This document shows positions 1 through 64,000 of a stretch of DNA of 64,000 bases, in pieces. Position 1 is the first letter of the stretch; each line of letters opens with the position of its first letter. The notes below the pieces were generated by a model. The model ran no database searches, was not told where the DNA came from, and saw only the letters and a list, made by a program, of their open reading frames with translations. Source of the stretch: Octopus bimaculoides (taxonomy: Eukaryota); contig NC_068981.1 of assembly GCF_001194135.2 (NCBI RefSeq), forward strand, positions 177,787,942 through 177,851,941, read 5' to 3'. A program made the position numbers and the translations under genes.

Positions 1-40
1 ATATATATATATATATATATATATACATACATACATACAT

Positions 41-185
41 TCGATGGGCTTCTTTCAGTTTCCATCTGCCAAATCGACTCACAAGGCTTTCATCGGCCTA
101 AGGCCGATAGTAGAAAACACTTGCCCAAGGTGCAATGCAGTGGGACTGAACTTGGAATCATGGAGTTGGGAAACAAAGTTCTTAC
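41..185 (-). mobile_element. SINE family B, 5' part (tRNA-like head + CCTTGGGCAAGTGT core)
   Basis: Reverse complement of the copies at 12529, 16476 and 52900. Confidence 0.75.
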
Positions 186-235
186 TATATACCAACACCT
201 ACACCTATTATATATGTATGTATATATATGTGTGT

Positions 236-406
236 GTGGCTGTTGCCAGTACTGCCTGACTGGCCTTCGTGCCGGTGGCACGTAAAAGCACCCACTACAC
301 TCTCTGAGTGGAGGCTGGTGTTGCCATTCAGTTTCACCAGTCCTCAGTTAAATCGTCCAACCCCTGCTAGCATGGAAAGCGAACGTTAAACGATGATGAT
401 GATGAT
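236..406 (+). mobile_element. RTE LINE 3' end (5'-truncated copy) with (GAT)n tail
   Basis: Matches the 3' ends of the longer copies at 16845 and 42762; CCAACCC.TGCTAGCATGGAAAGCG..CGTTAAAC(GAT)n. Confidence 0.75.
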
Positions 407-604
407 ATATATATNNNNNNNNNNNNNNNNNNNNNNNNNNNNNNNNNNNNNNNNNNNNNNNNNNNNNNNNNNNNNNNNNNNNNNNNNNNNNNNNNNNNNN
501 NNNNNNNNNNNNNNNNNNNNNNNNNNNNNNNNNNNNNNNNNNNNNNNNNNNNNNNNNNNNNNNNNNNNNNNNNNATATATATACATACATACATATATAC
601 ATAT

Positions 605-703
<99 letters not shown>

Positions 704-829
704 CACGTCTGTATGTGCACAGGTATGTTAATGTATATATGAGTATGTGCATTTCTCAATATCTGTTTGTACATTATATGATAATTTGGTATTCTCTTAC
801 ATGGAAAATATTCTACTTGCTCAACAATC

Positions 830-1495
830 TCCACACCACTACAACATTCTTCACCACCACCATCGCCACCACCGCCACCACCGCCACCACCGCCACCACT
901 ATCACCACTGTCATCGCCATCGTCATCAGTATATCGTTGTTGTTGTTGGTGTTGTGAATGCAGCAATCACAATATCTTATTGGTAAAAAGAGAGAGAGAA
1001 AAAAAGATGAAGCATCAAAACATACATTTAAGTAAAGCAGATGTTGTTTGAAGTGGGTGTTAGCAGTTGTCAGTTGATGTGAGAAAAGAATAAATAAAGT
1101 TAACAGACAGTTGGTTTTTTTTGGTTTTTTTTGGAGCTTGTTACACAAACACAAAGTGCATTAAATTGTGTATCGTTGACAGATTCCTTTGATATGTGTT
1201 GCTCTAGACCTCATTGAAAAGTCTGCGATTTACAGTTTCGACTTTGCTTGAGCTTCACACCGTGAATCCTTCCCTCATTGTGTAGTTCTTTCATAATTTA
1301 TCATCATTGTTGTCATTATCGTCGTCATCATCCTTGTTGTTGTTGTCGTCACCGTCACAGTCATCATCATTGTCATCATCATCATTGTTGTTGTCACAAC
1401 CATCATCATCTTCATCACCACCACCACCACTATCACTACCATTGCCGTCATCATCGTCATCATCATCATCATCGTCATCATCATCATCATCATCG

Positions 1496-1530
<35 letters not shown>

Positions 1531-2190
1531 GTCATCATCATCATCATCGTAATCATCATCATCATCGTCATCATCGTCATCATCATCGTCATCATCATCA
1601 TCGTCATCATCATCATCGTCATCATCATCATCACCAACACAACTACTGCAGCACTGATGCCAGCAGCAGTAGCACCACCACCACCACCATCATCATTGTC
1701 ATCTTCATCGTCATCATCGTCATCACCATCATCGTCATCATCGTCATCACCATCATCGTCATCATCGTCATCATCATCATCGCCATCATCATCATCATCG
1801 TCATCATCATCATCGTTGTCATTGTCATCGTCGTCGTTGTTGTTGTCATTGTCATTGTCATCATCATCACCATCACCATCAACAGCAGCAGAAGCGGATG
1901 AAGTGGTGGCAGTGGCAGCAGAGGAAGCGGTGGTAGCAACAGCAGCAGCAGCAGCAGTAGCAGCAGTGGTAGCAGCATCTTCCTCATCATTGTTGTTTTT
2001 GCTATCATCAACATCATCAACAGCTACAGCAAAGTTAGCTGTAATGTTATCTTCTTTCTTATTATCATCTTTATCATTGCCACCACCACTGCCAGCAGCA
2101 CCATCATCATCAGCAGCAGCGGCAACTGTAGCATTATTGTGTTCCAGTACTGCCATCATCATCATCATTATTATCACCATCATCATCACT
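830..2190. repeat. Compound trinucleotide microsatellite region (CAT/CGT/CAC/CAG)n
   Basis: Direct reading; it gives homopolymeric ORFs in several frames on both strands. Confidence 0.9.
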
Positions 2191-2602
2191 ATTAGATTCA
2201 TTAATGGATTTAAATACAATCAGTCAGAGCATCAGAGCAAAATGTCTTATGTCTCGCCAGTGAAGTGAGTACTAAGGTCAATTCAATGGCTTACATCCAC
2301 CACTCCACACAAACAAAAATGTGACTATTTATACTTCTGTCAGATATCATCATTATGATGATGATGATCATATTCATCATCACGAAGAAGAGAAAGATAT
2401 GGAGGAGGAGAAGAAGGAGGCAGTTGATGGACAGAATTGTCAGAGCATTAGAAAGAACACTTTATGGTGTTTTCTCTGGCTTTCTGCACTCTTAAGTCTA
2501 AATTCTGTTGAGGTTCACTTATGGAGTGAGGCAAGAACAGAATCATTTGAGCTTCAGACAAAATGCTTCGTGGTATTTGTTCTGGCTCTTTATTAAGTGA
2601 GT

Positions 2603-2984
2603 GGAGGTACAATGGCCCAGTGGTTAGGGCAGCGGACTCGCGGTCGTAGGATCGCGGTTTCGATTCCCGTACCGGGCGTTGTGAGTGTTTATTGAGCAAA
2701 AACACATAAAGCTCCATGAGGCTACGGCAGGGGGTGGTGGCGAACCCTGCTGTACTCTTTCACCACAACTTTCTCTCACTCTTACTTCCTGTTTCTGTTG
2801 TGCCTGTAATTCAAAGGGTCAGCCTTGTCAAACTGTGTCACGCTGAATATCTCCGAGAACTACGTTAAGGGTACATGTGTCTGTGGAGTACTCAGCCACT
2901 TGCACGTTAATTTCACGAGCAGGCTGTTCCATTGATTGGATCAACTGGAACCCTTGTCGTCGTAAGCGACGGAGTGCCAACCGG
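2603..2984 (+). mobile_element. tRNA-Arg(TCG)-derived SINE (family A; possibly octopus OR-type), 14-bp TSD
   Basis: A box TGGCCCAGTGG, anticodon loop GGAC-TCG-CGG, B box GGTTTCGATTCC; TTTATTAAGTGAGT at 2589-2602 and 2985-2998. Confidence 0.9.
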
Positions 2985-4112
2985 TTTATTAAGTGAGTTC
3001 AAGCCCCAGTGAAGTCACATTTACCTTTTACCATTCTAGAGTTGATGAAATTAAATACAAATGGACTACTGTAGTCAATTTAATTGACTAACTCCCTTGA
3101 ATATTTTTGACCTGGCACCTATGTGAGAAACATTATTATTATTTAGATTAAGGCTGCAAGTTGGCAGAATTATTTTTACACTGGACAAAACGGTTAGTGG
3201 CATTTCTTCCAGTTTTATGTTCTGAGTTTAAATGCCATTAAGATCGACTTTATCCCTTTTTATCCCTTCAGGGTCAATAAAAATAAGTACCAGTTAAATT
3301 CTGGGGTCAATGTAATTAACTTCCCCATCCTCTCAAAATTACTAGCTTTATATAAAAAATTAGAAAGAATTATCATTATTAAGATAGTGGATTGTCAGAA
3401 TTGCTAGAGCAGTGGAAAAAGTGATTTGTGATATTTGTTTTGGATCTTTACATTCTTAGTTCAAATTCTGCTGAGGTCAGCTTTGCTTTTCATCCTTCCA
3501 GGGTTGATGAAATAAAATATCATTCAAGGATTGGAGTTGATGGTAATGATCAACCCCTCACTCAATCACAATTGCTGGCTCATTCCTAATTTAGAAACAC
3601 AAAGAGCAGTGCCTAGGCAGAATCCTTTGAACATTGGAAAAATACCTTATAGTATTTTGTTTCAGCTCTTTATATTCTGAGTTCAAATCCTGCCAAGATC
3701 AACTTTGCCTTTCAGCCTTCTGAGGTCAATAAAATAATGCACCAATCAAGTACTGGGGATAATGGTATCGACTAATCCACATCCCTTCAAAAATTCCTGG
3801 CCTGGTAGTTAAATTAGAAAAAAAAAAAAAAGAAGAAATTATTATTATTCTTAGGGCAGTGGATTGGCAGTCATCAGAGCCTCAGAAAAATGCCTTGTGG
3901 TACTTCTTTCAGCTCTTTAAGTCCCAAGTTCGAATCTTGTCAAGATTAACTTTACTCTTCAATTCCTCAAGATTGATAAAATAAAGTTCCAATTAAGTGC
4001 TGGGGTTGATGTTATTGACAGGACTTCTCTCAAAAACTGTGAGCCTTACACCTAAATTTGGAAAAAAATTATTATTATTATTATCATCATCATCATCATC
4101 ATCATCATCATC

Positions 4113-4190
<78 letters not shown>

Positions 4191-4414
4191 TAAGGTGGTG
4201 AGCTGGCAGAATCATTAGCACTTTGTGTGAAATGCTTAGCAGTATTTTGTCTGCCAATACATTCTGAGTTCAAAGGTCAAATTTGCCTTTCATCCTTTTG
4301 GGGTTGAAAATTAAGTACCAGTAAAACACAGGGGTTGATGTAATTGACTAGTCTCCTCCCCAGAAAATTCAGGCCTTGTGCCAGTAGAAAGGATTATTAC
4401 TATTATTGTTGTTG

Positions 4415-4682
4415 TGGTTTGAGTGTTGCACTCATGATTGCTAGATCGTGAGTTCGATTCCTGGACCAAGGTATGTGTTGTGTTTTATGAGCAAAACACC
4501 TTCTTTCACATTGCTCTGAGATCATTTTGACATCTGACATGTGGTACACTCATTACACCTGAACAGACAATGTTGATCTGATAGAGGGAGTGAGCTAATG
4601 TATGGCACATACATTTGATCACTATATCATTTGTGCAGGTTATGTTGAACACTCATACATCATCTTCGATGGGCAAGTCCAT
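4415..4682 (+). mobile_element. Further tRNA-derived SINE-like element
   Basis: B box GAGTTCGATTCC near 4449 followed by a unique body; single copy in the window. Confidence 0.45.
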
Positions 4683-6560
4683 CATTATTATTATTATTAT
4701 TATTAAGGCAGTGAGCTGGCAGAGTCGTTAGCACGCTGGATGAAATTTCACCTGTTGCTATGTTCTCAGTTAAAATTTTATTGAGGTCGACTTTGCCTTT
4801 CATCCTTTCGGGGTTGATAAAATAAGTACCAGTTGAATACTGGGGTCAATGTAATCAATTCATCCCCTCCCTCAAAATTGCTGCCCTTGTAGCAAAATTT
4901 GAAACAATTATTATTATTATCATTATTGTGTTCAAATTCTGCTGATGATGACTTTGTCTTTCATTCTTTCAGGGTTGGTGAAATAAGTACCAGCTGAGTA
5001 CTGGGGTCAATGCAAAAAATTATTCCTTTCCCTTAAAAAATTTCAGGCCTTATGCCTGTAGTAGAAAGGATTATCATTACTATTGTGAAGGCAAATAAGG
5101 AGCAGATTTATATGCCTTGAGCTATTTTCTTATGTCCATTTATAAATCTAAGCTCTAATCCTGTCAGATTCAACCTTTTATCCTTAAAGAAGTCAATAAT
5201 AATATAATACAAGTCAAGCACTGTTATATCGCACATTCGGATGACCTCTACTCAACTACTATGACATCTAGACTTCTCCCTCTATATCTACGTATTGGGC
5301 TAGCCTACTTCATTGTCTGGGGGCGTCAACACAACAAGCACCTGGATCAATTTAATCAACTGTTCTTCCATTAATCTTCAGCTTTGTGCCAATGTTAAAA
5401 GCCATATCTACCTCTGTTTGTCTGTTATCACTAATAAGTACAGGTTAGTAGTATTAAAAAAATTGCTATATGGGTGACAGCACTCTGGCTGAAGTTGTCA
5501 GCCCCGATTCCATGACCCTACAGTGACAAACTGGCAGAAATCATTGAAAGTGTTCAATAGAATGCTTTGTGGTATTTGTTATGGTTTTTGTGCTCTGAGT
5601 TAAAATTTTACTGAGGTCAACTTTGCTTTTCATTTCTTTGGGGTTCATAAACAAAATACCGGTCTATGACTGGACTTTCTCTCTCCATCTCTCTCTATCT
5701 ATTTATCTATTTTAGACAAATAGATAGATAACTATTTCTCAAACAAATCAGCAATGGCCAGACCTGGACAAGGATGGGCACTGTCAGATTCAGATACTCA
5801 GGCAACCCTAAGACTCCATCAAGACTTGAGGTGTTAAATGCAGAGCAAAATATTCCATCGCATTATTCAGCCCTTATTTAGCTATTAACAAAACCAGTCT
5901 ATAGATACTTCATGAAAGATTTTGCCAAAATTTAGAGTGGGAATCATTGATATGGGCATGAACATCACATAATCTTAATGGTAATCTCAGTATATTGTAA
6001 GAACTTGGTGTTTGCTGGAGGTGAAATATAGTGAAGGCAAGGATCATGAGAGGTACAGCCCAGTGGTGAAATTAACAAGTGTTTCATTAGCTTACTGTGC
6101 TGGGGTATTTGTTAATATCCTTTTAGATTTACTTAGGAAGACAAAGAGACTCCACAAAGTTGATTTACTCGAGATAACACCATACAAGGAGGGATGAAGC
6201 CTTCGGTCTTGTTCCAACGATACAACAAATGACTCTGAACATCTCCTCCCACCACTGTTTAAATCTTCATTACATATCCATATTATCATTAGTAAACATT
6301 GACAATACAACTGCCTGACTTTCATTGTTACACTCTGACACAAAACATCCGATAATCTAACATTTTGTATGATGTACGGTGAGATAAAAGTTCTGATAAC
6401 CTCCTCCCCCACCACTGCTTTCAAAACTAAAAGTGTAGGTTTCAAATGACAGTTAATGAATAGATCATTGTACCATGTTCAAACTAAGCTAAAACGATTA
6501 TAAAAGCTGATAAATTTGTCTGTATTTCTTTTGTGTGTGTTCATGTATCTTTACATCAGT

Positions 6561-6619
<59 letters not shown>

Positions 6620-7591
6620 TATTTTCGTATACATACATATGTTTGTATTACAAATGTAAGAGTGTACATAATTAATCTCCACCATCTAAGATCATTCAAT
6701 CACTAGTTTTATACAACTATTTGTTGGATGAGACTATTCCAAATAACTTCATTTTGTCACCTTTGCAAAGTCAGCTGTATTTACCTCATAATAATTGTTA
6801 ATTTGCAATTTTATATCTGGTTTTTATATCACATTTCTATTGGAAGGATTTCATAAATCTAATTATCAACCATCTTTATAAAGAAATTAAGACCAAATCT
6901 AAAATTTTTATTTATATTTTATATACATTGAGGATGTGAATTGGCAGAGTCATTGCAAGGCTGCACAAAATATATTGCTGTATTTATCCACTACCTTGCA
7001 TTCTGAATTCAAATCATGACAGAGACTTTGTTGCCTTCTGTTACTTTTTTCTTTTTGAGACATAATAAAGTATCAGTCCATTGTGGTTGACTGACAGAAG
7101 TGTTAGAGCATTGGACAGGATGCCTTCTTCCTATCTCTGAGCATTCTGAGTTCAAATCCTGCCATGACCTACTTAATTTAGTCCATTGTTCAGTTTAACA
7201 TCACAGCACTTTGGTGATATTGAGCAGAGTCCATTCTAATGCAACCATTTGAATCAGGCCTCCTGTTTAAAGATACATTCCTCCCACTTGTATTAAGGCC
7301 CTGCAATAGACTATAGGCACTACCCTTCCCTCCTGACTTAAAGACAAAAATAATCCAGTAATCACATTCATTTCCATCTTCTTCAGATTTTGTTCATTTT
7401 GCAAATACTTCAGATTCATATCTTCTATTCAGTTTGAAAATATTTTTTGTTGCTATCAAAGAGGAAAAAAAAATCATCAAATTTCTTTCAGCAATGATTA
7501 TTTGACCCCACTGAATACTGAGTTACAAATTAGATTGAGTAGTGAGCATACCTTTACCACAAACCTCTTTGATATATGTATACATATGTAT

Positions 7592-7900
7592 CCTCATCAT
7601 CATCTTTTAAAGTCTGTTGTCCATGCTGGCATAGGTTGGATGGTTTGACCAGGGCCAGTAAGCTGACAGGCTGCACCAGGCTCCAGTCTGATTTGGCACA
7701 GTTTCTACAGCTGGATGCCCTTCCTAACAGCAGGGTGCTTTTACATGCCACGCATATGGGTACCAGTTGTGTAACACTAGCACCCGCCATGACTACGATT
7801 TCACTTGGCTCAATGGGTCTTCTTCTCAAGCACAACATATTGCCAAAGGTCTCGGTCAGTTGTCATTGCCTCCATGAGGCCCAACACTCGAAAGGTGGAG
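7592..7900 (-). mobile_element. RTE LINE 3' fragment (ORF2 C-terminus LGLMEAMTTDRDLWQYVVLEK + 3'UTR + GAT tail)
   Basis: Peptide similar to the C-termini at 17200 and 43250; same 3'UTR. Confidence 0.75.
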
Positions 7901-8239
7901 TGTGTAGTGGTGTTATATGTATAAATTTTTCTGGGTGTGTAGATATACCTAGTACTGTGCTCTTTATTCTGTTTTCTTTCTGTAAAGGGTAAAGTTGTGG
8001 GGTATTGTTTATATATTAGTGTGCAACGGGCAAAGTATAATGTGTAATTCATAATGTATTTATGTGGGATTTGTTTATATGTGGTGGTATAATTTTTGTG
8101 AGGGAGTATGTGCTGGGGTGTTGGGGGATAGTTAACTGTGGGGTGTCCACTTTATGGGTGGGGGTGTATGTGTACATGGATGCATTAGTCAGTCTTGGTC
8201 AAACTCTTTACACTGGGCCCAAGAGCATTAATGCAAGGT

Positions 8240-8830
8240 TGTTTGCAGAAGGTCCAGGCAGGGAACCCGTGGTTGCAGTCATGATGGATCACGCAGGTAC
8301 AATAGAATGTATTTCCTTTTATGCAGACAAGGATTAAACACCTCACTCCTGCTATTGAAGTAAATATCTGGGCGTTGAGTGCCTTTTAAAATCACCCTCT
8401 TCTTGGCCAGGCATAATCTGCACTCCCTGCTACTATTGAAGTACAGCTTGAATCTGGCTATGATCTTCCACTTTATGCTGTACTCCGTAGTGATTTCTTT
8501 TAAAGCCCAGACAGGCTTGACTAGAGTTGTGACGTTATGTCTCTCTGGGATGTTGAATGCGGACTTGTTGTTAAAACGGGTTCTGAAGGGACTTCTGTTG
8601 CCCCCACATATTTCCACACACTCAGTTGTCCATTGGGTCCTCTTGCAGTTACTTCTGCCTTGTAAACAACTGTTGCATTGTCCATTAAGTGGACAAGTTG
8701 TGTTACCCCTACATGAGCATCCTGTCTCAGTCTCAGGTCTGGGTCTACTTATTAAATTCTTTTTTTTTACACTAGGTGCACAGCTAAAGAATAATCTCAG
8801 GGTATGTCTATTGAATATTTTGTAGAATCT
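8240..8830 (-). pseudogene. Penelope-like element fragment, GIY-YIG endonuclease region, frameshifted
   Basis: C.CR...CPLNGQC, VVYKA...YVGATE, FRTRFNN.K, W.LK...EYSIKWKII, CRLCLAKK..I, NSRSEVFNPCLH; this pattern is typical of C-terminal PLE endonucleases. Confidence 0.75.
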
Positions 8831-8971
8831 ATTGGTACAAGGGAAGTGTCTATCAATTAAACTAAGAAAGATTTTACCTACTCTGGTCCGAACATTTTAA
8901 AAGAATGGCAGTGTGAGCCAAAGCGCTTTCTGGTGACACTTTCTCTTGGTAGGGTTAAGGTCTTGGCATGT

Positions 8972-9007
<36 letters not shown>

Positions 9008-12000
9008 TTTATTTTTTACTTAGAATATATTTAGCAAAGAAGAAAATGCTTTCATTCCTCCTAAATTTTCAAATCTTAGTTTTCTACTCTGACTATCTCA
9101 TAAATCTGTGAAGGACTTGGGCAACTGGAAAGTTAGTCCTTTTTGATTCCTTATTAATGGCGGTTAATGCATACAGCTATAAAAATTTAGACAATTGAGA
9201 GATATGATCGGAGAAAAGTGTTAAGCAGCAAACTCTTACATAAAAGATTTACGTTTAATTGACTTGTTGATTTTCTAATTTTGCTTTATTTCCCTCTTAA
9301 TGAGAGCAAGAGTTAGCACACAAGACTTTATTTTAGCAATTTTAGGGAAGACTACCAACCACTATTTTGCAAAGGTCGATGTAAGATAGTATTCTTCTAA
9401 CAAAACCAAGAATGTGAATTGATAAGGCTTCTGTGACAGCAATAAAGTAATTCATATTGTTTATATTAATTGTTATCAATGCAAATTCGAAATTCTTTTT
9501 AACATTAATGATAAAACAAAAATGTATGGTTCCTAGGAAGCATTATTGCCTATGAGAATTCTGTCACTGAATTGTTTCAGATAAATTTTCATTAAAGAAA
9601 TATAAGGTTTTATGTATAGTGCAAAAAAAAAAAAAAAAAGAAAGAAAAAAGGGAAAAATCAGTAAATGAATAAATAAATAACAATCAAGTAGAATGACTA
9701 CTTTGTTCTAGATTTCAACATAAAGAAACAAGTTTTTTGTGGTTGGCAACCTTGATTTTCATTTATTTTTCTCATTAGTTCAGTAATGTTTCAGCAGTAA
9801 TTTACACATGGACTAATTTACACCTATTTCATAGGTTTATTTTTGTCGAAAGGTGGAATACATCAATCCTTTAAGTATGGGAGCTGACATGATTTGCTGA
9901 AATTATGCCATTCGTCATACCATTTTTAAAAAGCTTAAAAATTCAATATTAGATTTCATGACCTTTTACTCTTTAGTAACAGAAATTAATATACCTAAAA
10001 AGTTAATTTCTTACAGAAGTGCAAAACCTCAGATATATAAAGAAGGGAAATGTGCATTACTTTTCTTGACACATTAGTAAGATAAATGAAGTGAACCAGC
10101 TACTGCTTGATATAAAAAGCATACAAATTCTAGGAAATTACCTCTACTCAATGCTGTTTGCCTGTGAGGTAGATTTACTTAAAAATAAAAATAATCATTT
10201 AAAAAATATTAAATTACTAAAATGAAGTTAAGATTCTTTACAAAACAGTATTGCTAAGAAAATAGTTTAAATCTTATCCATAGGCCTTCTTTAAAAATAA
10301 GCACTTTTATTCTACTTCTTTACTGATAGCTTAAAGTTAAAATAGTTTCCATCAAGTGAACTATGTATGCTAAATTTGGTAATATTTTTTTATCAATTTA
10401 AATTTAGTTGAGATCTACATTATTTCTTGATTTTGTTTTTTAAAGTCTTATTAGAAATTGTGCACTAGAATTATAAATGAATTTCACAAAAATAATTTCT
10501 CTTTTTTTAAAACTTGCTTGTGATTAAAACAAATGCATATCTATTTAGAGGAAAATTAGGAAAGAAATAACAATATTGGTATAACAGTCTTAATTTCATT
10601 TTTATAGAAAATTTTAAGCCATTTAAAATTTTTATATCTGTAGTTTAAGTTAAGAAGCGTATTTCCTATTTACTAGTGTTTAAAGATTTATTTCTAACAT
10701 TTTCAATATATCTTTTATCAAATAAACAAATGAAAAATTACTTTAAAAAATACTTTCATAGAAAACTAATTTAACAGTTGAGATAAGTTTTCTCATTTTT
10801 TAATAATTTTTTACTAAAGAAAAGCTTGATATTTTTATTTTGTAAACTTCTTTAAATATTCACAACTTTACAACTGCTATTTGTATTATGTTGAGACTGT
10901 GAAAATGGCGTTTGTTTATGTCAAGATAACTACGAGTGCTGTCTTATACTATACCAATTATATTTGTACAGCAATGCTGTATTGTCTCTCATATAAAACA
11001 TTTTTTTTTCTATATTGAATATTTTCTCTGTAAAGCATTTATTACCCACATTTTTAACAGTCTTATTTACTTTTATTATTGAAAGATATTGCAGTCTGGA
11101 GAAGTTTATCCCAGTTTTTATGATATCAAGCATTTGTGAGATTTTCTTTCCTTAGATAGGCTTACCAATCTATCAAATATTTTTCTGTATACAAGGGTTT
11201 CAACTTATAACAAAACATTCAACAACAAATGATATTACTTTACTTATTTCAGAAACTTATATTGTATTCCAATTCTTATCGCATTTACCCATCATGAACT
11301 ATACCATTCTCTTTGCTTCTTTATGCTTCGTATTTTTAGCATTCCATCAAAATATCAAGAAGCCTTAGCTTTCACTTCAGGTTAGAATGTACAATTGATC
11401 ATGAAGAATTATTGACACAATCTGGAAATGACATGTTCTCATAACAGACAACATTCAGAGAACCATTAAACTGATCTCACCTTATTAAGAGAAAATTACT
11501 TACCAAAGGTTGTGTAGAAATGAACTAAATGGACACAGTATTGTTGCTATACCAGCTTCCATCTACTGTAGATGGCTCGTTTTACATTTACAGGGTGCTC
11601 CACAGCAGAAGTGTTGAGGTCACATCCCCTGGTTAAGAGGATTGGTCTGCTAGAGTCCTGTGCCACATAAAAAGCACTTGTGCCAGTGCCACATGAAACG
11701 CTCTTGAGCCAGTGTCATGTAGTAATACACATGTTAGTGTCATGTTCAAAGCCCCAGCATACACTGTAAAGTGATGAGTATTTGGAAGGCTAACCAGATG
11801 TAGAAACTAAGCCAAATCAGACTGGAGCCTTGTGCAGCTTCGCAGCTTGCCAGCTCTGGTTAAACTGTCCAACTCATGCCAGCATGGAAAACAAACATTA
11901 AAGCATGATAATGATGATATTCATCTGTTCACTTAGTCTGAGGCATACTTAGTTGACAGTCTGATGATGTTCTCTAAAATAGCCTAGCATTATATCCAAG

Positions 12001-12528
12001 AAGAATATCATCTCGTGTCTATTTCATGTCACAAAACTGCAGTTGAATGCCTAGCTATAAAATTTCATCTGGAAGATGGTTTTGCTATACTCTTTCTCTT
12101 TGATTTTTGCTACTCACTCATTTTTGTTAGCTGCACTGGGTTTAATCCCAAATTTTATACTAAGCACTGCAAATGGTTATTGAACACTCACATTCCTTAG
12201 TTTCATCTCAATGATGTCAAACTCATTGGTTTTTTCTTCCATTCTTTCTATTTAAGAATTCTCTCATGGACTATGATCTACAGGATAGAAAATAGGAGCC
12301 CTCTTTCTCCCTGGGACTCAGACTTCACCACCACTGATCATACAGTAGTCAACCTTATTGATGGACAGTATGTACTATACTACAATATACAGCATTCATA
12401 TTTATTCCCTAAAGTATTGCTCGTCATTTGATTTTATGTATACATTGCATTGTGTGTAGAATAACAAAATAATGTGGATGGAGAACCTCTTACAATAAAA
12501 AAAGGAAAAACTTAAATAACTGTTATAT

Positions 12529-12678
12529 GGCTGTGTGGTAAGAAGCTTGCTTCCCAACCACATGGTTCCAGGTTCAATCCCATTGAGTGGCACCTTGGTC
12601 AAGTGACTTCTACTATAGCCTCAGGCCGACCAAAGCCTTGTGAGTGGATCTGGTAGACAGAAACTGAAAGAAGCCCCT
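12529..12678 (+). mobile_element. SINE family B, 5' part
   Basis: GGCTGTGTGGTAAGAAGCTTGC...GGTTCAATCCC...GAAACTGAAAGAAGCCC followed by (TA)n. Confidence 0.8.
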
Positions 12679-12811
12679 CATATATATATATATATATACA
12701 TATATGTATATATCTATGTGTGTGTGCCTTTGTGGTCAAGCATTTGTAAAAAGCATGTGAAACTTCAAGACCCATGGAGCTGAATCAAACTATTTTGAAT
12801 GATAATACTTT

Positions 12812-13022
12812 CTACTATAGGCACAAGGCCAGAAATTTGGTGGGAGGAGTTAAGTCGATTACGCAGACCCCAGTATTCAACTAGTACTTAATTTATTGAC
12901 CCCGAAAGGATGAAAGGCAAAGTCAACCTTGGCAGAATTTGAACTCAAAGCATAACGATAGACAAAATGCTACTAAACATATCACCTAGCACGCTAACTA
13001 TTCTGTCAGCTAGCCGCTTTAA
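12812..13022 (-). mobile_element. SINE family C copy
   Basis: Reverse complement of the unit in the 2418-5640 cluster. Confidence 0.75.
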
Positions 13023-13036
13023 TAATAGTAACAATA

Positions 13037-13071
<35 letters not shown>

Positions 13072-13074
13072 CAT

Positions 13075-13952
13075 ACATAGTCTGCTCAATGAGTATCTGG
13101 ACTGTTGCTATAGTAACGAAGCTAAAGAACACAGAGTGAAGCTGCTTGGAAAAGATTGACGTTGAACTCTGCTGTGCTTGTGCACTGAGTTTTAACATTC
13201 TAGCTCACTTCCACTGTTAACAGCAGTGCTTGGAAGGAAAGTGTGTAGCATGTGATTGTCGCATTGACCATGATAGAGAAAGTGGAGCAAAGAATCTGCA
13301 TCAAATTCTGCCAAAAGCTTGGCGATACCTGTTCAGAGGCCTATGCAAGGTTTTCAAAAGTTTTCATTGTTCTCAACACAATCAAGGAGATCTTGTGCTA
13401 CTGAAACCCAAGTGTCTTGTTGGTTAGCTGATAGTAGTTTTGGCACAAATTTGGTAGACATGTATCACATACTCAAATCTTCAGCAATAATAGACTGAAC
13501 TGAACCATAACTAGTCTGCACATCCTCTGATAACTCAATGATGGTGATTTGATGATCTCCCTTCAGAGCTACACACACATCAGCAATGTTTTTTCTGTTC
13601 TGCTGGTTGCAGGTCTCCCAGAACATTCGTCAATATCAACATTTTTTTGGCCATCTTCATAATGTCTGAAACACTCATACACTTGTGTGCGGTACACTCC
13701 TCTCCATACAGTTTTTACAACTTTCTTTAAGCCTCTGAGTAGGTATCACCATAACATCTTTCTCTGTCATGGTCAATGTGATGATCAAACGCTACACACC
13801 TTCCTACCAAGCACTGCTGTAAACAGCAGAAGTGAACTAGAACATTAAAACTTAGTGCACATGTACAACAGAGTTCAAGGTCAAGTTTTACTCTGAGTGT
13901 TCTAGCTTCATTACTATGGCAACAAACCGGATACTTATTGTTCAGACCTCAT
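13075..13952. mobile_element. Two 5' halves of a mariner element in inverted orientation
   Basis: Plus: MIEKVEQRICIKFCQKLGDTCSEAY. Minus: ECFRHYEDG..SGRPATS..KFVPKLL (13452-13432). Termini are inverted copies of about 250 bp. Confidence 0.8.
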
Positions 13953-15179
13953 ATATATGCATATATACATGTATATATTTATGCATATATATATACATAT
14001 ATATATATATAACATATATGTATGTATGTAAATGTATATTAAAACGTGTGTGTCTGAATGTGTGTGTGTGTGAATGCATAGGTACAAATGCATAGGTACA
14101 AAACCACAATTTTGGGGTGAAGAGATGAAGGTACAGTCAATTAAGATCAACCTCAGTTTTTCGCTGGTTGTTATTTTATCAACTCTGGGACAATGAAAGG
14201 CAAAGTTCGTTTTGGTGTGATTTTGAAGTGAGAGCAGGAAATGACATAACTGTGTAACATAAAGTATCTTGTCTGATGCTCTATTGATTCTGCCAATCAA
14301 TATATTAACAATTGCTTTTTCTATTTTTCTGAAACTTTTGTTTCACACCAGTCAAAGATAAAGAAAAATAAAAGAAATCAATAACCAACTTATAAATGTA
14401 TAGAATATTTTTAAAAGGGATTTTTACTTTCACACTTTTGATAGAAGATACATGCCCAGCGTTCCCTAAAGTGGAATTGAATTAGGAACCATATGGTTGT
14501 GCAGCAAATTATTAACCACACAACTATATTATTAACAGTGGTGTTATAGATAATGATGTACAAGTATCCTTCACAGCACATATGTCTTTGAAAATCTTGC
14601 AGTAATATATTTCCCAATGAGCATGTAAGTCACTGGGAAAACAGGTTTTGTTATAGAATTGTATGTTTTTGTGTTTGTGTGTGTTTTCCCTTTTTATTTC
14701 GTTAGTTGTGTATAAATTTTAAAATACAAAGAAGTTGCATAAAAAATGGTATGATACATTATTTACAAAGCAGAGAACAAAAAGCTCTTGGGAATGGAAT
14801 GAAGTAGTTCATTATTGAGAATGCACTGTTCAGGCTAGTGAGGCCATTGAGAATAATTATAGGAAAAACTATTGTCATTTTCATGAAGACCTGTAAAAAA
14901 ATTACTTCATATAAAGTCAATTTTAATTTTATTTACAAATTTCAAATTATGTTACATCAAGATTTTCAGGAAAGCAATGTTTCCAAATTGTAAGGGAAAC
15001 CTGTAGTTGATTAAATGCTCCAAATACAGAATGATTAGAACCTCACTATCAAACGTTATTGGGCCAATAAAATATCCTTAACATGACTAAGGCTGTTTCA
15101 CCTAGAATTACTTTAGAGGGACCAATAAATCAACGCACTAGACATACATAAGCTGTTTATGTACTTGGCTTTGTACCTA

Positions 15180-15962
15180 TACTCTTTTACTTGTTTCAGT
15201 CATTTGACTGTGGCCATGCTGGAGCACTGCCTTTAGTCGAGCAAATCGACCCCAGGACTTATTCTTTGGAAGTCTAGTACTTATTCTATCGGTCTCTTTT
15301 GCCGAACCGTTAAGTTATGGGGACGTAAACACACCACCATCGGTTGTCAAGCGATGCTGGGGGGACAAATACAGACACACAAACATACGTATATATATAT
15401 ATATCATCATCATCATCATCATCGTTTAACGTCCGCTTTCCATGCTAGCATGGGTTGGACGATTTGACTGAGGACTGNNNNNNNNNNNNNNNNNNNNNNN
15501 NNNNNNNNNNNNNNNNNNNNNNNNNNNNNNNNNNNNNNNNNNNNNNNNNNNNNNNNNNNNNNNNNNNNNNNNNNNNNNNNNNNNNNNNNNNNNNNNNNNN
15601 NNNNNNNNNNNNNNNNNNNNNNNNNNNNNNNNNNNNNNNNNNNNNNNNNNNNNNNNNNNNNNNNNNNNNNNNNNNNNNNNNNNNNNNNNNNNNNNNNNNN
15701 NNNNNNNNNNNNNNNNNNNNNNNNNNNNNNNNNNNNNNNNNNNNNNNNNNNNNNNNNNNNNNNNNNNNNNNNNNNNNNNNNNNNNATATATATATATATA
15801 CGTATATACGACGGGCTTCTTTCAGTTTCCGTCTACCAAATCCACTCACAAGGCTTTGGTCGGCCCGAGGCTATAGTAGAAGACACTTGCCCAAGGTACC
15901 ACACAGCGGGAATGAACCCGGAACCATGTGGTTGGTAAGCAAGCTACTTACCACACAGCCAC
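15180..15962 (-). mobile_element. Full-length SINE family B interrupted by an RTE 3' end and a gap
   Basis: Head at 15962-15808, 3' half at 15385-15180 (same 3' half follows the head at 16476 and 52900); RTE tail at 15404-15477. Confidence 0.7.
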
Positions 15963-16475
15963 TCCTGTGCCTATGTAGAAAGAAACCTTAGTATAAGAAA
16001 TAGTCTGCAACAGCTTAGTGGATGATGTTTCTTAGAAGTTTCTGATAATTGCCAAATGAATCTTGGACATTTACTTGATATTAGAACAAGAAGGAAATAA
16101 AATAGAATCACTTGGCAAAGTTCTGTAATAACTGAAAATTAACAAGTAGATAGTTTATAAGGATGACATGGAAAGTTCACAGAGAGACTGATATAACTAT
16201 CTAAACACCAGATAATTACTACAGCTGGTTTATCACACAAATATATCTGTGAGTATATCAATCTTCACAAGAGTGAAGTAAGTGGGAGTCTGATCTTAAT
16301 AATCCTTATCAGTTAGATTTCCTGTGTTTGGTATAAGGTGGGATGCTTCCAATTATTAGGAAAGTGTTCTAGCATTGCTTGTAAAAATATGAATCTGTAT
16401 AACTGTCTATGTAGTTGGTTAAACAAATCTAAGGAAAACCATTCGTAATAATATGATTAATTAATAGGTGTGGGC

Positions 16476-16784
16476 ATGGCTGTGTGGCAAGAAGTTTGCT
16501 TCCCAGCCTCATGGTTCCGCGTTCAGTCCTACTGTGTGGTACCTTGGGCAAGTGTTTTCTACTATAGCCTGAGGCTGACTAAAGCCTTATGAGTGAATTT
16601 GGTAGACAGAAACTGAAAGAAGCCCATTGTATACATATGTGTGTGTTTGTGTGTACCTTTTGTATCTCTGTTTGTCCCCCACCACTACTTCACTGCCAGT
16701 ATTGTTGTGTTTACATTCCCATAACTTAGTGGTTCAGCAAAAGAGACTGAATGAATTAGCACCACATAAAAAAAAAAGTACTGC
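16476..16784 (+). mobile_element. SINE family B copy (head, core, GT microsatellite, 3' half)
   Basis: Similarity to the 12529 and 52900 copies. Confidence 0.75.
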
Positions 16785-16844
16785 NNNNNNNNNNNNNNNN
16801 NNNNNNNNNNNNNNNNNNNNNNNNNNNNNNNNNNNNNNNNNNNC

Positions 16845-18470
16845 ATTATTATCATCATTATCATCATCATCATCGTTTAATGTCTGTTTTCCATGCTAGC
16901 AGGGGTTGGACGGTTTGACGTGGAGCTGACCAGCTGGGGAACTGTCTAGATTCAAATTTTTTGTTGTGGCATGGTTTCTACAGCTGGATGCCCTTCCTAA
17001 AATCAACCACTTAACAAAATGTGCTGAGTGCTTTTTATGTGTCACTGTCACAGGTGCACATCTGCAGCACTGGCATGGATGTGTTAATGCAGCACCAGTA
17101 TGGGTGTGTCAATGAAGCACTTGCATAGATGCATTTTATGTGGCACCAGGACTGGTAGAGGACAAGCCTGTATGAATGGAAAACAGTGATTGTACTTAGT
17201 TTGACTTGTCTTTTCGAATCTCCACAACTCCCAGTTCCTTGCCATTTCCTCAATGAAACCCAGCATCCAAAGATCCTTTCTCACCACTACATCCCATGTC
17301 TTCATGGGTCTACCCTTTCCACAGGTTCCTCCACAATTAGAGCTGGTACTTCTTTACACAGCTGTCCTCATCCATACACACCACATGATCAAACCAGTGC
17401 AGCCATCTCTCTTGTACACAATATTTGATGCCTCTTATACCCAGTTTTTCTCTTAAATCATTTATATTCTATCATGCATGCATACCAATATTACCCATCC
17501 TGCAGATCATGCTGGCTTCATTTCTTTCAAGCCTTCACAAGTCCTCTGTATTCAAAGCCCATGTTTTACTGCCATGTAACATAGCTGTATATACGCAGGC
17601 ATCATACAACCTGCCTTTTGCTCTGAGGGAAAGGCCCTTAGTTACCAACAAAAGTAGAAGCTCTCTGAACTTTGCCCAACCTGTTCTTATTCTAACAACT
17701 TTCAGAAGTTCCTCCTCCACTGTTAACTTGGTCTCCTAGGTAACAGAAGCTATCTATTACTTTTGATGATCCCTGTAAGCATTTGACGAAGTCTATTGTC
17801 TGCGCATTTTTAGTGCTTACTGTGCCCATACATTTGCCACACACAAAGACTATTTTCTTTGTTAACTTTCTTGTGATACTGCTATACCTCTTATGTGTTC
17901 AAAGTTTGCACTGGGTACAAGTACAATGTAGGGAGTTTCTACCAACACACTTCTTACATATCGAGCAGGGCCATCTCTCTGAAGAGACTTGTGATTTGTC
18001 TGTTTTCCTACTTACTAGGACTTTGGTTTTCGCTAAATTAACTGTAAGGCTCTTAGATTCCAAGCCTAGCTTCCACACCTGAAATTTCTTCTCAAGGTCA
18101 GGTAATGATTCAGCTATAAGAACAAAATCATCTGCATAGAAGAACTCCCAGAGGCAGCCAGGCTTGAATTCCTCTGTTAAGGCTTGGAGAACTAAGATAA
18201 ACAAGAAGGGATTGAGAACTGAACCTTGGTGAACTCCTACCTGTACACTGAATTCATTGTTATACTCATTGCCAGGACTCAGTTTACTGGCAGCACTCCT
18301 GTACAGCTCTCACTAACCACTCATCCATCCCTAGCTTCTGCATTGACCACCAGATAAGGGAGCAAGGGACTCTGTCAAGGGCTTTCTCCATGTTAGCAAA
18401 AGCCAGGTACAGAGGTTAATTTTTGACTAAATACTTCTCCTGAAGTTGCCTAACCAAGAATATAGGGCAA
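16845..18470 (-). mobile_element. Decayed RTE-clade LINE: RT, Cys-rich insert, C-terminus, 3'UTR, (GAT)n tail
   Basis: HQGSVLNPFLF; YADD at 18138-18127; WPCSICKKCVGRNSLHCT..CKL; RIRTGWAKFREL; LYDACVYTAMLHGSKTWA; KTWDVVVRKDL; frameshifts present. Confidence 0.9.
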
Positions 18471-20039
18471 TTCCATCATAACTGACACAACATTTACAAG
18501 AGTCTTTTAAAACTAAAAATGTTCTGGCATGTTACTTAAGCTAACTGAAATGTAATGACCCATGAACTCTTTAACTGCTGTGACCCATAAATATTGTTAC
18601 ATATGTATTGTAATTCTATGTTTGAACTAGCTTGTCTTAGAAAGAGTAAGTACTTGTGCAAATGGTGCAAAGAAAAAGATATGATACCTGATTTGATGGA
18701 AACCCTATGCAAAAAATTTACATGTGCAAACAATTTATATATCAAAAGAAACCTGAAGTGGTATGGAGGTTATACATGCTTTCATATTCAACACTATTGT
18801 TTAATACATGCTGTAGAGCCTTTGATAAAATGTAACTGATGCAATAGGTACATGTAACGGATGCAACATTTCTACCTAGAAATGTGTAACTGACACAACA
18901 CTGAAACTCGGATACCAATTAGTATTCCACATTTTTATTTTAATCAATCAGGAACATGAGAAATTGATCAAAAGGTAAAATCATACACAATAATGTTTCT
19001 TGAAGCTTGTTGCATAATGTCTTGGGTAATTCTATCTAGACATTTTACATGTATTGCAGGTAACTGTGGGAGCCCTACAATACAGCAAACCACTGATCTT
19101 AATGTGGCTGGAATTTCCATGAACACTGCACAAGCAGGGACATGTAATTGAAAATGTAAAGTACTGTGTATAAGAATAAAATTCTTCCTTACAGTATGTC
19201 ATAATGGTTGCATTGGTTTAAAGTAATTATTTGTCAGGATTTTGTAAACTAAACTTATAATGCCAAAACGTAACTGACACGACAAATTCTAATGGCCACA
19301 GTAAATTCTGATTTTGCTGACGAGCAGGATAATCTTCCAACGATACATCTTTGCAAGATGGAAAGTTAATTTTTTTCTAGGATGGAACTGGATACCTACC
19401 TTTTGTCTTTGCAGTCAAATTGTCATCTTCTAGACTGAGTAGATGGCTGTCCTGATCATATGACAATAATCCTGCAGAAACCTTTTACTTTTTTGATTCC
19501 TATTGGCTTATGGAAACATGAAAAATACATAAATCATGGGTAATTTTTGAGTGTTTGTCTCCTTTTGTGTTGAATTGCCCTATGGCATCAGTCATGCTTC
19601 CATCTGGCACAAATCCAAACTATATCTCATCTACACTAACTCTCTTCCTAATTAATTGAGCTATGACCCTTTCTGTGACTTTATTACCTGGTTCAGCAAT
19701 TTGATGCCTCATGACAACCTGATTAACTGTAAAGGTGACTAGGCCGGCCAAAATCTAATGATTGCAACAAGTAAAAGATAAAAGATAAAAGATAAAAGAT
19801 AATAAAAATACTGACTCTAAATTTTTTTAAAATATTTCTGTATTTTAAGTAAAAATTAAATTAATTGATTCCTCTGTTACTCTTGTAATATTTTAACTCA
19901 TAGTATATCTATATAGGTAGATATTTAGCTCATCAAAAATCACTGTTGCAATTGTTAAAGACTTTGGTCTTATTTTAAGCACCATGAAGCTAAAGCTGTT
20001 TCACCAGATATGCATAGATATGGTATCTGTTGGTAAACA

Positions 20040-20225
20040 TGCAGTATTTTGCATACCTCAGAACTCCAAGATAGCCGTGTGCCCTTAAGCTGTCTCATTA
20101 TCTTGCCATAGTTATATGAGGCTAAAATCAAATGGGATGTCTATGATGCAGTGGTACTTCTTGCACTGCTCTATACAGTGGAATATTGGACACTATACAG
20201 GAAACAAACATGAGTTCTTAATAGT
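20040..20225 (+). mobile_element. Old RTE-like LINE fragment
   Basis: KIKWDVYDAVVLLALLYTVEYWTLYRK resembles the post-RT motif K.KVY.AVV...LLY..E.WT.Y. Confidence 0.55.
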
Positions 20226-21813
20226 CTATGGCTACATTGTATGAGCTGTTGTGTATGAGCTGTTTGTGTTTTGTGTGTGTGTGTGTGTGTGTGTAATGAA
20301 CTTATTGTATACAGTACTCAGTGCACTAAAAGACTATTCAGCAGTTCAAGAAAAGCAATATGGTTATAACCAGCAATTTAAGACAAGATCTTGAGTTTGG
20401 TTCACCAGGAATTTACATCATATTCTATTGCATGTGCACCTTCTAGTTATTTTGCTTATAAAATCACTTTCTTCCAAAAGAATTATTAATTTCAAGCTTA
20501 AAATAAATACCAGCAACAAACTAATATCAGTGAATATTAATATTTTTTCACAAAAGAGGTGCAACATGTATTTGATCTGCAAATGTTGTTGGCAGCTGAT
20601 TAATCTTTTTAATGACAATCTTGTAAATAAAATTTGGATGTGATAGCATTTTTTTCTCCAGATATTTAACAAAACGTTTTCACTATTCTTACTTAAAGAA
20701 ACTAATATCAATAAGAAGTTTTGAACTAGTATTTCTAACTTAACCCTTTTAACACCAACCCACCTTTTACTCTATAAGCAGGATAACCTGGTTTGAAAGT
20801 GTTTATATTTAATGTAAAATTATCTAAAATAATTTCAAAAATCTTTTGTTATGTACCTAACACCAGATTCAAGATGAAAAAGAATGTTATTTTACTAAAT
20901 CCCACCAAATTCTTATTTTCAAAATCAATTGTAACACATAGAGTATTCAGTATGAGAACATTAGAATATTTTCCTTGGGTTTATGCAGAAAATACTTTGT
21001 GTTAGAATGAGAAAACTCTTAGTTTATGTACTTGCATCTTTTACATCCTAAACAATATTTACCAGATCATTTAAAATGCTTATTTCAGCTGCTGTTGTTT
21101 AGCTCTAGGTTTGATCTCTGACCAAATGAATTCCAGCCACAACCGTCTTACCTTTTTCACTCTCTTTAAAAAAAAGTGTAATTTGAGAAAGATTGAGCCA
21201 TTCTTTTGAGCAATTATATACTCTCAAATATTAATCTTAATCTGTGGTCATTTAGCACACCCCTATTCACCTTGCAATACTGATGGTTCTAAATTCCCAT
21301 CTCAGTGATACTGCTGCTAGAATAATATAATTAAAGTTCATTTTTTAATATCACAAACTTATAGATTGGTGAGAAGGTGAAAACTTCCCAATTCTGGTTA
21401 TGATTCCTAGTGTATCATGTGTTTAAACACCAGAAACTCATACATTCATGCATTCTGTATTTCACTCCATCAATTGCTTCAGTTACCTCTGTCCTACCCA
21501 GTTCAAATCTCACCACTCCAATGTCCCTCAAGAGTATGTCCCAACACATCTTTGCCATCATCTCTCTCAATATTGCTCTCTTCATCTTACTGACTTACCT
21601 GCTCTCTTTTACTATGTAGCCCATGTAAAAAGTACTGATGTTGGTACCATATAAAAAGCAGCCAGTATACTCTGTAAAATGGTTGACATTAGGAAGGGCG
21701 TCCAACCATAAAATCCATGCTTAAACAATGGCGCCCCCAGCCTTACAAGCTCCTGTCAAACCATCCAGTCCATGCCAGCATGGAAAACGAGCATTAAATG
21801 ACATTGATATATA

Positions 21814-22031
21814 TGAGAGGGTGCTGAAAAGTTCCTGGATTTGGGTAAAAGAAAATACAGGAGGATCAGTTAATTATAATTTTATTCAACATATTCCCCT
21901 CACAGATTTACACACTTATTGCAGCAGTCCTTCAGTTTTCCTAAGCCCTGCAAAAGAACTTGGAATGTTGGGCCTCCAACCAGGCCTTCTGCGATGCTCT
22001 TAAAGCCAGAAACTTTTCAGTACACCCTTAT
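21814..22031. mobile_element. Mariner-derived MITE / internal-deletion derivative
   Basis: TIRs GAGGGTGCTGAAAAGTTCCTGGATTT and AAAGCCAGAAACTTTTCAGTACACCCTT, TA flanks; minus strand retains the transposase end (AWLEAQHSKFF...KCVNL*GEYVE). Confidence 0.8.
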
Positions 22032-22042
22032 ATATATATATA

Positions 22043-22074
<32 letters not shown>

Positions 22075-22320
22075 CACCCACACAAATATATATATATAAA
22101 TATAATATTCAAAGATTGGAAACATAACATTAAATTTGAAGTAACAGCAAAGATTTCAGCCTCTAATAAATATGATGAAACTCTGCATCTTGTATTTAAT
22201 ACTTTTTTCTCTCTCTTTTTTTTTGCACAAATATTTCTCCCAGCCATAAAACTTATATATATAAATGTTTTTCTTTTTATTTATATTCGATGGATATTTG
22301 TCCTCATCTTGTTTGTTGTT

Positions 22321-22366
22321 AACACAACGTTTCGGCTGATATACCCTCCAGCCCTTTTCAGATGTC
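22321..22366 (-). ncRNA. Minimal hammerhead ribozyme motif (G8A core variant), inverted copy
   Basis: GACAT-CTGAAAA-G-GGCTG(GAGGGTATAT)CAGCC-GAAAC-GTT^GTGTT. Confidence 0.6.
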
Positions 22367-22446
22367 TTGGGCATATGGCTTAGTGGTTAAGAGCGCGGGC
22401 TACTAACCCCAAGAATCTGAATTTGATTCCAAGCAGTGACCTGAAC

Positions 22447-22490
<44 letters not shown>

Positions 22491-22542
22491 CAACATTGAA
22501 GAATACCTTAGGAATGAGAACCCAGGTTTGAAATTTCCCCAA

Positions 22543-22588
22543 GACACTTGAAGAAGGCTGGAGGGTATAACAGCCGAAACGTTGTGTT
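22543..22588 (+). ncRNA. Minimal hammerhead ribozyme motif (C3U core variant)
   Basis: GACAC-TTGAAGA-A-GGCTG(GAGGGTATAA)CAGCC-GAAAC-GTT^GTGTT: stem I 5 bp, stem II 5 bp, palindromic stem III AACGTT. Confidence 0.7.
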
Positions 22589-22779
22589 AACAACAAACAA
22601 GATTTTGACAAATATCCGTCGAATGTAAATAATGTACATAATTCCTCATTTCTTAAATATAGAAATGTTTTTCTTTGTTTGATAGTAAGAATGAGTACAT
22701 AACAACAATACTCAATTTCAGAACAAAATGTATTAAAGTAGAAAAGTAGTTTATTCACACACATCCATCGACAATAATA

Positions 22780-24181
22780 CAAGGGTGGGCTGACTATGAA
22801 ACAGTGGTGCAAGAGCTGTGAAATCTTGCATCCATTAATTTCATCTCTTTTTATTAATACTGCATTGTTTCTTTCTGAGTAAAGTGATATCTGACTGTTC
22901 AAAGAAGGCTTCAAAAGTAACTAGATGTGATTTCTCTTGAAAATGCACAAAATTTGGCATTATGCTGTTTCAAGTACCAGCAGAAAAATGGTTTAGCTCC
23001 CAAAGGTATTCATGATGAAATGGTTGCTACATTAGAGGATAATGCTCCAGCTTTATCAACAGTGCAAAAGTGGCTAACAGAATTTAGAAGGGGAACAAAT
23101 AATCTTGGACCATGACCCAAGGTTTGGACGTCCTGCAACTGCTATCATCATCATCGTTTAACGTCCTCTTTCCATGCTAGCATGGGTTGGACGATTTGAC
23201 TGAGGACTGGTGAAACCAGATGGCTACACCAGGCTCCAATCTGATCTGGCAGAGTTTCTACAGCTTGATGCCCTTGCTAACACCAACCACTCCGAGAGTG
23301 TAGTAGGTGCTTTTACGTGCCACCGGCACGAAGGCCAGTCAGGCGGTACTGGCAACGGCCACGCTCAAAATGGTGTATTTTACGTGCCTCAGGGAAAACA
23401 TTGATCATGTTCACCATATAATGGATGACAGGCAATTGACTTAAATCAAATAGCCAATGCTATTAGTGTATTCCATGAGACAGTTGAGAATATTCTGCAC
23501 AATACACTTGGCTTGGGTACCATGTCTTTTGACACTTGATATTGTTTCTTTCAATGTATCCAAAATCAGGGTGAGTGTTGGGTTCATCACTTTAAGCCAG
23601 AGACAAAAAGACAATCCATGTAGTGGAAATCCTTACCTACTTCAAAGAAAGTCAAGCTTGTTTCATCCGCAAGGAAGGTGATGGCCTCAGTTTTTTATGA
23701 TGCAAAAGGCATTGTGTTTATTGACTATCTTCAAAAGGGCCACATTACCAATGGAAAGTACTGTGACAACTTGTTGAAACAGTAACAAGAAGCTATCAAG
23801 AAAATGACAAAAGGGGTCTTGTCTCATCAGGACAATATTCCAGCACACAAGTCCTTGGTTTTAATGGTTGCTGTGCATGACTGTGGCTTTTAACTGGTTG
23901 ATTACCCTATTCTCGTGATTTGGCCCCCGACTATCATCTATTCCTCAACATGAAAAAACACTTGGCTGAGAACCAGTATCACAGTGATGATATCTACTGT
24001 TGGTAATATTATTTTGAGCAACAGAATGAAAACTTTTTCACCAATTGGATCCAAGCACTGCAACACCAATGGAAGAAGTATGTGGGTCACAAAGTGGACT
24101 ATGTTGAAAAATAAACCTCATTTGGTCATACTCCATGACAGTATGTCAGTCAGCCTATTAACTTTCCTGTTAGCCCTTACA
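22780..24181 (+). mobile_element. Near-full-length decayed mariner transposon
   Basis: IHDEMVATLEDNAPALSTVQKWLTEFRRG; GKVMASVFYDAKGIVFIDYLQKG; HQDNIPAH; PYSRDLAP-DYHLF; imperfect TIRs; multiple stops and frameshifts. Confidence 0.88.
23143..23389 (-). mobile_element. RTE 3' end inserted into the mariner transposase
   Basis: Interrupts GRPATA/ENIDHV; high similarity to the 52204 and 60302 copies. Confidence 0.85.
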
Positions 24182-24799
24182 GTTCTTGTTAAATTTCTTC
24201 AACCACATCATTTATTTTTATTCTACACTGGCATGAAATAAATCTTTAGTTTCAGCCTAGTAACAGACAAATTTGCTGCCAAGAACTTTTCTCCAATTTT
24301 TTGCAAATTATCTTACAATTTTTAACTTCTTTCTTTCCCACTACAAATTGGTTAATACTAACTGCTATGAGCAAATAAAAGTCCAATACAAAATTTTATA
24401 TCATTTTTCGTTTGTTTTCTTTTTAATTATATCCTGTTTTACTGCCTACAACTTTTACCAAAGGGAATTAATAATTTTTAATGAGTAGAGTTGCAACAGA
24501 TAATTATTTAAAATAAAGCACTTAGCTTAAGGACTCAGGTAATGCATAGAACTCACCAGGACTTAATAAGATAATTCCGTATTACACTGCTTATCTCCTT
24601 ATTAATATCTTGAGGGTGAATTAGATTTCCAAGGTTACAATTAACCATTTACATAGGACACATTTTGGTCTTCTCCATCATTTGAACTCCTAGACATAAT
24701 GTACATCAAGAAGTTAAAGTGCAAGTCACATACTAGAGTTGATATAATCAACCCTTTTCTACTAAAATAGCTGGCCTTCTGCCAAAATTCAAACATCAT

Positions 24800-25757
24800 C
24801 ATTAGGAGGGCAGAACCATTAGAGTGATAGAGAAAAATGCCTTGTGGTATTTAGTCACACTTACTCTATGTCCCAAGTTCAAATCTTACCAAGATCAACT
24901 TTACTTTCATTCCAAAGGAATTGATAGAATCAAGTACCAGTCAAGTACTGATCTAAATAGTTGGCCTTGTGCCTACATTAGAAGAAATTATTACATTATT
25001 AAATTAACAGAAAAAAAATATTGACTAGCAGTCTTTCTTGGAGGTTGATTGAATACCAACAGTCAAGTACTGAAGTTGATATTATTAACTGATTTCCACC
25101 TTTCAAAATTACTAACCTTGTGCCTAAATTAGAAAGAATCATTGCTATAATTATTAGAAATGGCAATAGAAAGCTGGTAGACTCATTAGTGCATCAGAAA
25201 AAATACTTTGCAGTATTTGTTCTCACCCTTTATGTAGTCAGTTCAAATCCCACAATGATCAGCTTTGCCTTTCATTCTTCCATGGTGGCTGAAAGTACCA
25301 GTGGGGTCAGTGGTATCAACCTTCCCCTCACATCAAAATTGTGGGTCTTGTGCCTAAATTAGAAGATATTATAGTTTCAAATTTTGGTACAGCAGTTTTG
25401 GAGGAAGAGTTGATTACATCAACTCTAGTATTTGACTGGTACTTATTTTATCAATCTCAAAAGGATGAGAGGTTGACTTTTAGACAGTTGAGCACTGGGA
25501 TTCATGTAATTGACTAGACTCTCCTCTAAAATAATTTCAGGCCTTGTACCTATAGTAGAAAGGATTATTATTATTATAAGGTTGGTGGATTGGTAGGTCA
25601 TAAGTGCATCAGAAAAATGCCTCCTGGTATTTCCTGCTATTTTTTTGTCTTAAGTTTAAATCCCATCAAAGTCAAGTAAAGTTTTATCATTTTGGTACTG
25701 GAGAAGACAGAAGTTGATGGTACCAACTAACCTCCTCCCTTAAATTTCAGGCCTTGT
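24800..25757 (+). mobile_element. Cluster of about 4-5 diverged SINE family C units
   Basis: Recurring AAGTACCAG..AAGTACTG and AGGCCTTGTGCC..TAGAAAG motifs. Confidence 0.7.
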
Positions 25758-26157
25758 GTTGTTGGCACTCCGTCGCTTACGACGACGAGGGTTCCAGTTG
25801 ATCTGATCAACGGAACAGCCTGCTCGTGAAATTAATGTGCAAGTGGCTGAGCACTCCACANNNNNNNNNNTGCTCGTGAAATTAATGTGCAAGTGGCTGA
25901 GCACTCCACAGACACGTGTACCCTTAACGTAGTTCTCAGGGATATTCAGCGTGACAAGGCTGACCCTTTGAATTAGTCACAACAGAAACAGGAAGTGAGA
26001 GTGAGAGAAAGTTGTGGTGAAAGAGTACAGCAGGGTTTGCCACCATCCCCTGCCGGAGCATCGTGGAGCTTTGGGTATTTGCGCTCAATAAACACTCACA
26101 ACACCTGGTCTGCGAATCAAAACCGCTGCCCTAACCACTGGGCCATTGCGCCTCCAC
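25758..26157 (-). mobile_element. SINE family A copy, 11-bp TSD with 1 mismatch
   Basis: TCAGGCCTTGT (25747) / TCAGGCCCTGT (26158); contains a 10-N gap. Confidence 0.88.
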
Positions 26158-26213
26158 TCAGGCCCTGTACTGAGTTCATAAATAATAATGATGGTCACTC
26201 CTGTTGATTTGAG

Positions 26214-26259
<46 letters not shown>

Positions 26260-26479
26260 ATAAAAGAAAATAACTTTAAAAATAAAAGTAGCTGCATGAT
26301 AGTTGCATTAATGTAGTTTGAGTCCAGGCACGGATTTTGCTACGAAGTCACAATGAGGACACACACACATGGTTTTAATTTTACCTGGGACTGGGCAAAT
26401 GTCTGCTGATTGCAGGATAATTTTTTTATTGTTCTGTTTCTTCAGCTCAAATTGTTTTGATGCATCATGACACATGTTA

Positions 26480-26960
26480 CACCATGCAGATTGATCTAGG
26501 CAATAACTTTCTCAAGATGTCAAATTAAGTTGTAGAGATTTTAGTTATTGCTTCAAATTTCCCTTATATTTTAAGTACAGGGTTTTCCTTTACTGTGGTA
26601 TCCTTCTATTTATTAGCCATACAAAAAAATTTTCAGAATGCAATCATCTTTTCATTCAAATATGTCCTAACCATCAGCACTGAATTCTCAGCAGCATGCA
26701 TTTGATACTGAAGATATCACATTTTCCTAAGATTCTGACATTTGATATCTTATCTTGCCATTTTATATTGCAGATATTCCAGACAACACATGTGCAAGTT
26801 TCAAATTTTTTTTGTTTGTAATAGGAAGTCCATGCTTGTGCCCCATACAAAAGTGTGCTCAAAATATGAGATTTGTATACAATTATCTTAGTTTACAGAC
26901 TGACACTGTGTTCATCCCACAAACAATGGGAAAGTTTTCCGAAAGCACTTTGTAGCCTTA
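26480..26960 (-). mobile_element. RTE/BovB-like LINE ORF2 fragment
   Basis: AFGKL..LW..., TKIIVY...LSTLLYGAQAWT, NIKWQDKISNVRIL. Confidence 0.75.
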
Positions 26961-27049
26961 GTTATTCTAACATTGATTTCATCAAGAATACTCTTAAAGT
27001 TTACTGTACTTCCAAGATATTTAAATGACCTGACCCATTTTAATATTAG

Positions 27050-27820
27050 AATAAAGGGCAGTGAACTGATAGAACAAGTTAAGCACAAGAGGAAAATTTC
27101 CTTGAAGTATTTAGTCTGTTTTTTACTTATTCTGAGTTCAAATCCAACCAGGACTGATTTTACCTTTCATCCCTCCTTAAATTGATGTAATTGACAAGAC
27201 TCCTCCCACTAAATTGTTGTTAGCACGCTGAGCAAAACTGCTTAGCAGTATTTCTTCTGGTATTTTACTTTGAGTTCAACTTTGCCTTTCATCTTTTCAG
27301 GATTAAGTATCAGAAGATGGTGAGCTGGCAGAACCATTAGCACACCAGACAAAATGCGTCACAGAATTTATTCTGAATTGAAATTCTGTTGAGGTTGACT
27401 TTGCCTTTCGTTCTTTCAGGGTTGATAAAATAAGTACCAGTCAAGCACTGGATCAATGTAATCAACTTAGCCCCCCCCCCCACTCAAAATTGCTGGCCTT
27501 GTGCCAAATTTTGAAACCATTTTTATTATGAGAAGGCTGCAAGCTGGCAGGATGGTTAGCGTGCAGGACAAAATGTATAGTGGTATTTTGTCTGTCTTTA
27601 TGTTCCAAGTTCAAATCTTGCTGAGGCCAACTTTGCCTTTCATCTTTTCAGGATTAAGTATCAGAAGATGGTGAGCTGGCAGAACCATTAGCACACCAGA
27701 CAAAATGCGTCACAGAATTTATTCTGAATTGAAATNNNNNNNNNNGGGGGGGTTGATATAATTAACTAGCCCCTCTGCATCAAATTTCAGGCCTTGTGCC
27801 TATAGTAGAAAGGATTATGA
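27050..27820 (+). mobile_element. Cluster of SINE family C units
   Basis: Same unit as 2418-5640. Confidence 0.7.
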
Positions 27821-28845
27821 GAATATTGCAGGACACTTTGAACAAAGGGTGCATGTACATCACAAACACATGTAAGTTAGATGCCTCATTTAAGAGCAAA
27901 ATTCCAATAGTAGCTTTCAGTTTTTTTTTTGTTATTTTCTTTCATGAAGCAATCCAATCTGTGACTATTTACTTACCATATTTTATAAGAGACAAAAAAA
28001 AAAAAAAAGTAAAAAGAAACAAACAAAATAAGATCATGAAATATTAGAAGGATGACAGGAAATAAGAACACGTGGCAAATTCTACGACAAAGAGCAAACA
28101 CCTGTACAAGTTCCTTTATTAGATAAATAATGATCACATGAAAGGACTACTGTACATATTGGAGAGGAGTTATCGTCGTCAAGACAACTAAAGTTGTAGA
28201 GGTGGTGAAGTAGCGGTGGATGCAGCTGCATTGGGCATTGGCATTGTCTGACTGCACATTCTTGTGGCAATCCATATACACTATGATGACAGTCATACAA
28301 GTAAAGTCCAACTGACGTAGCTGCCATAAGAATAGAGGACCAAACAATATCAGTTTCTGATCACACACACACACACACACATACATATGCAAACACACAC
28401 ACACACATGCAAACGTGCACACGCACACACACACACGCATGTGTATGTTTGTGAGCATTAGAGGTAGAGAGTAAATGGCTGAAAAGATGAATCCTTCAAA
28501 ATAGTCACCCCATTTTATTATTGTAATAAAGGATTAAAATAAACCTCAGTTACTGACAAAAAAAAAAAAAAAAGTTGTTAAAGCATCTTTTAGTTTACAA
28601 TAGTTCAGATGTTAGAGAGAGAGAGAGAGGTGGGGGGGCAGAAGAAATAAGTGGTATACATCAAAAGATAATAGAACCTCTGGAATCCCTACAAAGTTTA
28701 GAATTGCTAATTTCTGTCATATTTTAATCAATATAATTAAGTTGGTTTCTTTTTTGTGTCTGGTACATATTTTTAAAAAAATATTTTTGACATTTCTTTT
28801 GAGCAAGTAATGAAAATTTATCTGGTGAACAAATGTTTACTAACT

Positions 28846-29683
28846 NNNNNNNNNNNNNNNNNNNNNNNNNNNNNNNNNNNNNNNNNNNNNNNNNNNNNNN
28901 NNNNNNNNNNNNNNNNNNNNNNNNNNNNNNNNNNNNNNNNNNNNNNNNNNNNNNNNNNNNNNNNNNNNNNNNNNNNNNNNNNNNNNNNNNNNNNNNNNNN
29001 NNNNNNNNNNNNNNNNNNNNNNNNNNNNNNNNNNNNNNNNNNNNNNNNNNNNNNNNNNNNNNNNNNNNNNNNNNNNNNNNNNNNNNNNNNNNNNNNNNNN
29101 NNNNNNNNNNNNNNNNNNNNNNNNNNNNNNNNNNNNNNNNNNNNNNNNNNNNNNNNNNNNNNNNNNNNNNNNNNNNNNNNNNNNNNNNNNNNNNNNNNNN
29201 NNNNNNNNNNNNNNNNNNNNNNNNNNNNNNNNNNNNNNNNNNNNNNNNNNNNNNNNNNNNNNNNNNNNNNNNNNNNNNNNNNNNNNNNNNNNNNNNNNNN
29301 NNNNNNNNNNNNNNNNNNNNNNNNNNNNNNNNNNNNNNNNNNNNNNNNNNNNNNNNNNNNNNNNNNNNNNNNNNNNNNNNNNNNNNNNNNNNNNNNNNNN
29401 NNNNNNNNNNNNNNNNNNNNNNNNNNNNNNNNNNNNNNNNNNNNNNNNNNNNNNNNNNNNNNNNNNNNNNNNNNNNNNNNNNNNNNNNNNNNNNNNNNNN
29501 NNNNNNNNNNNNNNNNNNNNNNNNNNNNNNNNNNNNNNNNNNNNNNNNNNNNNNNNNNNNNNNNNNNNNNNNNNNNNNNNNNNNNNNNNNNNNNNNNNNN
29601 NNNNNNNNNNNNNNNNNNNNNNNNNNNNNNNNNNNNNNNNNNNNNNNNNNNNNNNNNNNNNNNNNNNNNNNNNNNNNNNNNNN
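28846..29683. other. Assembly gap
   Basis: Run of N. Confidence 1.
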
Positions 29684-29724
<41 letters not shown>

Positions 29725-32700
29725 TATATGTACATATATATACATATAGATATATATACACATATACATACATATATACACACACGTATACATACATATA
29801 CACACATATATATACATACATATGTATACGCATACATATATATATGTACACATATACGTATATGTACATACATACATACACACATATATATATCGACTTT
29901 TCAATTGCATTTTGCTCTTTTCTCCTCTGACTACTTCAATTTTTCCCAAAACCAGAATTAGTTGATTTATTTACATCCAAATAAAGGAGAAAGGTGAATA
30001 AGATTTAATATCAGAACCTAATTTGTGAACTGAAAAGTTAGTTATGAAATGTTTTAATGAATGATGATAATGAGAAGAAAAATATTTTCTGAAAAATTCT
30101 TTTTGTTAATATATCCGATATTGATTTGATAACGATGAAGAACATTATGAAAATAATACTTTTTCTAAAAAAAATTTTCTTCATTCTTGAAACAAAACAA
30201 AAAAAAAAAAATCTTGCAGCTTTCAAAATTGTAGTATTTATAAAATCAAGAACAGGAGCATTCATATGATTGGTCTATTGAAGCAATGTAAATCAACAGA
30301 TTGTTGAAAATATTATTTCAAAGCTCACTGTGTATGATATGAAATGAATGACTTCTTAGATATAAAAACTTAAAGCAAACAGGACTAAGTCTAATGCCAT
30401 GATATAAGAATTCTAATGAGAAATGAACTTATGCTCAATGAATTATATATATTCTTCATTAACAAGAATGAAACAAAGTAGATACCTTCCAAGATAATAC
30501 TCAATACATAAAACATATAGAGTTAATATACATTTATTTATACAAATGATCACACTATAGTCATTTCATCTGAAGGTCTTATGAAGTATGATATATATTT
30601 TACAGTATTCATGTGGCTATAATGGCATGATATGGGAATTGCATATAGCCATATCCATTGCTTCTTACAAAAGAAATATTGATTCCTTTTGCCCAGGCTC
30701 AAAGCCCTTTTCTGTTTACCCTAAGTGTATTATTTTATCAGCTTTAGAAAGATTAAAAATGAAATTAACCTCATGCAAACACCCAGACAGAATTTTTTAA
30801 AACAGGAATGTGAAACTCCAACCAAGAGACTATAAAATAACAACTCTTACTTTCTACTATTTACTCCAATCCTAAAACCTCACAAGAGAAATGATTATGA
30901 AATAAAAGATAATAAATATAATTGAGATAGTAAATATTATCAGTATTAAGAAGAAATCCATTATAGTTTTTTTATAACAACAATTTTCGATTATTAACTT
31001 AATTTCCCTCTAGAAGAAATGCAATTATGCATTGATGGTTTTAATCTCTCAGATACAAACATAAGATTCTAAAGCAACAATTGTTAGAAAAACAAAAAGA
31101 ATACAAATCTGCCTTTTAAGTAATTAATATCGGGGAATTATAATTGATTTCTACCAAAACTAACTGGTAAAATGGTCAATCCCTGATTGCTGTATTAATA
31201 AGAGTTAATGAAAAGCTTTTTGGGGGTGGGGCAGATTCTGGTTGAAGATCTGTCAGAGTAGAGATGCAGTTGTTGGGCTTGTAAGGAATATGTGATATAT
31301 AAAAAGATGTAGACTGGTTTAGATTTTAGAGTAGATTTAAGAAAATAACTTAAAACTATAGTGAGGTGAGAAGCTGCAAAGATATAGAGATTTGTTTGAT
31401 GTATTGGAGAAATATGGGGGTGGAGGGTGAAATGTACAATGAGATGCAATGATGTAAAAATAAGTAATGATGAAATACATTAGTGATATAATGTTTTGCT
31501 TTTTTTGTCTTTTTTTGTGGGTGGGGTTTATACAATATTAATGAACCTGTCTTTGAAAATAATTTTTAAAAAAAATGTTCTTTTGCTGCAAAGTTTGGAA
31601 AAAAGGTATAAAATCTGTCTTGCAACAGAACTGTGAACCCAGACAATAATGAGTGATTTCAGAAACGTAATAATGAGGGGAGAAATAATTATAAAGGATT
31701 CAGCTACGTCAGTTACCTTAAAACATTGAATTCAGATATACAAGATGATTTAAGCCCATGAAAAATATATACACACACAAAGGAGAAAAAAATAAAAAAT
31801 AAAATGGGCCTCACCCCCCAACCCTCTTAACTGTTATGACAAACCACACTTTACTTTCATCCAGTTAATAATGTTGTACAGTCACTTATATTCCAACATT
31901 TATACCTGTGCAAGCAATTATTCATCAAGTGTAAAGGGAGAAAAAATTCTAGATGATGTGAAACATTAATAAAAAAAAAAAAGCAAGCTATTATACTATC
32001 AATGGTGAGTTTTTTTCTTCTTCATATTTTCAAACCATATTTATATGTATTTTTTTAATTATTTTAAATGTCATTCTTTTAAGTCTTACTCCACATATTT
32101 AGTTAAAAATAATTTTTGAAAACACCAACAATTCAACAAATCTAAAAGTGGTTGGCTTAAAATATACAATTTCAGAATTCTTTGATACTGCCCTTTACGG
32201 TAGTTTATTGTAGTGATATGTTGGTGAGGGACCTGACACAGGTAAAATGGAGAAGATTTTTCTTAACTGCAAAATTTTTTCTGGCAGCAATATTTTAAAT
32301 ATGCTACAACAATGACATAAGTAATAGTACTAAACAGCTGTTCTGCATGTATACACACACTGATGTGTGTGTATGTGTGTGTGCGTATACATACACACAC
32401 ATCAATATAAATATATATATATATGTATATCTATGTGTGTGTGCATATCTACCCACACACACACAAACATAAAAACACATGCATACACCTTCTTTTAAAA
32501 GCTAAGTTGAGGAAATGCCAATAAATTAAGTCAAATACTTTGCTGTTGCAGTCACAAATTAACAATAATTATGTGGGTTTTTCATTCTCACTGTTTCTGC
32601 TCTCTTTCAAATAACACATTCAAGACCTCCCCATAAAATAAATTGCATACATACATACATATATGTATGTATGTATGTATATATGCACAAAAATCCTATT

Positions 32701-33597
32701 ACTACAAAGACAATGTATGCCACAATGCACAGAGAAATCCTCACAATGAAGAATTTTTGGCAACTTCATTTTGTTCATCTTGTGGGTTTAATCTGTGACT
32801 CTACTTGGTAAACACTGACCACAGCCTCCAATGCAATACTGACCACATAGATACGTGAAGTGAGGTTCTAAGTTTAAACAGATGAACGCTATAATTTGTA
32901 GTTGATTTTTTTTTTTTTCTTCTTTTTCATATGTTAAAAACTTTTTGTAAAACCTTGCCCTTAGAAGAAATACATTCTTTTGAAAGTTGCTCTCCGCATT
33001 CATTCAGAATCTTTCATACATCCAGTTTTAATGTTTTTCTCTCTTTTTTTGTTTGTTTGTTTAAATCCTTATTTGTCCAACAGCAATATTTTACAAATAA
33101 AACATAAACATTAGGTAGCAGATTTTCTTTTATCCTAGTGTATATCCAAACTGATAAAAATAGATAAGAAAATAGTAAGTAATGGGACACACCAATTCAA
33201 TTAAGTATGTAAAGAACAGATTTAATATACCTATCCAACCCATTCCAAAAACAATAAAATCTTTAGCTGACTAGTTTTTTTTTTTTCTCTAAATATTGGT
33301 CAAAAGAAAAAAAAAAGTATGTTACTCTAAACATTGGTCCAGAGATGCAGCATTGAAACAAATAGAATTTGTATCAAAGTACTGCATTAAGGTGCAAGAT
33401 ATAGAATACATCTACTCTAATGTAAGAAGTAAAGTTACTTTTCATTATAAAGAAATTTAAAGGCTTAATTGCTATTGGTATATATAGCAAACAACCGATC
33501 AAATTACAAAATTACGAGAAAAAAAACCTCCAAAAAACCCAACAAAAACGAAGTGTTAGAAGTTGTAAAAAGGCCCTGCAATAATAATAATAATAAC

Positions 33598-33639
<42 letters not shown>

Positions 33640-35048
33640 TGCTGTGTCAAAGACAGAAGGATAAAAACACGCATAACTGGATTTGATGGATATAAGGTGT
33701 CAGGATATGTAATACAGAAATGGAGAGGGGGTTGGGGAAATCTGTTGAGGGTTGATAAAATTAAAGGTTCTTGTGAGAAGAAAAGTATGTGGGTGAGGTC
33801 AGAATGAGGACAAAACAAACAAAAAAAAAAGTGAGTGGTAGAGATGGGGGTGGGGATTTAAGCATACTGGAAATTTGAACCTAATCCAGGCAAGTAATAA
33901 TTGAAAAATATATGTATATTTATATATATATATTTATATATATATATATATATTGATTTATTTATTTATATTTATATATATTCATCTATATGTATATGAT
34001 AAAATTGGATGTGATATTTTTCAATTTTTTTCCCTTTAATTTTTTTTTTATATTTTATTTTCTAATATTTCTTTTATTTTCTCTCTTTTTTTAACGCCCA
34101 TCCACTGTACAGGAGTTTGACAGGAGAGTCCACCAGATCAATGGCTGCCAATTGCTTTAAAGACAAAAATACAAATCAATATTTTGCTAAATTGTTTTTT
34201 TTTCTTCATTTTTTTTTATCTCTCCTTTGGGGGGTTTTTTTTTTTTAAATCTTCATAAAAAGACTGAAATCTTCCCAGCATAATTTGTCACTTGAAAGTT
34301 GCTATTGTTAGGGGAGGATTGGTTTAAAAATTGCTTAAANNNNNNNNNNAAAAAAAAAAAAAAAAAAAAAAAACCTGAAGAAAAAAATTCCCTTTTGTCC
34401 TTTGCTTTTTAAAGATCAATCAGTCGGTGGCCTTTTTGTTTCCCCCATTTCCAAGAATAGCCGTTGTAAAGAAATGTGTTTGGTTGGGACCTGAGACCCA
34501 TCTGAGCAGTGAAACAATGAAATTGTGTTTAACTGCAGTGACAATTGTCAAATACAAGAGTCTTTACCTGCTGAACAGTTAAGTTTCTTTTCCTTTTTTT
34601 TTTCATTATCATTATATATTTGTGTTTATTTTATTTTATTATTTTTTTTACATATGTAAACCATTGATCTAAAAAGGTTCAACTTGATTGTTGCTGTCAT
34701 CATGACCCTCTGAGGTAACACACCAGCCTCGTTTTGGGTCACAATTAAGAAGGAAGCATTGCATTTCGCAGCAACTTCTCACTTATGGTTGACACAACAT
34801 TCCAACAGATTTGGAGCTGGAAATGTTGATGTCAGAATTTTTTCTTGTTTTCTTTTCATTTTTGAAAATTTTTGTTGTAATTTATTTCGCCACATTTTTA
34901 CCAGTTGTTTTATTTTAACTCTTTTTTTTTTTTGTTTTGGTGAGAAATTTGTTTCACTTTATTTTTATTTTTTTCATAGATTTTTATTCAGTCTTATGAT
35001 TTAATCACTGGGTATGCTAGCTGGGATTTGCAGTTACTGTAGTGTCTC

Positions 35049-35204
35049 CTAAGAGTCAAACAACGACAAAAGATCATCATTATTGTTACTGCCATTCCCA
35101 CTGTTCCCTGAGCCAGGTGCACCACCAGTGCCATCTCCGCTGTTTTCAGGAGGACCCAAATATGATAAAAGTTCCATTGGATCACCTATGTTCTCAGGAA
35201 GAAG
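35049..35204 (-). CDS. ZMIZ1: ZMIZ1 last coding exon (LLPENIGDPMELLSYLGPP...NNNDDLLSLFDS*)
   Basis: CATTACAG|CTT; TAG at 35051-35049; resembles the ZMIZ C-terminal motif LLPE..DP.ELLSYL.PP...NDDLLSLF. Confidence 0.96.
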   Translation of the reverse strand, partial: LLPENIGDPMELLSYLGPPENSGDGTGGAPGSGNSGNGSNNNDDLLSLFDS

Positions 35205-36151
35205 CTGTAATGAAAAGAAAAATTTCTATTAAACATTTATTCAATACATTTTTTTCTAAACAAGTGACAAGTTTAAACAAATATGTTAACTAAACCTGAA
35301 GAAATAAGAACTTAACTGAACCTAAAAGCTATCTCAAATCCAAAATCGTAACAAATTTTGGTCATTATAAGAAGGAAAAAAGCAAGAAAGATACAAGTTA
35401 TAAAGCATCAGTCCATAATATTATACAGTAACAAGTCAGAGAGGTCTATAGACTTCATGCTACAGTGCAAGAATTATTTCTTCTCATAGAAATAACAAGA
35501 GTGAGGCTGAGAAGTTTGCTTCCTAACAACATAGTTTCAAGTTAGGTGCAGCTATATGGCACTGTGCCTTCGGCTATAGCCCCAGGTTGACTAAAGCCTT
35601 GAGAGGATTTGGTAGATGGAAACAGAAAGACGCTCATCATAAATGTATGCGTGTGCAAGTGTGTGTTTGTGTTTCCTTGTCTTGACATCATGTGATGATT
35701 GTAAAAGAATATCACAGTCATGGGAAAATATTACCTTGCTTGGAAACAGGTAAAGGTTGGTAATAAGAAGGACATCCAGCTATAGAAAATCTGCCTCAAC
35801 AAATCCTGCTTGATCTGAGCAAGCATGAAAAAGTGGATGTGAAAACAATGATGATGATGATGATGATGATGATATGCACGTTCATTTACACTTGTGCATT
35901 GCTGAAAATAGTGAGCTACAGGTGTCGCTGTCAATCCTTCTGTCAACAAATGGTCAGCTGGCTTAGCAACTTCAAAACTTGCATGTGAAATAATAAATCC
36001 CTTACTTGAAAAACAATAAGGGTTAGCAACAGGAAAGGCATCCAGCTGTAAAACAATGCCTCAGTAATATATTTGCCTAACCCATGCTAGCATGGAAAAA
36101 CAGATGCATAAACTAACAAAAACAAATGAATGAAGCAAAATTAAAACATAC

Positions 36152-36551
36152 ATCAAGTGATTCTTGTCCTTGTCCTTCTCCATCAATAATGGCAGCTGGG
36201 TCAAAGTTCAAATCTCCTAAATTTCTATGGTGTGATGAAGTGTCTGTAGTAGGTGTATTACTTGGAGTGGAGCTGTTAGGCTGATGACTGAGCGGATGGC
36301 TGCCATTTGATGAACTGTTGGGAACTTGTGATTGGCTGGGCGGTGTCATGTGATTGTTGATGCTAGAAGGATTCTGTTGGTGTTGCTGCTGTTCCATTCC
36401 AGGATGAGAAGATCTCAGCTGTTGACCAGTCTGTTCAGCAGCACTGGGATTATACTGGCTTGAAGGAGGTGGCGGCAGTGGTGGGGGTATATGGCCACCC
36501 AGTTGTTTGTCTGTTGAATGTGGTGGTTGCTGTTGCTGATGTTGCTGCTGT

Positions 36552-36586
<35 letters not shown>

Positions 36587-36741
36587 CTGTTGTTGTTGTT
36601 GTTGTTGCATTGGTGGTTGTCCACCAGGTGGCCCACCAGCCATATTCTCATTAATATGACTTAACTGTCCTGGAAAATCTGGAGGTCGGCCTTGAAAATT
36701 CCCACTTCCATCATTGTAGTTACTACCTGTGAATGGTGCTC
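36152..36741 (-). CDS. ZMIZ1: ZMIZ1 exon, C-terminal Pro/Gln-rich region with polyQ (APFTGSNY...GQGQESLD)
   Basis: TTTTTCAG|GA ... GAT|GTATGT; 590 nt; phase 1-0. Confidence 0.93.
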
Positions 36742-37331
36742 CTGAAAAAAATAAATGAATATATTCCAGACATCATGTACCACAAACTCATTCATATAGT
36801 AATTCCATACTTATAGTTTGTTAACTTTAGATTTCATTTTACTTCAAAGCACAGATAATTTATTTTCTCTCTTCAAATGAAATATTATATCTATATCAGT
36901 TCAACCCAAGTACAGCAAATTTAAATACAAAAGCATTTATAAAATATTACTGGTCTTGGTAAGAACAGTTTCTGGAATTCACTGAAGAATTAAACCACTG
37001 AGACAATATAAATCTGACATTAACTTTGATATCAAAATAGTTCAAAGTGCTGTATGTTTCTGTTTTCATTCCTGTAGATATCTTTTATTATCAATAAAGG
37101 GGCTTTAGGAGGATAATTTAAATCAAAAAGTGAAAAGCAACAGGAATGATAGAAAAAAGAATCTGACTTCCTTCAATTTTGATGCACAACATTCTGCATT
37201 TACTGTATTGGAACTTCTTTCTCAATTAACAAAATTGTGAGACAAAGAAAGAGAAGAAATTTATTTTACCACCTAAACTTTTCAAAATATATACTTTAAA
37301 ATAAAATCGAATCAATGCTAAAGATTTCTAC

Positions 37332-37469
37332 CTTGAGAGGCAGGAGGCAGGGGATAGGGAGAATGCTGGCGAGCATTTGGACCAAATTCCCATGAATTCA
37401 TAGTTGGTAAGGGCATACTTGATGGAGACATGGCTTTCATCCAGCGACTGTTACCACCACTGCATTGTT
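37332..37469 (-). CDS. ZMIZ1: ZMIZ1 exon (QCSGGNSRWMKAMSPSSMPLP...PPASQ)
   Basis: CCTTCAG|AA ... G|GTAGAA; 138 nt; phase 1-1; preceded by a 100-nt intron. Confidence 0.92.
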
Positions 37470-37569
37470 CTGAAGGGGTAACAAGAAAATTTTTTTTCTT
37501 AGTAAGAATTCTAAAATGGCTGCCAAAATTAGCAAAGTAAAAAAATAACTGGATGAAATCAAAATTTAC

Positions 37570-37730
37570 CATTTTCATCAGGTTCTTGTTTCACGGCTGT
37601 CTTTAATGGTACAGGTTTCCAGCTTGCAGTCTGGTCAATAGTAACTTCTTCAAAATCTGTCTGAGCCAAATTATTGAGAACCGCCCAAATATACTGGTCA
37701 ATTTCAAGACCTTCCAGTAAAGCTGTTTTG
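37570..37730 (-). CDS. ZMIZ1: ZMIZ1 exon ([15 protein letters not shown]...[16 protein letters not shown]...PDEN)
   Basis: TTTTCAG|C ... G|GTAAAT; 161 nt; phase 2-1. Confidence 0.96.
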
Positions 37731-37769
37731 CTGAAAATGTGCAAAAACAATTTTTGTTCAGATTCTATA

Positions 37770-37823
<54 letters not shown>

Positions 37824-38505
37824 TACAGAAACATTAGCATAACACATAATAAATACTGCAAACAGAAACACATATAACAAATATCGAAGACATTAAAATA
37901 CTATCTAAAAGATTGCTGATGTTGCACCATTATCACATTAAATTGTAAGTAATCTAGTGTTGTAGTAAAGTAAATATTAATCTTTTTAAATACATTTTGT
38001 ATCATCAAGAATTGTTGGCAAATCAATCTAATTCTATAGCAAGCTGAGCCAAAAGAATCATACTTTTCTAAACATAGATGGACAGAGCAATATGCACTCA
38101 CTCACACATACAGACACACACAAAAAGATACATTAATGGTTTGACATTGTCATTTGAGTTGTGTTATATACCTACATTACATTTATTGAGGTTAAAAGTA
38201 CTTTGTATTTTCTATGTATTATTTGGCAAAATGCCTTATAATTTTAGAATAAAAGCAGCTATTCGTTTTTGCTCCTTCCTATGAGATAGAGTAATCTCAA
38301 TGTTCATATAACTAAAACAAAATGCTGATCAATAACTTTGCAAATCAAATATTTTGTTAAAAGACGAGAAAATTCAGGACTAATTTACATTCGTTACATA
38401 GTAATAAGTATGAGTAGTGTTGGAAGTTTTATGTAGCATCTATACAATAAGAAGAAAAGCAAACATTAATTTGCTAATCTTTGAAGATATAAAATATTTT
38501 ACTTA

Positions 38506-38634
<129 letters not shown>

Positions 38635-41483
38635 CTACATATCCCATTACATTTTGGCATAACCTGCCGATAACTTTGACCTCTAAGAAGCTGCCCACCT
38701 CTCTACCTGACACCAAGGAAAGATACCAGTTAGAAGCTAAATTCTGCTCTCCTAAATCCAAGTACAAATTAGCAAAGAGATTCATCAAACCTGCTGGTAT
38801 GTAGTATAAAATATAAATAAATCAATAAATAATAAAAACTAAGTGTCACTAATAGATGTTAATTTTCATTATACACAAAAAAAAACAAAAAAACTTCAGA
38901 TGATTTAACAATAATAGCATGCAAGGCCAATGAGAGGATTGGTAGAAGAAAACATAATGATGCCACATACATATATACACACACATGCATATGCATGTGT
39001 GCACCCATGTGTGTTTATATTAGCAATTGCTTACAATGGGTGTTGTTGTCCTACCACCCACTACACTCTGTAAAGTGGGTGGCGTTAGAAAGGGCATCCT
39101 GCCATAGAAACCATGCCAAAACAGACTCCAGCTGTCCAGCTCCTGTCAAACCATCCAACCCATGCCGGCATGAAAGATAGATGTTAAATGATGGTGATGA
39201 GGAGGCGGAGGAAGGACATCTATCTATAACAATGCCTTAAATAACAGGTGTTCAACTAATACAAACATGGAAAAACAAATATAAAACGAACGAATGAATC
39301 CATAACCAGCAGGAACTTTATGCATCAATTAGTTTAGAAGTGATAGTTGTGTATTTAAGAAGTTTGCTTGAAAACAATGTGGTCCGTTTCCTCCATATAG
39401 CACCTTGCTAAGAGTCTTCAATTACAACCATATATTGCCCACTGCTTTATGATTGAAATTTAATACATGAAAACTGGAAATATGACTGTAGGAAGCCTGA
39501 TGTGTGTGTGCATGTGTCTCCACAAGTCTTCCCATTGGCAACATTTGGAAAGGGTAACATTTATTTTTATGTCCCACATCTCAATGCTCCAACATGAAAA
39601 TCGGACAGTATAAAGGACCTTGTTTGAAAAAAACATATAATGGTTGCCGTTAAGAATAATATCCAGTCACAGAATACTGCACTGCCTCAAGATGTTTCAT
39701 CCTGTGTATGCCAGCATGGAAAAAGCATGCATAAAAATATAAATGATGATATAGAGGTATCAATCAGTTCAGAAATTACTGTTCATTCTGTTATTTGTTT
39801 CAATCTTTGGATTGTCCACACTCCTACCCTAGAGTGTGTGTTTCTGGTTGAATATATTGGCCAAAGTGCTTATTTACTTTATTGACCTTGGAACATGGAA
39901 AGGCAAAGCAGACCTCTATGAGATTTGAACTTAGCTCATGAAGCTAAGAAGTGTGATCAAACACTAGAATGTAGTTGGCCCAACACACACATACACATAT
40001 AGAGTCATATGTGCATAACAAATTTTTAGAATAGATGCATCACATCTTTGTCATAAGAACATCCAGTCATGAAATACTGCCTCGACATGCCATCCTTGGA
40101 GAGTGGATGTAAAATTGATGATGATGATGATGATGATGATATATTCTTTTTTTTTTCTTTTACTGGTTTAATTGATGAATTTGGCCCAAATTCATATTTC
40201 AGTCTGGAACTTATTTTGTCTACTGATCAGTGAAATTACAAATGTAGAAAACATGACCATAAACCCAGATCCTATATACTATAGGCTTTGGCACTGTGTC
40301 CATCTACCAAATTTCTCTTACAAACTATTAATCAACCTGAGGTTATACAACAAGACACTCGCCAAAGTGCCATGCAGCGGGATTGAACTTAGAATCATGT
40401 GGCTGCAAATTGAATTTCTTATTCACACAGCTACACCTGCACTTGTGTGTGTACCATCATTTTTTGTTTTCTTCTAGCAATCCTCTCATTGGCCTTGTGT
40501 GTTAAATCACGTGTGTGAATGTATGAGTGTGTATGAATGTGTGTGTATGTGTGCGTGTGCATGTGACAAGTGAGCAGACATGGATAGCTAGGTCCCTTTA
40601 GCTCTGGAGAGGACACAGCAACCTCTCTAGTGCTGATGCCCCCCCCTCCCGACACGCACACACACAACCTAGTACACTCAGTAATGTGGCTGGTGTTAGG
40701 AAAGACATCCAGCTATAAAAACCAAACTAAAATTGAAACATGAGTGAGATATGGTTCTCCAACTCGTCTTGAACTGTACCTCTGAACATCCACTGGTTTT
40801 GACTGTGGCCACCCATCCAACCCATGCTAGCAGGGGGCATATAACGACAGTATGTAAGCACTGTAAGCGTGCATGTGCATGTTTGTGCATGCATGCACAC
40901 TCATGAATTCTGAATAGTCCCCATCTCTCAAATTTCATTCACAAGGCTTTTGTCAACAAAACATAATTGTAGAAGACACCTGCTGAAGCTGTATTATAAG
41001 GAGGTCAAACCCAGCGTCACATGGGTTTGAAAGTGAATTTTTTTAGCCACATGGCCATAACTGTACCCATGTATGCTTGTTGTTGTAAGTATTAATGAAA
41101 AATCAAGTATTGCTTTTTGTGCAGACTTCAAATTCAATTTGGCAAAGCAATGGCCACAAATAGTTTTTACACAAAGAGATAGATTAGCATCTTATTTTTA
41201 GCTTACATAACTGCAATATAATATTAATGCTTTCATTGGCAGCCACAGTTTTTTCAAAGACATATTTATCTACAAAAACACAGTGTAAATGATCAATGTT
41301 TTTTTTCTCCTATGTCAATGAAAAATTCATATTTAGAAAAAAAAAAGAGATGTTATAATATGCGTTTATTGAAATGGGAATGGTGTAATACATTTGTCGC
41401 AGGGAAATACACTTAGAACTTCAAACAGTTTCTGTATTTAGCAGGGAAAGTGTGAAGTGAGGAAAATAGACAAGAAAGCTTAC

Positions 41484-41638
41484 CTGGATGTGTTTGCAAT
41501 CATGTCCTCGAGCTGGCAAGGTTATCCTTCGGAACGTGATTGGACATTTCAAAGACACTTTCATAGCTGTCTGCTCTACACCATCTTCTCCATTCAAAGT
41601 ATTACCTCCAGCGGGAACATTGCTAAAGTTTCTTTTGA
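41484..41638 (-). CDS. ZMIZ1: ZMIZ1 exon, SP-RING/MIZ finger first half ([26 protein letters not shown])
   Basis: TTATCAG|TC ... CAG|GTAAGC; 155 nt; phase 1-0. Confidence 0.97.
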
Positions 41639-42423
41639 CTGATAATTCCAGAAGAAATGATTCCATTAGATGAAATAAACACAGCATTCAAAGTAAGAAA
41701 TGTCATAATATTTAACAATTAGAGCTAAAAAGCCTCTCTACCTTTTATTGTTTTAAATTGTAAATTTAGTCTGCATTTTCAGTATCATTCTTCTTGAGTT
41801 AATAAAGAACCTTATAATCAAAATAGTTCTGAAATATCTATTTTATTTCTATTCTTCTTAAATTATTAAACAGCTGGCCAACTAAGCTTAATCTGTTTTT
41901 ATTATTTTCAAAATAATTGCAGCAGGCTTTTGCAACCTGTTTAAAAGTGGTGTTTATTTTATTTTCCTCGGTAGCATAGCAATGACAGTTAATAGTACAA
42001 AAAACTATGGAAATATTCAGCAGGAGAGCTGGGCACAAGGAAACATGAGCATTTTTTAAAACTCTGTTAAAATGTGGACAAATCTGATCATAAGTCATTA
42101 TGTAATATTATATTTAAAATGTTTAGTGCTAAAACAAAAATGAGGATTAAAGTTTTTGTTGTACAGTAATTTGTTTCAGGAAATATCTTCTGTCCCAGCT
42201 TCTTCAAGTAAAACATAAGTAATTCACTAATGCTTCCTTTAGTTTACATCTTCCACTACAAATTATTCGTTCTTTAACGTTTATAAATAATTATACAAAT
42301 GGAAGTGATAAAACTATGACAATATTGATATATTGGTGTAAATAACTTTAACTTAACTCATTTGTAAAATAAAGGAAAATAATATTATTAAAAGTCAGGT
42401 CTTAACAGCTGAAACTAGAACTA

Positions 42424-42696
<273 letters not shown>

Positions 42697-42761
42697 TTAG
42701 CATATAAACATCAATAAATTACTATTGCAAATAAAATCAATGAAAACTTTATCCAATAGAC

Positions 42762-43385
42762 ATCATCAGCATCGGTTAACGCCTGTTTTCCGTGCTGGCA
42801 TGGGTTGGACGGTTCGACTGGGGTCTGGGAAGCCAGGAGGCTGCACCAGGTTCCAGTCTGATCTGGCAATGTTTCTACAGCTGGATGCCCTTCCTAACGC
42901 TAACCACTCTGAGAGTGTAGTGGGTGCTTTTTTTTTATGTGCCACCAGCACAGGAGCCAGAGGGGGCTGGCATTGACCATGATCAGATGGTGCTTTTTAC
43001 ATGCCACCGGCACGGAAGCCAGTCAAGGTGGCACTGGCATCGGCCACGTTCGGATGGTGCTTTTTACATGCCATTGGCACGGGGATCACAACTACAATTT
43101 CCATTTGATTTGATTTTGATATTGCCCTACGATCCAAGGTACTTTTGAGTGGGCTGATTATGTGACACTGGAGTAGGTTACAGCTGTGAACTCATTTTAT
43201 TTGTCAGGTCTTCTCAGTCACAGCATATCTCCAGGTCACAGTCTTTTGTCATTGCCTCTGTGAGGCCCAACATTCGAGGGTCATGCTTCACCAATTCATC
43301 CCATGTCTTCCTGAGTTTCCCTCTACCCCGGATTCCTTCCACTGTTTAGGAGTGGTACTTTTTGACACGGCTCTCTTATCCTGTG
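42762..43385 (-). mobile_element. RTE LINE 3' fragment in a ZMIZ1 intron (ORF2 end GRGKLRKTWDELVKHD + 3'UTR with internal tandem repeats)
   Basis: Peptide and 3'UTR similarity to 16845-18470. Confidence 0.85.
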
Positions 43386-43687
43386 TTTGAAAAGACAATC
43401 TCTCCTCCAGTACTGGTATCATAGTCACACCTGGATTTACTTTGTGTTACTGTAGTAGAGGGAATTGGTAATGGCAGCAGTAGCCAATTTAGATCAAAGA
43501 AACATACAAAACAATATAAATTTAGCCAACATCTTTTTTCAGTTCAATAATTTCAACAACTTACACTTTAATGCATGAAATGAAAATTTGCAACATTATT
43601 CTTATAATTCCATGATTGATTATACCAATAGAAAAAAATTGAAGCAACGAATATAGAAATAAACTGAAACTATAACAGGACACTTAC

Positions 43688-43898
43688 ACAACAGCATGCT
43701 GTTACTGTTATTTGTATGGTGTTTCGGCCTGGTTGGCATACATCCTTCAGATAGAGGGGCTTATGAGAAGTCTTATTTTCTCCTCGCTCTATATTAAGGG
43801 GGGTTGCATTGACACTGACCGTGACAGATGCTGGCCAATTTGTATTCATTTGCCTATCTTCATGATGAAAACATTTCAGCTGCAGTTCAAGGTCAGAT
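43688..43898 (-). CDS. ZMIZ1: ZMIZ1 exon ([25 protein letters not shown]...[14 protein letters not shown])
   Basis: TTTTCAG|A ... TGT|GTAAGT; 211 nt; phase 2-0; not in the ORF track in this frame. Confidence 0.97.
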
Positions 43899-44263
43899 CT
43901 GAAAAGACATACCAGTAAAATTTAATAAAACTTTTACGATAATTTCTCACTCCACCTCTCACCATTTCAGTGCAACAAACAATATAACTCATGAATAAAT
44001 TTAATTTAAAATATTTGTATTGTAAAATTACCAACTTGAAATGCAGACCAATATATTATAAATTCTTACTGCTTTAAACTCATTAACCATTAAAACAAGC
44101 TTTCACTGCACCCTCCGTTAGTTTGTAGCAGCACAAGTACAGACAGACAGAATCCACCTCCCCTCTCTCACTCACCAACACACACAATAGCTGACCAACA
44201 AATATTACAGAAATTAACATTAAGGATAATGCATAGAAGAAATGAAGAAATGATGCTACTAAC

Positions 44264-44399
44264 CGCCACATAAGAGTTTGATAAACAGATTCCCGTAAGT
44301 GAAAGGCATGGTTGCTCACTGCTAAATTGTGTTCCAATCGGAACGGATGAAGTACAGTGCCATCTCGTACAGGAAACGTTAATCGGAGTTCATCATTCT
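44264..44399 (-). CDS. ZMIZ1: ZMIZ1 exon ([44 protein letters not shown])
   Basis: TTTTCAG|AG ... CG|GTTAGT; 136 nt; phase 1-2. Confidence 0.97.
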
Positions 44400-45307
44400 C
44401 TGAAAAGACAAGGAAAATTTATTGAAGGATGCATGTTTTTGCCTCTAATTTCATATCTATCTATCTATCTATATACATACACACAAACAATGAGTGTCTT
44501 TCTGTCTCCATCCACCAAATCCTCTCACAAGCTTTTGGTCAGCCAGAAGCACTTGTCCAAGGTACTACGCAGTAAGACTGAGCCCTAAATTATATTGTTT
44601 AGAAGCAAGCTTCTTAGTCACATAGCCATTTTTATGACTATTGCCATATAATGCTAGAAAACTTCACTTCTGCTAATTCATAACTTCTCACTATGAATTA
44701 GTGAAAGTGTTGTTCCTTTGCTAAAACATTATATCTATTTTTGTCTACATACACACCAAATTATCTTGATAGCTCTCACACTGTTCTATAGTGAAGTCCT
44801 GAAGGCACAGGGATTCAATTAATAATGAATTGGGTTCGACTGGTAGTTGTATAAAACAAAAACAAAAACTAAACGTCACATAACAGCTAGACAAATTGAT
44901 AACTTGGCCTTAATAATCACACAACATTTTTTATTTTGTAATATGCCAACACATCTCAAATAGAGGTGTGATCTTTTATTTTTTTAAATGGAAACAGTAC
45001 ATGCCAATGAGGTCATAGTTTTGCAAAGAAATGGAAAAATTAAAAGCATCCTTGTCATTTTAGCAACTGATCATAAACATTTGACATCTCCAAAGGAGGA
45101 CCTGGTTCAATTTCAGCAAAGGATGTCAAACCATAGATCATTTTAGTCCATGTTAAGACTGCTTTTACAGTTATCATCAGTTCGTTCAATTTCCAAAACA
45201 CATTGTGTCACGCGTGACCTCACACATCTTGTAACACTGTTTATAGTGCTTAACAAGTGTTTTATAGGGGCAGACTGCTAAACCAACACATTTTCTTTTT
45301 TTTTTTG

Positions 45308-45344
<37 letters not shown>

Positions 45345-45538
45345 GGAAGGAGAGGTTGAGCACAGTAGTGCAAGCTAACAAAATATTTGTCAATGTTACA
45401 ATGCTTCTGTTGTTAATTATAGTAAGCTGTACTACATTATGGTACCTACTTACAATAGTTATATTAGATCAAGGTTACAGTAGGGCAACAGCAATAGAAT
45501 ACAAATTCTTATCCTTTTGTCTGTTTGTCCAGTACATT

Positions 45539-45916
45539 GTTGTTGTTGTTGTTGGCACTCATCGTTTATGACGTTGAGGGTTCCAGTTGATCCGATCAAC
45601 GGAACAGCCTGCTCGTGAAATTAACATGCAAGTGGCTGAGCACTCCACAGACACGTGTACCCTTAATGTAGTCCTCGGGGATATTCAGCGTGACACAGTG
45701 TGACAAGGCTGACCCTTTGAATTACAGGCACAACAGAAACAGGAAGTAAGAGTGAGAGAAAGTTGTGGTGGAAGAGTACAGCAGGGTTCACCACCATCCC
45801 CTGCCGGAGCCTCGTGGAGCTTTAGGTGTTTTCGCTCAATAAACACTCACAACGCCCGGTACGGGAATCGAAACCACGAGTCCGCTGCCCTAACCACTGG
45901 GCCATTGCGCCTCCAC
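45539..45916 (-). mobile_element. SINE family A copy with (CAA)n tail, 11-bp TSD with 1 mismatch
   Basis: TCCAGTACATT (45528) / TCCAGTATATT (45917); highly similar to 2603-2984. Confidence 0.9.
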
Positions 45917-45986
45917 TCCAGTATATTACTGAGTCAACTATTTACACCCCACCCACAAACCTTTATCCTTTATGATAAGTCTTTAC

Positions 45987-46137
45987 CTTTCTTAATAGGT
46001 AATGTTGGTTTCAAATCTTGAAACTGTGGTTTTATATCAGCACCTGGGGATACATATGGGGGTACTGCACTGCCTGGGGTCATTGGTGGTGTTGGGTTAC
46101 CAGGGAGTGGTGAGTGCTGGTAGTTCATGTTAGTTTG
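45987..46137 (-). CDS. ZMIZ1: ZMIZ1 exon ([23 protein letters not shown]...PIKK)
   Basis: TTTCAG|CAA ... G|GTAAAG; 151 nt; phase 0-1; conserved [13 protein letters not shown]. Confidence 0.95.
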
Positions 46138-48375
46138 CTGAAACAAAGAAAATAAGACAAAAAGTTGTAAAAAAAAAAAAATCAATTACAAGACATTTTA
46201 ATATTTTTGTGTGCATGTATGTATAAGTATGTATGTATGTATGTGTGAGTGTGTGCACAATATAAAAATATCAAGCAACAACCTTTTCATTCATCCATCC
46301 ATCCATGCATCTGTCAATCAAGAACTGAGTATCTTGGAAGTAGATTTGACCTACTTTTAGATGTCTATCAGTTGCTTGGGCCTCTAACCCAGGAGGCATT
46401 GCACTAACCTCTCCTCTTATCTGGAAGAGGAGCAAAAAAGTAAATAATGATCTCTTTACAACAGTGAGCTCTTTACTTTTCTAAACTATGATATTTATCA
46501 ATTAGCTAGACATATAATTCATAAAATAGCAATTCAAATTAAATACAATAATAATAAAAACTATTATTTTTTTTTTTTAGATTGAAGAGGCATAAGTCTA
46601 TTGTAAAATTCACTTGTATATTTTTTCCTTACAAAAAAAAAAATATATATATTTTTTTTTATATATAACCGTTACTATGAATAGAATAACTGCACGAGTA
46701 TGTATGCGTGTGTTTGTGAGTTTATGTACGTACGTGTAACTGTGTACACATAAGTAACAGCTGTTTATAACTCGGCAAAATGTTTTTACAATTAGATTTT
46801 TTTTTCTTTTTCAAGAAAATCAATGACCATCTGTTTTTCTTCTTTTTCTAATTTCAGTCAGCTCCAACAGTATATATATACATATATATATTTGTGAGCC
46901 TAATACTCTAACCATTGAGCCATGTGCCTTCATGTGTGTGTTTGTGTATCTTCTCAAAGAAAATCTAGTGGAGCAGTGAGTGTTCAGTACCTCAAATAAC
47001 CTGCTCAAAAAGTTATTTCTCGTATTCGAAATCCACATCTCTTTTAAATGTGACATGTTTTCATGTGAAAGTCGATGTTATTTTCACAACAAGCATTTAT
47101 ATCTGCAATTTATAATATAATCACTTTCTAATAAATACATACATACATGCATACATACATGTGTGTGTGTAAGCAAAATAAAATTTGATTCATTTCAAAT
47201 TTTGGTTTTTCACAACTGTCAGCTAAAAGTATATTTCTTTCTGTTTTTATGCCTCACCCCACTTTAAGTTAACATGCAATGTCACAATTTTGCTCCGGAA
47301 TAAGACACATACACAATGCATAACTGAATGCTAGCAAGGCCTGCTCCTATTTCATGATGAGTTCTTAGAACGAGGAAATAAACAGCTATGCTGTTGTACA
47401 TACAAAAAAAAAAAAAAAAAAATTTTTTAAAGGGGTGAAGGGTAGTTGCTCTAATAATATCTATACTATTCATGGTAGTAAGGAATAACAGACACTGACA
47501 TAACTAAAACAAATCAATATGAATTCATAATCTGTAAGAAAGTAGCACTGATAATATATCACCCTCAAATTAGGGATGTTTCTATGATATTTCTCATCAG
47601 TCATCTGACTGCAAATGGGAGTATTCCAAAAGAGTATTTCTTTGCACATAACATACACCTTCTTGTTGTTGTTCCTCTTCATCATCATCATCTTTTTATC
47701 ATCCACTTTTTCATGTGTGAATGGATTGGACAAAATTCATTGAGCCAGATTTGTTATAACCAAATTTCCTGAAGAAATCCTTTGTGTATGTGCATGCATG
47801 TCAGTGAGTGTGTGTGAGAGAGAGATAGAGAGATATAAAGAAATAGATAGATAGATAGAGAGAGAGAGAGACTCTAAGTATCATGCAATAGTTACAAATG
47901 AGTGCAACTATCATATAAGTTTTATATGAAGGTATTTATACTTGGCCATTATACAATGGTGATTTCCAGAAGCAAAGATCTTTGGTCCCACCTAACTCTT
48001 AACTTGGGGTGTGTTTTATTTACCGACAAATATATTATGTATATCAGTGCAACAATATAAACATGTCTCCATCCCATATTTATTTATATAAATAAATGAG
48101 GGAAGACTCAGATGATGATAAAACAGAATTCAGATAAATCATAAATCGTCAACCAGTTCGCTGCAAAGCAACAGTGCTGACAAGTCATTTGCCAAATCTC
48201 ACTCATATATACACACACACGTTCTTCAATTACACATACACATGTAGACATTTACAATTGATGGATAGTGGTGAGAAAGGTGAAAAGGTAGTGAAAAGAA
48301 ACTGCACAAAGCCCAAACCAGTTAACTAGATTAAGTTACAAAGAAAACCAGTTATAAAGTTGTAGTAAAACCTAC

Positions 48376-48621
48376 CTGAAAATTTTGCTGTGTAGGGAAC
48401 TGGTTGGGAAAACCAGGGGGTTGGGGTTGTCTAGTGGAGAATTGATTTGGCCCCATATATATATTTTGACCATTGGAATAAGGTGGGGTAGGTCCATTAG
48501 GGCGAATGCCTTGCTGTGGTGGCCCTACATAGTTTGGTGAGGGCAAGGGTTGTTGAGTTGGAGGGTACTGTGCCTTGCCCGGGTGCTGTGGTTGGCTCCC
48601 ATATGCTGTTGGTGCACCATA
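48376..48621 (-). CDS. ZMIZ1: ZMIZ1 exon, Pro-rich (YGAPTAY...LPSPNY...QQNFQ)
   Basis: CCTACAG|TAT ... CAG|GTAGGT; 246 nt; phase 0-0. Confidence 0.9.
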
Positions 48622-49247
48622 CTGTAGGTGAAAATACATAGTGATTAAGCATAAACTAAGGATGGTGAAGGATTGCAGTATATTGGAATCTTACTTAAAA
48701 CGTGGATCTGTGTAAAGTAGATGTCATTGTACATTATGCATTTATAATATATTACACAATCATTTACTTTATGTATCACACACACACACATATATATATA
48801 CATATATTGTGTGTGTGTGTGTGTGTATGTTATATATAACACCCACTGGAAACATTTCCTCTATTGAACACAAGAAATCTTCAATGTTTCAGTGATTTTT
48901 TTTTTTTTTAAATAATTAAAATTTTTAATTAGAAACTAAAGTAGTCACATAAATTAAATGTAAAATATAAGTTATAATTTGTCTAATTTTAAAATATATT
49001 TTAATTATTGACAAAAGATTGATTATTGATATAATTTGTAAATATATATATTATATAATTTTATTTACAACTATATATATGCCCTAGAGTATATATGTTA
49101 AGGTGGATATAATTTCGATGCTTATGAGAATGCAAACTGTTGTGCAATAATTACAATAAAGCTTGTGAATTATGAGTGTTACTATAAGCAAGATTAGTAC
49201 TAAGATTGCAGGTGAAAGAAGCTAATCAACAAGCCAACATTCCCTAC

Positions 49248-49469
49248 CTGAGTGCCATTTGGATATTGCTGTTGTCGTTTCTGGAGAATTTGCTGTGGAC
49301 TTGGGTAGGGTGAAGCTCTCCTTTGATGATTGTACATAGTAGGCATAGTTGGCTTGCTTGGCATCCCTCCTGGACCCGGCGGTGGACCTTGAGCCAGAGT
49401 CATACTGCCTGGAGGTGGACGTTGTTGAGGAATTCCATACTGATTATTAAAATGTTGCTGACTTTGCAT
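49248..49469 (-). CDS. ZMIZ1: ZMIZ1 exon, Pro/Gln-rich (MQSQQHF...YPNGTQ)
   Basis: TTTTCAG|ATG ... CAG|GTAGGG; 222 nt; phase 0-0. Confidence 0.9.
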
Positions 49470-49529
49470 CTGAAAATGAGGAAAAATTCATGTGTAAAGA
49501 AAGAGAGAATTTAATTAATCTCAATTTAG

Positions 49530-49575
<46 letters not shown>

Positions 49576-49579
<4 letters not shown>

Positions 49580-49868
49580 ATCAGATTGGAGCCTGGTGTA
49601 GCCATCTGGTTTCACCAGTCCTCAGTCAAATCGTCCAACCCATGCTAGCATGGAAAGCGGACGTTAAACGACGACGACGACGACATAAAAAGCTCTGCCC
49701 ACTCTATGGGGTGGCTGGTGTTAGGAAGGGCATCCAGTTGTAAAAGCCATGCCAAAGCAGACACAGTAGCCCGGTATAGTCTTCTACCTGGTAAACTCCT
49801 GTCAAACCGTCCAACCCATGCCAGCATGAAAGACAGACGTTAAATAATGGTGATGATGATGATGATGA
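49576..49868 (+). mobile_element. Two adjacent RTE 3' ends
   Basis: Tails (GAC)n at about 49670 and (GAT)n at about 49855. Confidence 0.8.
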
Positions 49869-50661
49869 TATCATGTGACTGACTGCTGCTATCATTAGTT
49901 GTTCAATCAACTGAATCAGAAAACTAGTTGTTACTAGATCACCAATGTTTAAATTTGTTTGACTGCCTGTGTTTTAAGTTATTTAATTTAAGTAATAAAC
50001 ATCTGGGTATTGGTAGAACTGATGAAGAAAGAAATAACTACCAACAATATCTTGATAGTGATCTGATATACAAGGCTACATGTTTTTAAATGATGGAATC
50101 ATTTTTGATTTATTGAGAAAGTAGGACTGTGACAACTTAGCATTTTTCTTTCTGTAACTCTAAATAGCTCTGCCTCTTCTTCACCACCATCATTTATATG
50201 TACAATAGCTGGCCACTGTACATATGCATTGATGGTGGATGTATAACAGATAAAGCAACATAAGTAAGCCTAACATACCAATTTAGCTTTCTATCTGTGA
50301 GCAACATAACTTTGTCTTCAATAAAAGTTTAAAATCTTAGGTGTTAATAGGACAATAGTGCCAGAGTGAATGGCAAAGATATTATCAAGATATTTTATAG
50401 CAGAATAATTAGGCCTTGGTCAAATAAAGTGCAAAGCATGTAATCTGCAGTTTTGTTGTTTGTATAATTTTTGCAAAGAAACTCATAAGAGACAGAATTA
50501 CTGAAGAGTGTTATGTACTTATTAAAGGTGTTCATTTATATCTTATTTAAATGAACAAGTTGCAAAAATAATACAAACTAGCTTGTTAGAGAAAGTTTAA
50601 GTGATCTTTAGTTTTGGGATTTGGTTTGCAAGATTCTTTATGTGAGTTCATGTGTTGAAGC

Positions 50662-50865
50662 ATATTTTGTTGTGTCTAGGGAGAGTCATTGTCTTTTAGT
50701 GCCTTATTATTTAACACACTCACCAGTAAAGTCTCCACTCATTTATTTTATCTAAAATTTTAAGAAAATATTAGGCAAAAATAAGTAAATGAGTGGAAAT
50801 TTCATCGGTGAGTGTGTTAAATAGGGCACTAAAAGAGAATGATTTTCCCCAGACACAACAATATG
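50662..50865. repeat. Foldback / MITE-like inverted repeat, about 85-bp arms and 30-nt loop
   Basis: TTGTGTCTAGGGAGAGTCATTGTCTTTTAGTGCC... pairs with ...GGCACTAAAAGAGAATGATTTTCCCCAGACACAA. Confidence 0.8.
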
Positions 50866-51368
50866 TGTGTGTGTGGAAAACATTTTGTCTTTTGCATACT
50901 TAAGATTACCAGAAATCAAAGACAAATACCAATCCTTATTTACAAGTGACTGAAACTACTAAACACACACGCTAAATATATCAGTAGAACTCAGAAGTAC
51001 AACCAGTAAATAGGTATATAGATATTTGTTAAGATGCCAATATTTATAGACTGCTCATTCTAGCAAGCTACAAATAGTTTATAAGGGATATGTTTGACTT
51101 GTAAACACTTTCATAAACTATTCTAGTAAATTTTGCAACAAATATAAATATGTACACACACACACACGCACACACATAAACACATGCATACATACCCCTC
51201 ACACACACACATAACTACTCAAAGCTATTATTATTTATTTAAGAATTTAAACTCAACAAAAAGCACTTAAATGAAGTAATTTCCATCTCTATGCAATTGT
51301 CAGCGTATTTTCAATTTTTAATTGTCTCATTTTCATTTTTAACTGTCATCTAAAAATGAAAAACTGCT

Positions 51369-51492
<124 letters not shown>

Positions 51493-51663
51493 TGGAAATT
51501 ATCAACTGTGTTTTGTTTTTACACATATTGAATCTATAAATTGATTGCTCTGTATGTATATATATGCATCAAACATAGCAAGTGTAAGAAACCCACAAGA
51601 GAAAGACCAAATAAGATGAAGAATCATAATGAATGGAGAGACACTATCAACCTCAATAAAAAC

Positions 51664-51704
<41 letters not shown>

Positions 51705-52203
51705 AAGAGTACAGGCACAGTAACTATTTTAGATGTTTGTGATAAGGGTTCAAAGAAACAGACTGATAAATAAAGTCGGTATTTAGAAAGGTTAGCAAGT
51801 ATGTACATGTACACAAACACACACAAGTTTATATGGCTTTTGCATATTTTGATATTTGTAAGAATTATTGGGTCAACATTTCTATAGAGTAATGGCTTCT
51901 AATGCTAACTGTAAAGAGCGAATTCTGGCTATTTTTAGCTGTGCGGGGGTCGATTTTATCGACTCACTCCCGTTCCCAAAACTGCTGGCCTTGTGCCTAA
52001 ATTACTAACTGCTACTGCTACTACTACAACTACAACAATAACAGCAACCAATAGAACTAAAATAGTTTTCTAAGCAGTTTCTTAAGAGGTAAATTGTAAA
52101 GTTCCCATTATTTATATATAATCTTGAAACGTACTTTCATTTAGAGTATCTGAAAAGGTTTTATATATAATCAAGACATCATAAAGAAGAATGGAGAATT
52201 ATA

Positions 52204-52515
52204 CATCATCATCATCGTTTAACGTCCGCTTTCCATGCTAGTATGGGTTGGATGATTTGACTGAGGACTGGCGAACCAGATGGCTACACCAGGCTCCAAT
52301 CTGATTTGGCAGAGTTTCTACAGCTGGATGCCCTTCCTAACGCCAACCACTCCAAGAGTGTGGTGGATGCTTTTACGTGCCACCGGCATGAAGGCCAGTC
52401 AGGTGGTACTGGCAACGGCCACGCTCAAAATGGTGTATTTTACGTGCCACCTGCACAGGAGCCAGTCCAGCGGTACTGGCAACGATCTCGTTCGAATGTC
52501 TTTACACGTGCCACC
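52204..52515 (-). mobile_element. RTE 3' end with about 3 internal ~66-bp repeats
   Basis: Family similarity. Confidence 0.85.
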
Positions 52516-52899
52516 TTCAAAATATATTTATTAAAGCATTATTCTGAATCAAATTCCAATCCAACACATGTTTCTGCTGGATAAGTGTCCTAGTGTCAAT
52601 TGATGTTGCAGTTATGTGCATTAGTTGATTTAAATTTTAATCAGTTCCAGTACATATTCGTACCTATGCTGCTTTGTTCAAGGTTTTAATCCTGCATGGG
52701 TAAAACCTTCAACAAAGCTGTATAGGAATGTCTACCCTAGATGAATATGTACTGCAACTAATTTAAATTTAAATCAACTATTGCAGATAAGTGTTACATC
52801 AAAGTACACTTATCCTGCAGAAACTCATGTCAGAATGGAATTTGATGAAAATAATGCTTTAATAAATAAATTTTGAAGATGTATAATTCTCCATTCTTC

Positions 52900-53220
52900 T
52901 TTATGGTATTTTGGTTCCCAACCACATAATTCAAGGTTTAGCCCCACTGCATGCACCTTGGGCAAGTGTCTTTTACTATAGCCCCGGGCTGACCAAAGCC
53001 TTGTAAATGGATCTGGGAGACAGAAACTGAAAGACACTCATTGTGTGTATATGTGTGTGTGTTTGTGCCCCCAGAACTTAGTGGTTCAGCAAAAGAGACC
53101 AACAGAATAAGTACCAGGCTTAAAAAACAAGTACTGAGCCAATTCATTTGACTAAAAAAAAAAAAAAAAAAAATTCATGGCTGCAGTCTAATGACTGAAA
53201 CAAGTGAAAGATAAAAGATA
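52900..53220 (+). mobile_element. SINE family B copy
   Basis: Core and 3' half ending GACTGAAACAAGTGAAAGATAAAAGATA. Confidence 0.75.
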
Positions 53221-53749
53221 CTCTATATGCTGTATGAAATCCAACAAAACGAACTCAGGATTTGCCTATTGAGTGAAGTACCATTTAACTTAGTTGTAAA
53301 GGATCCTGCATGTTCCCTTTCATTTGATGTGGTTAATCAGATTGGGATTATAGCAGAGTACCTACTTGGATTCCAAATCCCTATTCCTTTACATTTTATA
53401 TATCTATATATGCATGTATGTATATATAAAACCTTTTAGCATTCAGATTACTGAATCAAATGTGATGTTTATTTATTTACATCCTTTAAAATTAATCATG
53501 TATTATCTTGTAGCTTTGAGATTTTGAGGATGTGAATGTTTATTTTTAGATTAACACTGTAGGGTAGGCGTGAAAGGCTGGATCTGGCCAGTTTGGACAT
53601 AAAGCAGGTAGAATATTTGCGCCAGATGTGGCTGGTTTTAATACTAATGGAACATATATATATAGATATATACACTCACACACAAACACATACATATATG
53701 CATGTATAACCAATATAGGTTCAGTCTGTAGAAGAATCTATCACAATAC

Positions 53750-53990
53750 CTGTACTTGGGGACCATACTGATTGTTCATGTTCATATTCATGTTCATATT
53801 CATCTGTTGCTGCTGGTTCTGTTGCTCTTGGATAGCTACCATGCTGGCTGTGGCTGTGGCTGTAGCTGTGGCAGTGGCAGCCGCTGCCACCAGAGCAGCA
53901 GACAGCGCTGCTGGAGCAGCTGGGTATTCATTATTGCCGGACATCTGGGAAGGGTTAGAACCTGGAGTATTTGGAGTTGGAGGGTAACCA
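53750..53990 (-). CDS. ZMIZ1: ZMIZ1 exon, Ala/Thr-rich region (GYPPTPNTPGS...AAAATATATATAS...NQYGPQVQ)
   Basis: Acceptor TTTTTCAG (phase 2), donor CAG|GTATTG (phase 0). An alternative donor 6 nt upstream would end the exon at 53756. Confidence 0.92.
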
Positions 53991-54469
53991 CTGAAAAACA
54001 AAAACATATTTTAAAGCTTCACAAGAGCAAAGAAAAAAAGAAACAGAACAAAAGAAAAGAAAAAAGAAAAAGAATTCTATTATATTCCAATACAAAAGCT
54101 AATTCCACAAATGTTGACCATATTCCTTATCTAGAGAAAGCTTTAAAAGATTTTTTTTAAACTATATATATATATATATTTACAGACTCAGGAGTTTGAA
54201 AGTACTTTACGCACACAAGCACACAAAGTAATGAAACCCATGATTTTATTCTTTTATGCTCAATGATATAAGTGTTCCTAAGATTTCTGATGGTGGGAGA
54301 GATGGCTGAAAAATATTCAAGCACCACTACAGTGAAAGGAAATAGGCATTTAAACATAAAGCAATTTATTCATTTTTAGTGCTTAACAAAAACTCTAATA
54401 AATAAATGATGGCCATGATGATGATGATGATGATGATGATGACAATGATGAATTTGATGATGAAAAATA

Positions 54470-54965
54470 TTTCTTTCTACTATAGGCACAAGGCCTGAAA
54501 TTAGGGAGAAGAGTGGGGTAAGTCAACCCCAGAACACAATCGGTACTTATTTCATCAACCCTGAAGGGATGAAAGATGAACTTGAAATGTTAAGAGCAGA
54601 ACAAATATTGCAAAGTATTTTTTTCCAATGGTCTAATGATTCCACCAGCAATTTTAGGGGAGGGGGAGTCAATTACATTGACCCCAGTTTTCAACTAGTA
54701 TTTATTTTGGCAACCCCAAAAGGATGAAAAGCAAAGTCAACTTCAGTGGGATTTGAACTTAGAGCATAAAGTGCCAAAAGAAATGCCACTCAGTATCTTG
54801 ACCAATGTACCAATGATTCTGCATTAATAATGATAATAACAATCTTTTCAAGTCTAGGCACAAGGCCTGCAATTTTAGGGGTGGGGGTTAGTCGATTACA
54901 TCAACCCCAGTGCTCCACTGGTACTTATTTTATCAATGAAAGGCAAAGTCAACCACAGCGGAATA
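54470..54965 (-). mobile_element. Cluster of SINE family C units
   Basis: Reverse complement of the family C unit, about 3 partial copies. Confidence 0.7.
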
Positions 54966-54970
54966 ACGAC

Positions 54971-55009
<39 letters not shown>

Positions 55010-56217
55010 AATAATAATAATAATATGATGATGGAAGTGCAAGAATTCTTTGCAGGATTCTTGAAGCATGACCAGTAAAACAAAGCCTGCTGGCTGTGGA
55101 CAGCTGACACTTTTCATCATACCCAGCAATATAAGCTGTGAGATTTAATACAATAATAATAATAATAATAATAATAATATCCTACAGTATGATGAAATAT
55201 AAACCTAACAATCAAAAGCATAAATAATATTTCATCACATATATTCATCATCAATCTTTTGAAAGATAAAAATGCACTTTATGTTTCAAGACTAAAAGCT
55301 TGTCTAAACAACAAGGCAAGCAATACTGAAACAAATCATTAAATATACTTTAANNNNNNNNNNNNNNNNNNNNNNNNNNNNNNNNNNNNNNNNNNNNNNN
55401 NNNNNNNNNNNNNNNATATATATATATATATATATATAGCTCTGCATTTGAATACATAGTTCAGACTAGACTAAAAACCTAATCCTATGAGAAAACATTT
55501 CAAAGTTCAACACTTCTTAGGATTTATTACAGAGTTAAAAAAAACAATATATTTAGCATAAAATAAATAGTTCACAAATATAAGCTAATTGGAAATGTAA
55601 AGAATTCAATGATTTGATGTTAGTGCCTTGAAAGTTTTGTCTACAAAAGTCATTTCTATTCTACAATTAAACACTACTTACAACTTCATTAAAAAAGCAC
55701 ATTCTCTTCATTTTATGCATTGGAAATTAGAAATTAAACGAAAGCAGCCTATTCATAACGTACTGCATTTTAAAATAATTTTCAAACACACACACATTAC
55801 ATATCTGCAAATACAACTGGGAAATATTAACTAACATTATACCTGACACAGTAATTTAAACCATCAATTATATATGATAAAATCAATTTTTTTATAAGAG
55901 ACTCAAGTTTTTAATACTTATACCACACACACACACAGATATATGTATACACATACATACACATATGTTGATTCACTTTTTCAAGAGTGATTTAAACATG
56001 TTTAAAAAGTTTTCAGACTAAAATTTAACAAATTTTTCAAATGTTGCTAAATTCAAGATAATATGATTTCAATGAATTTTTATATTTTAAATTAGTCTGC
56101 AGGCAATAATTTACAATGAATAAATAAACAAATTTACAGTTAGTAGACATTTCATGCTTTTCAGTTTTGCTAACTTCCTTATGATAAACAGAAAATACTA
56201 AAAACACATCATGCACA

Positions 56218-56248
<31 letters not shown>

Positions 56249-57911
56249 AAGAGGGAAAAAAGATAGAGCGAGAGAGAAAGAGGGAAAAAATAGAGAGAGA
56301 GAGTGGGGGAGGGAAAGCTGATTAAATCAAGAAAATGTAACACTGGAATTATTTAAGTGGGTGGATATGATCTAGTAAGATGGATTGAGTTTTCCTGGTT
56401 TGGAAGACCCCACCCTAAAAATGATCTAAAAATATTTAGAGGTATCAAATGTGATAAATGGTAAAGGGATACTTCAGTTGTAGTGTTAGTGGATGCATAT
56501 GGCTCTAAACTTGTGTTTGGAATGAAATTCTACTGCATTTAGTGACATAAGCAAGGACAAACTACATTTATAATCTAAATAGAAAATATTGCTATCACCA
56601 TGACTTGTTTGAACAAAAGTGGTCATTGAGTCACAAAACGTGTCCCGGTTATATACACACTTGGGTATGAAAACGTCACCACACCCATTGTGTATGTAGA
56701 AGTGACCTACTTTTTTTTCTAAAATACTATTGATTTGGAATGGGACCAAATGTAATCATGCAGAACAATCCAATCTGCACTAGTACAGAAGGTTAGTTTA
56801 TTCAAAATGATAGACATGATGAGTGGGCTGAAATTGAACAAAAACACCCTTAATCTAAATGGGTTTCATCAAATCATTTAATCTATAAATAATGAAATAT
56901 AAAGGTCAACGAAATGTAGCATTCTACCTGAGGAAGTTTCCTGGATATTTTTGCCACAGTAACATAAAGTTTTTTAATTATTTGGTTTTCTATGTTAGTA
57001 ATATTTGGTTTTCTATGTTAGTAATAGTGAAGAAAAGCTAAAATGTGAAAATAAGAAGCAATTTAATAATTTTATTTTATCCCAAATAAAGTATAAAATC
57101 ATGGGTCAGTAATGTATTGTATTTAGCAGGATGGTGGGAATTTAATGTGTAGAATACTAAGCCCAACAAACACAAATACATAGCATCAGATTTCTTATAA
57201 ATCATCAACTGCTGCATAAGTAAAATGCAAGCAGGAAATGTGATGTTAGCTAATTTCCTGACAAATAGACAACTTTACAATAATTCCTGCAGCAGAATTC
57301 ATGTCTTGTTACATACACAGTTTGGAATGATTTTAGATCTCAGAGTGAGAGGTTAACACTCTTTCATAATTGAAGGAGGGGGAAAAAAAAAAAAAAAAGC
57401 ATGTTTGTCATGTTAACAGAAATGATCATGACACCATGTAAATGAGAATTTACAACACTAACAACTTAAAGTTTTAGGAACATGAAAACCATTGGAAATT
57501 TAAATACTGATTTAATCACATACCATTACAGTATATTTACTTAGAGCATGAATTTGAATATTAGTTATGTGTATATAGTCATTTTCCTAATTTAAATAAG
57601 CTACATATTTAAGTTGGTAATTATTTAAAATGAAGGATGCTAACAATGTCATATATATAGAGAGAGAGAGATTTAACATATACTAGTTGTAAATAACTAT
57701 AACAGGTGCATTATAAGTGTGTGTTAGTAATAATAAAACAATTAAAACAAAACATGGAAAATTAATATAAAGTCCAATAGATGAGAACTAGTGAAAGTAT
57801 ACAAAATTAACTGTTTGACTAGAAATTGAATAAATGCAAGAAAACATATTTTGCAACTATCACAATGTTCTCAAATATTGGAAGAGATAACATCTAGGCA
57901 CTATTACTCAC

Positions 57912-58010
57912 GCAACAGATAGGGCTGACGGTGAAGGGGCAGGGTAGTCATGATTACCCGGCAGAGGGAGTGGGGTCGACCCCGGGGTATTCGGTGTGGG
58001 TGGATAACCA
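57912..58010 (-). CDS. ZMIZ1: ZMIZ1 99-nt phase 2-2 exon (GYPPTPNTPGSTPLPLPGNHDYPAPSPSALSVA), paralogous to the next exon
   Basis: Acceptor TTCGTTTTAG and donor GC|GTGAGT; open frame; GC/CpG-rich island in AT-rich intron; 11/11 aa identity with the start of exon 53750-53990. Confidence 0.85.
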
Positions 58011-59379
58011 CTAAAACGAAAAATAAATAAGACAAAAGCAAATTAGGATTTCCCAAACAAAGTAATGTCAATTAATATTGAGAACTGGTAAAGAAAAAAA
58101 AAAAAGTCAATTAGCAACTAAAATCACAAGCATTGGAGTTATAAGTAGAAAACTGCTTTAAAAATTAACACATCTGATATCCCCCAATAGAGTTTAGGAT
58201 CTTCATAAAATCAATTCATTTTTTTTTTTTTAAATTAAGCTATGGATTAAAAATCACTTTGATTTTTGTGTATAAAGTTTTAAATTGATATGTTGAAAAA
58301 CTATTTTAGAATTAAAATTTAACAGATCAAACTACTTTAACAGTTTTAAATCACTAATTCTAAAACTTAGTGGTAGTCAGGAATGTTTACATTATCTTAA
58401 ATTATGAATTAATACATTCCATATATCTATCATTGCAGTTGATCCAATAGTAACAAGCTACTGAACCAGTTGAAGTAATTATAATACCCTACTATGGGAA
58501 TGAGTACTTTTTGTGTCATTCATTAGAATATATATATATAGAATTCTAACTAGGGCAAAACCAAAAATGTTAAGCTCAACTATTCGCAACTAACATAAGT
58601 ATCTTTATGAGAGAACATTGAATGAAGTACAATAAATAATAAATGAAAATTAAAATTTCATGAATAAACAGGATTAATATAAATTACACAAAATGAAATT
58701 GATTTAATTAATACATCAGTATTTAAAGAAACTTCACAAATGCAATGTAATCATCCCCCATACACACTACACACATTCACACACAAAGAAGCAGTTATCT
58801 TATATATAAGAAGTACAAATACAATTAAAAAACACAAACATTATTATAAAAAAAAAAAGCAATTTCCTGAATATTGGGAAAAAAAGTACATAACATTTAA
58901 TGAATGGTTGTTAAATAGGACTATGTGAAATTTTCCAGTTGGCCTAAAAATTAGGTTTTTCTTTTGCAATTATAATAATTTAGTAACAATCATATATGAG
59001 AGAACTGCCATCAATGAAATCTGATTTCACAATGTAATAAACAACAACAATGAAGCAATGCATATAATTTATGAAACAAATTCAATTTTGATTGTTAATC
59101 ATCTAGGTAACAAATTGTGTCTTTTGTTCTTCAATGAGTGTGTATTTATGTGTATGTATGCATATGTGTCCCTGAAGAAAACAGGTTAGTAGGGTTTATC
59201 TGTCTCATTGTTAAAATGTTTTGACCTTTCCCATGAAAGACTTGCTAAAAATACATAAATACTTGTTTTCAAAAGGTTTAATTCTGTCTGAAAAGAGAGT
59301 TTGTTCTTTACAAATCATTCACTATTCATTAAAAAGTACTTTTTATATATATATTGCAGTTGTTGTCTTACCAACATCA

Positions 59380-59510
59380 ACTTTGCTTTTAATCTTTTCA
59401 GGACTGTTGAAACGAAGTACCAGTTAAGTATGACACCCACCGCCACCCAACTAATATTGACTAATCTCCTCCCACGGAATTTCAGACCTTGTGCCTATAA
59501 TGGAAACATC

Positions 59511-59546
<36 letters not shown>

Positions 59547-60720
59547 GGTGGTAAGCTGGCAGAATTGTTAGCACACTGAATGAAATGCTTAGGAGTATTT
59601 CGCGCAGCATTACATTCTGAGTTCAATTTCTTCAAAGGCGGCGAGCTGGCAGAAACGTTAGCACGCCGAGCAAAATGCTTAGAGGTATTTTGTCTGCCGT
59701 TACGTTCTGAGTTCAAATTCCGCCGAGGTCGACTTTGCCTTTCATCCTTTCGGGGTCGATAAATTAAGTACCAATTACGCACTGGGGTCGATGTAATAGA
59801 CTTAATCCGTTTGTTGGTCCTTGTCTGTCCCCTCTACGTTTAGCCCCTTGTGGGCAATAAAGAAATAAGAAAGGATTATTGTTATTATTATTTTGGCAGA
59901 ATCATTAGCACATTGCAAAAAAATGCTTTGCGATACTTATGTTCTGGCCCTTTGCATTCCAAGTTCAAATCCTATCAGGGTTGATAAAAAGATAGCAGCC
60001 AAGTACTGGAATTGATGGTTAGAACCAACCAGCTTCTCAAAATTTCTGGCTTTGTGCCTAAGCTAGAGACAACAACAACTACCATAACTAATATTTTGGT
60101 AGAAAAGACTTAATGGTATTTTGTTCTGGTTCTTTGCAGTCTGAGTTTAAATTCTACCAACATCCAGTTTGGCTTTCATCCTCTTGGAGCTGATAAAACA
60201 AAGTACCAATCAAGTACTGGGTTGATGGTATCAACTAATCCTCTCCTTCAAATCTCAGGCCTTGTGTCTATATTAGAAACAATTCTTCTTCCTGCGGGTG
60301 ACACGTAAAAGCACCCACTACACTCTCTGAGTGGTTGGCGTTAGGAAGGGCATCCAGCTGTAGAAACTCTGCCAAATTAGATTGGAGCCTGGTGTTGCCA
60401 TCTGGTTTCACCAGTCCTCAGTCAAATCGTCCAACCCATGCTAGCATGGAAAGCGGACGTTAAACGATGATGATGATGATTATTATTATTATTATTATTT
60501 TTATTATAATAATTACTATAATAGGAAGGCATCAAACTGGCAGAACTGTTAGCATACTGGAGAAAATGCTTAGCTGCATTTCACCTGTCTTTACATTCTG
60601 AGTTCAAATTCTGCCATGGTTGATTTTACCTTTCATCCTTTTGGGGTCCATAAAAATAAGTGCCAGTTGATCACTGGCATCAATGCAGTTGACTAGTTCC
60701 CTCCCCCTATAATTATTACA
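59380..60720 (+). mobile_element. Cluster of SINE family C units including a CpG-intact young copy (about 59636-59870)
   Basis: GGCGGCGAGCTGGCAGAAACGTTAGCACGCCG...GAGTTCAAATTCCGCCGAGGTCGAC. Confidence 0.85.
60302..60480 (+). mobile_element. RTE 3' end inserted in the SINE cluster
   Basis: About 94% identical to the reverse complement of 52204-52379. Confidence 0.88.
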
Positions 60721-61461
60721 ATAAAAACAATTTCTTATTTTAGATTTAAGTAAACTAAGATGTTAAAATGTTTTACGTTAGCCACCTGAGCAAGTGTGGG
60801 AGTATTTCTGCCATGTTAGACTGAGCTGAGTAATTTTTGCAAATTCCTTAATTGGCATAAATTTTAGGGTTGAATTGCATTAGTCACACGTCCTCCATTA
60901 CGTTATCAATACAGCATTCAAATTGTAGTCTTTGTAGCACAAGTGTTTCCTGACAAGTATACTGACACAAATAGTATAATGTCCTTCTTAAGAGAAACCT
61001 CTATTAGCACAATGAAAATAAGTCTATCAAATAATTTTTTCAAATAACATTAAAAAACCTTTCTGTGTGTGTGTGCTTGTGTGTGTATACATACATACAC
61101 ACACACACACATTGACTCATATACGTGCAATATACTTGTATATACATCTTCACATATATGTGTGTGTGTGTGTGCGTGCGAACATACATACACACACAAT
61201 CATTAATAAATACAGCTGAATAGGAATGTTATGAAATAATATAGTTTACACAGAGACAGAATAAGGAAAAAACTGTCACCATGAGGCACAGGTGTTCATA
61301 AAGCTTAGTTCTTCTGCGTGCTGCAGTGAAAATGTGTTCTTTCTCGCTTCTAATAATATACACTTATCGCCCCCCCCCCACTCTATTATGCAAGCATAAC
61401 AGATTAATTTTGATTACAAGCTGAATCCTCAACTCATTCAAAATAATGATAATAAAATATT

Positions 61462-62345
61462 NNNNNNNNNNNNNNNNNNNNNNNNNNNNNNNNNNNNNNN
61501 NNNNNNNNNNNNNNNNNNNNNNNNNNNNNNNNNNNNNNNNNNNNNNNNNNNNNNNNNNNNNNNNNNNNNNNNNNNNNNNNNNNNNNNNNNNNNNNNNNNN
61601 NNNNNNNNNNNNNNNNNNNNNNNNNNNNNNNNNNNNNNNNNNNNNNNNNNNNNNNNNNNNNNNNNNNNNNNNNNNNNNNNNNNNNNNNNNNNNNNNNNNN
61701 NNNNNNNNNNNNNNNNNNNNNNNNNNNNNNNNNNNNNNNNNNNNNNNNNNNNNNNNNNNNNNNNNNNNNNNNNNNNNNNNNNNNNNNNNNNNNNNNNNNN
61801 NNNNNNNNNNNNNNNNNNNNNNNNNNNNNNNNNNNNNNNNNNNNNNNNNNNNNNNNNNNNNNNNNNNNNNNNNNNNNNNNNNNNNNNNNNNNNNNNNNNN
61901 NNNNNNNNNNNNNNNNNNNNNNNNNNNNNNNNNNNNNNNNNNNNNNNNNNNNNNNNNNNNNNNNNNNNNNNNNNNNNNNNNNNNNNNNNNNNNNNNNNNN
62001 NNNNNNNNNNNNNNNNNNNNNNNNNNNNNNNNNNNNNNNNNNNNNNNNNNNNNNNNNNNNNNNNNNNNNNNNNNNNNNNNNNNNNNNNNNNNNNNNNNNN
62101 NNNNNNNNNNNNNNNNNNNNNNNNNNNNNNNNNNNNNNNNNNNNNNNNNNNNNNNNNNNNNNNNNNNNNNNNNNNNNNNNNNNNNNNNNNNNNNNNNNNN
62201 NNNNNNNNNNNNNNNNNNNNNNNNNNNNNNNNNNNNNNNNNNNNNNNNNNNNNNNNNNNNNNNNNNNNNNNNNNNNNNNNNNNNNNNNNNNNNNNNNNNN
62301 NNNNNNNNNNNNNNNNNNNNNNNNNNNNNNNNNNNNNNNNNNNNN
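61462..62345. other. Assembly gap (could hide an upstream ZMIZ1 exon)
   Basis: Run of N. Confidence 1.
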
Positions 62346-64000
62346 TTTTTTTTTTTTTTTTTTGGTTATCTATCCGATATAGTTTTTCAGAAGGATTATA
62401 ATGTGCATAGACTACAAAGAGACATTTAGTGTAACATAAAAGCAAATCACTTCCGTGTGCATAACTATACACGGCAGTCATTCAAACCAACATGGAGAAA
62501 GTCTGGGTTGAAATACAGTGAGTAGTCAGAATTTGATTGAAGTGTACATATGATGTTGATGCATGTAAGAATAAGGATTTTTAACACGGTCTTAGTAATA
62601 ACTTGTTGGGAAAAGACAATCCAGTGAAGGAACAGGATGAAATGATTTTGACTGAAAATAGGTGTGGGACTAAAATTACATATAAGTTCTCCTTTCTTTA
62701 GTACATTCATGTTGGTGTCCAACCAGATAAAAGCAAAGTTGACTTTGGCAAGGTTTGAACTCAAAGCCATCTTTTTCATTCTCTCTCCCTGATGCTTGAA
62801 TATATAACACCAACTGCACATGCACCCTAAAAAATTACCTCATTCTTTTGTAGCTTTCAGTCACTGGACTGGGTCATGCTAGAGCATTGCTTTCCCAGAG
62901 TTTTTAATCAATCACTTCGTTCCTTAGTACTTATCTCAGTCTGGTACTTGAGTAACTGGACAAGTTACCACATTTTATGAAAAAGGATTTAACTCAACAC
63001 ACTGTTTTACATTTACACACACACACATACAGCTTTCATATAGTTTACATCTAGCAAGATTCACTTACAAGACATTTTTGACTGACTTGCAAACCATTCT
63101 GTTTAGATCTTGGTTAATTAGCTGCCTTATTATTTCTTACTACTTTTATTTTTTCTAGGTCTGGTATTAAACAATATACACAATCCTTTCTCCTTAAAGT
63201 TGTATTATTATTCTACAGTTCTTTCTGGCTGAAATGCTTGTAGCAACTCATCAATACTTCAGATGGAATTCTACATGCAAAGTCTCAACAAACTTATCTA
63301 CCAGTCATCACTTTTCTGTCTGAATCAAAAAATATAGGCAGATATTGATTATTAAAGCAAAATAACTGCTTTCATCATATCTCTCAGTTTTTTATTTTAA
63401 TAAAAGCAAAAAAAGAAAATGCAATGTTCCATTCTTTAACCATAAAACTCTGATCTTATGAAATTACTTACTTCCAATTAAGTAAAGAAACATTGCTTAT
63501 GATGCAGCAGTAGCTTTTAGAGGAATGAATATTTGAGGACACTGGCTTGTTCTACTTCACAGGATTGAATACATAAAAAGAGTAAACAAGTGCTTGAATC
63601 AAGTTATTAACTATTGCTTTTTATAGATGTTCAGACGCTCCTCTTATCTATTTTGCTAAGTTTTCTGAAACATGTAGAAAGCAACTGCATTCCTTTGGAG
63701 CAGACCATTCATAGCATATTAATTACAATTTAAGGAAGAGCATTTTTCTTCTTTTTTTTCTTTCTCTTTGTTTTGTCTAAACAGAAGACATTAATTACAA
63801 TATATAAAATAAAAACTGCCAAGAAACCATCACAACACTTAACTCACAGTCTCTTACTTTCATTGGTGTATCTGATAGTCCTTCTGTAAATCTTTGCTAG
63901 AAACAACCTATGACCAGGCTTTAGATAAGCAAAGGACATGATCCTACACATATACATGCATTGTGCATGTGTAGACATGCATTAAGAGCAACACACATTT

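What the first reader, a model, noticed from the sequence alone, without database searches (positions are those of the whole stretch)
57912..58010. Hidden, anciently duplicated ZMIZ1 exon under purifying selection
Seen: this exon gives GYPPTPNTPGS-TPLPLP-GNHDYPAPSPSALSVA; the next exon (53990 down) starts GYPPTPNTPGS-NPSQMS-GNNEYPA-APAALSAA. Both start in phase 2 after T-rich acceptors. The first 11 residues are identical, yet 9 of 11 codons differ only at position 3 (TAT/TAC, CCA/CCT, CCC/CCA, ACA/ACT, CCG/CCA, ACC/ACT, CCG/CCA, GGG/GGT, TCG/TCT). The exon is 99 nt, phase 2-2, with a consensus GTGAGT donor, so it can be skipped in frame, and about 4 kb around it lacks recognisable transposons. 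Inference: a cassette exon that toggles one versus two copies of a TP/SP-rich motif (candidate proline-directed phosphosites) just before the Ala-rich region. Strict mutual exclusion is unlikely because the partner exon ends in phase 0.
Basis: partly seen in the sequence, partly recalled or inferred. Interest (0 to 1): 0.8.

Follow-up and report, generated by a model that had tools for sequence, protein, structure and literature searches.

The report
Ancient duplicated ZMIZ1 exon, still conserved
A 99-base piece in an intron of a mollusc (probably octopus) ZMIZ1 gene is an old partial copy of the next exon that selection has kept coding; this is an ordinary kind of exon duplication, and I could not test whether it is spliced into mRNA.

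Summary
On the minus strand, 58010..57912 is a 99-nt open stretch with a T-rich acceptor, a likely branch point and a GTGAGT donor. It encodes GYPPTPNTPGSTPLPLPGNHDYPAPSPSALSV(A). This is homologous to the first 96 nt of the next exon (53990..53750) of a gene with ZMIZ1/ZMIZ2 domains.

Similarity is confined to exactly these 99 nt (z about 20); both flanks are at chance level. Against exon B, dN is 0.19 and dS 1.75. The first 11 codons have 9 synonymous and 0 non-synonymous differences (P about 1e-6). Exon A keeps every residue that is invariant or nearly invariant in exon-B orthologues of other molluscs. It is a 60% GC island in roughly 17-30% GC intron.

So a partial tandem exon duplication, old enough to saturate silent sites and kept under purifying selection, is well supported. 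Three other mollusc loci and an Elysia protein have one copy only.

Untested here:
- whether the exon is spliced in
- whether it is alternative or constitutive
- whether it is unannotated
- whether the TP/SP sites are phosphorylated

It is a new member of a known kind, of moderate interest.

The parts
57912..58010 (-). Exon A: a 99-nt in-frame exon (phase 2-2) encoding (x)GYPPTPNTPGSTPLPLPGNHDYPAPSPSALSV(A). It is a partial tandem duplicate of the 5' part of exon B.
   Evidence: Sequence and translation. Homology to exon B: z = 19.9. dN 0.19, dS 1.75. It keeps all invariant motif residues. GC 0.59-0.61 in an intron of roughly 0.17-0.30.
58011..58046 (-). 3' splice region of exon A: candidate branch point CTAAT (58046..58042, branch A about 32 nt upstream), a polypyrimidine tract, and the AG at 58012..58011.
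   Evidence: The tract and AG are as good as those of exons B-G of the same gene. Actual use is not tested.
57906..57911 (-). 5' splice site of exon A, GC|GTGAGT. If it is read through, the frame stops at once (GCG TGA).
53750..53990 (-). Exon B: the conserved 241-nt exon (phase 2-0) encoding GYPPTPNTPGS...ALSAALVAAAATATATATATA...QYGPQVQ, that is, the motif plus the Ala/Thr-rich region.
   Evidence: Orthologous single-exon ORFs in many molluscs and other invertebrates. A second octopus-like species has 4 changes in 241 nt, all silent.
53894..53990 (-). The part of exon B that is homologous to exon A (donor segment of the duplication).
   Evidence: Alignments.
53991..57911 (-). Intron between exon A and exon B (3.9 kb). 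It contains SINE-like repeats (54396-55195) and an N gap (55354-55415). It has no detectable remnant of the rest of exon B.
   Evidence: repeats; gaps; downstream flank against the remainder of exon B, z = -1.1.
36116..48621 (-). Downstream exons of the same gene (C 48621..48376, D 46137..45988, E 44400..44263, F 43897..43688, G 42633..42529, H about 41639..41484, I about 38574..38509, J about 37729..37571, K about 37491..37333, last exon within 36116-36772). These identify the gene as ZMIZ1/ZMIZ2 family. None of them is duplicated.

Best explanation
Exon A is a real, selectively maintained coding exon of the single ZMIZ1/ZMIZ2-type (tonalli-like) gene of this mollusc.

Origin. A tandem duplication copied at least the 5' part of the deeply conserved exon that encodes the [G/S]YPPTPNTPG motif and the Ala/Thr-rich region. 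In the upstream copy only the first 99 nt stayed under selection. A GTGAGT donor now sits at the end of the ...ALSxA segment. Everything else in the copy decayed into ordinary AT-rich intron.

Effect. Spliced between the (unseen) upstream exon and exon B, it inserts 33 residues in frame. The disordered region just N-terminal of the Ala-rich motif then carries two tandem copies of the YPPTPNTPGS...[D/E]YPA...ALS module instead of one.

Shown: the homology, the frame compatibility, the consensus splice signals, the age and the purifying selection. Inferred: that it is spliced in, and that the second copy changes binding or phosphorylation of this short linear motif.

I lean slightly (about 55:45) towards regulated cassette use rather than constitutive inclusion. 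The only grounds are that the exon is a multiple of 3, can be skipped in frame, and is absent from the other molluscs sampled.
For: 1. Homology is confined to the 99 nt between the AG and the GT. The exon scores z = 19.9; the upstream flank scores z = 1.1; the downstream flank against the rest of exon B scores z = -1.1. The neutral parts of the copy have therefore been randomised while the exon has not.
2. Nei-Gojobori over 32 codons gives dN = 0.19 and dS = 1.75, so omega is about 0.11. The first 11 codons have 0 non-synonymous and 9 synonymous differences.
3. Differences by codon position are 6/4/20, P = 1.9e-4. In a neutral-decay simulation with the same number of changes, the first 11 residues stay intact in 5e-6 of runs, and amino-acid identity of at least 21 of 32 occurs in 3e-4.
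4. Exon A keeps every invariant or nearly invariant residue of the homologous part of 14 exon-B orthologues: Y2, P3, P4, T5, P6, T8, P9, G10, A29, L30, A33, and the acidic-aromatic pair.
5. At the 11 third positions, A matches octopus exon B at only 2. This is no better than its match to other molluscs' exon B (2-3), while exon B of the two octopus-like species matches at 10 of 11. The copy is therefore old.
6. Exon A is a GC island of about 0.6 in roughly 0.17-0.30 intron. It keeps 5 CpG (observed/expected 0.66) where the intron sits at 0.12.
7. The acceptor, branch point and donor match consensus as well as those of exons B-G.
8. The exon lies in the right intron, on the right strand and in the right phase.
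Against: - There is no transcript evidence of any kind.
- No orthologous copy of exon A from a second species could be retrieved. Constraint is shown only for the bulk of the time since duplication. A recent death of the exon cannot be excluded from one sequence.
- The upstream exon is not in the window, so the 5' junction cannot be written out.
- Exon A sits on a 6-kb contig flanked by N gaps (55354-55415 and 61462-62345), so its position depends on scaffolding.
- Three other mollusc loci and the Elysia protein manage with one copy.
Confidence: 0.8

Rival explanations
1. Constitutive exon. Exon A is real and selected, but it is simply always included in this lineage. The protein then has a fixed tandem doubling of the motif, with no isoform switch.
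For: The splice signals are strong, with a full GTGAGT donor, a long pyrimidine tract and a branch point. Weak sites are the more usual mark of cassette exons. The selection evidence fits this reading equally well.
Against: Nothing here argues directly against it. The exon is 3n and skippable in frame, and the ancestral one-copy form is what all other sampled molluscs use. That leaves room for both forms.
Confidence: 0.4
2. Relic pseudo-exon. A formerly used duplicated exon has recently lost its function and is no longer spliced in, but has not yet had time to decay.
For: There is no expression evidence. No orthologue was retrieved to test recent constraint.
Against: The frame is open and both splice sites are consensus. 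There are no changes in 23 non-synonymous sites of the motif although silent sites are saturated. GC is about 0.6 and five CpGs are retained in a strongly AT-drifting, CpG-depleted intron. Any loss of function would have to be very recent compared with the age of the duplication.
Confidence: 0.08
3. Assembly or scaffolding artefact, or an exon of a paralogue. The 6-kb contig carrying exon A was wrongly placed in this intron.
For: The contig 55416-61461 is bounded by N gaps on both sides.
Against: - The A/B divergence is about 30% at the nucleotide level with saturated silent sites, so these are not haplotypes or a collapsed repeat.
- The piece ends in a donor after 99 nt rather than running on into the Ala-rich region as every orthologue does, so it is not the exon B of a paralogue.
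- It lies in exactly the intron, orientation and phase where it can be spliced in frame, which a misplaced contig would not be expected to do.
Confidence: 0.03
4. Chance similarity of two proline-rich open stretches.
For: Both sequences are low in complexity and rich in P, T and S.
Against: The exon alignment scores z = 19.9 against composition-preserving shuffles, 0 of 500 reaching it. An 11-residue exact match coincides with a motif conserved across molluscs. The boundary, phase and first base are identical.
Confidence: 0.001

Closest known systems
Tandem exon duplication as a source of new, often alternatively spliced exons (class reviewed and surveyed in PMC9013439; human substitution events in PMC8373072 and PMC9741552; the first descriptions by Kondrashov & Koonin 2001 and Letunic, Copley & Bork 2002 are cited from my own knowledge)
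   Same: Two adjacent homologous exons lie in one gene, on the same strand, with the same starting phase. The copy is ancient and under purifying selection. PMC9013439 reports unannotated duplicated exons found by the same kind of intron scan.
   Different: The best-known cases are mutually exclusive pairs of equal length and phase. Here only the first 40% of the exon was retained (99 against 241 nt), a new donor is used, and the end phases differ (2 against 0). The only in-frame options are inclusion (two motif copies) or skipping (one copy), not substitution.
ZMIZ1/ZMIZ2 (Drosophila tonalli) PIAS-like transcriptional coregulators, and the conserved Ala/Thr-rich region of ZMIZ1
   Same: The window gene has the ZMIZ1/ZMIZ2 GBD-like domain and the MIZ/SP-RING finger. 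Exon B carries the AAAATATATATATA stretch. PMC9008544 describes this stretch as extremely conserved, lying in the N-terminal disordered region, and holding six of nine conserved amino-acid-changing variants in the human neurodevelopmental disorder NEDDFSA.
   Different: No duplication of the segment just before the Ala-rich region is seen in the other molluscs sampled. Whether other cephalopods share it is unknown. I know of no report of such an exon in ZMIZ genes: one literature search for ZMIZ1 with octopus found none.
Changes in copy number of a short linear motif in disordered regions through in-frame cassette exons
   Same: A 33-residue disordered segment rich in TP/SP and PxxP is added without touching folded domains.
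   Different: This is a resemblance in principle only. No binding partner, kinase or isoform has been shown for this motif here.

Membership tests
Tandem exon duplication-derived exon | Significant sequence homology between neighbouring exons of one gene on the same strand | tested here: met
   z = 19.9, 0 of 500 shuffles. tblastn E = 2e-12. Codon alignment.
Tandem exon duplication-derived exon | Open reading frame and intron phases that allow in-frame use | tested here: met
   99 nt, phase 2-2, no stop codon. It begins with the same base (T) as exon B, so the split codon is unchanged whether the exon is included or skipped.
Tandem exon duplication-derived exon | Purifying selection on the copy (dN much lower than dS) | tested here: met
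   dN 0.19, dS 1.75. The motif has 0 non-synonymous and 9 synonymous differences. P = 1.4e-6 and 1.9e-4. The flanks are fully decayed.
Tandem exon duplication-derived exon | Usable splice sites, and actual inclusion in mRNA | not testable with these tools
Mutually exclusive exon pair (substitution type) | Both exons have the same length modulo 3 and the same phases, so that either one alone keeps the frame | tested here: not met
   A is 99 nt with phase 2-2; B is 241 nt with phase 2-0. Joining A directly to the exon after B shifts the frame.
Conserved alternative cassette exon | Length a multiple of 3, with both the inclusion and the skipping isoforms observed | tested here: inconclusive
   The length is 99 = 3 x 33. 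The isoforms could not be observed.
Conserved alternative cassette exon | The exon and its flanking intron are conserved in related species | not testable with these tools
   No orthologous exon-A locus could be retrieved. Only the exon B region of a second octopus-like species is available (L002).
ZMIZ1/ZMIZ2 (tonalli) gene family | ZMIZ GBD-like domain plus MIZ/SP-RING zinc finger | tested here: met
   PF25527 at 6e-67 (224 bits, cut-off 26). PF02891 at 2.6e-22 (78.8 bits, cut-off 33.5).
ZMIZ1/ZMIZ2 (tonalli) gene family | Conserved Ala/Thr-rich motif in the N-terminal disordered region | tested here: met
   Exon B encodes ALVAAAATATATATATA, which aligns with orthologues. The region is described in PMC9008544.
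Proline-directed phosphorylation sites | S/T-P dipeptides that are phosphorylated in vivo | not testable with these tools
   Exon A has three TP and two SP dipeptides. No phosphoproteomic data are available here.

The most novel reading that the evidence does not exclude
In octopods (perhaps in all coleoid cephalopods) ZMIZ1 gained a regulated cassette exon. It switches the copy number of the deeply conserved YPPTPNTPG...ALS module, which sits directly before the Ala/Thr-rich region that is a mutation hotspot in the human ZMIZ1 disorder. This would give tissue-specific (for example neural) tuning of the coregulator. The exon may also be missing from current gene models.
Probability: 0.35. Interest if true: 0.45.

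Novelty: new member of a known kind. Interest (0 to 1): 0.35.

Why it matters
If the exon is used, it is a clean natural experiment on a short linear motif. The same 11 residues are kept twice, in tandem, through enough time to randomise every silent site. This argues that the [G/S]YPPTPNTPG segment next to the ZMIZ1 Ala-rich region is a functional element in its own right and that its dosage matters. That could guide work on the poorly understood N-terminal disordered region, where human disease variants cluster (PMC9008544).

For genome annotation it is one more case showing that scanning introns for decayed copies of neighbouring exons finds real exons.

It does not open a new class of mechanism.

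Tried and rejected
2. Protein search with exon A + exon B. The 37 hits comprise 36 single-exon ORFs equal to exon B in various invertebrates, plus one partial annotated Elysia protein that also covers the upstream exon. None carries exon-A-specific sequence, none is a spliced cephalopod product, and the Elysia protein holds a single motif copy.
3. Fishing for the orthologous exon-A locus through non-coding ORFs. The 55-aa alternative-frame ORF over exon A is not on record. A query joining all ORFs within about 700 bp of exon A, in four frames, gave no hit.
4. Search of 1.84 billion representative proteins with the doubled motif. It found only P0001 and two unrelated repeat proteins.
5. The upstream exon (DPNxGW...SVVTTVWGV...PFTHNTPG...) is not in the window. 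It lies beyond 64000 or in the gap 61462-62345.
6. Looked for leftover homology in the flanks, to map the size of the duplication. None was found. The apparent similarity of the pyrimidine tracts is not significant.
7. Looked for intron pairing that could loop out exon A. The best pair is 27 nt at 81% (55986-56012 with 58329-58355), which is unremarkable in AT-rich sequence.
8. Looked for Rbfox GCATG sites within 500 nt. None was found.
9. Alternative last exon by read-through. The stop codon is immediate, but there is no AATAAA within about 830 nt and the first ATTAAA is about 395 nt away. Not pursued.
10. Splicing of A to an internal AG inside exon B, which would make a substitution-type event. 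By eye, the AGs there are in the wrong phase.
11. Vector contamination, prompted by CCCGGGGTCGAC inside exon A. Rejected, because these bases encode the conserved TPGST.
12. Naming the species behind L001-L004. Accession searches in the literature found nothing.
13. A third homologous-protein search was deliberately not spent. One search had already used all exon-A words.

Full report
WHAT IS THERE

On the minus strand, 58010..57912 is a 99-nt open stretch. It is preceded by ...cctaatttgcttttgtcttatttatttttcgttttAG and followed by GTGAGTAA. Read as T + 32 codons + GC, it gives GYPPTPNTPGSTPLPLPGNHDYPAPSPSALSV, and the split last codon becomes Ala with the T that opens the next exon.

The next exon, 53990..53750, is 241 nt. 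It starts with the same T and ends at CAG|GTATTG in phase 0. It encodes GYPPTPNTPGSNPSQMSGNNEYPAAPAALSAALVAAAATATATATATASMVAIQEQQNQQQQMNMNMNMNMNNQYGPQVQ.

THE GENE

Further minus-strand exons lie at 48621..48376, 46137..45988, 44400..44263, 43897..43688, 42633..42529 and on down to about 36116. Their joined translation matches Pfam PF25527 (ZMIZ1/ZMIZ2 GBD-like domain, 6e-67) and PF02891 (MIZ/SP-RING finger, 2.6e-22). The gene is therefore a ZMIZ1/ZMIZ2-type (tonalli-like) coregulator.

Exon B carries the Ala/Thr-rich stretch. PMC9008544 describes this stretch as extremely conserved and as the main hotspot of amino-acid-changing variants in the human ZMIZ1 disorder. None of the other exons has a second copy in the window.

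The exon that should precede A is not in the window. In other molluscs that exon encodes DPNxGW...SVVTTVWGV...PFTHNTPG....

IS THE SIMILARITY MORE THAN CHANCE, AND WHERE DOES IT END?

A local alignment of exon A with the first 97 nt of exon B scores 68, against 16.7 +/- 2.6 for shuffles. That is z = 19.9, with 0 of 500 shuffles reaching it. In contrast:
- 200 nt upstream of A against 200 nt upstream of B gives z = 1.1.
- 200 nt downstream of A against the remaining 144 nt of exon B gives z = -1.1.

The homology therefore starts at the AG and stops at the GT. A duplication would hardly have had its breakpoints exactly at a splice acceptor and at a not-yet-existing donor. The simplest reading is that more was copied and that everything not under selection has since been randomised.

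SELECTION

Nei-Gojobori counts over 32 aligned codons are 18.5 synonymous and 11.5 non-synonymous differences on 27.3 and 68.7 sites. This gives dS = 1.75, dN = 0.19 and omega about 0.11. In the first 11 codons there are 9 synonymous and 0 non-synonymous differences.

- Differences by codon position are 6/4/20. The probability of at least 20 of 30 falling at third positions is 1.9e-4.
- The probability that all nine differences in the motif fall on its 11 third positions is 1.4e-6.
- In a simulation that puts 30 random changes on the exon-B segment, the 11-residue motif survives in 5e-6 of runs. Identity of at least 21 of 32 residues occurs in 3e-4 of runs.

The A-B distance sums both lineages, so one has to ask whether A alone could be neutral. 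Silent sites are saturated and A's former flanks are unrecognisable. A neutral A would therefore have taken many hits in its 23 non-synonymous motif sites, and it has none. Exon A has been constrained for most of its history. A very recent loss of function cannot be excluded from a single sequence.

WHICH RESIDUES ARE KEPT

I aligned exon A with exon B of this gene and with 13 exon-B orthologues taken. These are single-exon ORFs from various invertebrate contigs plus an Elysia chlorotica protein. Exon A keeps every invariant or nearly invariant position of the shared part: Y2, P3, P4, T5, P6, T8, P9, G10, A29, L30 and A33, plus the acidic-aromatic pair (DY). It differs in the linker, which also varies among the orthologues. 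This is the pattern expected if the copy does the same molecular job as the original motif.

AGE AND DISTRIBUTION

At the 11 third positions of the motif, A matches octopus exon B at 2. It matches the exon B of L001, L003 and L004 at 2-3, which is chance level. Exon B of the window and of L002 match at 10 of 11.

L002 is a 906-bp Logan contig from another, unnamed but clearly related species:
- Its introns differ from the window by about 10-12% substitutions plus many indels.
- Exon B has only 4 differences in 241 nt, all of them silent.

The A-B silent distance is therefore at least 15 times the distance between these two species. This supports 'ancient'.

In L001, L003 and L004 the upstream exon lies 0.3-2 kb before exon B, with no A-like sequence in between. 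These are unnamed mollusc contigs, and by exon identity L001 is the closest to the window. The Elysia protein runs ...AAYN|GYPPTPNTPGS with one copy. The doubling is therefore not a general mollusc feature. I could not establish whether it is octopod-wide or cephalopod-wide.

EXON-LIKENESS

Exon A is a sharp GC peak of 0.59-0.61 in intron of roughly 0.17-0.30. The surrounding intron is strongly CpG-depleted (observed/expected 0.12). Exon A keeps five CpGs (0.66), all in CCG or TCG codons.

Its acceptor tract, a CTAAT branch-point candidate about 32 nt upstream, and the GTGAGT donor are at least as good as the signals of exons B-G. About 4.2 kb around it (55196-59455) has no intra-window repeat except one low-complexity tract, while SINE-like elements crowd both sides.

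HOW IT MOST LIKELY WORKS

Shown: the exon can be spliced in between the upstream exon and exon B without changing the frame or the split codon. It cannot replace exon B, because A-to-next-exon is out of frame.

Inferred: inclusion adds 33 disordered residues. The protein then carries two tandem YPPTPNTPGS...[D/E]YPA...ALS modules before the Ala/Thr-rich region; skipping leaves the ancestral single module.

The motif is rich in TP/SP and PxxP, so a docking or phosphorylation role is plausible, but nothing here tests it. Whether inclusion is regulated or constitutive is open. I put it at roughly 55:45 in favour of regulated, on weak grounds: 3n length, in-frame skippability, and the ancestral form being the one-copy form.

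WHAT COULD NOT BE DONE

The protein collections contain no spliced ZMIZ1 product from an octopod and no ORF overlapping an exon-A orthologue. The cross-species test of exon A itself is therefore missing, and so is any check of existing annotation.

Exon A lies on a contig bounded by two N gaps. The matching intron, strand and phase make misplacement unlikely.

COMPARISON WITH WHAT IS KNOWN

This is a tandem exon duplication, a well-described route to new and often alternatively spliced exons. PMC9013439 surveys such duplications and reports unannotated ones. PMC8373072 and PMC9741552 treat the ancient, mutually exclusive human cases.

It differs from the textbook cases in three ways. It is a partial copy (99 of 241 nt). 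It has a newly recruited donor. It is of the add-or-skip type rather than the substitution type. It fails the defining frame test for a mutually exclusive pair.

VERDICT

The core of the interpretation (an old duplicate under purifying selection, skippable in frame, not mutually exclusive) is supported. 'Cassette', 'hidden' and 'phosphosites' remain untested.

It is a new member of a known kind. Interest is moderate (0.35): a neat, convincing case, but not a surprising mechanism.

Noticed in passing
window 55354-55415 and 61462-62345: Exon A lies on a 6-kb contig bounded on both sides by runs of N, so its place in the ZMIZ1 intron rests on scaffolding. The upstream coding exon is not visible and may lie in the 884-N gap or beyond 64000.
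   Followed up: partly
window 54396-55195, 59456-60714 (and many other places): A SINE-like interspersed repeat family with up to 40 intra-window matches flanks the repeat-free 4.2 kb around exon A. Translations of the copies share strings such as NWYL(I/F)Y(R/Q)PRKDERQSRP.
   Followed up: partly
window about 49350-49480 (-): Probable additional small coding exon between exon B and exon C (...NNQYG... / PPGSMTLAQGPPPGPG). It resembles a segment at L001 10911-10991. Its boundaries were not worked out.
   Followed up: no
window 56000-57900 versus 57912-58010: The intron is very CpG-poor (5 observed, 40.8 expected), as are exons B, C and D. Exon A keeps 5 CpG (7.6 expected), all as CCG or TCG codons. 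At three of these codons exon B has CCA and at one TCT (silent differences); at the fifth it has TCC, an amino-acid change. The cause is unexplained: local lack of methylation, or constraint on the RNA.
   Followed up: partly
window 45988-46137 (-), exon D: Exon D encodes [12 protein letters not shown], a TP-x-x-TPGS motif of the same style as YPPTPNTPGS. It may reflect a much older internal repeat of the protein, or convergent use of the same kind of motif.
   Followed up: no
window 17902-18309 (-): Reverse-transcriptase fragment (Pfam RVT_1, E = 4e-10) with a YADD motif, downstream of the gene. It is probably a dead non-LTR retrotransposon. A 205-aa Cys-rich ORF at 8282-8896 (-) has no Pfam match.
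   Followed up: partly
window 56979-57024: Perfect 23-nt tandem duplication (TATTTGGTTTTCTATGTTAGTAA twice) in the intron between exon A and exon B.
   Followed up: no
window 57906-57911 (-): If the exon A donor is not used, the frame ends at once (GCG TGA). That would give a protein truncated right after the extra motif. There is no AATAAA within about 830 nt, and the nearest ATTAAA is at 57516.
   Followed up: partly
window 1266-2192: Long imperfect trinucleotide-type low-complexity block. It is open in several frames (His-, Ser-, Met/Thr- and Leu-rich translations), far downstream of the gene.
   Followed up: no
L001 7939-20390: The unnamed ENA contig behind P0002 carries the whole orthologous gene in a more compact form (exon B to exon E is 6.3 kb against 9.6 kb here). 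Its exons are 75-81% identical in nucleotides to the window and its GC is the same (0.35). It is the closest relative with a long contig, and it has no exon A.
   Followed up: partly
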